Shown: positions 1-64,000 of the stretch, piece after piece | Layout: each line of letters begins with the position of its first letter | Position numbering within the stretch: position 1 is the first letter of the stretch | NCBI GenBank assembly: GCA_002269645.1 | Contig: NIVC01000758.1 | Location: 1 to 64,000 of the forward strand | Direction: 5' to 3' | From: Macrostomum lignano | Lineage: Eukaryota | DNA length: 64,000 nt | The notes under the pieces: generated by a model | Database searches by the model: none | Told to the model about the DNA's origin: nothing | What the model saw: only the letters and a program-made list of their open reading frames with translations | Translations under genes and position numbers: made by a program

Positions 1-1456
1 TTGCGTGACCTTTGGTGCTGATAGCGTTTGCGGTCCAGGATAGTGTAGCAGCTTGAAATTTTGTTTCACATTTAGTGTATTTTTGGTGGTGGGTTTTTCG
101 TTTTTTTTGGTTTATACTTTTGTGCTGGCTATAGGCTGTTAAATTTAAGCGGTTTTGAACGCCTTTGCCCATGCGTTTTTTTAAATCGTAACACGCGCTT
201 ATTTTGTGGTTTTGTAGTAGCCGTTCAGGTTTATTGACATTATATTTTTATTGCATCGGAGCGGTTCCTCATTCGAATATTTGGTGAATGTGCATTAACG
301 GTTTTTTGCTGTGGTGGCGGTGCATCTTCCCGACTTTGATTGCTGATTGTGTTCTATCAGGAAGGGGGAATATTGCGTAGGCTTTGTATTTATGTTTCTT
401 TGTTAGTTATAGTTGTAGGTCTCATTTTCGTATGTCGAAGATATGTACGTCTCTGGCCCCGCCCCCCATTATCGCTTAGTGTACATGCAGTCTCAGCCCC
501 ACCCCATCTTTTGTGTGTCATTTAGCAGTTAAATATAAAAGGATCGATGGCTTGAATTTGTTCGTGAGAGCGCGTTGTGGCAATATTCAAAACCTTGCCG
601 AGAGTTTGGGCAAAAGGTTCTTTGTCTTGAGAACAGGAACAAATGTCGGCTTGTGAGCTTCAGAGCTCAATATTTTCTCGTGCTCAAAAAAACTTTAGTT
701 TTCTCAGACTCAATTTCTTTCATGGCCGAAAAATAACATCGGAACAACATCAGAGCAGCAATCACAACAACAAAAACAACAAAATAACAACAAAATATGC
801 TGTCAGGGTCTTTAGAAGTCAGCGTCAGAGGGCACGACTCTGGACTGCGAGAAATATTCTCGGGTCTAAAAAATTTTTGAAGAAATTAGTTTAAGCCAAG
901 AAAAGGAGATTAAAGAGGCGAGGAAGTTGCAGAAGACACTTCTCCACACCGGAGAGGCAGAATTTGCATTGGTCAATTGCGGACGTCTCTCCTAGCGAAA
1001 CCTATCCAGACCAGAGAGTGATATGGTGATCGCCCTGCAGTAATCCCCACTGTTAACTCTGAATTGAACTTGTAATGGTGAGAGAGTGAGAGGTGGGACC
1101 AGCGGATAAGAACCGCTGTAGTTGGTCTCATTGGCCCCGCCTGTGCTTACGAGCGTAGATGCCACCCACTGGTTGATCAGAAGTGACAGCAACGGCCAGG
1201 CAAGGCGGTTAGCGAGTTCGTTGCCAGGGTGCCTCGAGGATTCAATGCTGTGTGATTGGTTTCAGGTTGAGTGAGTTTGGTCGCTGTGTTGGTGTCGTGC
1301 AGAAAAAACGCTTTAAAGTTTTGTAAGTGAATTCTTCACGATAGCTCTTTTGTATCTGAATATGAATGAAAACGGTGCTCATGCCAGTATAAGTATAAGG
1401 AAAGGTTAATGAACATGTGCAATTTAGGGAATATAGAGAGCCATCTATTGTAAGTG

Positions 1457-2715
1457 GCTCCACCGTGTGCCAACTCCCTGCCTATAGCTATTCAATATCT
1501 GTGATCAGAGCTCCACCGTGTGCCACATCCCTGCCTGTAGTTATTCAATATCTGTGATCAGAGCTCCACCGTGTGCCAACTCCCTGCCTGTAGCTATTCA
1601 ATATCTGTGATCAGAGCTCCACCGTGTGCCAACTCCCTGCCTGTAGCTATTCAATATCTGTGATCAGAGCTCCACCGTGTGCCAACTCCCTGCCTGTAGC
1701 TATTCAATATCTGTGATCAGAGCTCCACCGTGTGCCAACTCCCTGCCTGTAGCTATTCAATATCTGTGATCAGAGCTCCACCGTGTGCCACATCCCTGCC
1801 TGTAGCTATTCAATATCTGTGATCAGAGCTCCACCGTGTGCCAACTCCCTGCCTGTAGCTATTCAATATCTGTGATCAGAGCTCCACCGTGTGCCAACTC
1901 CCTGCCTGTAGCTATTCAATATCTGTGATCAGAGCTCCACCGTGTGCCAACTCCCTGCCTGTAGCCATTCAATATCTGTGATCAGAGCTCCACCGTGTGC
2001 CAACTCCCTGCCTGTAGCTATTCAATATCTGTGATCAGAGCTCCACCGTGTGCCACATCCCTGCCTGTAGCTATTCAATATCTGTGATCAGAGCTCCACC
2101 GTGTGCCAACTCCCTGCCTGTAGCTATTCAATATCTGTGATCAGAGCTCCACCGTGTGCCAACTCCCTGCCTGTAGCTATTCAATATCTGTGATCAGAGC
2201 TCCACCGTGTGCCAACTCCCTGCCTGTAGCTATTCAATATCTGTGATCAGAGCTCTACCGTGTGCCAACTCCCTGCCTGTAGCTATTCAATATCTGTGAT
2301 CAGAGCTCCACCGTGTGCCAACTCCCTGCCTGTAGCTATTCAATATCTGTGATCAGAGCTCCACCGTGTGCCAACTCCCTGCCTGTAGCTATTCAATATC
2401 TGTGATCAGAGCTCCACCGTGTGCCAACTCCCTGCCTGTAGCTATTCAATATCTGTGATCAGAGCTCCACCGTGTGCCAACTCCCTGCCTGTAGCTATTC
2501 AATATCTGTGATCAGAGCTCCACCGTGTGCCAACTCCCTGCCTGTAGCTATTCAATATCTGTGATCAGAGCTCCACCGTGTGCCAACTCCCTGCCTGTAG
2601 CTATTCAATATCTGTGATCAGAGCTCCACCGTGTGCCAACTCCCTGCCTGTAGCTATTCAATATCTGTGATCAGAGCTCCACCGTGTGCCACATCCCTGC
2701 CTGTAACTATTCAAT
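1457..2715. repeat. 53-bp minisatellite, about 24 near-identical copies
   Basis: Unit GAGCTCCACCGTGTGCCAACTCCCTGCCTGTAGCTATTCAATATCTGTGATCA repeated head-to-tail with no spacers; recurrent variant CCACATCCC. Confidence 0.97.
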
Positions 2716-3445
2716 TGGTGTCCCCAAAGAAATGAAGAATGCCAAAAATACAACTAAATTCATATATATTTCAATAGAAAAGCTGTGGAACAACTGAAAT
2801 ATCGGAATAAAACATAAAACATGTAATTTTCATTGAAAAAAACGGATAGGAAATATTTAATCGATGACTCAGGTCGATGAAGAGATTACTCTTAGGTGCC
2901 AATAACGCAGCGCCTGTATGTAGTGCTCTGCAGGCTTGTAATCCAGGTAGTAAAAATTTACGGACTGCACAGATGCATGGATGCGTAGTGCACAGCGCAA
3001 AACTTTTGTTCAAGCGCAAATGTATTGTCTTGGATAGATGCATTTTGAGCAGAGAAAAGCCTATCAAAATGTCTAGAAACTTATTAATAATAATATCATC
3101 GCTAGTATAATTTATAACCCGGGAGACTAAGTTTTTCGATAGGGATAACATTGAACTCACGGCATTTAGATAAGGCAAGTTTTTAAAACTTTGACAATTC
3201 GATTGAAGCATAGTCAAGACATGTCAGACAGATTGCTCTATTCACACATCTCAAAATTAACGTCGCATAATATCAGCTTATTGACTTTCATTCCAGCAAA
3301 AAACACGCAACAGGCATGAACGCGGAATGTTTGCAGTGTGACATTCACACGAAAATGTTAATGGTAACTTCATCATTTAGAGTTATAACAGTTTAGTGGA
3401 AATAGTCGTTCACGGAAGCGGCAGTCTCGTGGGTATTGCGTTCGC

Positions 3446-6299
3446 TTAAACATCGTTTAAAGGAATATTGACTCCATCGTTGTTGTTTTCAGTAGTAGTT
3501 TGGGCACGTCGTCTGCGTTTTCTTACAAAATAAAAGACGATCACAGCTACAAGTAAGAGTGCAATGACCATCCCAGCCATGGCTCCCACCACAATCATAA
3601 CAATTCTTGCGCTGCCATCCTGTTGATTCTCTGGGCAGGGTACTCGCTCGTCGCAGTTGGTTCCTTGCATCACTGGGTTGAACTCAACGACAAGCAGCCG
3701 ATGCAGGCCCGCAGCCTCATCGCTACTGATTGGAACCAATTCCACTTTTTTATTGGAGTTCAGTCCAAGAGCAACTAATTGCATTTGCTGCTCATCCCCA
3801 GAAACGTTTCTGTCGGACGGTAGAGGTGAAGATAACGTGGAAAATCAGCCTCACGATCCTGCCTGATCTCCCAACTCCTTCTAACAATACTCACCCCAAG
3901 AAATCGATCAACTCAGACTGGTTGGTCAAATATGTCCAGTTGCTTTTGTGCGTCAAGTTCCTGTTGTGGCAGTCGAGGTACAACAGCTTCGTGTCACAAA
4001 CGGCCAAAAATGGCAGTAGTACTTGATGGTCTTTGACTCTGTGTAGCACTCTGGATGCTGTGGGTGTTGGTTCGGGTAGTTTTGCAAAGTTTTTATCTAG
4101 CCTTCATGCAACAGAATTATTTCTATAAGTAGGGATCATACAAAATCCCGAGTTTTGCCAATCCTGATCCCTGCTGGTATGCAAGATTTGGAGACAATCG
4201 GACAATTTAAAGTCATTTTTAGAGCATGCTCTGTCTCGGCTATGAAATGAGGCTCACTTTAAGCGAAATAAACTTTACTATGCTAAACAACTGAGAGTAT
4301 AAATTTAAGTGTTTAGAATCGAGATTCGAGCCTTGAGAGTTGAGTTGAGACTTGAGACTCGAGAGACTCGAGTTGATAGTTGAGTCATTGACTGTTGACT
4401 CGTCGAGTCGAGTGTTGACTCAACCTCACGATGTGTAATAATCATACAAAGTTGTAAAGTTGTTTTGTAGCTGTAATCAAGCTTCGTAAAAGATCAAAAT
4501 GCTTAATATTCGAATTCAAATCTAGCCGTTCGGGCAGTAGTGAATCGTGCACTGCATTTTGATTCTTGGAAAGGACAAGTTTTGGTGTCTTTACAAAATT
4601 ATAGCAAAAGCAGCTACAGCCTTTTAGCAATACGAGTATTGTTCTTAAACATTTTTTAATCAATCAGAAATGCGAAATTCTGACATTTTTGGATTCGAAT
4701 GAGACAAATATCATTCACACAGACAATGGACTGCGTATTAAATATACAATACCAAGCAAAAATTAACAAGATATTACTAATTATTACTAATTAGTCATCA
4801 CTGTCGGGATTGGAAGTTTTCGGGAATTGGATGGTAAATCCCGGACAATTGCAATCCCAGGATTAAGAATTTTTCGAAATCCAGGGTCATCATAATCTCG
4901 GAATTAAGAACAAGGATCACTGGGTGTTCCGTTGTATCAGGATGTAGCACTCATAAATATTGCAATTTTGTTTGATGGTTCGCTTCTTCACGTGCATTTA
5001 GCTATGCTTTCCTTCAAAAAAGCATTCTCACTTTTTCTCCACACAAACTAAAAAATTGTTGTGTTTCTTATAATTAATCATATTTAACTAATTTATGTCA
5101 TTCCATGCAAGAAATATTGCACAGATACCCATTCCTGACTCCTGAGGGTCGCAAACGAGCGCATGTAAGCCTGTCGATCCCACATGCAGATATTGAGTCG
5201 TCGAACCTTGCGTAAGCTTCAAGGGATAAAATGTCAAAAAACCTGGCGAAAAATTATCAATATAAGTGCATCTGATTCAGAGATCTATGCATTTAAAGTT
5301 TAGCTGCAATGCAAACAAGCGAGCCTTCAAATAATTTTTCAATATCTGAACGTTGTACGTCCTGATGAAACGATAACTACTATTGGTTCTTGATTCAGAA
5401 TACCTGGATTTGGGCCTAATATTTTGATCCCGGGATCCCAGGATTGTATTGCCCAGTTGATGGGGCATTAATGCTTCGTAGACAAAATATATTTACTCAC
5501 CGTTCTGTATAAACTCGCCAATTAGGTGTGCATCGCAATGCTGCAGCGGACAGCCACTCGAGAGCTGCAGGCCATGGCCCAAGGCCGAATCAGCAGGGAC
5601 CGTCAAGTAGCATCTCCCGCCGTGCCTGAAGCTTGTGCTGGAGTTGCACGACTTCTGGCTCGTGACAGAGACTGTTAGTTTGTCGGATGCAGTCACATTT
5701 GTGACATTTGCCAGCTTGGCTGTGATGTTCACTGTGTCCCCACTGAAATGTAGGGTGTCAATTATGCACTTCAAATCATTTTGACTGAACTCAACATTGC
5801 ATAGCTGTTGCATAGCTGGTAGACGGTCAAAACTTTTCAAATCATGTCAATTTAGTCAAATCCACCACACACGTCAGTACAACGGAAGTAAATGCAGTTT
5901 AAAGTAAAGAAGTCCCTTACGCATTCGCCAAGATGTAGAGGCCAGAGCTGAGGTTCACTGAGTTGGCAAAGTCACCTCCTAAATTAAGAATGTAATCAGA
6001 CCAGTTAGACAATAACACATTTAATGTATCTAAAATCTATGCGAATAATTAAGCGAACATGCTCACCACTTAAATGCGCAACACCCAGCCAGAGTCCTTG
6101 TCTTGGCTCGGGAGGTTGGAGTTGGAGAATGCTGTTATTCTCGACCACATTGATCTTCCACCGACAAACCACATTTGTTATCACGGTGGTCTCGCTAGCA
6201 AACCGTTCGTGGAAATATAAAGTTAAACTCCTTCCTCCCTCGACATCAAATTTGTGCCAAAGCTGTTCTCGACAGTGCGCCACTTCAGCCGTTGCGACT
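3446..6299 (-). CDS. Spliced type-I membrane protein, CUB-like plus C-type-lectin-like ectodomain (5' exon(s) not identified)
   Basis: Exons 6067-6299, 5501-5816, 3895-4096 and 3446-3809 join in frame via GT-AG introns (donors GTGAGC/GTGAGT). The product has CRWKINVVENNSILQLQ (CUB-like), SCNSSTSFRHGGRCY (CTLD N-terminus-like), a TM helix IVMIVVGAMAGMVIALLLVAVIVFYFV, a stop-transfer RKRRRR and a short tail ending NIPLNDV*. Domain names rest on motif resemblance only. Confidence 0.7.
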
Positions 6300-8255
6300 C
6301 TGAAATTCGATGAAAAAATGGCTAATTGTACATGTGTCTGACTGATTAAAACAGAAAAATCTGACAAAAAGGCAGAGAATCTGCTACAGAATGGGAGAAA
6401 ACTGTTTCGTGGCGATCAGAAGTGTCAGAGCTTATACTCAAGTGCGGCAAAATGTTCAGGCTGATTAAACATTAGCAAAAAAGATAAGATAAGAGACTTT
6501 TGATGCCAAGCTAATTGACAGACAAGTAGAGTTTCATCAAAAGAGGCTGATACTAAACGTCATTAAAAGACCAAGCTCTTAGATCCATTTGACACACAAG
6601 ACAAATATCTGAGACAAAACAGTTTACAATGAAGTGTAAGAGACTCAGTTGACATACAGACAGAAAAACGATGTTCTCGATGATCTGAATTTTTAGCAGG
6701 GAAGGCAAAGAATTATGTAGAAAAAAATGCAAGCAGACAAAAGTTTGACAGCCCGGTTGTGAACAAGTCGAAGCAAGAGATCACTAACAAAAAAAGCTTG
6801 AAGAAACTGGCAAACAAGCAGAGCTCATAAGCAAAGATGATGACAACCAAGGATTGGGAATTCATTGGTAAAACAGAAAAGTAGTCAGTCTGGATGTACA
6901 GAATGACAGATGTACAAACTTACCGGTACTGCAGATAAAATACTATGAAAGAAATTAAAATGTGCCAATTCATTTCAGCCTTAAATATTTTTTCAATTTT
7001 GTATTGCAAATCAGAGCCGGTTATTTCGGTTCTCGCATCAACATGGAACCAAAAGTTTTAGCAATCGTTTGAACAATGTAAAAATATTGCTATTTTATTA
7101 AGTTGAAACTAAAGTGTTCAATTATAAGAATTCCGGTTGTTACAACTATGGAGTTTTAATTTTCCTTTGGCGGTGATTATTTCTCTAATTGAAATTTGTT
7201 AATGTTCGCGGTTTCGTCATAGCTATATTAAAACAAAAATGTTTTGAATGTAACTAAACTCTAGATTTCGCTCTGCTAGTCACTACTGCAATAAGTAGTG
7301 TGATTAGCGTAAGTAGTTATAGATTTTCGGTAAGTTTAGAAATACTTTTTTTGCGCTTACTAGGATTATTGAAGCTTTGAGAAATCGGAAAAAAAGCTGT
7401 GTAATTTTCTCTGTGAAGAATAAGCGAAAAATTACCATCGAATTTAGCCAGATTTTCAAGTTATTCGTTGAAACTTCGTTGACTCCATGACGGCACTTTT
7501 GACCTGGCTGCGATCGTCAGTAGTATCGAGAGCAAATCTTTTTTCGAATACCATAGGAAGCGTCTCAGCAATGAAAGAATTGGGACGATGACTCAAGACA
7601 GGATGAAAAATACAAAAGCTCTTGCTTGGGATCCAAAAAAGTAAGCTAAATAGCAAGCAGCAGCCAGCAGTTTACAGTACCCAGCCTTGCATACCAATAC
7701 ATTAATCATTGATTCAGGTTCAGCCGTGGACTAGCCGCGGATCTCCCTCGCAGTAGGCAACACATAACTATGCAGATAATAAGGGGGCTGAAGTAGAAAC
7801 AACAGCCAACAGCACTGACAAAATGGACCTTTACGCTTGTAGCACAATGAGAATTCAGTTTTACTAACCCAGTGGTATGCCCATGCTGCGCACAATGTAG
7901 TTTTAGACTGTACAATAGCTATCTTGTCAAAAAACGCATTGCTATTTTGGTGGATAGCCACTTATAGAGCTGGTCATAATTCTCTGTCCCATTTGGTCCT
8001 ATCCACGGGAGGACCAGGCGTTAAGCGCATTTAGGAGCGCAATTGCCTCACTTTGCCACTTCTATCGAAACAGCGCAGAAACTATTTTAACTGCCATGCG
8101 GTGTCTGCACTCGTAAAATCTGCTCTGGCCTATTCTGGGTGCCCATGCAATAATTCCGTCGGGTGATGTTGAGGGCTGGAAATGCAAAAATAACAATAAG
8201 CGCAGGGCCGAAAACGCAGCGCGCAAACAATTATTCATCCAAAGTAGCCTAAGAT

Positions 8256-8812
8256 GCAGCTGTGATGCCTGTCACACAGGTAGTTAGCACAGGTAGCTGT
8301 GATGCCTGTCACACTCACAGCTGCAGTTTGCACAGATAGCTGTGATGCCTGTCACACTCACAGCTGCAGTTTGCACAGATAGCTGTGATGCCTGTCACAC
8401 TCACAGCTGCAGTTTGCACAGGTGGCTGTGATGCCTGCCTGTCACACTCACAGCTGCAGTTTGCACAGGTGGCTGTGATGCCTGTCACACTCACAGCTGC
8501 AGTTTGCACAGGTAGCTGTGATGTCTGTCACACTCACAGCTGCAGTTTGCACAGGTGGCTGTGATGCCTGTCACACTCACAGCTGCAGTTTGCACAGGTG
8601 GCTGTGATGCCTGTCACACTCACAGCTGCAGTTTGCACAGGTAGCTGTGATGCCTGTCACACTCACAGCTGCAGTTTGCACAGGTGGCTGTGATGCCTGT
8701 CACACTCACAGCTGCAGTTTGCACAGGTGGCTGTGATGCCTGCCTGTCACACTCACAGCTGCAGTTTGCACAGGTAGCTGTGATGCCTGACACACTTACA
8801 GCTGCAGTTCTC
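8256..8812. repeat. 43-bp minisatellite, about 13 copies
   Basis: Unit GCTGTGATGCCTGTCACACTCACAGCTGCAGTTTGCACAGGT(G/A); two copies carry a 4-bp GCCT duplication. Confidence 0.93.
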
Positions 8813-9492
8813 ACAAGTTGCTGTGACAGCACAAAAACTCAATAGCCAACAAGTTGGAACAACAACACTAATTTTGAAACAACAAAGTTTCTTAGACTGT
8901 TGGGAACCTGAAATATTGCTGTAATATTATCTTATCGTTTATTCAAATTTTCATATTTCGACTTGCAGTAGCATAAAAAGCGTTTCGTATACTAAAAATG
9001 AAATAAAGAGACTACAAAAATCAACCAGCACAATTTTGTTAACGATAAGCAGCGGTCTCTTTCGCCATCTCATCGCATCTCTACCTCCACCCTACGCAAA
9101 AGCAGGTGTAGGTTAAGCACCTGCCAATACTCAACCGCAGCGTTCGGGAAATAGCATTGGCTGACTCAAGTAGTTCGTCAAAATAAAAGCATTTATGATG
9201 AAGTTTTAGCTAGGGGGCTGCTGCTAAACTGTACTGCATTCAGCTCTACACTGGAAGCGCACACGCGACCCTTCTGTGTATTTAATCTACACCACAAAGA
9301 GCTACTCTTATAAAAGTGCAAAGCGGCAGGACTCCGGAGCCGTGCTAAATCGATTTGCCTGCTCGGAGATGTCAATCCGTTCCATTCGAGCGCTCACCTA
9401 AAAATCCGCACCAGAATAAGTGAAAAAACAACACTATGCATGAATTATGAACTCAATGAGCAGTTCGGACTGTTGCAGAGCTCAGGCCAGAC

Positions 9493-9587
9493 TCAAAGCA
9501 GAATCTGCCTCAGCTTTTGCAGCTGCTGTTGCCGCTGTTGCAGAAGCACCTGCTGAGGCACTTGCTGATGAGCTAGCTGCTGTCTCG

Positions 9588-9636
<49 letters not shown>

Positions 9637-12600
9637 ATGCTCCTGAACATGCTGCTGCTGCTGGCTTGAGGACGGCGGAGCAAAGCAGAAAATCTGAAGA
9701 AAAAAAATTGAAATTAGCAAAGGAAAGCACTGGAAAGCATTCACCATCAGATCCACCCGCCTATACCATATGTGCCACTTTTTCTACCAGAAACACAGGT
9801 ACACCATCAGCTGAATTGCCTACCACAAATCTAAATTGCCTACGACAAAGCTAAATTGCCTACCACAAAGCTAAATTGCCTACCACAAATCTAAATTGCC
9901 TACCACAAAGCTAAATTGCCTACCACAAATCTTCATTGCCTACCACAAATCAACATTGCCTACCACAAATCTACATTGCCTACCACAAATCTACATTGCC
10001 TACCACAAATCTACATTGCCTACCACAAATCTACATTGCCTACCACAAATCTACATTGACTACCACAAATCTACATTGCCTACCACAAAGCTACATTGAC
10101 TACCACAAAGCTACATTGCCTACCACAAAGCTGCAGCTTCAAAGAATTTCCAACTTAAACTCTCACCCTGTCCTTCTGGTCGATCTGCGTGTCCGGTTCC
10201 GGGAAGGTCATCACGAACCATCCGCTGGTGGTGTCTGAAGATTTGTCCTTTTTCTTCACGGCACGCCTGCGGTAGACGCCCAGACACATGATTTCGAACC
10301 TGTCCAGGCAGCTGATCACCAGGTCCTCCCACTTCATCTCCTGCAAACCGGAAGTGATTCTAGCTACCCTATACGGTAAACCGGAAGTGATTCAAGCTAC
10401 CCTATACGGTAAACCGGAAGTGATTCAAGCTACCCTATACGGTAAACCGGAAGTGATTCAAGCTACTCTATACTGCAAACCGGAAGTGATTCAAGCTACT
10501 CTATACTGCAAACCGGAAGTGATTCTTGCTACCCTATACTGCGAACCGGAAGTGATTCAAGCTACCCTATACTGCAAACCGGAAGTGATTCAAGCTACCC
10601 TATACTAAAAACCGGAAGTGATTCAAGCTACTCTATACTGCAAACCGGAAATGGTTCAAGCTTACCCTATACTGCAAACGGGAAGTGATTATAGCTACCT
10701 TATACTGCAAACCCGAAGTGATTCTAGCTACCCTATACTGCAAACCGGAAGTGATTCTAGCTACCCTATACTGCAACCTGGAAGTGATTATAGCTACCTT
10801 ATACCACAAACCGGAAGTGATTCTAGCTACCATATACTGCAAACCGGAAGTGATTCTTGCTACCCTATACTGCGAACCGGAAGTGATTCAAGCTACCCTA
10901 TACTGCAAACCGGAAGTGATTCAAGCTACCCTATACTGCAAACCGGAAGTGATTCAAGCTACCCTATACTGAAAACCGGAAGTGATTCAAGCTACTCTAT
11001 ACTGCAAACCGGAAATGGTTCAAGCTTACCCTATACTGCAAACGGGAAGTGATTATAGCTGCCTTATACTGCAAACCCGAAGTGATTCTAGCTACCCTAT
11101 ACTGCAAACCGGAAGTGATTCTAGCTACCCTATACTGCAACCTGGAAGTGATTATAGCTACCTTATACCACAAACCGGAAGTGATTCTAGCTACCATATA
11201 CTGCAAACCGGAAGTGATTCTTGCTACCCTATACTGCGAACCGGAAGTGATTCAAGCTACCCTATACTGCAAACCGGAAGTGATTCAAGCTACTCTATAC
11301 TGCAAACCGGAAATGGTTCAAGCTTACCCTATACTGCAAACGGGAAGTGATTATAGCTACCTTATACTGCAAACCCGAAGTGATTCTAGCTACCCTATAC
11401 TGCAAACCGGAAGTGATTCTAGCTACCCTATACTGCAACCTGGAAGTGATTATAGCTACCTTATACCACAAACCGGAAGTGATTCTAGCTACCATATACT
11501 GCAAACCGGAAGTGATTCTTGCTACCCTATACTGCGAACCGGAAGTGATTCAAGCTACCCTATACTGCAAACCGGAAGTGATTCTAGCTACCCTATACGG
11601 TAAACCGGAAGTGATTCAAGCTACCCTATACGGTAAACCGGAAGTGATTCAAGCTACTCTATACTGCAAACCGGAAGTGATTCAAGCTACTCTATACTGC
11701 AAACCGGAAGTGAGTCAAGTTACCCTATACGGTAAACCGGAAGCTGCCTCATAAGCTGGCCGCTATCACAGCCACCCTCAGTAGCCAGCAACTGAACGGC
11801 AAACCTTGCAGTCGAACAGCTGGAAGATGTCCTTCAGCGGGAAGTCGGTCGACTTCAGCAGCATCAGGCGGAAGCCGTAGACGCGGCTGTGCTCCGTCAG
11901 GTCCCCGCGGCTCAGGCAGCTGGGGATGCAGAAGTCCAGGCTGAGGTAGTCGTCCACGCTGGGCTGGTTGGAGCCGTGGATGATGGACTCCAGGAAGGCC
12001 AGGGACTCCGGGCAGAAGTACACGGACGCCAGCAGGCCCGTCAGGTTTGGCGACGACACGACAAGTCCTTCGGCGAATGACTGCGTGTCCATCACGTCGG
12101 CCGCGGAGATGTCCGTCAGGCGCTCGGTCGGGTCGGAGAAGCAGTACGCGTTGGGCGAGTAGTACAGCTCCGAGGTCACGTGACAGTCCTTAGCGCCGAT
12201 GCCGCGCAGGTTCTCGGTGCACAGCAGGGTCATCTTGTCGGCCAAGAAGGGGTCGCAGGAGGAAGACCGCTCGGCGAGGTTGATGACGGTCATGGCGGCG
12301 GCCTGGTGGGCGCGGCAGTACAGCAGGTGCTGCGGGAAGATGCCGTTGCCGTCAACCACGTAGATGAAGGGGAAGTTGCGGATGCCGCGCCACTCGTGCT
12401 GCTCGATGGACTCGGCGTCGCCGAGGATGACGATGTCGCTGAGCTGCTCGGCGGGGATGGAGCAGTTGCGGAGCGGCAGTACCAGTGAGGACATGCCGAT
12501 CGGGTGCTTCAGGGAGCCGATGATGGCCACCAGGGTGTGGCCCCGGAACTCGATTTCCTTGGCCTCGTCGACGCTGAGCTTCCGGCAGCGCCGATTCGGC

Positions 12601-13580
12601 GCCCAGTGCAGTGTGCCGGTGATGTCCAGCAGCGGCGGCACCTCGTGCTCGGCGGCGTGCAACTCGCGCTTCGTGCTGCAGCGGGCGTCGACGCTGTCGC
12701 GGAACCAGTTCTCCAGGCGGTGCTCCTCCTCGTGACCGGTGATGGCGGAGGCTCGGCGAACTGTCTGCTGCTGAAGCTGGCCTTGGAATCTGAGCAGCGG
12801 CACGTCCGACCAGTCTGTAGGGAGGGGGGGGGGTTGCGGAGAGCGGCTGGTGCGTCTCGATGACTTCTTCAGTATTGTCCTCTGAATATTGTCCTCTAGC
12901 CTATCATGGGTGCAGGAATAGAATGGATTGCTAATCTAGCCTATCATGGGTGCAGGAATAGAATGGATTGCTAATCTAGCCTATCATGGGTGCAGGAATA
13001 GAATGGATTGCTAATCTAGCCTATCATGGGTGCAGGAATAGAATGGATTGCTAATCTAGCCTATCATGGGTGCAGGAATAGAATGGATTGCTAATCTAGC
13101 CTATCATGGGTGCAGGAATAGAATGGATTGCTAATCTAGCCTATCATGGGTGCAGGAATAGAATGGATTGCTAATCTAGCCTATCATGGGTACAGGAATA
13201 GAATGGATTGCTAGTCCAGCTCGTGAATGAAGGAGCAGATTGAGGAGCTCGACTGTCTCCGTAGCAACTCACCCACATCGCCCGTGAGGTCAAAGCCAAC
13301 TCCTGCCGTGACGGATTCGTCGCCGGTGTGGCTGGTGCTGCGGGTCAGTGAGTGCAAGGGGCGGTGGGTATTCAGCATGGGGTGGAAAAAGTGGGCGAGA
13401 ACAGCAGCAGCTGCTGGCTGCCCGCCCACTCACTCCGTGTCTTCCAGCTCCGCCCTGTACGACAGCTCCGGGTCGGGAATTGTGCTCTGGTCATCGGTGA
13501 GGGTGTCCAGCACCGCCACGAAGTCTTCTTTGAGACCACCGCCGCTGCTGCCGCCTCCTCCTGCACCGCCGCCCCCGCCC

Positions 13581-13612
<32 letters not shown>

Positions 13613-16600
13613 CCCGCGGCCGGCTTCCACGCCTTCGTAGCCTCTGCTGCTGCTGATATCTGGTTAAAGGGTGGGTGAATTTCGGTGGCCGAATACTGGG
13701 TGAATTTTGGTGACTTTGGTGAATGGTAGATGAATACTATGTGAATGCTGTGTGAATGCTGTGTGAATGCTGTTTGAATGCTGTGTGAATGCTGTGTGAA
13801 TGCTGTGTGAATGCTGTGTGAATGCTGTGTGAATGCTGTGTGAATGCTGTGTGAATGCTGTGTGAATGCTGTGTGAATGCTGTGAGAATGCTGGGTGAAT
13901 CCAGGGTGTAGCACTCACTGTGCACCAAAACGCCACTGAAGTCATTCGCCGTGCCGGCCGCAAACCTCCGGACGGACTCAGTGTCGCGGCTCATTAGGAA
14001 GGCCTTCATGGTGCTGGGGTTGATGACGAATCCGGGGTCAAAGGCGGGGTTGATGACCCCGGTCAGCACGCCCGTCAGCTTGTCCACCATGCAGACGCCC
14101 ATCAGCAGGATGCTGTATGTCTGAGGAGCGGGGGTGCTGTGTTTTTATTGCTGCTGTCGGGAACAGGGCCGACCTCGAGAGCAGCAAGCGGTTTACCTGG
14201 TAGGCCTCCAGCGCGAGCTTCTTGAAGCTGCGGTCCCGGTGCTTCGCCGTGAAGCCGACGCAGTAGATTTTCACCTGGATGCCAGCGCTGTAGGCGGTGC
14301 GCCAGCTGGTGCTCTTGGACCCGAGCCGCCTCCCGGCGCCTGAGTAGTCCACGAGGTCACCCGAGGCGGCGCCGCCCCCGCTGTCACCGGCGTTGCCGCT
14401 GGAAGCTGCATTGAGTTCGTCTTCTTCTGAGCTCTGGGACTCGCGATAGCTGAGCAGGTTGATGAGCAGAGTGGCCAGTCCGGGTGCCACCGAGTTGATG
14501 CCCATGAGGCCCAGCAGCACCTGGTTGTCGCACAGAACCGCATCTGGTGGCAGCGAGCCCGGCTTGCCCTGCTTGGTGCGCCACAGCGGCAGCGCACGGA
14601 ACGATTGCTGAGGGGGGCAGTTGGTCAGGCAATGAGCTGAGGACATTGCTGTGTGTGCATGGCAGTGAGCTGCGGACATTGCTGTGTGTGCATGACAGTG
14701 AGCTGCGGACATTGCTGTGTGTGCATGACAGTGAGCCGCGGACATTGCTGAGGGATTGCGGTTGGGTCATGCTCTTGATCTGCACAATGACTCACTTTGT
14801 GAAACATGCCCTTGATCTGCACAATGACTCACTTTGTGAAACATGCTCTTGATCTGCACAATGACTCACTTTGTGAAACATGCTCTTGATCTGCACAATG
14901 ACTCACTTTGTGAAACATGCTCTTGATCTGCACAATGGTGCGGCACTGGGGGGAGCAGAGCTTCAGGCCGATGGTGCGCACATAGTTGATGCGGTCGGCT
15001 TCAAAGTCCGAGTGAGCGCTGCCAGCCTCCGAGGTGAGGATGATGGCTTCGGCGGAGTTCAGCTTGCAGCCCTGGATCAGGAACTCTGCGTCGCTAGGGC
15101 TGCCGAACACCACCGTGATGCGACCGCAGAATGAGCGCAGGAACCACATGATCTGCTCGGAGACCTGGTTGCTGAGGTGTGGGAAGCGGGTGGTTGTTGA
15201 GATGTAGGAGGCGGTTGGTTGCTAGGGGTATTAGTTGCTGAATGCTCAAAGCCGATCGCAACAGTACCAATTCACAGCGCCTTAAAGAAACAAAGTCATG
15301 AACTTCTCTCTCACCTTTGCAGAAAGCAGACCCTGATAATTCCGTCAGTTGACAGAGAAATATTGTGGTAGAAGTTCCAGAAGAAGGACTTGAGCTTGTT
15401 CAGCTGAGAGGAGCCGCAGTAGATGATGTGCCTGGAGTCAAAGTGGGAATATTCTCAAGTACTGTGACAATCGGTTGAAAAATCAGGTCGCTAACAGGCA
15501 CCGCTCACCCCTCGCTGGCTCCCGTGTAAAATGACCGATTGCCGAAGTTTTGCGGCACCGAGCACACGGCGTAGATGTCCGGGATGATTGACGCGAAAAA
15601 TGTCTGCGAACGGGCAATGGATGAAACTAGTTTGTGTGGCTTTACGAGATGCTACTTTGACCTGCACTGCTGTGGTGCTGTGTTGTGGGGGCGGTGCTGT
15701 TGGGCTGTGCTGTGGGGGCGGTGCTGTTGGGCTGTGTTGTGGGCTGTGTTGTGGGGGCGGTGCTGTGGGGCTGTGTTGTGGGCTGTGCTGTGGGGGCGGT
15801 GCTGTTGGGCTGTGCTATGGGGGCGGTGCTGTTGGGCTGTGTTGTGGGCTGTGTTGTGGGGGCGGTGCTGTTGGGCTGTGTTGTGGGGGCGGTGCTGTTG
15901 GGCTGTTCTGTGGGGGCGGTGCTGTTGGGCTGTGTTGTGGGGGCTGTGCTGTTGGGCTGTGTTGTGGGGCTGTGCTGTGGGGCTGTGTTGTGGGGCTGTG
16001 TTGTGGGCGCTGTGCTGTGGGGCTATGTTGTGGGGGCGGTGGTGTTGGGCTGTGTTGTGGGCTGTGTTGTGGGGGCGGTGCTGTTGGGCTGTGTTGTGGG
16101 GGCGGTGCTGTTGGGCTGTGTTGTGGGGGCGGTGCTGTTGGGCTGTGTTGTGGGGGCGGTGCTGTTGGGCTGTGTTGTGGGGGCGGTGCTGTTGGGCTGT
16201 GCTGTGGGGGCGGTGCTGTTGGGCTGTGTTGTGGGCTGTGTTGTGAGGGCGGTGCTGTGGGGCTGTGCTGTGGGGGCTGTGCTGTGGGGCTGTGCTGTGG
16301 GCTGTGCTGTGGTGCTGTGCTGTGGGGCTGTGGTGTGGGTTGTGCTGGAGGCAGGTGGCTTCTGTTAAACTTACCACAGCGAGAGCGACAAAGAAGATGA
16401 GCACCCCTTTGGTGTAATTGTTGCTGGGGGTGATGTCACCGAAGCCCACGCTGCTGGCCGTGACCAGCAGGAAGTACAGGCTGGTGAAGAAGCTCATGCC
16501 GCCAATGTGACCCTCGGGGCTCTCCGGGCAGAATTTCCAGCCATCCAATTTGAAGCCGGTCATGTTTTCCGTCTGAAATTCAATTGCGATCGGAAACTTT

Positions 16601-19045
16601 GAGTGCGGACAGACAGGCGATGCGCTCCTGCGGCCCGGAGATTGCGGGTTTGGAATCCAGTCTGATTAGTTGGACTGGCAGGCAGGGTGGTGTGGGCTGG
16701 CAGGTGTGGGCTGGCAGGTGTGGGCTGGCAGGTGTGGGCTGGCAGGTGTGGGCTGGCAGGTGTGGGCTGGCAGGTGTGGGCTGGCAGGTGTGGGCTGGCA
16801 GGTGTGGGCTGGCAGGTGTGGGCTGGCAGGTGTGGGCTGGCAGGTGTGGGCTGGCAGGTGTGGGCTGGCAGGTGTGGGCTGGCAGGTGTGGGCTGGCAGG
16901 TGTGGGCTGGCAGGTGTGGGCTGGCAGGTGTGGGCTGGCAGGTGTGGGCTGGCAGGTGTGGGCTGGCAGGTGTGGGCTGGCAGGTGTGGGCTGGCAGGTG
17001 TGGGCTGGCAGGTGTGGGCTAGCAGGTGTGGGCTGGCAGGTGTGGGCTGGCAGGTGTGGGCTGGCAGGTGTGGGCTGGCAGGTGTGGGTCCCAGCTATAT
17101 CGGCAGGTCAGCTTCCCACCTGGTAGACGATCCCGGCGAAGACGAACCAGAAGCAGATGATGTTGATGGTGATGTTGACCAGCGTCTTCATCTGTGAGCG
17201 GCGCACGATCCCAACAACGAACAGCAGGTCTTTGAGGCAGTTGAGGCGCAACGCTCGGAGGAAGCTGAACACTGCGGAGTGGGTCGGAGGGGGGGGGCAA
17301 AATGGACGTCGGCGTGCGGACAGCATGGCAAGAGGGCAGCAGGTCAAGCACTCACTGAGCTGCTTCTGCTCTCCCACGATGGCGGCGAGAGCGGGCCCGA
17401 TGGTCAGCACCTCCATCCACGTGCTGGAGCTCACGATAAAACTCCTCTTGTCATTCGTGCCGATGAACTGTTGAATTTTATTGGAATGCACTGATTGTCT
17501 GCAGTTCTTGCCTCTACCCTCCTCTCCTCTCATCTCCTCTCATCTCATCTCATCTCATCTCATCTCATCTCATCTCATCTCATCTCATCTCATCTCCTCC
17601 TCTCTCATCTCCTCTCATCTCATCTCATCTCATCTCATCTCATCTCATCTCATCTCATCTCATCTCATCTCATCTCATCTCATCTCATCTCATCTCATCT
17701 CATCTCATCTCATCTCATCTCATCTCATCTCATCTCCTCTCCTCTCCTCTCCTCTACTCACCCCTCTTCTGCTTTGCCCTCTCATCCTACTCTCTTCTAC
17801 TCTTCTTAAGAGTGTTTCAGACAGGCCTCACCCTAATGATGAAGAAGATAACAAAGTAAATGTTTAGTCCCAAGTCTATGTACACCAAGATGTCGTCCAC
17901 TTGATTTTTCTTGAACACAACCTGTCTCGGGTGCCTGCAATGTATTGTTTGAAATAATGCTGTAAAGTTACTAAAGAAAAGGACTTGAGGTGAGTAAAAA
18001 TGTCATTTTGACGAGTCACTGGTTTGCGCCTGACAGCTCAGCAACTGCTGCCCGCCCTCACATCACAGTGTGCGCTACAAAGAAGCCGAATGACGCAAGG
18101 CTGAAGAAACTCCACAAGGCGCTCTGAAATTTTGCAAGGAAAGTATATTTAGCACCCACTCGGTACAGATTACCCAGCATCAGCTCACCGAGGCACTCAG
18201 CATCAGCTCACCCTAATGAGCACCCTAATGATACATTCAGCATCAACTCACACAGACACTCAGCATCAACTCACGCAGACACTCAGCATCAGCTCACACA
18301 GACACTCAGCATCAGCTCATCCAGACACTCAGCATCAGCTCATCCAGACACTCAGCATCAGCTCACGCAGACACTCAGCATCAGCTCAACGATGCACTCA
18401 ACATCAGCTCACGCAGACACTCAGCATCAGCTCACACAGACACTCAGCATCAGCTCACACAGACACTCAGCATCAGCTCACGCAGACACTCAGCATCAGC
18501 TCACACAGACACTCAGCATCAGCTCACCGATGCACTCAGCATCAGCTCACGCAGACACTCAGCATCAGCTCACGCAGACACTCAGCATCAGCTCACACAG
18601 ACACTCAGCATCAGCTCACACAGACACTCAGCATTAGCTCACACAGACACTCAGCATCAGCTCACACAGACACTCAGCATCAGCTCATCCAGACACAAAG
18701 TTCCAGACAATCCTGGATTCTGGACCTCACCATCGCTTTGCCCCACATCGCCCAGTTGTTGGTGGCGATCTCGCACAGGTCGCGGATCTGCAGGAACACG
18801 GGAAACCGGACCAGCTGCCGGCGGAAGAAGTTGGTGGAGCAGAGGAGGTTGACGCTGAAGATGAGCACCAGGAGGCCCGCGGTGCCGCAGATGCCAATGG
18901 CCTCCTTCATGAGATGAAGGCAGCTGAGGGAAGCAATGAGAAGTTTTTGCACCCCGTCAGTTTGAATATAAAAACTCGCAACTGCCTTCATGATTACCCA
19001 GAACAGGAATGGCTTCAGCCGGGACTTACAGAGTTTTATCGTCAT
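9493..19045 (-). CDS. slo: Slo/BK (KCNMA1/slowpoke-like) large-conductance K+ channel alpha subunit, divergent, 16 exons, about 1235 aa
   Basis: Exons 18731-19045, 18062-18123, 17832-17934, 17356-17467, 17120-17271, 16375-16572, 15509-15603, 15315-15431, 14907-15171, 14197-14607, 13919-14120, 13434-13659, 13273-13337, 11805-12814, 10167-10340 and 9493-9693 are all GT-AG with consistent phases (3708 nt total). Motifs: S0-like helix, S4 FLRALRL, pore TASSVGFGD, S6 FFASIIPDI, RCK1 RHIIYCG and GLATLLINLLSYR, RCK2 DITGTLHW, LVLPLR and LCTENLR, C-terminal MCLGVYRRR...DRIFCF. The start Met is uncertain (19045 or a downstream Met). Confidence 0.93.
9814..10132. repeat. 20-bp minisatellite in the last Slo intron
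   Basis: Unit ATTGCCTACCACAAATCTAC/AA, about 16 copies. Confidence 0.93.
10341..11743. repeat. 33-bp minisatellite (about 42 copies) with higher-order repeat, filling a Slo intron
   Basis: Unit TGCAAACCGGAAGTGATTCAAGCTACCCTATAC. A diagnostic 34-bp variant (GGAAATGGTTCAAGCTTACC) recurs at about 10649, 11013 and 11311 (spacings 364 and 298 bp). Confidence 0.96.
12895..13213. repeat. 40-bp minisatellite, 8 copies (Slo intron)
   Basis: Unit CTAGCCTATCATGGGTGCAGGAATAGAATGGATTGCTAAT. Confidence 0.95.
13738..13900. repeat. 12-bp tandem repeat (Slo intron)
   Basis: (GTGAATGCTGTG)n. Confidence 0.92.
14632..14750. repeat. 33-bp tandem repeat near a Slo acceptor
   Basis: GGACATTGCTGTGTGTGCATG(G/A)CAGTGAGCTGC, about 3.5 copies. 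Confidence 0.88.
14768..14937. repeat. 37-bp tandem duplication of a Slo exon end plus 5' splice site
   Basis: Minus-strand unit CATTGTGCAGATCAAGAGCATGTTTCACAAA|GTGAGT; donors at 14906, 14869, 14832 and 14795. Confidence 0.93.
15665..16345. repeat. G/T-rich approx. 27-bp minisatellite (Slo intron)
   Basis: GGGGGCGGTGCTGTTGGGCTGTGTTGT with deletion variants. Confidence 0.92.
16690..17087. repeat. 14-bp minisatellite, about 28 copies (Slo intron)
   Basis: (TGTGGGCTGGCAGG)n. Confidence 0.95.
17510..17755. repeat. (TCTCA)n pentanucleotide microsatellite (Slo intron)
   Basis: Long CTCAT run with CTCCT edges. Confidence 0.95.
18172..18695. repeat. 23-bp minisatellite (first Slo intron)
   Basis: (CAGCATCAGCTCACACAGACACT)n. 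Confidence 0.93.
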
Positions 19046-19267
19046 CCATGATGAGCTTTGAATATTTAACGGCTCGTCTCGGTAGATTTAAAATTGTTCC
19101 CTATAGCTGAAAATCCTCGTGTCCCTAGTGCTTCTGGATTTCTGGTTCCTGCCGAATGTTCGATTACTCTATAAAGCTGCTTTGCTGTCTATGGTCTTGC
19201 GCCGATTTAGCGACCCGAACACGGCTGCATTCTGAGCTGAACACAAAGCGCAATGTAACGAGTTTTA

Positions 19268-19585
<318 letters not shown>

Positions 19586-20119
19586 TGTTATGTCCTCTTC
19601 TTCTGCTTCTATACCGACTATTGCCTCCAGGCTACCATCTGACATCAAAGTCAAGTCGAAGAAGCATTATTTAAAATACGAGCTGTTCACAAGCTTTATT
19701 TGCCTCTAGCCGGCGCACGTCTTGCTTGCCCTTTGTAATACTGTTAGCCTTCTGAAAAACCTACGCCCTAAAATTTTCTCCAGAAAGGAGATTTCCCGTC
19801 CTTCTACTTTGAGTAGCCCTTGCTTAGAGCATGCTCACCTTCCAATAGATGCATAGGAAGCATTGAACCAATAAGGAAGGCGGGCAAGGGACTCATGTTA
19901 CAAATGTACTTTCCGGAGCTGTCATGTATATAAATAAAGTTTCATTTTATAGTACGCAAAAGCGGCACTATCCGCATATATACATGGCGTTTTTGTGTGC
20001 AACATTGCCACGGATTTCCCGCGGAAATTCCGTCTATTTTCAACTTAAAGCTCTGCGCGCTGCAAAGCAAAGCAAAACTTCTACTGCATCAGACCCAGTT
20101 TTTTAGATTCGCCTTTAAA

Positions 20120-20770
20120 ATGCCGGAAATCTACCAGCGCTGGAACGGGTCCAAGGACAAAGGAAACCTGGAATTTTGGCGAAGCGAGGAGTTCCGCAAC
20201 GAATACGCAAGATTTGAGATGGTCAAGAAGAAAGAAATCGTGTACAGCCTCATCAGGAAGGAGATGCATGCCGCCATAATGTCCTCTGACAGGACCAGCT
20301 ACCGGGTGCTGTCGCTGGGCTGCGGTCCCGGCTCCGACTTGCTGGCGGCCATGCAGGTCTTCCAGTCCGTGTGCGTCAAGGAGGAATTGGAGCCCCTGAC
20401 CGTCAAGGTCACGGGAGTTGACCGCTATGACTGGTCGCTGGACAGCTTCAGCGCTAAGACAGAGGCCATCGAAAGGCGGGGACCGATCGAGAACTTCCGA
20501 GATAAATTTTACTTCTGCAGCATGCAGCGGTATTTTGAATTCGCTCGCAGAAGTGGAAAGCGATTTGACTTCATCATTTTGAGCTTCGCTGAAGTGAAGA
20601 AGAAGCTGGAATTCGTCTCCAACCGCCTGCCTGAGCTGCTCCGAGATGAAGCCAGCAGGATCTTCGTGATCGACAACAACATCGAGCCCGTGAGACAGCT
20701 GAAACGCTGCGGATTCGAACAGATTGGAACTTTGGCCGGAAGGACAATCTGTTTGATAGGCCAGCAATGA
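20120..20770 (+). CDS. Intronless class I SAM-dependent methyltransferase-like protein, paralogue 1 (216 aa)
   Basis: ATG at 20120 (MPEIYQRWNGSKDKGNL). SAM motif I VLSLGCGPGSDL, beta-2 acidic VTGVD, FDFIILSFAEVK. Collinear with two other copies in the window. Confidence 0.85.
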   Translation: MPEIYQRWNGSKDKGNLEFWRSEEFRNEYARFEMVKKKEIVYSLIRKEMHAAIMSSDRTSYRVLSLGCGPGSDLLAAMQVFQSVCVKEELEPLTVKVTGVDRYDWSLDSFSAKTEAIERRGPIENFRDKFYFCSMQRYFEFARRSGKRFDFIILSFAEVKKKLEFVSNRLPELLRDEASRIFVIDNNIEPVRQLKRCGFEQIGTLAGRTICLIGQQ

Positions 20771-21320
20771 TCGAGCTGGCTGAGGTGAGGGACACCGCGA
20801 TCGGAGGCGTCGCAGTTAGCGTTGTTAATCTGCAAGCGGCTTATTTTGTTTTGAAGTTACTATTTTGTATTATAGGCAGGTGGCTATATGCGACATTGTC
20901 ACATTGCTGCCCATTCCGCCGGCTCCCCTAAACAGGCACACAAGCGCAAGGATACGTACGCAATCATTCGCAAGCGGTCCCAACTTTATCGTTTGGCATA
21001 TAACACTTTAGGGTTGGCCCTCAATAGCGTCAATTGCACGAGCAGAGCCAAGATGCGATTCCAGTTTAGTCGCAAATGAATGTGACTGCACTGGGAATCG
21101 AGCCTGGGCCGCTGGCTTTAGGGAGGCTGCGGTCCCTGTTTTGAAGTTAGTACACAGTTTGTGAGGGCAGAGTTCTGAAGCCTTTTTCTGCGAAGCGAAT
21201 TTTCTAACTCGTGAAGCTTCATTTATGTGAAATTGGTTGCTAAAGCTTTTTCTTGGTTTGTGAAATTTTTACGACCGGCTTGTGAAGCTCCCCTCTATTT
21301 TTAGCCACAGCTGCTCTAAA

Positions 21321-21468
21321 GGCTCGTTCACACCGCCATCAAATAAAACCAAATTTCGTGTGATCACAAAACTTGTACACCAAATTTGGTTCCTTTGTAC
21401 CTTGTTCGTGTAACTCTCAATAACACACAAAGCTTTGGCGGCTAATTTGAAGGCAGTGTGAATGAGGC
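21321..21468. mobile_element. Possible short MITE remnant
   Basis: Imperfect terminal inverted repeats GGCTCGTTCACACCGCC ... GGCAGTGTGAATGAGGC; no clear TSD. Confidence 0.3.
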
Positions 21469-22077
21469 TTCAGCCCCTGCAGATCTCAGCAAATTGGGGG
21501 AAGGAATATCTAGTTGGTTCCATGTTGGTTGATTCTCGGAACTTGCAAAAACTGAAAAGCTGTTCTATTTTTAGTACCACTGCACGGTCTGTGAGGCAAG
21601 AATCGATACCACCAGTATAGCGCTGGCCAGCTTTGTCAGCCAGCCAGTCAAGCAAAGTAAAAATATCAGTACAGTTGCGCTACTAACGGCTCACGTACTG
21701 ACTCAGTTCATTCTCAGATTCATGACTTGAAAACGTGATACGAGCCGTACTGAATTTCAAAGCTTCAAGATTGGCTGGGCGGTCTACGCTCAGAATTATT
21801 CTGATTACCGATAACATAATCCCTTAAATATACTTCCATGTAACGTCTGCATTGCAACACTTATTTGCTGGACTGACTGCATTCAAGACTCTTCTTGGAA
21901 TGATTCGTTCGACGAAGTATTTATACGTAGCCAGAAATTTTATACATAACGAAATGAGGGGGGGTAATCATGACGCCTTATGACTTCATCAGTGTTCGCC
22001 ATCGATAATGAAAATCTTAATTACCGTTGATGGCAACAGCATTAGTGTCAAAATAAAAATTCTTTTGAGCAATGTGG

Positions 22078-22790
22078 AGTTTAGGCCTCATGGTCTCGTG
22101 AAGTTTAGGTCTCACGATGTTTAGGTCTCACGATGTTTAGGTCTCATGAAGTTTAGGTCTCATGAAGTTTAGGTCTCATGAAGTTTAGGTCTCACGATGT
22201 TTAGGTCTCATGAAGTTTAGGTCTCATGAAGTTTAGGTCTCATGAAGTTTAGGTCTCATGAAGTTTAGGTCTCATGAAGTTTAGGTCTCACGATGTTTAG
22301 GTCTCATGAAGTTTAGGTCTCATGAAGTTTAGGTCTCACGATGTTTAGGTCTCATGAAGTTTAGGTCTCATGAAGTTTAGGTCTCATGAAGTTTAGGTCT
22401 CATGAAGTTTAGGTCTCATGAAGTTTAGGTCTCATGAAGTTTAGGTCTCATGACGTTTAGGTCTCATGAAGTTTAGGTCTCATGAAGTTTAGGTCTCATG
22501 AAGTTTAGGTCTCATGAAGTTTAGGTCTCATGAAGTTTAGGTCTCATGAAGTTAGGTCTCATGAAGTTTAGGTCTCATGAAGTTTAGGTCTCATGAAGTT
22601 TAGGTCTCATGAAGTTTAGGTCTCATGAAGTTTAGGTCTCATGAAGTTTCGGTCTCATGAAGTTTAGGTCTCATGAAGTTTAGGTCTCATGAAGTTTAGG
22701 TCGCATGAAGTTTAGGTCTCATAAAGTAGTTAAGTCTTATGAAGTTTGGGTCTCTTGAAGTTTAGGTCTTGTGAAGTTAGGTCTTAGTTA
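22078..22790. repeat. 16-bp minisatellite, about 44 copies
   Basis: (GTTTAGGTCTCATGAA)n with a CACGAT variant. Confidence 0.95.
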
Positions 22791-23319
22791 GGATTTGCGG
22801 CTATGAGCTTTTGTAAGCTCGCGTTACTGCTCACATGGTCATTTTGGATAAACTTTTCTTCACACAATGCTGCATGTTTCTATTTAGTCTCACCTTGGCT
22901 CAATGCACACAGCACGAACTATCGGCTCAAGCCAGCTTTACTACTCAACCTCACACAACTGTCTAATTTAAAACAAACACATTTAACTTCACGACAAAGA
23001 CTGCTATCAGCATAGGCAACCTGTTTATATCTTGATTCAAGAAAAACTTCGGGAATGCCGATCTGATTGAGAAGCCAGGCTGCTGTTGGGGGAAGTTGAC
23101 TACAGAATCAAAAGACACAGACAGCCTTTGGACTCTTGGAGACTGCCATGGACTTACAGAAAGCCTCTTCTGTGATTGCCTGACAGGTCCTGGTAGAATC
23201 GCCCCGGAGATTCATTTTGAGATTTATGGGTTGTTGCCAATGAAAAAACTAGCTTTAAAAGATAAATTGAAAACATAACTGGCCTGGGAGTCGATGAGGG
23301 GGGTGTTTGTGAGAAGCCG

Positions 23320-23788
23320 TGTGGGAGTGTGGAAAGTTGCATGGGAAACAGTGTGGGAAGCCATATGAGAAGCAATGTGGGAAGCAGTCTGGAAGCAGTC
23401 TGGAAGCAGTCTGGAAGCAGTCTGGAAGCAGTCTGGAAGCAGTCTGGAAGCAGTCTGGAAGCAGTCTGGAAGCAGTCTGGAAGCAGTCTGGAAGCAGTCT
23501 GGAAGCAGTCTGGAAGCAGTCTGGAAGCAGTCTGGAAGCAGTCTGGAAGCAGTCTGGAAGCAGTCTCAATTTGGAAGTAGTCTGGAAGCAATTTGGAAGC
23601 AGCCTGGAAGCAGTCTGGAAGCAGTCTGAAAGTAGCTGAAGCAGTCTGGAAGCAGTCTGGAAGCAGTCTGAAAGCAATTTGGAAGCAGTCTAGAAGCAAT
23701 CTGGAAGCAGTCTAGAAGCAGTTTGAAAGCAGTCTGGAAGCAATCTGGAAGCAGTCTGAAAGCAATTTGGAAGCAGTCTGGAAGCAGT
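23320..23788. repeat. 11-bp tandem repeat
   Basis: (GGAAGCAGTCT)n with degenerate flanks. Confidence 0.94.
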
Positions 23789-24247
23789 GCGGGAACGACT
23801 CTGCATATCTGTAGAAATTAAGAAAGTAGTTGCGAATTCCTCTTTTGCTACTCGTAAACTGCATACCGAAAGCCAATTACGAGCTCACAGTTAAAATAAT
23901 AAAAAGCACAAGTACTCAGTAATCGAGTAATTCCAGGTAAAAATTCCGGCTCAAACAGGCGTAGCACTTTCAAAATCTGATTCTGTTTTATAATTATCAA
24001 ATTGTGAAACCATTTACTTTAATTAATCAAGAGACCGCCATGGTAATTTTTTCTTAGATTTTTTAGTCTAAGAATATTTGCTATTTGCTTTGCTTACAAA
24101 TCATGTGACACATTAATGTTTTCCTGTTTGAATAATTTGCACATAAAGTTCCTGCACGCGAGTGAATCGCTGGTATACTAGAATTACTGGATGGGCCACT
24201 CAAGCTAGCACATATACTGATATACATGTACTTAGTAAAACAGCTTT

Positions 24248-24578
24248 CTACTTTCAGTTCAGTAGCAATGAAGAATGCACAAGCTATTTTATAAAAATAA
24301 AGGCAGCTGAAATGACTTTGATAAGTTTAGAAGCCAAGCTTGCAGACGTAAACAGCTTGCTAATTGGTCCAGCCATAATGTACATTGGCCACTGAAATGT
24401 ACAAGGCAGATTTAGGCTGAAACAACCGAGGAAGGTAATAAAAGTTGGCGGCTGGGCAGGAGTAGAGGTTCTGTGTGGTGTTTGAGGGTTTAAGCTTGGG
24501 GAGGGGGGGTTAGAACCACCTTGTCTTTAAAAATACATTAAAATGCTTTAGTCTAACTTACTACTGAACTGAAAGTAG
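24248..24578. mobile_element. Possible MITE with 18-bp perfect TIRs
   Basis: CTACTTTCAGTTCAGTAG (24248-24265) and its exact reverse complement (24561-24578); no clear TSD. Confidence 0.35.
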
Positions 24579-25290
24579 CTTGCACGCAAATGTGCTGAGT
24601 AGCCCATCTAGTTATTCTAGTGTCTGTGGTGCGCCATGGATGAAGGAATAACATTCCGCAGCGCGCAGTCAGAAGCGATCGATAAATTTGGGATGGTGGG
24701 GGAAGAAATGAGGTTGCTTGCTTCACTTAAACGGCGGCAGGGTCAGCAGGAATGTACATTATAAACGGCGGCAGGGTCAGCAGGAATGTACATTATACTA
24801 CATAGATAGCCTGCATGGGGTGGTTGACTTGCGAGGGGACGAGAAACAACTTTGGGGGTGGAGTAGCGGGTGTACATTGACTTCAGTCTATCGCACACTG
24901 CGAACTTATCTCCTAAGACCCCCAAGTGCTTATCCCAAGTGTTTATATGTTCGATCTGCCTGCAACTGCAAGTACTTTTATTTATTTAGCAATCACAATA
25001 ACAAACTTTGAAAAACGTTATTGCTTTTTTGACTCATCATTATGGTTAACCCAAAATAATGTAAGTAAAATTTAGTCTTGACTTGATAAAAAATGACTAC
25101 AGTAGTTAAGCACCATCTATGCACGCTAATGTGCTTTAGACTGGCACGGACCGCCTGACTGTGACCCTGCCTTCAATGGAAAATTCTGGATCCGCCAAAC
25201 ATACTCGATCAACATTAAAAGACAATGAATGAAGTTCGTTAACTAATTCTCACTGTACTTAATCAGATGAAGCTCCAGTATTGAACAGCT

Positions 25291-25947
25291 CTAGTAAGAC
25301 AGAAACAAAGCGTTGGTTCTGGCTCTGCAGTTGACTAAGCAGAAGCCAAACTGCTCAAGCTGCCGCACCTGCCAGATGTTGTTGTCGATGACGAATATGC
25401 GGCTGTACTCGTCTCGAAGCAGCCGGGGCAGCAGCTGCCCAACCAGACCGATTCTGCGCTTTACCTCGGCGAAGGTCAGGATGATCAGGTCAAAGCTGGC
25501 GCCGGCGTCCATACTGTAATCTACGAAGTCCTCCATGCTGCAGTTGAAGTGGAACTTCTCCGGAAAGAACCTGATCGGCCCCTGCGCCACTAGAGCCGAG
25601 CGCTGAGCCCTGTACTCGTACAGCGGCCAGGGGTACAGGTCCACTCCCGTCACCTCGACGTTGAGCTTCCAGTTGTTCACTTGGCAGTTGGTCTGGAAGA
25701 CGTCCATGACAGCGAGGAGGTCGCTGCCGGGCCCACAGCCCAGAGACAGGACTCGGTAGTTTGTCTGGCTAGTGCTATTAATTACATTAGTCAATTCTTC
25801 TTTGACGAAGCACCGCACTAGTGCTCTGTTCTTTATAAGCTGACAGGCGGTATACTCCTTCCGGAACTGACGGCTGTGAAAGTAGGCCAGGTTTCCCTTA
25901 TCCTTGGACTGGTACCAATGAGTATAGCTGTCGTAGACGCTGGCCAT
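25291..25947 (-). CDS. Intronless class I SAM-dependent methyltransferase-like protein, paralogue 2 (218 aa)
   Basis: MASVYDSYTHWYQSKDKGNL...YRVLSLGCGPGSDLL...VTGVD...FDLIILTFAEVK...SRIFVIDNNI; intact ORF. Confidence 0.85.
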   Translation of the reverse strand: MASVYDSYTHWYQSKDKGNLAYFHSRQFRKEYTACQLIKNRALVRCFVKEELTNVINSTSQTNYRVLSLGCGPGSDLLAVMDVFQTNCQVNNWKLNVEVTGVDLYPWPLYEYRAQRSALVAQGPIRFFPEKFHFNCSMEDFVDYSMDAGASFDLIILTFAEVKRRIGLVGQLLPRLLRDEYSRIFVIDNNIWQVRQLEQFGFCLVNCRARTNALFLSY

Positions 25948-26369
25948 TGCTTAGAAAATTGCTGTTACAAGTTGTGGTATTGGATGGATAGCCTATAACT
26001 CTCCCTACAAGGGATGGCCTCTTTTAACTACGAGAGGGATGAGTGCAAGTACAAAGTCAATTGAATTGGAATGTACAGTGCGCTCATTTTGCAATATCAT
26101 CTGTACTTACTGCATTCCAGTGATAAAAAAGTACACACATTTGACACTGCACTTGCACGTATGGCATCAGAAGCAGCCCTCCCAATATTAATTACTAATA
26201 CACTAATTACTCAGCACTCCTCTTCCCGCCTGCAGGGTTGTGTTAGCCATAAAATGCATTGAATTAATTGAATAAATTATCACGTTATGGGCAATGGGAG
26301 TTATGGGAGCGTGGCATGGGTATATTTTAAGAGTTAAGGTATGCATACGATATATAGCGTACTGTGGGG

Positions 26370-26900
26370 AGGAAGCAGGGTGTTATGGGGAGGAAGCAGG
26401 GTGTTACGGAAGAGAGTAGAGTGTTATAGAAGAGAGCAGGGTGTTATGGAAGAGAGCAGGGTGTTACGGAAGAGAGCAGAGTGTTATAGAAGAGAGCAGG
26501 GTGTTACGGAAGAGAGCAGGGTGTTACGGAAGAGAGCAGGGTGTTACGGAAGAGAGCAGGGTGTTATGGAAGAAAGCAGGGTGTTACGGAAGAGAGCAGG
26601 GTGTTACGGAAGAGAGCAGGGTGTTATGGAAGAGAGCAGGGTGTTATAGAAGAGAGCAGGGTGTTACGGAAGAGAGCAGGGTGTTACGGAAGAGAGCAGG
26701 GTGTTACGGAAGAGAGCAGGGTGTTATGGAAGAAAGCAGGGTGTTACGGAAGAGAGCAGGGTGGTACGGAAGAGAGCAGGGTTTTATGGAAGAGAGCAGG
26801 GTTTTATGGAAGAGAGCAGGGTGGTACGGAAGAGAGCAGGGTGTTACGGAAGAGAGCAGGGTGTTACGGAAGAGAGCAGGGTGTTACGGAAGGGAGCAGA
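26370..26900. repeat. 20-bp minisatellite, about 26 copies
   Basis: (GAAGAGAGCAGGGTGTTACG)n. Confidence 0.95.
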
Positions 26901-27603
26901 GTGGGGAAAGGAGCAGCCCTTGGGCGACAAGTGTTCTGCAAGAATAATTTATACAAGCTATTGTATAATTTTATACATGCATATAATACAAACAATATTT
27001 AGTTGCACTTATCAGAGTTGTACAAATCTATTATATCAGTTTTCATCTGATACTGTTACACTGAGAACCTGACGCAGTTGATTTCAACTTTTACAATGCA
27101 ACCAAACCCACGTATACGAGTCCTGCTGCCGTGGCTGCTGTCGCAGGACGCTGGCACTCGAAAATCGTGCGAAGTTCACAGGAGGCCGGTTCCAGTTGTC
27201 CGCGGTAAGAATCGAAATAAAAATACGCAAAACTGTCGCACTTTTAGTTTTCTTGTGAAACAACTGACGATACGAAAATAATCTAAAAATATTCACGGAG
27301 TCTGTGATGGTCAGAGTGGTTGTGAGCGAGCTCGAGTTAATAACACGAGCGTATGGGTCTGCACCCTGACGCCAGTAAATACAGTTGGGTGCTCGGAAAA
27401 ATGTCTTTTTCTGCGGACTGAGTTCACTCAGACTGAGTGGGACCACTGATGCGATTTTAGAAGCTTCTGAGTGAGTACTGCAGTATTCCATGTGCTTTCT
27501 ATTTGTGCAATGCGCAGTCTGGCCAGCCTAGGAGCTTTTTATTCGTGCTTTGTTTCTTCGGTTAACTGCTATTCTAAGCGCACGCAAGGACAGCTTAAGT
27601 AGA

Positions 27604-27906
27604 AGGACGCGACACTCGAAATCTATGGTAAATGTTTTGAAGGCAACTTTTCGCCGAAAAATACACTACAGAGATAGGAGGTTTTAATATCGATATTCAT
27701 AAAGCTTTTCGTTCAGAAATAGTTTTAAAGGCAGGTTTTGCCGGAAAAAATACACTACGGAGATAGGAAATTTCACGATTTTCAACACTAAAACAGTGAT
27801 TGGGTCTCTTAACAGTGTCTGATTAAGTACCTCCTATCTCTGTAGTGTATTTTCGGCGAAAAGTTGCCTTCAAAACATTTACCATAAATTTCGAGTGTAG
27901 CATCCT
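27604..27906. mobile_element. MITE/foldback element with approx. 79-bp terminal inverted repeats
   Basis: 27604-27682 is the reverse complement of 27829-27906 with about 3 mismatches and 1 indel. An internal partial copy (AAAATACACTACGGAGATAGGA) lies at about 27747. No coding capacity. Confidence 0.75.
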
Positions 27907-28100
27907 ATATACCTAAGGTATATGTTACTTGAGAAGTCCTTGAGCGCATATTGCTTGAATTATGGGAACCATACTTTACCCAGACCCCTGGCTCTGAGAG
28001 GAATGCAAGGAACTACTGACCAGTTTCCTCTCCTGGTCTCCAGCCGAGACAGGCAATTGTTTTAGCAAGAATTTCGGAGTGTCGCTTTCATAATTCTGAA

Positions 28101-28223
28101 ATTTCATAACGCCGAAAATTCTGCATGGTCCTTCACAAGACTGAAACTTCATCAGACCGAAAGTTCACATCATAGAAAACTTGATATAACACAGACCATG
28201 CCGAATTTTCGGCGTTGTGAAAT
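28101..28223. repeat. 30-bp inverted repeat (foldback)
   Basis: ATTTCATAACGCCGAAAATTCTGCATGGTC (28101-28130) pairs at 28/30 positions with 28194-28223. Confidence 0.7.
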
Positions 28224-28944
28224 CATTTTATAATTATTTTCATTCAAAAAGATTGGAATCTCCAAAGAACTTAGAACTCCATAGAACTAAGTTCTAACCA
28301 CTCTGAAATTCACCATTCTGAGAACGTCTGCGGCTACGTGAGACCTTTTGGACAAAAGTGCAGCCCCGGAAACAAGAAGCATCGATAACAGGCATCCAAG
28401 AGTGGGCAACAGTGATCAGTGACCATTGACAAGCGCAATCACTTATTTGATCACATTTATTTAGATCTCCCTATTGTAGCTATAGGGATTCCAAAATCCC
28501 CAAAGTCCACAATTCACAATCCCGGAATTGGAAGGCCTAGCTGTAGCTCTCATAAAATAAGTCAGACTCGAACTGGAGGAGTCTTGCCAAAGTGGAAACA
28601 AAGCGGACAGGGGTGGAGATGGGACGGGAACACCTGGGGTCGGGACGAGAGGGATACAATTCTGCTGCTCACTCATTGGCTTCCCGAGAACCAATGAGGA
28701 TTTCAGTCCGGGGAATTGCCGCGGAATTCCGTAGAGGCTGCTCGGAGTATTGTCAAAATTCCGTGCACCCAAACTGTACTCGTACGAGAGCTTGCTCAGT
28801 GCTGCGTACAGCGAAGTGTCATCACCAAAAATAGACCACGGGTTTTCCACGGAAATTTTGTTACATCTGATGTTTTATTGGCATCCATCTGCTAAAAGAA
28901 TGATTAAACCTTTCCTCTGCTTCACACTGCTCGTGACATTCAGC

Positions 28945-29686
28945 ATGTCTTATTCCTGCTGGTGCAACTCAAAAGATAAAGGCAATCTGAAATATTACAA
29001 AACCCAGTCATTTCGCAGAGACTACACGGCCCGCGAGTTGCAAAGCAAGAGAATGTTGATCCATGGGTTCATCGAAGATGAGCTTGAGTCCGCCATCATG
29101 TCAACAGACTTGACCAACTACGAGGTCCTTTCGCTGGGCAGCGGCCCCGGCAGCGACGCCTTGGCTGTTTTGGACGTGTTCCGGTCCGTCAGCGAGACAG
29201 AGAGCCTCAGCGATCTTGACGTCAGCGTCACCATGGTTGATCTGTTTCAATGGCCTCTGGAGCCAATTCGTGAGGAATTTTCCGCTATTAGAGATGAGGG
29301 AAGAATCGGCCAACTTTCAGGAATCTATTTACTCTGATAAGAGCATGGAAGACTATGTGGATGACATCTGGAGCTCAGACCAGTTCTTTGACTTCATCAT
29401 CTTGAGCTTCGCTGAAGTGAAGACGAAAACCAACTTCGTAGTTCAGCAGCTGCCGGAGCTGCTGCAGGGCGATGCCAGCAAGATTTTCATCATTGACAAC
29501 GACATTCGGGAGGTGCACCGACTGGAGAGTTGCGGCTTTCGTTGCGTCGCTACTGATGGTGGTGTTCTATGTGTACGACTGAGAGACTTACAGAGGACTG
29601 CCTCTTACTCTACCAGATGCATCTGCGTGAGCTCAAGGCCGACTTATCCATTGTTCATTCGGATTTTCAAGCCCTTTTTTGCGTAA
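28945..29686 (+). pseudogene. Methyltransferase paralogue 3 with a single +1 frameshift (pseudogene or sequence error)
   Basis: MSYSCWCNSKDKGNL...VLSLGSGPGSDAL...VTMVD in one frame. Removing one G at 29308/9 (ATCGGCC) restores IANFQE...SMEDYV...FDFIILSFAEVK...KIFIIDNDI, collinear with the paralogues. Confidence 0.8.
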
Positions 29687-30588
29687 ATTTGTCACACTTA
29701 CAAAACATTGAAGCCGAGGAGGTTTGCATTGCACTCGTGCTAACACAGTCGATCCGGTATCCCTGTTGGTATCTCAACTGTAGTTTTGTAACTGGCTATC
29801 GCCGGCGGTCAGTGCGGCTGGCAGGCCCTGTGACGCTTTTCTTATTTTCTTTGAAAGCTTTGAGAACAGTGCAAATTTTTGTTGTAATTTCAATTTTTTT
29901 CTTCTTTCGCTCGTAGTTGTTATTGTAGACGCCTAAAATTTTCATAATTTTTGTTTGCTATTGTCAGTGTTTGTCAAAATTTGTATTGTCAAAGCTGATG
30001 AGCGATTTTTACTACATATTATATTTTTATTTGCATTTTACAACATAATTTAGCCTTTTTATCTAAATATAGCAGTAAATGTTAAAATATAATCTTTATG
30101 TCTAACAAATCTCATCTTTCTTCTCGATTTGTTCTTTGAAATAATTTGACAAATAAATTTGAATGCTGGCGACGTGAAAAAAAACATTTTAAAAACTTCT
30201 TACTATTTTAATGAGCAATGTTATAAGAAAGGGATGCATTGCAGAATGATTTTACAACCGAAATTTACTGTAGCAAATGGGCAGAATGGTGAAGCATTGC
30301 GATGCAAATCATTACGGAAATTTGAGCTGTGCAGTTCAAACAGAAGCCGCTCCGAGGTAAAAAGGCGCAATTAGATTGTTTTTTTAATTTATGGTCTAAA
30401 AATTTTTGTGAAATACCTTTTAATAGGTTTCTGAACAGCAAACAACTCGGGTTCATGCTTAAAGTACACTTGCACTTGGGCATTCAGCTAAAAAAGTACA
30501 TTGTACTCTACATACCGGAGGCGCGCGAGCTTATCCGCTACTTTGGAAGTTGCTTTTGTTTTTGTACTCGTAGAAAAAAAGAGGCTTT

Positions 30589-33500
30589 TCAGGCCGCAGT
30601 CTCGGCCGGCTGGGCCGCGGTTGCCATGGCAACGGCATCGTCAACGTCCTCGGCCGGCGACTCGATCAGCGCCGGCGGCGATGCGGCGAAGGCGGCCACC
30701 GCGGCGATGGTCGTCGATGCTGGGGAGGCGGTCGAGGCGGACGGCGAAGCGGCGACGGGCGCGGGCGGCAGCAGCGCCACTTGAGAGCCGGCATCGGCAG
30801 CCGCGACTTCGGCCTCGCCGTCGGCGTCAAGCGGAGGCAGAAGCTGCGGCGAGGCCGGCCCTCGGGCCCGCAGCTGCTGCTGCTGCTGGCTGGAGGACAG
30901 TGCGCTGCCCAGCGACTCGAAGCTGCCGCCGACGCCGCCAACGCCTCCACAGCGGCTGCAGCATCGGCCACCTCCACCGCCGCCACCGCCGCCGATGCCT
31001 CGGAGGCTGCCAGCGACGGATGCGGATGCCGAGGCGGAGAGGAGCAGCGAGTTGGCGGGCCGCAGGAACTGGTGGTGCTGATGGTGGTGGTGGTGGTGGT
31101 TGGCAGGCGAGCTGAGGCCTGACGAGCCGGCAACGCCGCCATTGCAGCGGCCGTGGGAGAAGTACTGCAGGCCGTTGGGCCCGGAGTAGACGCAGTAGGG
31201 GCTGTGGTCCGGGATCAGGTCCGGCGGATTGGCGGCAGAGTTCCAATCGGAAGTGTCCCAGTGGTAGCCTGCGGAGACGGTGATGGTGAGGTGACATTGA
31301 GCTCACGGATGCCTGATAGCCACTTTCACCTGGTAAGTTTCCAGTGGGCTCTATTGGCTGGTTAAAGCTGCGACACTTCTAGCTCTCTATTACGCCTGTT
31401 AAAGCTGTTATTCTAGAATTTCTGTGTTAAAATGTCAAACAAGCCTACTACTGGCAGTAGAGTAGCGCAGTTATTATGCAGTAAAAAATAACTAAAAGTA
31501 AAAAATACCGATTAACAAATAATCAGACAGCGAGTTTATAACAAAATAGAAGTTTATGGCATTGTTATCGGTTTTAGCACGGGTGTTAGAGCCACCTCTT
31601 CTCCCAGGCCAGCCAAATTCTCTGCAATTGTCACCTCTGCGGATCCAGCAGCTGCACTGCCAGCCGTGGCCGCACGGAGCCGCCCGGCCGCCTGGCGAGT
31701 TGAGTTGGAAATTCGGTTTTTTGGAAAATCTCGATCTCACAATTACCGCTGTTGCCCATTGTCGGCTTACGTAAGTGGGAAACAAAACAAAAAATGCTAC
31801 CATTTATTGACCGGCCTACTTATAGTAAGACATCCAAGACATTTCCAGGCTTACTTTGGGATGGGGATATCAACTTTGTGCTTAAGTACAACACAAAGAA
31901 CTGGACGGGCTCAGCTGCTCACTCAGAGACTGAGAGGATGGACTCAGCTGCTCACTCAGAGACTGAGAGGATGGACTCAGCTGCTCACTCAGAGACTGAG
32001 AGGATGGACTCAGCTGCTCACTCAGAGACTGAGAGGATGGGCTCAGCTGCTCACTCAGGGACTGAGAGAATGGACTCTGCTGCTCACTCAGGGACAAAGA
32101 GGATGGGCTCAGCTGCTCACTCGGGGACAAAGAGGATGGGCTCAGCTGATAACTCAGGGACAGAGAGGATGGACTCAGCTGATAACTCAGGGACTGAGAG
32201 GATGGACTCAGCTGATAACTCAGGGACTGAGAGGATGGACTCAGCTGATAACTCAGGGACAGAGAGGATGGACTCAGCTGATAACTCAGGGACAGAGAGG
32301 ATGGGCTCAGCTGATAACTCAGGGACAGAGAGGATGGACTCAGCTGCTCACTCAGGGACTGAGAGGATGGGCTCAGCTGATAACTCAGGGACTGAGAGGA
32401 TGGACTCAGCTGATAACTCAGGGACTGAGAGGATGGGCTCAGCTGATAACTCAGGGACTGATAGGATGGGCTCAGCTGATAACTCAAAGACTAGAGGATG
32501 GACTCAGCTGATAACTCAGGGACTGAGAGGATGGACTCAGCTGCTCACTCAGGGACTGAGAGGATGGACTCAGCTGCTCACTCAGGGACTGAGAGGATGG
32601 ACTCAGCTGCTCACTCAGGGACTGAGAAGATGGACTCAGCTGCTCACTCGGGGACTCGTGTAGGGACCTGACACCCCCCTCCCCCCACTGTAGGGGTGTC
32701 AGGTCCCTACAAGAATAAAACAGACGCATCTGGGAGCGCATCTCTAACCGCTAAAGCAGACAGCCATCTAACTAATGCAATAATAACACATTTACAGCGT
32801 CATAATTATGGTTGTAGAAAACTCAATTCTAGACACGGACGAAGAGCACAGTGGGGTAGCGGAGTAGCGCTGAAGAACTTAAACAAATGATTAATCATGG
32901 TTCAGGTGTGCGCAGAGTTTTACTTGTCTGAGCTGGAATTGCTGCGGCGAAGCTGCCAGCCGCTGCAGCCCTGAAATGCGAGCTCAAAATAGCAGCGAAC
33001 GGACAGGTGCGTTACTAATTAGATGACGAGGTGTTCGGCTTGCTAACTGCTATGAAAGTTACTCCCGCCGTTTACCCGCGCAGCTCGGCTCACCTTGCTC
33101 ATCGATTAGAAAGTCGCCCAGGCCGCCGCCGACTTCACCAACTCCCGACGATGCCGGCAGCCGCACCTGGGGAAACCTCGGCGGGTAGCCGCCGCCGCCA
33201 CCGCGGGGGGTCAGGCAGCGGGTGGGGGTCCCGGCGGCGGACTCAGCCACCAGCTGGCTGGGGTAGCGGCCGTTGCCGATGGCGGTGGCCGCTGTTGACG
33301 ACGGAGGCCGCGGCCGCTCGTAGCAGGCGTAGGTCGGGCTGGGTCCCGCCGAGCCCAGAGGCCCCATGCCGACCCCGAGCGACCCCAGCTCCTTCTGCGG
33401 CACCAGGCGGGTCTCCCCGCTGGCCAGGGTGACCAGCGCCACCGCCTCCGACGGGTCGTGCAGCTCGCAGCCGTAGGCGGAGGCCGGCGACCCGTTGCCG

Positions 33501-36500
33501 TTGCAGTTGCCGTTGCGGCCGCCGCGGGACTTCCTCCGCCGGCCAGAACCGCCGCTACCGCTAGCACCGCTCCGCCGTCGGCACAGGCAGGAGACGCAGA
33601 GGAAGACAATGAAAGCGAGCACCACAAGCAGCAGGGCGGAGCCGGCCACGGTGGCCACCTCCAGGGGGCTGAAGGAGGCCGTGGCGACGCTGGCGCTGCC
33701 GTCAGTCGAGTCGCCGGGCAGACCGGCGCAGGTCGGGCCGGCGAACCCGGAGGTGCAGTTGCAGTGGAAGCTGCCCGGCAGGTTCCGGCAGACGCCGCGG
33801 CCGCTGCAGGGCCCAGGCGGCGGCACCGAGCGGCACTCGTCGATGTCGGTCTCGCAGGTGTCGCCCTGGAAGCCGGTGCCGGCGCAGTCGCACACGGCCT
33901 GGCCGAGCACGGGGCCGCTTCGGCAGCGACCGCCGTTGCGGCATCGACTGGCTGCGGCAGCGGAGGCGCAGGGCTCGGCGTTCACCTCGCAGCGGGCGCC
34001 AACGTAGGGGCTCGGGCAGCGGCAGGAGAAGGCGCCGCTGCCTGCGCTGCTGCCGCTCTCGCAGGCTCCGCCGTGCAGGCAGGGCGTCTTTGCGCAGGGC
34101 GCGGCCAGCAGGGAGTCCGAGCAGCCCGGCCGCAGCCCCTTGGAGGCGCCGGAGAGTCGGAGACGGGGCGCGGTCGCGGGGCCGCGCATGTCGCGCAGGC
34201 AGCCGTTGAAGCCGCGGCCGATGGCGACCTCGTGGGAGCCGCGGGCTGCCAGCGCTGAGTCCGCCGGCAGGTTGGCAAACTGCGGGTCGATGGAGTCCAC
34301 CAGCAGCTGCACGGCGGTGGGGGAGCTGCAGGGGGCAGGTGGACAGCCAATGAGCGGCGAACAGAGCTTGTGGTCTACAAAACAACCCATAGAAGGACTC
34401 ACTGAAGGACTCACTGAAGGACTCACTGAAGGACTCACTGAAGGACTCAATGAAGGACTCACTGAAGGACTCACTGAAGGACTCACTGAAGGACTCACTG
34501 AAGGACTCACTGAAGGACTCACTGGAGGACTCACTGAGCGACCCAATGCTGCAGCGGAGCACCGAGAGAATCTAGAGTCCAATTTCAATTACTACTGGCA
34601 GTAGTGCAGCTCTCACTCACCCATCCGCAGGTCTCAAAAGTCGCACCTCGGCGCTGTGCCAGCGTCCATCGTTGACGGGCAGCCCAGCAGCGGCCAGCTC
34701 CGCGCTGCTGTCGTCGGCAGCTCCAGCTGCAGCCGGCGAGCCAACGGAGAGCCGGCCGTCCGCCCGAAGGCGGAGCTGCAGAACTTCGCGCTGGCCACCG
34801 GCAGTCCGCAGCGTCAGCACCGGCCCCGGCTGCGTCTGGACTGTCCGCAGCTGCAGTCGCAGGCTCTGAAGGCCGCTGTCGAGACTCCAGACGGCACGGG
34901 CCTCGCCCTGGGCGTGCACCGCGGCCATGGACGGCTGAGCCGTGGCAGCGGGCGACAGTCGACCGCCCCGCCAGCAGCCGTCTGTGGCCGGCGGCGGCAG
35001 CAGGTGAAACCGCGGCGCCAGGAAGGAGGCGCGCGCAGTGACCAGCCGGACGGCTGCGGGCGTCGGAGGCGTCGCCAGGCGGGCCTCCAGCGGGCAGAGG
35101 CCGGCAGCGTCCGCCGCCGCGATGCCGACACGGCGGCCGCCTCCGCCGAGCGCTGAGGCCAGCCTGTCGGCGCTCAGTCGCGCTGTCAGCTCAGCGCGGG
35201 TCAGGTAGCGCCGGTCGCGCCGGTCGTAGGCGGCGACGACGACCAGCAGATCGTCGGAGCTGCCGGGGACGTCGCCTTTGACGTCGGAGGCGCTCTGCAG
35301 ACCCAGGACGAAGGCATCATCGGAGTCAATGCGGAGCTGCTGCGAAATCTGCGGATGGGGATGTGGATGGGAATGCGGGTGGGAATGCGGATGGGAATGC
35401 GGGTGGGAATGCGGATGGGAAAGCGGGTGGGAATGCGGATGGAAATGCGGGTGGGAATGCGGATGGGAAAGCGGGTGGTAATGCAGACAGTCGGCCGCTC
35501 ACCGCCTCCCTAGTGACGGACTCGAGCCCGCTGAACACGAAGGAGAAGCCGCTCTCGTTGGACACCCGCAGGCAGACGGCATTCCGCGTCATATCCTCGG
35601 TCGCCATGACAAGGCGCAGGCGCAGCTCCTGGGCAGAGCGCAGGCCGTTGAGCGTCTCCGCGCGCACGCGCAGCCGGTAGTCGGTCCTGGACGCCGCCAG
35701 GTTGCCATTAGAGACCAGCAGGTCGCCAGCGCGGCCCAGCTTGAACCGGTCAGCGTGACTGGCCAGCCGCAGCCGGACATTGGAGTCCTCCAGCTGCCGG
35801 CCGCCGGCCAGGGTGACCCCGCCGAGGCGAAGGCCGGGCGCGGGTGGCTCGGCAAACACGGTGGTGAGGTTCTGCGGCAGCACCCGGGGCGGAGCCGACT
35901 GGGTGCGCACCGTGCGGATGCTCGCCTGTGCGCTGCCGCAGCTGCGGGCGGCGTGGGGGACAGCGGAGGGGGGGGGCGGGATTAGAGTCGGAACTGCGGC
36001 CAGTCAGACCAGTCACAAGTACACCTCACGTAGGGTGTACAGCGGCCCTGACTGTCCCATCGTCTGGCCTGTACACTCCCTGTGCCTTGGGGGTTAAGCC
36101 TCATTGGCGGTCGCTATGCAATCCGCCCAGAGGATCTGGGGGCAGGTAGACCGGTCGCTATGGAATCCACCCAGAGGATCTGGGGGCAGGTAGACCGGTC
36201 GCTATGCAATCCGCCCAGAGGATCTGGGGGCGGGTAGACCGGTCGCTATGGAATCCGCCCAGAGGATCTGGGGGCGGGTAGACCGGTCGCTATGGAATCC
36301 GCCCAGAGGATCTGGGGGCGGGTAGACCGGTCGCTATGCAATCCGTCGAGAGGATCTGGGGCGGGTAGACCGATCGCTATGCAATCCGCCCAGAGGATCT
36401 GGGGGCGGGTAGACCGATCGCTATGCAATCCGCCCAGAGGATCTGGGGGCGGGTAGACCGGTCGCTATGCAATCCGCCCAGAGGATCTGGGGGCGGGTAG

Positions 36501-39500
36501 ACCGATCGCTATGCAATCCGCCCAGAGGATCTGGGGGCGGGTAGACCGGTCGCTATGCAATCCGCCCAGAGGATCTGGGGGCGGGTAGACCAGTCGCTAT
36601 GCAATCCGCCCAGAGGATCTGTGGCCAGAAACTCTCGGAGCTCGGACTCACCGAATGACGTCCCCTCCGTCGCAGGCCTGAATGCGGATGAGCTCAACTC
36701 CCAGCGGCTGCGGGAAGGCCTCGCTAATCCGCAGGCGGCCGGAGCTCACCGCAAACTTCATGCTGTTGCCCTCAACCACCGACCAGACGAAGGGGCCGCC
36801 GTTTGGCGGGGCGTCGCAGTCGGTGACTCGGATGAGCGACGCTGTCGGGTCCTCGGGGTCAGTGTCCTCCTGTAGTTTTGTGGGTGTGGAAATTCGATTT
36901 AAAAACTCGCTTAGTCCACCGAGAACTGTGGGCAGTCCGGTGCGGCTCTCACCAAGTATGGCTGCTGGGTGATGTTCCCGGAATCGTCAACCTGAAATGG
37001 CATTGGAAAAATTGGCTTTTGATTCTGCCGGACAAAAAGGCGGAAAGAGTGGAAGGGGGCTGAGGGGGAAGAAGAGAGAGTGGAATGTGGAGAGAGCGGA
37101 GAACAAAGAGTGGAGAGCTGAGAGAGCGGAGAGAGAGGAGAGTGGATGGACAGCATGCGGAGAGAGCGGAGAGCAGAGAGCAGAGAGCGGAGAGCAGAGA
37201 GCAGAGAGAGCGGAGAGCAGAGAGCGGAGAGAGCGGAGAGCAAAGAGCGGAGAGAGCGGAGAGCGGAGAGCAAAGAGCGGAGAGAGCAAAGAGCAGAGAG
37301 AGCGGAGAGCAGAGAGAGCGGAGAGAGCGGAGAGCAAAGAGCGAAGAGAGAGGAGAGCGGAGAGCGGAGAGCAGAGAGCGGAGAGAGCGGAGAGCAAAGA
37401 GCGGAGAGAGCGGAGAGCGGAGAGCAAAGAGCGGAGAGAGAGGAGAGCGGAGAGCAGAGAGCGGAGAGAGCGGAGAGCGGAGAGCAAAGAGCGGAGAGAG
37501 AGGAGAGCGGAGAGCAGAGAGCGGAGAGAGCGGAGAGCAAAGAGCGGAGAGAGCGGAGAGAGCGGAGAGCAAAGAGCGGAGAGAGCGGAGAGCGGAGAGC
37601 AAAGAGCGGAGAGAGAGGAGAGCGGAGAGCAAAGAGCGGAGAGAGCGGAGAGCAGAGAGAGCGGAGAGGAAAGAGCGGACAGCAAAGAGCGGAGAGAGCG
37701 GAGAGAGCGGAGAGCAGAGAGCGGAGAGCAGAGAGAGCGGAGAGCAGAGAGAGCGGAGAGCAGAGAGTGGAGAGAGCGGAGAGAGCGGAGAGAGGAGAGA
37801 GCAGAGAGAGCAGAGAGCGGAGAGCGGAGAGAGCGGATAGAGCGGAGAGAGCGGAGAGCGGATGGACAGCGGAGCAGGTCCTGAGTGGGCGGTCAGAGCC
37901 GCAGCGCACCTGCGCAATGAATAAGTAGTCCGGGCGGTCAAACTGCGGGCTGCAGTCGTTCTGGTCCAGCACGGTGACCCGCACGGTGGTGGTGGCGGTG
38001 AACGGGGGCCGGCCGTGGTCGGCAGCGGTGACGGTCAGGCTGTACAGTTCCTGGGTCTCGCGGTCCAGCCTGCGGCGGGCGTAGAAGCGACCGGATGCGG
38101 AGTCCAGGCTGAACATGCCGTCGGGGTCTCCAGCCCGGATCTGGTAGGCCAGCCGGCCGTTGTCCCCGGAGTCGGCGTCCGTGGCAGCGATGTCCACCGG
38201 CAGCCGGGTGCCGGGATCTGCGTTCTCCTTGGCGGTGACGTTGAAGCCGCCCGGCGGGAACTGCGGCGCGTTGTCGTTCTCGTCCAGCACGCGGACGGTG
38301 ACAACGGCGGTGGCGCTGAGCGGCCTCGAGCTGGTGTCGAAGGCGCGGATGGTCAGGTGGTACTCGCGGCGCTGCTCATAGTCTAGCGGCGACTTCAGGG
38401 TGAGCTCGCCTGAGGGAAAGGGGATTAAATCTTATTTGAGAATAAAATGCCATTGGGGAATAGAATGCCATTGGGGAATAGAATGCCATTGGGGAATAGA
38501 ATGCCATTGGGGAATAAAATGCCATTGGGGAATAAAATGCCATTGGGGAATAAAATGCCATTGGGGAATAGAATGCCATTGGGGAATAGAATGCCATTGG
38601 GGAATAGAATGCCATTGGGGAATAGAATGCCATTGGGGAATAGAATGCCATTAGGGAATAGAATGCCATTGGTGAATAAAATGCCATTAGGGAATAAAAT
38701 GCCATTGGGGAATAAAATGCCATTAGGGAATAAAATGCCATTGGGGAATAAAATTCCGTTTTAGTGGAATAAAGTCCAGTAAATTAATTTTAACTTGGGA
38801 ATACTTGGGAACTCTTGGGAATAAAAATAATACATGGCAAGTAAGCCTCGCTGGGGGAATAAAATCCTAATGGGGAATTAAAACCCGTTAGGTAATAAAA
38901 CACCCAGTAGTGGATTAACAGTCCTACGAGAGGGAATAAAATCCCGATATTCAAAGCAGCCGTCTTGCCAAACAGACTCCCCAGAGATCCACCGCTCACT
39001 CCTCTGCCCCGCCCCTCCTGTCGACCTCAAGGAAGAGCAAAAAGGTCGTAAACCCCCCTCAAGACGCCTCACCATCGGGCAGCAGCGCCTCAGCAACTCG
39101 CAGCACCTGTTGCTACCTGGGCAGAAAATTTCCCACAATTCTCTTCCTATCTCCCTGTCTCTAGTTTAATCCCGCAAGTTTATCCCCAACACCTGGGTTC
39201 TGAAAGTGCTTCCTTGGCTGAATATGCGTTGGTGACGGGGCGTCCCTCCTGTCCTGCGGAGGCTGCTGAAAAGTCAACACGGGCCCCCCCACAGAGGCAA
39301 AACATTTGCCCAGCAGCCGCTAATTGATTCTCCTGCAGGTCGGCAAACAGGGGGGGGGCGGTTGCTGGGCACTTTTTCTGTGCCATCGATCCGCATCCGG
39401 GATGAAGCGGCGGCACTTTTAATGCAGTAACTCGGGGCCGAGACGCTCATTGCTGAGGCACCGGAGCACCGCCTGGGGGTGACTCGAAGGTCGGGCGGCT

Positions 39501-42500
39501 TCGATTTCAGCTTTCAGAGACTCGCCAGCCCCCCTTCCTCCGAAGGGGAATCGCTACTTTACCGCTTCTGCCCGCGACACTGGGGGGAGATGGGGTGGCC
39601 ACTGAATCAAAATCCCCCAGCCTGAGATGCCAGCCCCTCTCAGATTGCGCCTGTGGGGCGAATTCGAGGGATGCTGGGGGCGTGGCTCATGATGGGGCAT
39701 TTCGGATGCCGAAGCTCATATTGTCTAAGTGCTTTTGTCATCTCTCTCCTCTCTCTCCTCTCTCTCCTCTCTCTCCTCTCCCTCTCCCTCCTATCCGCCC
39801 TTACCCCCCTCTCCTTCTCCCTCTTATCCGCCCTTACCCCCCTCTCCCTCTCCCTCCTATCCGCCCTCATCCTCTTCCTCCCTCCTATCCGCCCTCATCT
39901 TCCTCTCCCTCTCCCTCCTATCCCCCTCACTTTCCCTCACCCTCCTCCCTGCCCTCACCCTCTTCCCTGCCCTCACCCTCTTCCCTGCCCTCCCCCTCCT
40001 CCCCCTCTCCCTCCTATCCGCCCTCACCCTCACCCTCTCTCTCCTTCTCTCTCCTATCCGCCCTCACCATATTCTCCCTCTCTCTCCGTATTCCAGCTGT
40101 CGCCCAGCCAGTCCCCGTGCACTCAGTCCGCTCTCACCCGAGACAGCGTCAACGCTGAAGAGGCCGTCATTGTCCAGCAGGCGGTAGCGAATCTCCGCGT
40201 TGGCCCCCGAGTCGGCGCTGTCGGCGTGCAGGCGCAGCACGCGGTGCCCCACGGGGGTCAGCTCTGACAGCGACGCCTCCAGGCTGGCGTTGGCGAACCG
40301 GGGCGGGTTGTCGTTGACGTCCATGAGGCTAAGGCTGAGGGTGAGGCTGGCACTCAGCCCGACTGGCCTGCCGGCGTCCCTGGCAACCAGGGGAATCAGA
40401 TGCACCGGTTTGGTCTCCCGGTCGAGCCGGTGCCCGGGTCTCAAGCTGATGACGCCGGTGCGCGGGTCGACGCGGAAATTTTTGGAGGCCGCTGCGGCGG
40501 CTCTCGCCGCTTCCGGATCAGCGACTGTGTCGAGCGGGGCCGGGGAATCCTCGATTGAGTAGGTCACGTGACCGTTGGCGCCTGGCGAGCAGTTTGTGGG
40601 TTTGATCAGCTAAAGCAAGGTGTACATTGTGGATGGGGTTAGGGGGTTGGCTGGGCCGGGTGTACATTGTGGATGGGGTTAGAGGGCTGGCTGGGCCGGG
40701 TGTACATTGTGGATGGGGTAGGGGGTTGGCTGGGCCGGGTGTACATTGTGGATGGGGTAGGGGTTGGCTGGGCCGGGTGTACATTGTGGATGGGGTAGGG
40801 GGTTGGCTGGGCCGGGTGTACATTGTGGATGGGGTACGGACTACGCTCGTATAAAAAGTTTGCACTAGTACAACTCATTGGAAAATAAGACGACTTAGCA
40901 AAAATGCATATTATAACTGCGGCACAAGAACAATGGGAAAAAAATCTTGGATATGAGCATCGAGCGAGGCCCACAAAGTGAGCAGACAGAGGCGGTGACA
41001 TTGTTAGACGCAACCAGGGGCGGCGGAGGCACTCGAGCTAAGCAAAGATCACTAAGAATCAATGAGCCCGGGGTGCACGCCTTAAAGTGCCAGTGAGATC
41101 CTCGGAGGGGAATCGCGAGCGGCCCAGACCGGGCAGCGGTCCGATTTCTGTTGACACTGCGGCCGGCTTGGGAGTTTTTCTGTCAGTTGTCCGGCAGAGA
41201 AATTCAATTTTCGGGCCAAGCCAGACTCAAAACTGGCTGAGGGCCTTTGTGTGTGAGCAAAGCCTTTGATGGCGGAGCTGGAGTGCTGGATGGGGGGTGG
41301 TGAGAGGCTGAGGTGGGGCTGCCAATGATGATGGGGAATCAATTTGCACACGGGGCTCTTGAGCGCCTGCCGCATGCAGCGCGCCGGCTCCTCTTGACTC
41401 TTGAGACGCGGCGGCGGCGGTAGCCGGTCAGGGGGGTCTTTGAGCTGCTCGGTGGGGCAGGGGAGCCACTGGGAAGACTTGGAGAGCGGGTGGCCAGCGG
41501 CTGTAATCGAGACAGCAAGGGGATGCGACAGCCAGGGAGGCAGGGAGGAGACGGGCAGAGAGGCAGGGAGGAGAGGGCAGAGAGGCAGGGAGGAGAGGGC
41601 AGAGAGGCAGGGAGGAGAGGGCAGAGAGGCAGAGAGGAGAGGGCAGAGAGGCAGGGAGGAGAGGGCAGAGAGGCAGGGAGGAGAGGGCAGAGAGGCAGGG
41701 AGGAGAGGGCAGAGAGGCAGAGAGGAGAGGGCAGAGAGGCAGGGAGGAGAGGGCAGAGAGGCAGAGAGGAGAGGGCAGAGAGGCAGGGAGGAGAGGGCAG
41801 AGAGGCAGGGAGGAGAGGGCAGAGAGGCAGGGAGGAGAGGGCAGAGAGGCAGGGAGGAGAGGGCAGAGAGGCAGGGAGGAGAGGGCAGAGAGGCAGGGAG
41901 GAGAGGGCAGAGAGGCAGGGAGGAGAGGGCAGAGAGGCAGGTCCGTAAGAGACACACAGACAGATCAGCAGGTCGTGCCAGGTGATTGAAGCCGCGATGC
42001 CAGCAGCTGTACCTGAGGAAACTGAGATCCCCGATCTGCCTGGGAAGCGCAGGCAAGCGGGAGATGGAGGAGGCCGGAGAGCCCGTATCTGGCAATCAAA
42101 GGGAGAAATTCTAGTAGAAGACAAAGAAAATCTCCCCTCAGGCTGCGAAATATCGGCAGTGAAAATCAGCGGGAAGGAAGGCTGTCACAATCAAAAATTC
42201 GGGCAAAATATCCCTAAATCACCTGGCAGTGGTGAGGGGCTGCTGAGTCCCCACCCTCTGTTATATAACTGTGATGATGCTTCTGAAGTGCAGAGCTGCC
42301 CTACAACTGGCAGCCCCAAGCGCAGTCTCTTCCCACCATCTGATGGAGCCTCATTAAGCCCACGGTAGAAAACATGGCCACCCGCCTCCTTCTAGAAGAA
42401 GCCCAGCAGTAGCAACAGAAGTGGACAGCAGCAGCAGCAGCAGCCGCAGCAGACAGCAGTTCACAAACTTTTGGACCGAAATTTTTTAGCAAAGAAAGCG

Positions 42501-45500
42501 AGAGAGGAGAGCGGGAGAGGGGCGGCAGGTGCGGGGCCGCTAGCTAATCCAGTCACGCTATGGTGTCCGGCAAGACGCTCCCAGCTGCCCTGCGTGAGCT
42601 GGGGGGGGGGGCTGCCAGCAGCTCCACCTTCCCTCGTTTCTTAAGCGCCCCCCCCCCCTACCCGGCTCAGAGAGCTGCATGGGTCCAGTTCTCACCTACT
42701 CAGTGAATCATACATGTATTTGCCCAGCGAGTGAGGCCCGCACTTCCTGCGGTTAAATACGAATCAGCGAGAGTCGAGCGCGGCAGATACAAGATGGAGC
42801 GGAGAGTCTGGAGAGTTTAATGACCTATAGGTGTATTTATGACCGCTTAGAGCACTGGGCTGGGAGGGGCTGTGGTTGTTTGTCAGCCTGTCTGCTTTTT
42901 TAGGCGAGGGAAGGAGGGAGGAGTGCGGGTGAGCAGCTGCGCATTGACAATAGCTGAGCAATTGAGCTGCATAATGCATGAAACTGAGCACTGCTTGTCT
43001 GGGCACTGGTTATTTGTGTTTTTATTGCTTGCTTTATATTTGCTGTTTATAGAGTTGAGAACTGGTCTGGAGCAGCAGGGGATCGCGCCTAATTGCGGTT
43101 GAACTGTAAGATGCAGCGGCTTCTGCTGGATTTCTATAGCGATGGAAGGCCTTCAAGGCTGAGGGACCCGCCTGCAGAACTTTGCTGTTGCACTGCGCAA
43201 TGGCAGTGCGAAGCGCTTAATTATAAACCACTAATTGCTGATTGCCAATCTCCAATCACTAATATCTAGTCTCTAATCTCTAGTCTCTAATCTCTAGTCT
43301 CTAATCTCTAGTCTCTAATCACTAGTCTCTAATCTCTAGTCTCTAATCTAAAATCGTTAATCTCTAATCTCTAGTCTCTAATCTCTAATCGCTAGTCTAT
43401 AATCTCTAATCTCTAATCTAAAATCATTAATCTCTAATCTCTAGTCTCTAATCTCTAATCGCTAGTCTCTAATCTCTAATCTCTAGTCTCTAATCTCTAA
43501 TCTCTAGTCTCTAGTCTCTAATCTAAAATCGCTAATCTCTAATCTCTAGTCTCTAATCTCTAATCGCTAGTCTCTAATCTCTAATCTCTAGTCTCTAATC
43601 TAAAATCGCCAATCTCTAAGCCCTAATCTCTAATCTCTAATCTCTAATCGCTAGTCTCTATTCTCTAATCTCTAGTCTCTAGTCTCTAATATCAAATTGC
43701 TAATCTCAAATCGCTAATCTCAAATCGCTAATCTCAAATCGCTAATCTCAAATCACTAATCGTTAATCTCTAACCTCTAATCTCTACTCTTTGACCGTGA
43801 GTCGTGAAACTCCTGTCTTCAGCCACTAATTGACTAACTAATTGATCAGTCGTGCTTCCAAAGCTTCTGTCCGCCTTTTTAAAAAATCGCAAGGGAGTTT
43901 TTTCTAAACATCAACTTTCCAACTATCAGGAGCCGATCGGGAAAACCTTCCGCTTGCCTGAAGCTCAATCACCCCCCCCCCCCCGGGGCGCCTGTCACTC
44001 CCCACCCCGGCGAGATAGCAGAGCGGGCCGCGAGAAACGATCAGCTCACTGGTGCTGAATAATGCATGGCGGGCCTGTGCTGAGATTGCAGCCAAGATGA
44101 AAGCTTTCGCTTCCTGAGCTCGGCCTGTGTCTGCGGCTGAGACCGCCATCGCCGCGTCAAGGTGAGACACGGTTCCCGGCAGTTTTAAGGCCTTTCGGGA
44201 ATGCCGCGTGGCCAGTGAGCAGGGGGTGAGGAGGGTGGCCCTGACCCCTGTTTGAGCAGGGATCGCATCCGCATTGACTGGGACAGTCAGAGGCTGCACA
44301 ACAGCGGCGAGAACAATGGCTGCTCAGCAGCATGGCGGAGTCGAAGGCTCTCCACTGAAGGGGGGTTTGAGTGACAGATCTTCACCCGACTGTCAAGTCC
44401 TGCAGATCCCGAAAATCCCCTCAAAGTAGGCACAAACGCAAAAACAACAAAATGCAACGCAACACAAGAAGATGCTGAGCATGAGGATGCAGGTGCAGCG
44501 GATTAAACCCGCTGATCGAGGCATTAAATTTGTCTCCTTAATCCGGCATTAGCTGACTGAGAAGAGAAAGTATTGGGGGATGAAAAGCAGCAGGGGAAGT
44601 GACAGCAGCCCCCGCTGTCTGGCTTGCCTGTGAAGATGCAACAGCAGCAGCAGCCCAGGTGCCTCAGCTCCGGACATTGGGGCCACTTGAAGCCGTCAGT
44701 CAGCGGGGGGGGGGGGCAGGCGGGAGCGACTTTGGTTCCGCGGGGAGCTCTGAGTGGCTCTGCTGAATGGGTGCGAAGAGAAGCATTTCTGGCAGGCAGT
44801 TAAGCCGGACTTGGAGTCCCAAGGCTGCGGTTTAACCGGCTGAATGAAAGCCTGCAGCTCAGGACTGCGGCAGGGCGACACGGATGGCTCGCTCTGGCAC
44901 CCCCCATCCCCCCAGACTCTCCGAGACGCCCCGCTACAGGCGATCGCGGGCAGGAGGCCTCAGAAGCGCGATATTTTCCATTGGCTACAAAACTCGGCGT
45001 GTTTCTCTTTCTCCATCTTTGCCCAGATTTCCCCAGCGGGATGCTGTCCGCGGATGTAGCAATTAGTCCCGGGCCAGGTAAGACTGTTTAGAACAGTGTT
45101 TCTGTTTCCCATCGAGTTTCCCACAGGGATGCCGAGCGCGGCGGGGTAAACTCCGAGCTTCAGGTGCCAGGGGAGCTAAGATATACAACCGGGACTGAGT
45201 TGCAGACCTGTCCAGCAACAGGGGATTAAAGAGGAGGCGGGAGACGGTCGGCCACTCCAACAGTTGGCTGTTGCGTAACTGGGGGGGGGGGTTCGGCGAG
45301 TTGCCGGGGTCTGCAGCTGGCGGGTCGGTTGACGGGCCCGGGGAGGCGGGAGGGCGACTGCCTGTTAATCACTGCTAAAAACTTCGCTTCCCTGCCATGC
45401 TGTGTGTTTTGTTTTTGACTAATTTGAGACTCACGGCAGGCAAGCAAGCGCAGTTGCCGTGAGCAGCCCGGGCAGGAGATGCTGCAGGGGAGGAGGAGGC

Positions 45501-48500
45501 TTTGCAGCAGAGGAAGTCTGGCCCGGCCCTGTCTTTATTCCCCTTTCAGTCCCGTGTTTAAAACACCTGAGATGGCACGAGCCGGCTTTGACTGCCTGCC
45601 CTGCTTACAACTCCGCCATCACGACTTCTCTTTAGCTTTTTAGGGAGAGATTTGAAGACGAATATGGGGGAAAGAGACTTACCTGCGCTTCGAAGATTCG
45701 ACGAGTTGTCAATCGGCACTGAGCAGAGGCTGCAGACTGCTCTGAGAGTCTATTAATGACACAGAGAGCAGAGCTCCGTCTTTTATTGCCGGGCAGCCTG
45801 GGAACGGGCCGGTGTCAGTTCGCCCTGCTTTTTTATTGCTATAATTGAGTTTGCGCTCGAGGTCCCGCCAGACTGCCAGACGCCCCCATTTGCAAGTGTA
45901 AATTTGCAATAGAAAAAACACACACACACGGGCCTGAGCACTGTGAGAACATGCGCTCTGGTGTTGTTGGCTAAACACATATATACACTATCTGCCAGCT
46001 CGAACACCCTCTGCGCAGCCACAGGGGAGGCCCACCGCAACTCAGGCGAAGAGATGAAGAGTGAAGGAGGCAGGGAGAGACAATGCCAGCCAGAAAGTGC
46101 CCGCCTTCGAGGAGGGCCAGGCGTGAGCCGGGGGTCCTGCAGAGCATTTATCTGTGTGCCACCCGCCCCTCCTTTTTTAGGACTCGAACTCGCAGATCGA
46201 GCTCAAGAACCGAGAGAGAGAGAGAGCGATGGGGGCGGGCAGCTCGCGTGCACTCGCGTAAAAATGCAACCCAGCATCTGCGGGCTAAGAGCTGAGCAGG
46301 GGCCATGCAGGCCGGTCCTCCAGCTTCAACATTGCAATAAAGTCCCGTCTGCTTACCTGTCTGCCTGCCTGTCCGCGCCGGCCCGTCCTGCACTCTCCCA
46401 GCTCAGACGCAGGTGCAAATTGGAGCCTCACGCAAGCGGCCGCACGCCTGGGGTGTCTTGGGGTTTGGCAGGGGGTCGCAGCTGGCTGCCCCCCGCCTGT
46501 CCCTGTGCTTATATTGGGGAATAATGAACAGCAGATCGCCTTGTGTGCAATGGGAGCGACTGGCCCAATTGGGGCTGCGGCCCGGCCCTCAGCTCAGCTG
46601 CAGCCAATGGGCGACCCCTCAGCCAGCGTGTCCCCTTCTAAGCATTATGGGGCTGCCCGGCCTCACCTGCAATTTCTTTCAGCTTTTTCCAACTTTGCAT
46701 AATAAAATTGGAGGGCGGGGCCAACTCGAGGAGGCAAAATGGATTGATAAAACTGCCGTCAGCGCCACTTGTTTTGCCTGCCCAGTCTCCAGTTGCCGCT
46801 AAACTCCTCCTCTGTATGAGCGCTTTCGCCTCCTCTTCTAACGCCCCTCAATCCGCACTGCTCAAAAAAATAATTCCCTCCTGCCGCCTCTGCTCAGCTT
46901 TCATCTCTCCCAGATATGCCCCCCCCCCTACTGGCGGGATTTTACAGTCCCGTTTCATTTCGCGTGATACAGCGAGGCAGCGGCCCCTGGGACCGGGATG
47001 GCGATGGGGAGAGCGGAGTGGGGAATTGCAAAATTCAATACTTAATCAGTTTGTGCTGTTGTTTCTGCCAGTTTTCCCCTCGCGGCTTTGACCGCCCCCG
47101 GGGTCCCTCGCCGCCTCCGCCGGGCACCGGCAGGTCTCCGCAAATGCAGCCTAGCAACTTTTCTACAAGCGCAGTGCGATCTGAAAGGATCTGTGCGGGG
47201 AGCAGTGCCGGGTTAGCAATTGAGAAGTCAGAAATTGAGGCAGCAACTGCGTGAGTCAGAGGCGTCAGGAGCGCACGGGGGTGGCAGCGGCCCGGCCCGG
47301 GTCACCGAGGGCCCCGCAGTACAGTGTTGGGGGCAGGGGAGCTGCCCTGAACACCTGAATGACTGTACCTGCCTACCCACAGCAGTGTGACTGCCAGCTC
47401 TGTTGTCCCGCATGGGTCTTTGTTCTACTCTACAGTCAGCAGCTCATTGTGGAGCTGAATGGTGAGAACACGGCAGACTGTCCGAATTCACGCAATTCAC
47501 AGAGCTGGAGCAACTCAAGCAACTCAAGTTTTCAAGCACTTTAATTCAACAGAGTTGAAAAGCAACATTTTATTATAATTAACCTGCGGAAAAGCCCGAA
47601 ACCAAATCGTGGTTTTTGCCTCTAAAAGCAGAAAAGCAGAAGGGCTCAGTTAAATTGGATTTTTAAGTAGCAAATTTAGCAGCAGGCCACTTTGAAGCTC
47701 GCAGGTAAATTTGGTACACGGATTTTCAAATAAAAATTTTATTGTCTCCCACAGCTGTTGACCCCGCAGCGGTGACCCCATGGATCATGGCGGAAGCACC
47801 GCAGTCGCCCACACGGGATGCCATAGATGGAAGCTCCGCTGCCGTGAAGACTGCTGCAGCCCCCCAAAAATCCATCAGCGCCCGACTGCGAGATCTGCGG
47901 TGACCAAATCAGCCGCAGCCGACTTGTCAGTCACTGAGGCCCCGGACCCGCAGCTGCGGTCAAGATGTCCCCTCGGCAGCCGCTGATTGACTGCAGAAAC
48001 GCCTGCCCGGTGCACTGGGGAGGCGTCAGAGCCGCGATGTGGCGCCCATGCGAAACAGACGCGAGGCGAAGGGGGACAGGAGAGGAGGCTGCAGAAACTC
48101 GATGCCCGCTTGGAATCCCCCCGCCCTGCCCTCTGGCTGCCCGGTCCAGCTTCCAGCATCAATATGAAATCCCCGATGATATCTGCCGAGCGAGTTGTGC
48201 TGAAATCGATGTCTGTGCGATGCTTGAGCCTCCTCTCTGCTCCCCCCCCCCTGCCAAGCAGCAGCCAATTTTAAGGCTTCCTTGGCTGTCCGCATGGCCA
48301 GGGTATTTCATGCTGGCACGCATCAGGGGGTGGGGGAAGCCCCTGAGATGGGGAGAATGCAGGCCGCTGAGCTGCAGAGAACAATGAGGCCAGAACCCGA
48401 TGGCAATCATGAAATCAGGACTGACTGCCAGGCCAGGAAAAATGGTGTTCGATGCTCCCAGCTGCATTGGGCATAATTACTCACATTGTTCATCTGATTG

Positions 48501-51500
48501 TCTCCCGCTGTGGTGACAGCTATAGTACACACTGCCGGGCTCCAGGTACTCCAGTGAGCACTGCTCACTCCGCTCGTCGCTAATCCACAATACTACTCAG
48601 CCTGTGCCATTCCTCCCTGCAGAATCAACTTCTGCGTATCATGGCTTCATTGTTAAACAGAGTTATTGTTAACCTGCTAATCTGGGCTGAGAACAACACT
48701 GATGTAATAATCGGGCTCTGACCCATCCAAATTTGTGAATTTATTTTACTGTGACAGCAATGACCAACCCCCAATTCACTGTGACAGCAATGACCAACCC
48801 CCAATTCACTGTGACAGCAATGACCAACCCCCAATTCACTGTGACAGCAATGACCAACCCCCAATTCACTGTGACAGCTATGACCAACCCCCAATTCACT
48901 GTGACAGCAATGACCAACCCCCAATTTACTGTGACAGCTATGACCAACCCCCATTCACTGTGACAGCTATGACCAACCCCCGATTCACTGTGACAGCTAT
49001 GACCAACCCCCATTCACTGTGACAACCCCTCACTGCTCTAACCACAATCAAGCCACATGTCAGCAGTCCCTCATCGATCCCGATCCCAGCCTCCCAATCC
49101 CAACAGATTTGTCACTCTTTCAGAAAGGCGGCCGCCACAAGAAGTCAGCCGCTTGGAAAATTAGCACAGCCTCATCGCTGCGGCCCAGCCTCCGATGAAG
49201 GAAATTGAGCTGGCGGGAAATTTCGCCCGGGCCGAAAACTCGCAGATAAAATCTGTTGGCAGTCTGGAAGTGCTCCATCTGGAGGCTGGAGTTTCAGTTG
49301 CACTTTTCTCCTTCAGATTCGGAGAAGTCATCCGCCGCGATCCCATCTATGGAAGTTGGCCGCCCGCAATCCTGGGATAAATATAGACCCCCCACCCCGG
49401 CTGCCGGTCCCAGCGCCCCAATTATTGTTTTATGCGGGCGAAGTGCAGAATTCAGCTGATTGATATATTCGGCCAGGGGCCCGGCGCCACCAGCCCGCCT
49501 GGGAGACCCCCCGCGATGCGGCCTCACCTGCAGGATACTGCGGCACACGGATGGAGCCTGCAGGTTATTAATACGACTTCCGCGGTCCGGGGGGACGCGC
49601 AGGATGCGCACGAGGCCCCGCTGGGATATCTGGGATCTGGGAATCTGCGCAGCTGGTTGGGGTCGCCGGGAGCGTGCGGGGGTGTATTTAATAGATCTGG
49701 AGAGGAAGCTGTCACCCCTCCAGCCTTAGTGAAATTGGTTAAGAGACCCTGATTGGGAAAATATGAAACTGTGAAAAAATGAACAGCATTCTGCAGAATC
49801 GGTTTCGGAAGTCAGCTGTGATGAGATGTGAGCTGTTGAATCCAAGGACTTCTTGGCCGGGTCAGCCGGGTGAGGCAGGGAGTCCCAGACCGCCGCACTC
49901 CAAGGTGTGTCTTGATGGGAACAGAATCGCTTATGGGAAAATAATCCCCACAGTTAAAATTGATCAAGAGTGAGTCACGCCAAGAAATAGATGGACAAAT
50001 TTCGAGTCTGGGGTTCGAGTCAGTTCAGCACGAGGGCGGGCGGCCAGGTGCGGGCGGAATGACAAAATGCATCACCGCTATTTTTAGCTGGGACTCCACA
50101 GGTGTTTCGAATTCGAGATGAAAGCTGAGTTCGAAGGCCCAGCCCGAGCCGCTCTAATGGGGGGGGGGGCACAAAACTCTGCGGATGACCCGGGTTCCTA
50201 ATAACGGCTGGGCCGCCCCCGCCCTCATCAGGTGGCCGGTTGCGTCACCACTGATGGACAGGTGGGCCGGCCTGAAATCACCGTGCGACCCATGCGCTAT
50301 CTCTGGTCTGCATCTCCGCTTCTGTCCTCTCTCCCTCTCCTCTCTCCCTCTCCTCTCTCCCTCTCCTCTCTCCCTCTCCTCTCTCCCTCTCATCTCTCCC
50401 TCTCCTCTCTCCCTCTCCTCTCTCCCTCTCCTCTCTCTCTCTCTCCCTCTCTCCCTCATCCGTCTCCCTCTTCTCTTTCCCTCATCTCCCTCCCTAATCT
50501 CACTCCCTCCCTCATCTCCCTCCCTCATCTCACTCCCTCCCTCATCTCCCTCCCTCATCTCACTCCCTCCCTCATCTCCCTTCCTCATCTCCCTCTCTCA
50601 TCTCCCTCTCTCATCTCCCTCTCTCATCTCCCTCCCTCATCTCTCTCTCCCTCATCTCTCTCCCTCATCTCTCTCCCTCATCTCTCTCCCTCATCTCTCT
50701 CTCTCATCTTTCCTGCTCTCTGCTGCCTCAATTTCCCGAATCCAACTTTCTCCATTTCCCTTCTCCCCCCTCTCGCAGCATCTCCCAGCCGCCCAGCCTC
50801 ATCCTGAGCTACAGCTAAAACTGTCCGGATAAAAAACCATTGAAGTCACTTTCCTACATCGCAGGCAATTCAGCCATCCTGAACCAGTTTTGGACAATGG
50901 CTTTAGAAAGCAGTGAGTAGTGAGTGGGCAGGGGGTGGCACTCTGCCATGCACATTGCGCTTGGGTTCACACCATACATGCCCACCCCAGCCCGGAGTGC
51001 ACGTCCCACATTATAAAGTGCAAGCAAACATGATGGAGAGAGAATTTTATGCCACTTTTCACAGAGGATTAAACTCAGATAAAAGCTCATCCAACAGGCA
51101 CTTTTAACCCCCCCCGGGCGAAGGCAGCTCGCGGTCGAAAGTCAATTTAAGGCACTTGAGAGCCGGGAAAGTGGCGACTATTTGCCGGCCCAAAGGACGC
51201 TGCGAGCAGCAGCTGGATGAAGACTGAGGATGGAGACAGCTGGCAGCTGACCCAGACTCTGCCGCTGAGCACTGATTGAGCTCAGCCAGTGTCCTCAGAG
51301 CATTCATGCGCTTAACACTTCCTCTGCAGCGCTTCAAGGGGGAGGCGGGGCGCACGATTGAGGAAGTGAAATGCTGCTGCTTCTCTGGAGACACTGCAGC
51401 TGCTGACCTGAATTGCAGACTGCACTTTGCCGGCCGCTAAAACTATGTACTTTGTGTATAGAAGTTCAGCGCCTCTGGAATGGGAAGACGTGAATCACCA

Positions 51501-54500
51501 GCCCAGCCTCACTGGATGAGGCAGCTAAAGCATAATTTGTTAATAGTTAATAACAGCATCGAGGTGCACTTGAAAAATAAATCGAGAATCAAAGTAGAAA
51601 TCCTGGCGCGTGATACTACTGAAAGTAAACGAAAAAAGCAAAGTGGAAATTTTTCTTCAAATCTCATACCTTGAATATGAAGTCTTACAAGCCCCACACC
51701 GTGAACCGACAAGCCCCACACCGTGAACCAACAAGCCCCACACCGTGAACCAGAAAGCCCCACACTGTGAACCGACAAGCCCCACACCGTGAACCAGCAA
51801 GCCCCACACCGTGAACCAGCAAGCCCCACACCATGAACCAGAAAGCCCCACACCGTGAACCGACAAGCCACACACCGTGAACCAGCAAGCCCCACACCGT
51901 GAACCGACAAGCCACAAACTGTGAACCAGAAAGCCCCACACCGTGAACCAGCAAGCCCCACACCGTGAACCAGAAAGCCCCACACCGTGAACCGACAAGC
52001 CACACACCGTGAACCAGCAAGCCCCACACCGTGAACCAGCAAGCCCCACACCGTGAACCGACAAGCCACAAACTGTGAACCAACAAGCCCCACACCGTGA
52101 ACCAGCAAGCCCCACACCGTGAACCAGAAAGCCCCACACCGTGAACCAGCAAGCCCCACACCGTGAACCGACAAGCCACAAACTGTGAACCAGAAAGCCC
52201 CACACCGTGAACCAGCAAGCCCCACACCGTGAACCAGCAAGCCCCACACCGTGAACCGACAAGCCCCACACCGTGAACCAACAAGCCCCACACCGTGAAC
52301 CAGAAAGCCCCACACCGTGAACCAGCAAGCCCCACACCGTGAACCAGCAAGCCCCACACCGTGAACTGACAAGCCCCACACCGTGAACCAACAAGCCCCA
52401 CACCGTGAACCAGAAAGCCCCACACCTTGAACCAGCAAGCCCCACACCGTGAACAGGCAAGCGCCACACCGAGCCGCCTCACCGATGTCACAGTCAACCG
52501 CCCGCACCCGACCGACCGCGGTGCCGCCGGGCGCGTCCTCCGGCAACGGCGGCAGCCATCCAGCAGCGGAGCCGCCAGCAGCGGAAAACTTCGGCGTGCA
52601 GTCGTTCGCATCGCCGACGCGCAGCCGAACGCGCAGCCGGCACCCGGCTGACTCGACGCCGGCGAGCTCGTCCACGGCGACAACTTCCAGCTCGAAGCGG
52701 TGCAGGTCGCGCAGCTCGCGGTCCAGCGGTCCCACCAGAGTCAGCAGCCCGCTGGAGGCGCCGACGGCTACTGGCGCTTCGTTCGCTCCGCCAGCCAGCG
52801 AGTAGCGAAGGCGCTGCTGCCGCTCCCGTCTGCTGGCCGCGGCAACTTCAGCGAAGGCGGATGCCTTGAATAGCTCAGTGCCAACAGTAGCCGCCTCCGA
52901 GATGTTCAGCCGAATCGCCTGCCGATGGCACCTTGGCGGCGGCAGCGGCGGCTGCTGCTGTCTCCGCCAAGTGTCCCGCTGCACCACCAGCAGGTGCACC
53001 AGCGGCTGCTCCGTGGCCAGGCCGCTGCCCCAAGCGCCACCCACGCTGCCACCGTCGATGGCTTCAATGCGGAGGCGGAAGGCACCCGGGCGGAGCGGCC
53101 CGACCACCAGCAGGCGACCGGCAGGGTCGATGTCGATGCCCGCCGGCCGCTGGTCCAGCAGGCGCCAGCGGACGATGCCGGGCGGCGGCTCCTCGTCGCC
53201 GTCGGGGGCGTCGCGTAGAACTCGAAACTCGGCCAGCACCGCGCCTGGCCGGACGGAGTCGCGGACGACTGTCCGGCGGGGAGCGTTCGGCGGCCAACGC
53301 GGCGGCTGGTCGTTGACATTCAGCACCGACACAGTCAGGTTGGCGCGACCGGACGCGTTGCCACCGTCAGGCAGCTCCACCACGGCGACGACTTGGAGAC
53401 TGGCGAAGGTCTCGCGGTCCAGCGGGACGGAGCCGACGGACAGCAGGCCGGAGTCCGGGCGCAGGCTGAGGTGCCGTAGCTGCCAGCGCTGCGCCTCCGC
53501 GCCCGCCTCCAGTCGGTAGCGCAGCCGGCCGGGGGCAGCCGCGCCGGGCGCCGCCCGGAGTTTAAGCAGTGGCCGGCCGGGCGGCTCGTCCTCGCGCACG
53601 GCCAGCGAATAGGCGGCCGCCTCGAACGCTGGCGGCGGGGGCGGCGCTGGCGGCGGTGCGACGCGGAACTGCCGGCTGACGCGGACCTGCGGCCGGCTGG
53701 CCAGGAAGAAGATGGTCTGGACGGAGGAGGCGTCCGCGGCGGTCGAGCGCCGCTGTCTCCAACGCTTGGCGGGCAGGCGCAGGCGGATGTCGCCAGCCTC
53801 GAGGACATCGGCCTGGAGGAGCCCCGGCGGCCGAGTAGCGACAGTGAGACCGTCGGTCTCCGCGGAGCTCAGGCGGCGGCCGTGTCGGCGGACGCGGCAG
53901 ACCAGGGTGGCCGGCTGCCGGAGGCTTCGAGCTGCGCCATCGGTGGCGCCATCGCCGTCGCAGGCCACTGCCAGCTCGGGGACGCCGCCGACGCCAGCGA
54001 AGGTGACATTGAGCTGGAACACCGAGGCCGAGGCCGGGTGTGGCGGCTCCCGGTCGATGGCGCGGAATCGCAGGCGCGCGGACCCGGCCCAGGCGCCATC
54101 GGTGGACACGAAGACGCGGCCGGAGTCGCCGTCCAGGCGGAGGCGGGGATCCGCGGCGCCAGCCAGCAGCTCAAACCTGGCGGGTGCGGCCGCGGCCAGC
54201 TGCGGCTTGTCCGCGTCGCTGGCCGTCAGGCGGTAGACGAAAGCGCCGGCGGGCGAGTCGGTTGCCATGACAACGCTGGCGCCGGGAAAGTCGAACTCGG
54301 GCGAATTGTCGTTTTCATCGTCTATGGACAAAACCACCTGGGGAGCCGAAGTGAGCAGGTGATTTTCTGATGAACTAAAATGGATTGCTAGCCTAGCCAA
54401 CACAATGGATTGCTAGCCTAGCCAACACAATGGATTGCTAGCCTAGCCAACACAATGGATTGCTAGTCTAGCCAACACAATGGATTGCTAGCCTAGCCAA

Positions 54501-57500
54501 CACAATGGATTGCTAGTCTAGCCAACACAATGGATTGCTAGTCTAGCCATACTGATTTTGACCCAGTTGCCCCCTCACCTGGCACACGTCTCTCCTGCCC
54601 TCTGCATCAGCCACCTCCAGCTGAAAGTCCAGCAGCCGGAGGCGCTCTCTGTCCAGCGGCCTCTTCAGCCATCCGACAACGCTGGCGCCGTCCTCGACGA
54701 TCTCAGTCGCCACCATCGCCGAAGCTGCGTCGCCGACAATCCGCGACAAAACGACGCCGCCTCCGGAGGCCCGGCGGAAGTCCAGGCTGAAAGCTGCCGA
54801 CCCGGCCGGGGCCGCCTCGCTCAGCCGGCCGTGCAGCAGCCGCTGCGGGCAGCGCGGGCCGCGGGCGGCGCCGACGCCGAGCAGCCGCACCCGCAGCAGC
54901 GCACGGCCCGCCAGCGCCCCGTCTGTGGCCAGCAGCCCCGCGACGACTTCAATGGTGGCATTCGCGGCCGAGTGCGGCCCCGGCCAGTAGGTGACCTCCC
55001 CGCTGCTTGAGTCGATCCTGAGCAGGCTCGAGCTCGGCTCCAGCGCGTACAGCAGCGCCGAATCGGCGTCGCCCTCGTCATCGTCGGCGTCGACCGCACG
55101 GACCGCGGCAACGAAGGAGCCCGGAGCCGAGCTGGCGGGCAGCGCGGCCTCGAACTCGGGACGGACGAACACCGGTGGGTTGTCGTTGAAATTCAGGACT
55201 CGAATCTGGGTTGGGTTGGGGATCAGGGAGATGGGATTTTTAGACTGGGGATCAGGAAGATGGGATTTCAGACTGGGGATCAGGAAGATGGGATTTCAGA
55301 CTGGGGATCAGGGAGATGGGATTTCAGACTGGGGATCAGGGAGATGGGATTTCAGACTGGGGATCAGGGTGATAGGATTTCAGACTGGGGATCAGGGTGA
55401 TGGGATTTCAGACTGGGGATCAGGAAGATGGGATTTCAGATTGGGGATCAGGGGGGTGGGATTTCAGACTGGGAATCAGGGAGATGGGATTTCAGAATGG
55501 GGATCAGGGAGATGGGATTTCAGATTGGGGATCAGGGGGGTGGGATTTCAGACTGGGGATCAGGAAGATAGGATTTCAGACTGGGGATCAGGGAGATGGG
55601 ATTTCAGACTGGGGATCAGGGAGATGGGATTTCAGACTGGGGATCAGGGAGATGGGATTTCAGACTGGGGATCAGGGTGATGGGATTTCAGACTGGGGAT
55701 CAGGAAGATGGGATTTCAGACTGGGGATCAGGGAGATGGGATTTCAGACTGGGGATCAGGGAGATGGGATTTCAGACTCGGGATCAGGGAGATGGGAGCC
55801 GGGGCTGTTGCCCCCAGGACCCCGGGTCCTGCACGTAATGGCGTGGTGAACTATCTGTGCAGTATGAGACTGGTATGGCCTTTATCCCAGCCAGCGATGC
55901 TCACACCTGCCTCCCCTGGCGGGCCGATAGCTCAAGAGACTCTGTCTCCTGATTTTCACTTTGCAAGGCGCACTTCGAAGGGTACTCGTCCCGTGGGTGT
56001 TAAGGCAGGCCCCTTTGGGCCCTGCCGAGCTGATTCGTTGGCGCCGGGTCCTGGTGTGACCATAAACGCACCCTCTAATGTCCCAGTGTAACTCCGTGCT
56101 GATGGACGCTTGGCCAGGGAGTAGTCTGGTCGCTAACGGTTCCCCTTGCGCTTTTGGGTCCCCCCGCAGGGTGGTATTTTGCTTTTTGGGGGCCTGCCGC
56201 TTGGTTTGGGGTTGCGGCCTTGCGGCTCTTTGCCTGTGTTCTGCAGGAAGTCCCACCTTTTTACTTCCAGCCAATGGCTTCTAACCGAAGTAACAAACCG
56301 GCTGTGGATGACACAGTGCCTCCGGCCTCGGCTGGGGCCGTGGACTCCTCGGCCATACCACCTGCTACCATCGGGGACGCCTCGGCGAGACCCGTGGAGC
56401 CAACTCTGAGCGGTGCCTCCGAGAAGACACCTGCTACTCCAGCTGCTAAGCAACGCAGCACCACCTCTGGAGCTGCCCGCCGTCGACTTAACAAGGCGAG
56501 GCGGGCCAAGGAGGGCGGAAGCCAAACCGGTGCCAGGGGCCAACGGCCCGCGGCAGCGGAAGCTTCCCAGTCTGGGGCGGTGGCGGAAGAGGGCCTCGAG
56601 CCCACGGAAGCCCCTGCCCAGGATAGGGAGGCCGATGCAGCCGGGAGGGTGGACAGCCCACCTGAAGAAAGCTCCACTGACCCCCGGGCCTCCTACGCTG
56701 ATGCGGCAAAGAGGCAACCGGCGGTTGTCATCCTGGGAAAGGACGCGCGCCTGTCTCCCGATCAGCTGAAGCAGGTGAGAAGTGCCGTTGATGGCCTCCT
56801 GTGGAAGCAAACTCTGAAGGGCACGCCTCTGAACATTCATTCGAATGCGACGAGGGACTCGTGCCTTCTCATTTGGCCCAGTGATGCTGACTCGGGTCGG
56901 CGGCTCCTTGAGCTGCTGCCCGAGCAGAGCTGGGACCTCAACCTAGCCTTCTGCAGAGAGGACGAGCGCCCCCGGACCAAGAGGCATCGAATCTGGGTCC
57001 CGGCCAGGAGCGTTGTTACCTCTGCTGACGAGCTCCGGAAAGGACTGCTAGCAGTCAACCGAGAGCTTCCCGCCGCGGGCCTTGTGGTGCATGACACCCT
57101 TAAGCGCACCGACGGCACTGGCTTCACAGCCATCCTGGGGCTGTCGGACGCCTGGATGAGGCGTTATCCACACGGCAGCTTCATCAACGTCGGCCTTTGG
57201 AAGCTGCGCATCCGCTCCTACGAGGCCGACCCTCCCCGTGGCAGTGAGCAGGGCGGGCGGGATGCGGAGGCGGCCGGGGCCGAGGCGCAAGCCTCTGCTC
57301 AGACTGCCAAAGCAAACCGCCCTGCCCGGCAGCACGGCCGCGCGGGCAAAGCTGAGCGCGCTGCTGAGGGCGGAGGCGACCGACGCCCGGCGCGCAGCAC
57401 CAAGCGCGCGGCCTGTACCAGCGTGCAGCTGAGGCAGTCCGTACCGCCAAAATCGCCCAGCTGAGGCGAGAGGTCGCCGGGACGCCTAGGCGCACCAGTT

Positions 57501-60500
57501 CGTCCAGGGAGGGTGGGGACGTCCCAGCTGGGCCCAACCCCTCGGGGCAGGGCCGACTGGAGACGGACCCGCCTGCCCAGGCGGCTGGCTGCTCCAGGGC
57601 ATTGGGCCAATCTGAGGCGGAGGACCCCATGGATGGTGGGCAAAGGGCGGCGAACGCTGCCTACTGCCTTCCGCCAATCGGGGGCCTTTTGCTGAAGAAG
57701 AGCCCATGGACACCGGCGACCCCGACCCGAAGCCGGTGAGCGCCGAGGAGGAGGAGGAACTCCTGGCGGCTGCAACATCCGATCTGCAATGATGCCAGCG
57801 ACTACCTGGTGTCTGCAGATCAACACCCAGCACTGCGTGGCGGCGTCGGTCAACCTGATGCGCACGGCAGAGCAACAGCTTCCGGGCCTGGTCTTCGTAC
57901 AGGAGCCCTGGATGACTAAAGGTAAGCCAAATAATGTGCCATCTGGCTACCACTGTTTTTGCATGGCGGGCTCTCAGCCTCGCCCAAGATCTCTGGTCTT
58001 TGCTGCAAAAGCTTTTGAGGCATGGATGAGACCTGATCTCTCGTCTGGGGACATCTGTGTTGTTCAAATCAATAACCTCATTCCCAATAAACCTGTGCTG
58101 GTAGCATCTGCCTATTTCCCGGGCGATGCCCCAGTTGTCTGCGACGCGCTAGTCAACCTTATTGACTATGCTGCGTCCCATCGGTTCGAGCTGCTCATTG
58201 CAGGGGATGTGAACGCACACCACCTGCATTGGGGCAGCAAGAACATCAATAGCAGAGGCGAGGAGCTGCTGGCCTATGTCAGCAGCACTAACCTCAATTT
58301 CTGTAACGTGGGCAATGCACCAACGTTCAATAATGGGCGGTGGGCCGAAGTCATCGACACCACCATCGCCTCACCCGGACTGCTTTCCGCAGTTACGGGC
58401 TGGCGAGTGTGGGACGAGGACTCGCTCTCGGACCACCGCTTTATCCGCTTTTGCATTGGGCCGACCAAGCAAAAGCCTAAGGTCACTTGGAGTCGGAACG
58501 TCAGGAACACCGATTGGGCCGCCTTTGGCTCGAAGCTGAGCCGCGGCCTTCGGGATCTTGACCCCCCAGTGACCTCTCTGACTGCCAGGTGGTGGATGAT
58601 CTCGCCTCCTCCCTGAGGGGCGATCACCACTGCCTTTGAAGCAGCCTGCCCTCTAAAAGCCTATAAAGGCAAGAAATCTGCTCCCTGGTGGAACCCAGAG
58701 CTCGGGGCCCTTCGGCGCCGAGCCAGGACCCTCCAAAGGCGAGCGCTCAAAACCAAAGACCCATCTGACAGAGAGGCCTATACCCGTGCGATCCACGAGT
58801 TTAAGGGCCAAGTCAGAAGGGCCAAGACGGCCAAGTGGCGCCAATACTGCGAAGGGCTTGAGGGCTCTCGCCCCGTAGCCCGCGTGGTTAAGGCACTCAC
58901 GAATGACCGTTTTTCTAAACTCTCTGTTGTGAAGAGACCTGACGGCTCGGTCACAGAGAGTTCGGAAGAGACTCTAGAGCTCATGCTCAACAGTTTCTTC
59001 CCTAAATCTCCGACTCAGCAGGGCCCGCCTGACCACACAGTGGGAGGGCAAGGCCTAGCAAAGTCTATGATCACCAAAGACCGCATTATTAGAGCGGCAA
59101 GGTCCTTTAACCCGTTCAAGGCGCCTGGGCCCGACGGCATCTACCCAGCGTTCTTGCACGAGGCGGCGAAAAACCACCGCTTTCTGGACCTCCTCTGTCG
59201 TCTCCTCGAGCTTGTGTGGAGCTGGGCTATGTACCAGTTGCGTGGAGAGAGGCCCGGGTGGTCTTTATCCCCAAGCCTGGAAAGAGCGACTACCAATCGG
59301 TGAAGGCCTTCAGGCCTATCAGCCTCACTTCTTTCTGCCTCAAGCTCCTCGAGAGACTGGTGCTTGGCGCCTACTTTCAGTCGAGCTGAAGCGCTTCCCA
59401 CTCTCGCAGAACCAGCACGCCTTCCGCGCGGGCAGGTCTACCGAGAGTGCCCTCCATGTCATTGTTGACTTCCTGGAGAGGGCCGTTCTTGGCAGCGGCT
59501 TTGCCCTCTCGCTTTTCTGGACATTGAGGGGGCCTTCGACAACGTCATCTTCGAGGCCTTTTGCAGAGCCCTGGAATCCAGGGCCACGCACCCTCACCTT
59601 GTCCGGTGGATCATGTTCATGATCCGGAACCGCACTGTTGTGGCCCACCTGAACGGCAGCTCTCTTTCGGCGCCTGTCCAAAAAGGGGGCCCCCAGGGCG
59701 GAGTTCTCACCCCCGTTCTCTGGAACATGGTCATGGATGAGCTGCTTTGCAGTGATCTCCACGACCCCATTCTCAAGGTGGGCTATGCCGATGACGTGAC
59801 CGCGATCTGCGCGGGCCCCTCGGTTGACACCATCAGAGATCTTCTGCAGGGCTTTCTGGGACGAGCGGAGCGTTGGGCAAACCAATGTGGTCTTAGACTC
59901 TCAGAGTCGAAAACCACAGCGGTCATGTTTACCAACAAACTGCTCTGGACCATTAAGCCCCTCACCCTCTATGGAAAGAACATTTCCATGGAGAAGCAGG
60001 TCCGCTGCCTGGGCCTCACTCTGGACCACAGGCTTAACTGGACTCCGCACATACAAACTAAAGCCAAAAAAGCCCTGGCTGTCCTGGCTCAGATCAGGCG
60101 CGCCGTGGGCACCACCTGGGGGCTCACCCCCAGGAAGCTGTGGTGGATTTACACTGCAATCATCCGCCCCTCGATCAGTTACGCCAGCCTCGTGTGGGCT
60201 AGCGGTCTGGCGTCAAGAGTAACCTCGACGCTCTCTACAAAATCCAGGGCAGAGCCTGCCGCATGACTATGGGCGCTCCACCCTCTACTCCTTTTGAAGG
60301 CATGAATGCCTTCCTCTGCACCCCTCCTCTGGATATTTATATCAAAGGAGAGGCGGCGAAGAGCACCCGGCGTCTTCTGGATGCTGGGGTGGCCTTCAAG
60401 AAAGTGCGGGCCTTTAAGAAGCGGTCGCTTATCCCGCACTCTGACCTCTGCCTCAAGGCTCTAGAAGAATGTGGCGGGCTCAACATCCTCTCGGACTCGA

Positions 60501-62550
60501 TCCCAGCCACCCTTCTCCTGAGCCAAAGGTATAAGGTCACTATTCAGCCTCGACATGAGGCGAGTGACAGCTGGAGCGATTCTGAAGTCCACTGTTACAC
60601 TGACGGCTCTATGAAGCATGGTCTTTCAGGCTTCGGAGCTTGCGTCTTCTTCAAGGGAGAAGTGGCGTGGAGCTACTCCCAGCACACTGGGCTCAACTCC
60701 AGTGTTTTTCAGAGCGAGGTGCTTGCCATCAGCTCCTGCGCGGCAGAACTGCGCCGAAGGCAGCTTAGCGGTCGGAAGCTTATTTTTCACTCTGACAGCC
60801 AAGCAGCCCTTCGGGCCCTCTGCCGCTGCACCACCAGCTCCAGGTCCGTCCTGGACTGCAACACCCAGCTCAACGGGCTTGCGCTAGGCAACCAGGTAGA
60901 GCTCAGATGGATCCCGGGCCACGCCGGTTTCCTCGGCAACGAGCGCGCCGACCTGCTGGCCAAGGCTGGCTCCGCCGGCGCGCTGCTGGGGCCGGGCCCG
61001 GGGCCCCCATCCCCGCCTCGGTGATCAACTCCCGCGTTAAGCGCTGGGCTGACTCCGAGCATCTCCGCAGGTGGCACGACACCCGGAATTGTAGGCAATC
61101 CCGGGCGGCCGTCCCCTGCCCTTCTCCTCTCCTGCGTAGAGCCCTCCTCAGGCTCAACCGCAGAGACCTCAGAGCAGTTAGCATGGCCCTCTCCGGGCAT
61201 GGCTGCTTCTCTCGCCACCGCTTCCTTCAGGGCCAGGTACCCGAGGAGCGGTGCCCCTTCTGCCGCTCAGGCAGTGAAAACGCCGAGCATTTTATCTGCC
61301 ACTGCCCGGTTTTCACCAGGGCCAGGCTCACTCACCTCGGGCCAAACCCGGTTCTCTCCGACGTTTGCAGGCCCGAGAGCATCCCGCTGCTCGCCCGGTA
61401 CCTCAGGGACACGGGACGAGCCGATTTCTTCCCCACTGTCGGTGAGGAGGATCGCGCTGCAGGCGAGACCGACAGGTCCCCCTGAGCGACTTCACTTCAA
61501 CGGAAGTCATTGGTCGCCAGGGGCTAGCGGAATGGGCGGTCTCCTCCGCCTCCCCGCTGCATCCGCCGGACGCCCCCTGCAGCTAAGTCAAGTAAGTCAA
61601 GGGAGATGGGATTTCAGTCTGGGGATCAGGGTGATGGGATTTCAGACTGGGGATCAGGGTGATGGGATTTCAGACTGGGGATCAGGGAGATGGGATTTCA
61701 GATTGGGGATCAGGGGGGTGGGATTTCAGACTGGGGATCAGGGAGATGAGAGTTCAGATTAATGAACGAGTCCGAGGGCTCAGCAGGGTCAGCCGAGGTC
61801 ACGACTCACCGTCAGCGGCGCTGAGGCGGTCAGCCGGGGCTCGCCGCTGTCGATGGCGGTCAGCCAGCCGCGGTGCTCGGTGAGGGTCTCGAAGTCCAGC
61901 GCGGCCCGCAGCCAGATCTGCCCGCTGTCCGGTCGCACCTCGAAGCTGGCGTTCGCGGGCCCCTCCAGCCCGTAGGTCACGCGGCCGCCTGCGCCAGAGT
62001 CCGCGTCCTTGGCAACCGCCGTTGCTAGGGGCCGGGCGCCGGGCTGCTCGGACTCGCAGACCTCGAGCTGGTAACTGGGCAGCTCGAACTCCGGGGCTTC
62101 GTCGTTAACATCCTGAGGATCGGAGTTAGGTGTACAGAATTATACCGAGGACGTTTTGAAGGTGACCAGGCTTGAGCAGTAGCACTCTCGCGCAAAATTT
62201 CCAATTCTCAAGACACAGGGAGCGTACTACATGCCTGATGATGAGAAAGTCAGGGCCGCTGTGCACTCTGTGTGAGCTGCACTCAAGAGTCAGCGGTGGA
62301 CATCCCTGCTTTCCTCCCAGCTGGTCCAGGCAACTCACATTTTCTAATCAGAAAAATCTGCTAATATTCTCAGCATGCCTACTCGCGCGAGTAGTTAATC
62401 GCGGGCAGTATTAAAAAAGGATTCTCACCAACACGCCGATGAGGAGGCGCATGCGGCCGCTTAATCCGGTGGCCGAGTCCGTGGCCGCGATTAGCAGCTC
62501 GTGCTGTCCGGCCGACTCAAAGTCCAGCCGACCGGCTGTCCGAACCGAGC
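30589..62550 (-). CDS. fat: Fat-like atypical cadherin (FAT1/2/3 / kugelei type), 3' part; gene continues past the window end
   Basis: Exons 62429-62550, 61810-62112, 54579-55205, 52483-54337, 40138-40581, 37910-38409, 36652-36869, 35503-35941, 34621-35339 (NAGNAG acceptor), 33094-34325 and 30589-31268 are GT-AG and in phase (about 2380 codons). Domains: cadherin repeats (LDFE/LDRE, DxNDNxPxF, AATDSATG), a post-cadherin region (ARASFLAPRF), LamG (VNDGRWHSAEV, GFNGCL), three EGF repeats including Ca-EGF DIDEC, a TM helix, and the FAT1/3 cytoplasmic motif GYHWDTSDW. Confidence 0.93.
31905..32655. repeat. 33-bp minisatellite in the last Fat intron
   Basis: ACTCAGGGACTGAGAGGATGGACTCAGCTG(CTC/ATA), about 23 copies. 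Confidence 0.95.
32660..32710. other. Perfect 18-bp stem / 15-nt loop hairpin (possible minimal TA-flanked transposon remnant)
   Basis: GTAGGGACCTGACACCCC-loop-GGGGTGTCAGGTCCCTAC, directly adjoining the 33-bp array. Confidence 0.75.
34389..34537. repeat. 12-bp tandem repeat (Fat intron)
   Basis: (GAAGGACTCACT)n. Confidence 0.93.
35352..35480. repeat. 12/24-bp tandem repeat (Fat intron)
   Basis: Alternating GGGAATGCGGGT / GGGAATGCGGAT. Confidence 0.88.
36105..36620. repeat. 44-bp minisatellite (Fat intron)
   Basis: CGGTCGCTATGCAATCCGCCCAGAGGATCTGGGGGCGGGTAGAC, about 11.5 copies. Confidence 0.94.
37060..37870. repeat. Degenerate AG-rich simple repeat (Fat intron)
   Basis: GAGAGCG/GAGCA/GAGCAAA units. 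Confidence 0.9.
38444..38760. repeat. 18-bp minisatellite (Fat intron)
   Basis: (GGGGAATAGAATGCCATT)n. Confidence 0.94.
39735..40090. repeat. CT-rich low-complexity repeat (Fat intron)
   Basis: CTCTCCT/CCTATCCGCCCT units. Confidence 0.85.
40617..40836. repeat. Approx. 40-bp G-rich minisatellite near a Fat acceptor
   Basis: GGTGTACATTGTGGATGGGGTAGGGGGTTGGCTGGGCCG, about 5.5 copies. Confidence 0.9.
41545..41940. repeat. 22-bp purine-rich minisatellite
   Basis: (AGAGGCAGGGAGGAGAGGGCAG)n. Confidence 0.93.
43258..43790. repeat. 7-bp simple repeat
   Basis: TCTCTAA/TCTCTAG heptamers. Confidence 0.92.
48745..49025. repeat. 30-bp minisatellite, about 9 copies
   Basis: (TCACTGTGACAGCAATGACCAACCCCCAAT)n. 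Confidence 0.93.
50320..50705. repeat. CT-rich low-complexity repeat
   Basis: CTCTCCCTCATCT-type units. Confidence 0.88.
51685..52470. repeat. 22-bp minisatellite starting just after a Fat donor site
   Basis: (AAGCCCCACACCGTGAACCAGC)n, about 35 copies. Confidence 0.95.
54379..54549. repeat. 25-bp minisatellite (Fat intron)
   Basis: (TGGATTGCTAGCCTAGCCAACACAA)n, about 7 copies. Confidence 0.93.
55217..55796. repeat. 28-bp G-rich minisatellite, left part (interrupted by the LINE)
   Basis: (GGGATTTCAGACTGGGGATCAGGGAGAT)n. Confidence 0.95.
56274..57464 (+). CDS. LINE ORF1 (gag-like nucleic-acid-binding protein)
   Basis: MASNRSNKP...ASYADAAKRQPAVVIL.... Position and low-complexity N-terminus are typical of ORF1. 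It may extend via frameshifts to a TGA at 57790-57792 overlapping the ORF2 ATG. Confidence 0.72.
   Translation: MASNRSNKPAVDDTVPPASAGAVDSSAIPPATIGDASARPVEPTLSGASEKTPATPAAKQRSTTSGAARRRLNKARRAKEGGSQTGARGQRPAAAEASQSGAVAEEGLEPTEAPAQDREADAAGRVDSPPEESSTDPRASYADAAKRQPAVVILGKDARLSPDQLKQVRSAVDGLLWKQTLKGTPLNIHSNATRDSCLLIWPSDADSGRRLLELLPEQSWDLNLAFCREDERPRTKRHRIWVPARSVVTSADELRKGLLAVNRELPAAGLVVHDTLKRTDGTGFTAILGLSDAWMRRYPHGSFINVGLWKLRIRSYEADPPRGSEQGGRDAEAAGAEAQASAQTAKANRPARQHGRAGKAERAAEGGGDRRPARSTKRAACTSVQLRQSVPPKSPS
57789..61485 (+). pseudogene. LINE ORF2: AP endonuclease, reverse transcriptase, RNase H and CCHC finger, broken by about 7 single-base indels
   Basis: CLQINTQH, VQEPW, IAGDVNAHH and SDHRFI (APE); KAPGPDGI, FRPISLTS, QHAFRAGRST, DIEGAFD, PQGGVLTP and YADD (RT); YTDGS, SVFQSE, SDSQAAL and WIPGH..GNERAD (RNase H); CPFC..ENAEHFICHCP (zinc finger). 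Confidence 0.92.
61601..61748. repeat. 28-bp G-rich minisatellite, right part
   Basis: Same unit as 55217-55796, resuming after the LINE. Confidence 0.93.
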
Positions 62551-63204
62551 CTGCAAATATTTTTATTTGCGAGAATATTTTCTTACTACTGCTAGTAGCC
62601 AACTGAAGTACAAGCTCTAATTGAAAACTGCTAAAACTTTCGGTATATCGAGCTCGAATTTGAAGGCTGACTTATCAAATTAATTGCTACCGGGAGAAGG
62701 AAATCGAAACAGAAATTGGAGCTGAAAGCAACTATGATGGAGAGGAGCTGCTGCCGGGTTCTCCAAGTGCCCGCTTGCGAGTAGTGGGGAAGCGGAGAGG
62801 GGGTGGGTTGGAGAGGCTCGGACCAGCTGGCAACACGTAGGCTCCCCGGTGTTGGTTTACAGCCTCCCGCCCTCCGCCATCACTGCCCCCAGCCGGTATT
62901 TGCCGAGCCGCCGAGTGAAATCAGGTCGGACAGGGCGAGGCAGGGGGGGGGGGCGCTCGACCCCGGGGTCGTGTTGGAGAGCGGCTCCAAGAGATTTCCT
63001 CAACGAGCCTAGAGTCGCGCGCAAAAATTGCTGCTCCAAGCGCTCAGAGTGAGCGGTTTCCTTGCACTTCCCTGTGCAGTTGGAATCGCAAATTAGGGAG
63101 GTGCAACACGGACCTTGCCCGAATATGCGATGACTCACGCGGCTTGTAGATGCATCTCTAGACTTGATTGTTATGAAGCAAACAGGAAATTCCAAGGCCC
63201 ACTG

Positions 63205-64000
63205 ACAGCTTGGATCATAGACAGTTTGGGTCACAGACAGCTTGGATCATAGACAGTTTGGGTCACAGACAGCTTGGGTCACAGACAGCTTGGGTCATAG
63301 ACAGCTTGGGTCATAGACAGCTTGGGTCATAGACAGCTTGGGTCATAGACAGCTTGGGTCATAGACAGCTTGGGTCATAGACAGCTTGGGTCACAGACAA
63401 ATTGGATCATAGACAGTTTGGTTCACAGACAGCTTGGTTCATAGACAGCTTGGGTCATAGACGGCTTGGGTCATAGACAGCTTGGGTCACAGATAGCTTG
63501 GATCATAGACAGTTTGGGTCACAGACAGCTTGGATCATAGACAGTTTAGGTCACAGACAGCTTGGGTCACAGACAGCTTGGGTCACAGACAGCTTGGGTC
63601 ATAGACAGCTTGGGTCATAGACGGCTTGGGTCATAGACAGCTTGGGTCACAGATAGCTTGGATCATAGACAGCTTGGGTCACAGACAGCTTGGGTCATAG
63701 ACAGCTTGGGTCATAGACAGCTTGGGTCACAGACAGCTTGGGTCATAGACAGCTTGGGTCATAGACAGCTTGGGTCATAGACAGCTTGGGTCATAGACAG
63801 CTTGGGTCACAGACAGCTTGGGTCATAGACAGCTTGGGTCATAGACGGCTTGGGTCACAGACAGCTTGGGTCACAGAAAGCTTGGGTCACAGACAGCTTG
63901 GGTCACAGACAGTTTGGGTCACAGACAGCTTGGGTCATAGACAGCTTGGGTCATAGACAGCTTGGGTCATAGACAGCTCGGGTCATAGACAGTTTGGGTC
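63205..64000. repeat. 16-bp minisatellite running off the window end (Fat intron)
   Basis: (ACAGCTTGGGTCATAG)n with CAC/GAT variants. Confidence 0.95.

Follow-up and report, generated by a model that had tools for sequence, protein, structure and literature searches.

Results

The window, by which we mean the whole 64,000-nucleotide stretch of Macrostomum lignano contig NIVC01000758.1 that was analyzed, contains three homologous open reading frames (ORFs), MT1, MT2 and MT3, arranged on the +, − and + strands as a first-pass annotation had described them (Table 1). They lie between two minus-strand genes whose intron-bearing nature, likewise anticipated, was read from Pfam matches on separate ORF pieces. 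The putative first coding exon of the Slo-like gene, residing at 18680-19045, is divergent from MT1 and ∼1.1 kb apart from it. All the motifs originally quoted for the three ORFs are present, namely SKDKGNL, VLSLG(C/S)GPGSD, VT(G/M)VD, FD(F/L)IIL(S/T)FAEVK and a last one that begins with R or K rather than S or K and reads (R/K)IF(V/I)IDN(N/D)I.

Table 1. Coordinates of the MT genes, their motifs and neighboring features in the window
Feature	Position	Strand	Description
Slo-like K+ channel gene (left neighbor)	11781..19045	−	multi-exon; RCK, BK_channel_a and pore domains
Palindromic TTCC-N2-GGAA(A/T)TT-like motif	20017..20031	.	∼100 nt upstream of MT1 ATG
MT1	20120..20770	+	intact 216-aa ORF, including stop; predicted class I SAM methyltransferase
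MT1 SKDKGNL	20150-20170	+	N-terminal
MT1 motif I VLSLGCGPGSD	20306-20338	+	
MT1 VTGVD	20408-20422	+	
MT1 FDFIILSFAEVK	20564-20599	+	
MT1 RIFVIDNNI	20657-20683	+	
MT2	25291..25947	−	intact 218-aa ORF, including stop
MT2 RIFVIDNNI	25375-25401	−	
MT2 FDLIILTFAEVK	25459-25494	−	
MT2 VTGVD	25639-25653	−	
MT2 motif I	25720-25752	−	
Sites similar to MT1 palindrome	28712-28726 and 28845-28859		upstream of MT3
MT3, whole	28945-29686	+	reading frame broken
MT3 5′ part	28945..29307	+	frame a, residues 1-121
MT3 SKDKGNL	28969-28989	+	
MT3 motif I VLSLGSGPGSD	29125-29157	+	
MT3 VTMVD	29227-29241	+	
MT3 +1 frameshift	29308	+	approximate site; one extra base within ∼29296-29315
MT3 3′ part	29309..29686	+	frame a+1; stop 29684-29686
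MT3 FDFIILSFAEVK	29387-29422	+	
MT3 KIFIIDNDI	29480-29506	+	
Cadherin-EGF gene (right neighbor)	33062..62139	−	multi-exon; GC-rich, GC3 0.72-0.87
LINE (APE + RT)	∼57.7-61.0 kb	+	within cadherin-EGF gene span

The reading frames of MT1 and MT2 are unbroken throughout, and the two proteins share 50% amino acid identity (BLASTP E value of 2e-68); MT3 is 46 to 48% identical to them, as expected of paralogues that differ at about half of their positions. Between the copies only the coding sequences are conserved and not the flanks, and no ATG-initiated ORF of at least 200 residues arose in 100 shuffles of the 17- to 33-kb region, which places the three homologous ORFs well outside random expectation. 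The palindromic motif found upstream of MT1 and MT3 is a possible shared promoter element, its pattern having been built from the same upstream sequences in which the matches are reported.

MT3 is homologous to MT1 and MT2 along its entire length, but its frame breaks between "...DEGRI" and "ANFQESIY...", two stretches that each align to the other two proteins. The extra base sits in "atcGgccaac", after which homology resumes in frame a+1, and frame a, when read past the break, hits a stop at 29335-29337. Hence, the description of all three genes as intronless held for the uninterrupted MT1 and MT2 and had missed the frameshift in MT3. Because the shift is of a single base and the site offers no GT..AG intron of length 3n+1, either MT3 is a recent pseudogene or the assembly contains an indel here. 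The MT3 tail exceeds those of the other two proteins by ∼30 residues and lines up with the β6-β7 insert of the long paralogue described below, and an in-frame ATG at 28900 would give it a hydrophobic 15-residue N-terminal extension.

Among MT1-3, dN is 0.45 to 0.55 and dS is saturated (at least 1.4), corresponding to a dN/dS of at most ∼0.33. This ratio is not near 1, and the saturation supports the view that the duplications are old. The GC3 values of MT1, MT2 and MT3 are 0.74, 0.76 and 0.63, respectively, compared with a spacer GC of 0.42 to 0.44 and a GC3 of 0.71 to 0.89 in neighboring genes. The dN values set against a saturated dS, together with host-like GC3, argue that the MT ORFs are real, constrained coding sequences, and the substitution pattern indicates that MT1 and MT2 have evolved under purifying selection. 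In our favored reading, the three genes form a tandem cluster of old paralogues and belong to a Macrostomum-restricted family of ∼25-kDa single-domain proteins. No on-record protein from any gene call is identical to MT1, MT2 or the truncated MT3, and all three are absent from a collection of 15 billion proteins. The GenBank annotation of the M. lignano assembly is transcript based but drops transcripts that overlap repeats (PMC5730564), and the MT locus is full of tandem arrays.

To describe the fold, we used an AlphaFold (AF2) model, which has a pLDDT of 86.5, a pTM of 0.85 and seven alternating strands. The top Foldseek matches in the PDB and BFVD are all SAM methyltransferases (TM ∼0.5). 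The model thus confidently predicts the class I SAM-dependent methyltransferase fold, as the first-pass annotation had proposed. The structural neighbors are mixed and include spermine synthase. The MnmC/YfcK tRNA methyltransferase domain (2qy6, 3vyw, 3ps9), the SMU.776/PH1915-type RNA m5C methyltransferases (the rRNA m5C-type neighbors), human histamine N-methyltransferase (1jqd) and the plantazolicin N-methyltransferase BamL/BpumL (4kwc, 5dm1) have the seven-strand Rossmann-like core in common with the MT family. However, these nearest solved structures (Foldseek E ∼1e-6, TM 0.45 to 0.57) are only 12 to 16% identical to it, share no substrate-binding motifs with it and carry unlike N-terminal and accessory domains; the likeness is at the superfamily level only. 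No Pfam family reached threshold on MT1-3. Methyltransf_34 (PF11312), Methyltransf_23 (PF13489) and Methyltransf_31 (PF13847) gave weak matches from motif I to β4, and no Pfam methyltransferase model exceeded 19 bits (at most 18.8 bits versus gathering thresholds of 26 to 27); the long paralogue alone barely passed PF13489 (28.7 versus 27).

In the predicted mechanism, SAM would be bound by the GxGPGS loop after β1 and by Asp101 at the end of β2. The putative substrate site would be formed by the conserved β4 "IILSF-AEVK" and β5 "IDN(N/D)" loops and an N-terminal helical lid carrying W-x2-SKDKGNL, and the enzyme would pass the methyl group to an acceptor. Our best guess, held with low confidence, is that the methyl group goes to a base in a nucleic acid or to a nucleotide-like substrate, the main alternative being a small-molecule or peptide amine.

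The three genes had been called orphan-like, which did not hold up, as they have both a multi-exon paralogue and a bacterial sister family. The paralogue, Mlig012580 (PAA65732.1; UniProt A0A267EYB4 and A0A1I8FYA5, named "Methyltransf_25 domain-containing protein"), is a fourth family member of 726 residues and ∼12 exons, located on the same contig ∼8 kb left of the window and ∼28 kb from MT1. It was matched by the profile search with an E value of 2.3e-13. Two matches support the organism and the locus: residues 1-65 of protein P0002 are encoded at window positions 3784-3590, and L001 (M. lignano contig NIVC01001623.1) overlaps window positions 1-2146 at 99.6% identity. The Mlig012580 domain has the same motifs as MT1-3 and 27 to 29% identity to them but lacks SKDKGNL, and it is accompanied by an all-helical N-terminal region of ∼390 residues and a C-terminal tail of ∼115 residues; unlike MT1-3, the gene is annotated and transcript supported. 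The homologous region (residues ∼395-609) lies inside the exon coding for residues 320-611, and its end coincides with the 3′ boundary of this exon. Because the domain is confined to one exon, the missing introns of the short genes need no retroposition, and the simplest origin would be DNA-level duplication of an exon-sized unit of Mlig012580 or, conversely, birth of Mlig012580 by fusion of an exon-sized MT unit with other exons.

The profile search covered 1.84 billion (1.84e9) representative proteins, eukaryotic proteomes included although those of flatworms and other under-sampled eukaryotes are sparse in the libraries, and it found only the one M. lignano protein and two weak bacterial matches, with no eukaryotic relative outside M. 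lignano at E ≤ 1e-3. Together with the Pfam results, this agrees with the earlier proposal of an uncharacterized, lineage-restricted family. The two bacterial proteins, P0003 and P0005, are the only other credible matches, and each overlaps the start of a DUF1848 gene. Across 80 GTDB DUF1848 loci, 30 abutting upstream ORFs make up one methyltransferase family. The methyltransferase is almost always the upstream partner of DUF1848 in a two-gene cassette, and these two are the only conserved genes, one locus encoding a fusion protein; the other neighbors are variable and often defence-island-like. With a bacteria-only HMM, the scores were 53 bits for the long domain, 42 for MT2, 32 for MT1 and 25 for MT3, at or below the bottom of the bacterial family's own leave-one-out range (46 to 297 bits). 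With hhalign, the flatworm alignment matched the bacterial one (30 members) at 98.4% (E value of 4e-15, 154 columns), and the long form alone at 97.9%. MT1, MT2, the long form and P0003 have the same best PADLOC match, model C3a159 "methyl transferase", which is also the nearest catalogued profile to the unnamed bacterial family; among solved structures, the bacterial profile best matches the peptide N-methyltransferase BamL (30 bits). DUF1848 itself appears in PADLOC under the name "RTasDUF1848", as a DRT accessory (UG25 systems, PMC9226505).

The homology extends from the pre-motif-I helix through β5, and the motifs in common are (I/V)LS(I/L)GCGPxxD, GxD-x2-W after β2, xILS(Y/F) in β4 and I(I/F)xxD(x)N in β5. 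Most bacterial members, like the flatworm ones, fall under every specific Pfam family threshold. The bacterial proteins, however, are ∼280 to 450 residues long, carry a CxxC...CxxC segment at the N terminus and have DUF1848 (PF08902) as their obligate partner, whereas the flatworm proteins (216 to 246 residues) lack that segment, have their own W-x2-SKDKGNL lid and are encoded in a eukaryotic context, with one domain embedded in a multi-exon protein. No DUF1848 homologue was found in the 64-kb window or in the 25 kb of L001. These profile comparisons place the flatworm family as a peripheral member or a sister of the bacterial DUF1848-linked methyltransferases.

Discussion

Could MT1-3 be decaying, unexpressed relics, left behind when the methyltransferase exon of Mlig012580 was partially duplicated, with only the long gene functional? 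The MT3 frameshift and lower GC3, the absence of MT1-3 from the transcript-based annotation and protein collections and the failure to find a canonical AATAAA or ATTAAA in the 500 nt that follow MT1 would fit this explanation. Yet relics so old should contain stops throughout, whereas MT1 and MT2 are still open over 216 and 218 codons despite saturated dS and with a low dN/dS, every SAM-binding motif is kept, GC3 is ∼0.3 above the surrounding DNA and even MT3 is open and conserved past its shift. We consider decay unlikely. Retroposition, raised in the first-pass annotation, would make the short genes LINE-mediated cDNA copies of Mlig012580 and account for their missing introns, and the window does contain a LINE whose ORFs encode an endonuclease and an RT. 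However, the homology crosses no parental exon junction, which largely refutes this origin: the short genes contain no counterpart of the upstream exons or of the last exon (residues 612-726), a downstream exon that a cDNA copy should include. Moreover, neither a remnant of a poly(A) tail nor any similarity between the flanks was found, and the copies are clustered beside the parent rather than dispersed, making a retrogene origin quite improbable.

The bacterial affinity of the nearest outside relatives bears on two further explanations. That contamination or mis-assembly placed foreign ORFs between flatworm genes is scarcely credible, given that the ORFs are flanked on one contig by metazoan multi-exon genes and eukaryotic satellites, comprise three diverged copies with an intron-containing, transcript-supported paralogue, agree with the host in GC3 and have <25% identity to any bacterial protein. 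A more serious proposal is that an ancient, vertically inherited eukaryotic methyltransferase diverged quickly in Macrostomum, the bacterial similarity reflecting common subclade ancestry. It is consistent with the low identity between the families (∼17 to 20%), the marginal bacterial HMM scores, the host-like codon usage, the spliceosomal introns of the long form, the sub-threshold matches to the eukaryotic family Methyltransf_34 and, if loss occurred elsewhere, the sparse sampling of eukaryote proteomes. Against it stand the search result, with no eukaryotic relative outside M. lignano at E ≤ 1e-3 among the 1.84 billion representatives, and the specific gene context that the sole outside matches have in common; we regard vertical descent as possible but doubtful.

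Outside relatives were detected solely among bacterial proteins, so the family may derive from a bacterial donor by horizontal transfer. The earlier suggestion of horizontal acquisition has thereby gained real, though not decisive, support. After an ancient bacterium-to-flatworm transfer, the family would have gained introns, adapted its codon usage and undergone duplication. Overall, the reading we favor, with a probability of roughly 0.7, is that the SAM methyltransferases encoded at this locus are a tandem family specific to the lineage and may go back to an ancient bacterial source.

Three Homologous ORFs, One of Them Frameshifted

The methyltransferase cluster was resolved into three homologous genes, MT1, MT2 and MT3, and tblastn found exactly three copies in the window. 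MT1 and MT2 share 50% identity (E 2e-68), and the identity of MT3 to either one is 46%; 100 shuffles of the 17-33 kb interval yielded no ATG-initiated ORF of 200 aa or more. Every motif that the first-pass annotation had quoted as common to the three proteins was present and was assigned coordinates. Its three-gene cluster likewise holds as to the placement of the ORFs, but it had missed that MT3 is split by a frameshift, and the MT3 motifs it listed span both frames.

Reading of the DNA and the paralogue alignment put the MT3 break between "...AIRDEGRI," whose last codon ends at 29307, and "ANFQESIYSDKSMEDYV...," which starts at 29309; the first frame runs into a stop at 29335-29337. Because the segments on either side align residue for residue to MT1 and MT2, the lesion is a single surplus base at about 29308. 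The only GT..AG intron candidate nearby, 29270-29320, was rejected: its 51 nt are a multiple of three and do not restore the frame, and its excision would lose residues that align to the paralogues. Beyond the shift MT3 is still open and, by tblastn, undiminished in conservation, and the lesion is therefore either recent or an assembly indel. MT3 also has an in-frame upstream ATG (28900-28944) that would add MIKPFLCFTLLVTFS, a hydrophobic, signal-peptide-like extension absent from MT1 and MT2. The predicted proteins differ in charge, MT1 and MT2 being basic (pI 8.9 and 8.4) and MT3 acidic (pI 4.8).

Features of the methyltransferase cluster and its surroundings (window coordinates unless a contig locus is named)
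Feature	Position	Strand	Remarks
Mlig012580, fourth family member	~7.9 kb to the left of window position 1; L001 10001-15438	- (window orientation)	multi-exon paralogue
53-bp tandem array, ~1.2 kb	1457-2715		indicated by an L001 blastn ladder with 53-bp offsets
Membrane-protein gene	3449-6628	-	unannotated, no Pfam match
Membrane-protein gene, second copy	L001 22834-25438		~83.5% DNA identity to the window copy
Left neighbor, Slo-like K+ channel		-	RCK, BK_channel_a and pore Pfam matches
(CTCAT)n array	17519-17755
23-mer array	18233-18696
Left neighbor, likely first coding exon	18680-19045	-	divergent from MT1
(TGTC)79 array	19269-19585
MT1	20120-20770	+	216 aa from first ATG; ORF listing, 19-31 kb
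16-mer array, x43	22092-22784
11-mer array	23380-23788
MT2	25291-25947	-	218 aa; ORF listing, 19-31 kb
20-mer array, x26	26374-26903
Hairpin inverted repeat	27604-27906		57-nt arms, 95%
Hairpin inverted repeat	28101-28223		30-nt arms, 93%
MT3 N-terminal half	ORF 28750-29337, ATG 28945	+	ORF listing
MT3 C-terminal half	ORF 29216-29686	+	second frame; ORF listing
33-mer array, x23	31903-32656
Right neighbor, cadherin-EGF gene	~33 to 62 kb or beyond	-	GC-rich
Non-LTR retrotransposon (LINE)	57696-61021	+	long open APE-endonuclease and RT ORFs; inside cadherin span

The spacers and flanks of the cluster (17000-32656) are rich in tandem arrays, which account for the long spurious ORFs in this interval. 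The two hairpin repeats of the MT2-MT3 spacer have a MITE-like look; two further inverted repeats, I1 and I2, were discarded as separate elements, being merely paralogous coding sequences on opposite strands. GC content across the window is heterogeneous, at 58-70% in the neighboring genes (GC3 up to 0.89) and 38-50% in the cluster and left end. The sole database protein for the right neighbor gene is P0011, found in UniRef only.

MT1-3 Form a Divergent Class I Methyltransferase Family

The AF2 model of MT1, built from a four-row alignment (pLDDT 86.5, pTM 0.85), consists of a long N-terminal helix (residues 23-54) and a predicted seven-strand alternating core (60-66, 94-100, 125-131, 151-155, 180-185, 200-205 and 209-215) with helices between the strands, the last two of which form a hairpin. 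In Foldseek searches against the PDB and BFVD every match was a SAM-dependent methyltransferase or spermine synthase, with TM scores of ~0.45-0.57 and 12-16% identity. The best matches were the MnmC/YfcK methyltransferase domain, RNA methyltransferases of the SMU.776/PH1915 type and histamine N-methyltransferase; those from BFVD were generic viral methyltransferases only. The fold matches show that the modeled MT1 falls within the class I SAM methyltransferase superfamily, without indicating a specific family. The class I Rossmann assignment made at first pass agrees with the predicted core, the Foldseek matches and the pairing of motif I with an acidic residue that closes beta2.

At the sequence level, no Pfam family reached its gathering threshold for MT1-3, the best being Methyltransf_34 and Methyltransf_23 at 17-19 bits (PF11312 and PF13489 bits of 18.8 and 18.3 for MT1 and 16.6 and 17.4 for MT2, and 17.1 for the 5' part of MT3, against cut-offs of 26-27). 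NCBIfam searches, and a search of PDB sequences using the MT profile, gave only noise, tblastn of MT1 against phage and plasmid collections gave no match, and a pattern scan of JGI metagenome contigs gave 600 pattern matches and no relatives. We read MT1-3 as a divergent family of class I methyltransferases, not as a novel type of system.

Constraint, Coding Signal and Transcription

Paralogue DNA could be aligned within the coding sequences only, and not in the flanks. Pairwise dN is 0.45-0.55 with saturated dS (at least 1.4), which corresponds to a dN/dS of at most ~0.33 by NG86 and lower by maximum likelihood; the ratio between paralogues, proposed at first pass as a check, is thus not near 1. 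GC3 is 0.74, 0.76 and 0.63 in MT1, MT2 and MT3, compared with a spacer GC of 0.42-0.44 and a GC3 of 0.71-0.89 in neighboring host exons. This codon-position-specific, host-like bias favors long-term translation in the M. lignano genome and argues against a recent foreign origin or contamination.

Exact MT1, MT2 and MT3 products matched no gene call. MT1 had no match in a word-indexed search of 5.8 billion proteins, and none of the three is present in the collections searched (these 5.8 billion proteins and 1.84 billion representatives). The GenBank annotation of the assembly is transcript-derived yet omits transcripts that overlap repeat annotations (PMC5730564), and for this reason the absence of MT1-3 from it is only weak evidence.

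A pyrimidine-rich stretch ending in AG lies 1-14 nt before each ATG: TTTTTTAG (20092-20119), TTTTCTAAG (25948-25960) and ACATTCAG (28930-28944) for MT1, MT2 and MT3, respectively. These could be candidate spliced-leader acceptor sites, a lead only given how common AG dinucleotides are; trans-splicing affects 39% of the genes of M. lignano (PMC5730564). Palindromic TTCC-N2-GGAA(A/T)TT-like sites occur 100-230 nt upstream of MT1 (20017-20031) and MT3 (28712-28726 and 28845-28859), and none was found upstream of MT2. The count of three in the window, with none elsewhere, against 0.31 expected is circular, since the pattern was derived from these very sequences.

A Long, Multi-exon Paralogue Lies Beside the Cluster

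A profile of the MT1-3 proteins, searched against 1.84 billion representative proteins, gave five matches. Two of them, P0001 and P0004, were rejected as artefacts driven by repeated "RVLELGCGVGLTG" or "FGAGNGN" units. The best true match was P0002 (E 2.3e-13), an M. lignano protein annotated as "Methyltransf_25 domain-containing." Window 3784-3590 codes for its residues 1-65, in a gene model that takes in a neighboring exon. Its cluster includes PAA65732.1 (P0006, BOX15_Mlig012580g1), a 726-aa protein that we refer to as the long form. The locus of the long form, L001, lies on contig NIVC01001623.1 of GCA_002269645.1 and overlaps window 1-2146 at 99.6% identity.

Mlig012580 has ~12 exons and encodes a ~390-aa all-helical N-terminal region, the methyltransferase domain and a ~115-aa tail. 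The part homologous to MT1-3, residues ~395-609, lies wholly within the exon coding for residues 320-611, and the homology stops two residues short of the 3' end of that exon. The long form passes PF13489 alone (28.7 bits); its AF2 model (pLDDT 48.8) was too poor for a fold search. A literature search found no paper naming Mlig012580, and the M. lignano methyltransferase literature concerns DNMT and m6A only.

The two copies of the membrane-protein gene flank Mlig012580 on both sides, a layout suggestive of local segmental duplication in its surroundings, and in the UniProt gene models P0002 and P0010 Mlig012580 is erroneously joined to exons of this neighbor. The whole region also has a homeologous copy, L084 (contig NIVC01003853.1), which shows 94.6% identity to window 2986-6029 and contains an LTR-retrotransposon insertion; L084 extends only as far as a position matching ~9.5 kb of the window, short of the MT3 region.

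Bacterial Relatives Are Encoded with DUF1848

The two remaining matches, P0003 (E 2e-4) and P0005 (E 8e-4), are methyltransferases from low-GC prokaryotic contigs. In both cases a gene for DUF1848 begins within the methyltransferase gene, and restriction-modification, AAA_15/DUF4435 and HNH genes lie nearby. PADLOC labels the DUF1848 proteins "RTasDUF1848," a DRT-system accessory, and its model C3a159, which originates in a survey of type III CRISPR accessory genes, was the top match for P0003, MT1, MT2 and the long form. DUF1848 has been described as an accessory of UG25 (PMC9226505), and in the literature searched it occurs solely in that role.

A GTDB scan with a DUF1848 query found at least 580 relatives, from which 80 loci were kept. 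An ORF of at least 120 aa abuts DUF1848 on the same strand at 56 of these 80 loci, and iterative HMM searching assigned 30 of the 56 to one family. Around those 30 the methyltransferase and DUF1848 are the only conserved genes, with varying neighbors; the two usually overlap by 4 nt and at one locus (L024:3101-4924) are fused into a single protein. The hosts of the cassette include anaerobic Bacillota, Bacteroidota and Desulfobacterota, among others, and the function of the pair appears to be undescribed. The DUF1848 sequences of two proteins end in C-x3-C-x2-C ("CQHGCKYCYA"), which we take to be the spacing of a radical-SAM cluster motif.

An HMM built from bacterial members only scored the long-form domain at 53 bits, MT2 at 42, MT1 at 32 and MT3 at 25. 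These scores far exceed what any Pfam methyltransferase model gives for the same proteins, but reach no higher than the lower end of the bacterial leave-one-out range (46-297 bits). An hhalign comparison of the flatworm and bacterial families gave 98.4% probability (E 4e-15) over 154 columns, which begin at the helix preceding motif I and end at the "IDN/IND" loop after beta5, and the long form alone gave 97.9%. Motif I, LGCGPGSD (LGSGPGSD in MT3), and (V/M)VD do not vary across MT1-3, the long form and their bacterial relatives, and the residues common to all flatworm and bacterial members are the GxGPGS loop, the VD ending beta2 and one Phe in beta4. Among the bacterial members 5 of 30 match Methyltransf_31, and the best solved relative of the family is the plantazolicin N-methyltransferase BamL (30 bits).

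The two groups also differ. The bacterial consensus (alignment A6) includes an N-terminal CxxC...CxxC segment that neither MT1-3 nor the aligned portion of the long form possesses. Moreover, whereas the bacterial genes adjoin, overlap or are fused to DUF1848, the flatworm genes have no such partner in the window or L001, where tblastn with two DUF1848 proteins found no homologue at E < 2.

Origin of the Flatworm Genes

The first-pass annotation had described an uncharacterised, lineage-specific family, possibly horizontally acquired or retroposed. The first part is supported by the lack of any Pfam match at threshold and by the representative search, which gave M. lignano and bacterial matches only. 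Retroposition was not supported. A processed retrogene should show homology across two or more exons of its parent, but homology to Mlig012580 never leaves one parental exon and halts at its 3' boundary; with the copies lying beside their parent, retroposition is unneeded and disfavored. No poly(A) tract or target-site duplication was seen within 500 nt downstream, and the flanks share no similarity, although a dS above 1 would erode both signals. DNA-level duplication of an exon-sized unit fits the data better, and so does the opposite course, in which a stand-alone gene was fused into Mlig012580.

As to where the domain itself came from, bacterial horizontal acquisition is plausible, because the very large library searched has only bacterial relatives outside M. 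lignano, and these reside in a mobile-looking two-gene cassette; we put an ancient transfer at roughly 50-60%. These relatives give the proposed acquisition new support and keep it a live hypothesis, but flatworm and bacterial proteins are only ~17-20% identical. Flatworms are also thinly sampled in the library searched, and we regard vertical descent with divergence and loss as a serious though less probable account. A fuller version of ancient transfer, which we consider improbable, is that an ancestor of Macrostomum captured the methyltransferase half of the bacterial cassette, domesticated it and expanded it into a four-gene local family modifying nucleic acids. One copy would have gained introns and an N-terminal eukaryotic domain, and the family might serve, for example, in transposon or genome defense or to regulate RNA, with stem cells or the germline of this highly regenerative, repeat-rich flatworm as the setting.

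Predicted Chemistry and Implications

In the stand-alone methyltransferases, SAM would be held by the G-loop and Asp101 of the modeled fold, and the substrate pocket would be formed by the beta4 loop, the beta5 loop and a family-specific N-terminal lid. MT1-3 do not show the marks of DNA amino- or C5-methyltransferases of the restriction-modification type: with no PP or PC dipeptide after beta4, they lack both (D/N/S)PP(Y/F/W) and PC(Q), and they have no significant match to Pfam N6_N4_Mtase or DNA_methylase. The coupling to DUF1848 in bacteria, the defense-type neighborhoods there and the basic pI of MT1 and MT2 tilt the choice of acceptor slightly toward a nucleic acid or nucleotide. The BamL- and HNMT-type neighbors make N-methylation, with a small molecule or a peptide as acceptor, a possible alternative.

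Should the MT genes prove silent, the locus would amount to no more than an ordinary cluster of lineage-specific duplicates. If they are expressed, they constitute an unstudied animal methyltransferase family without orthologues in model organisms, in a species that is a transgenic regeneration model and in which RNAi, in situ and transgenic work is readily feasible. The bacterial pair is widespread, uncharacterised and catalogued solely as an accessory of UG25/DRT reverse transcriptases. Its link to the flatworm genes makes them a candidate case of gene transfer from a bacterium to an animal and gives reason to learn what the methyltransferase-DUF1848 pair does.
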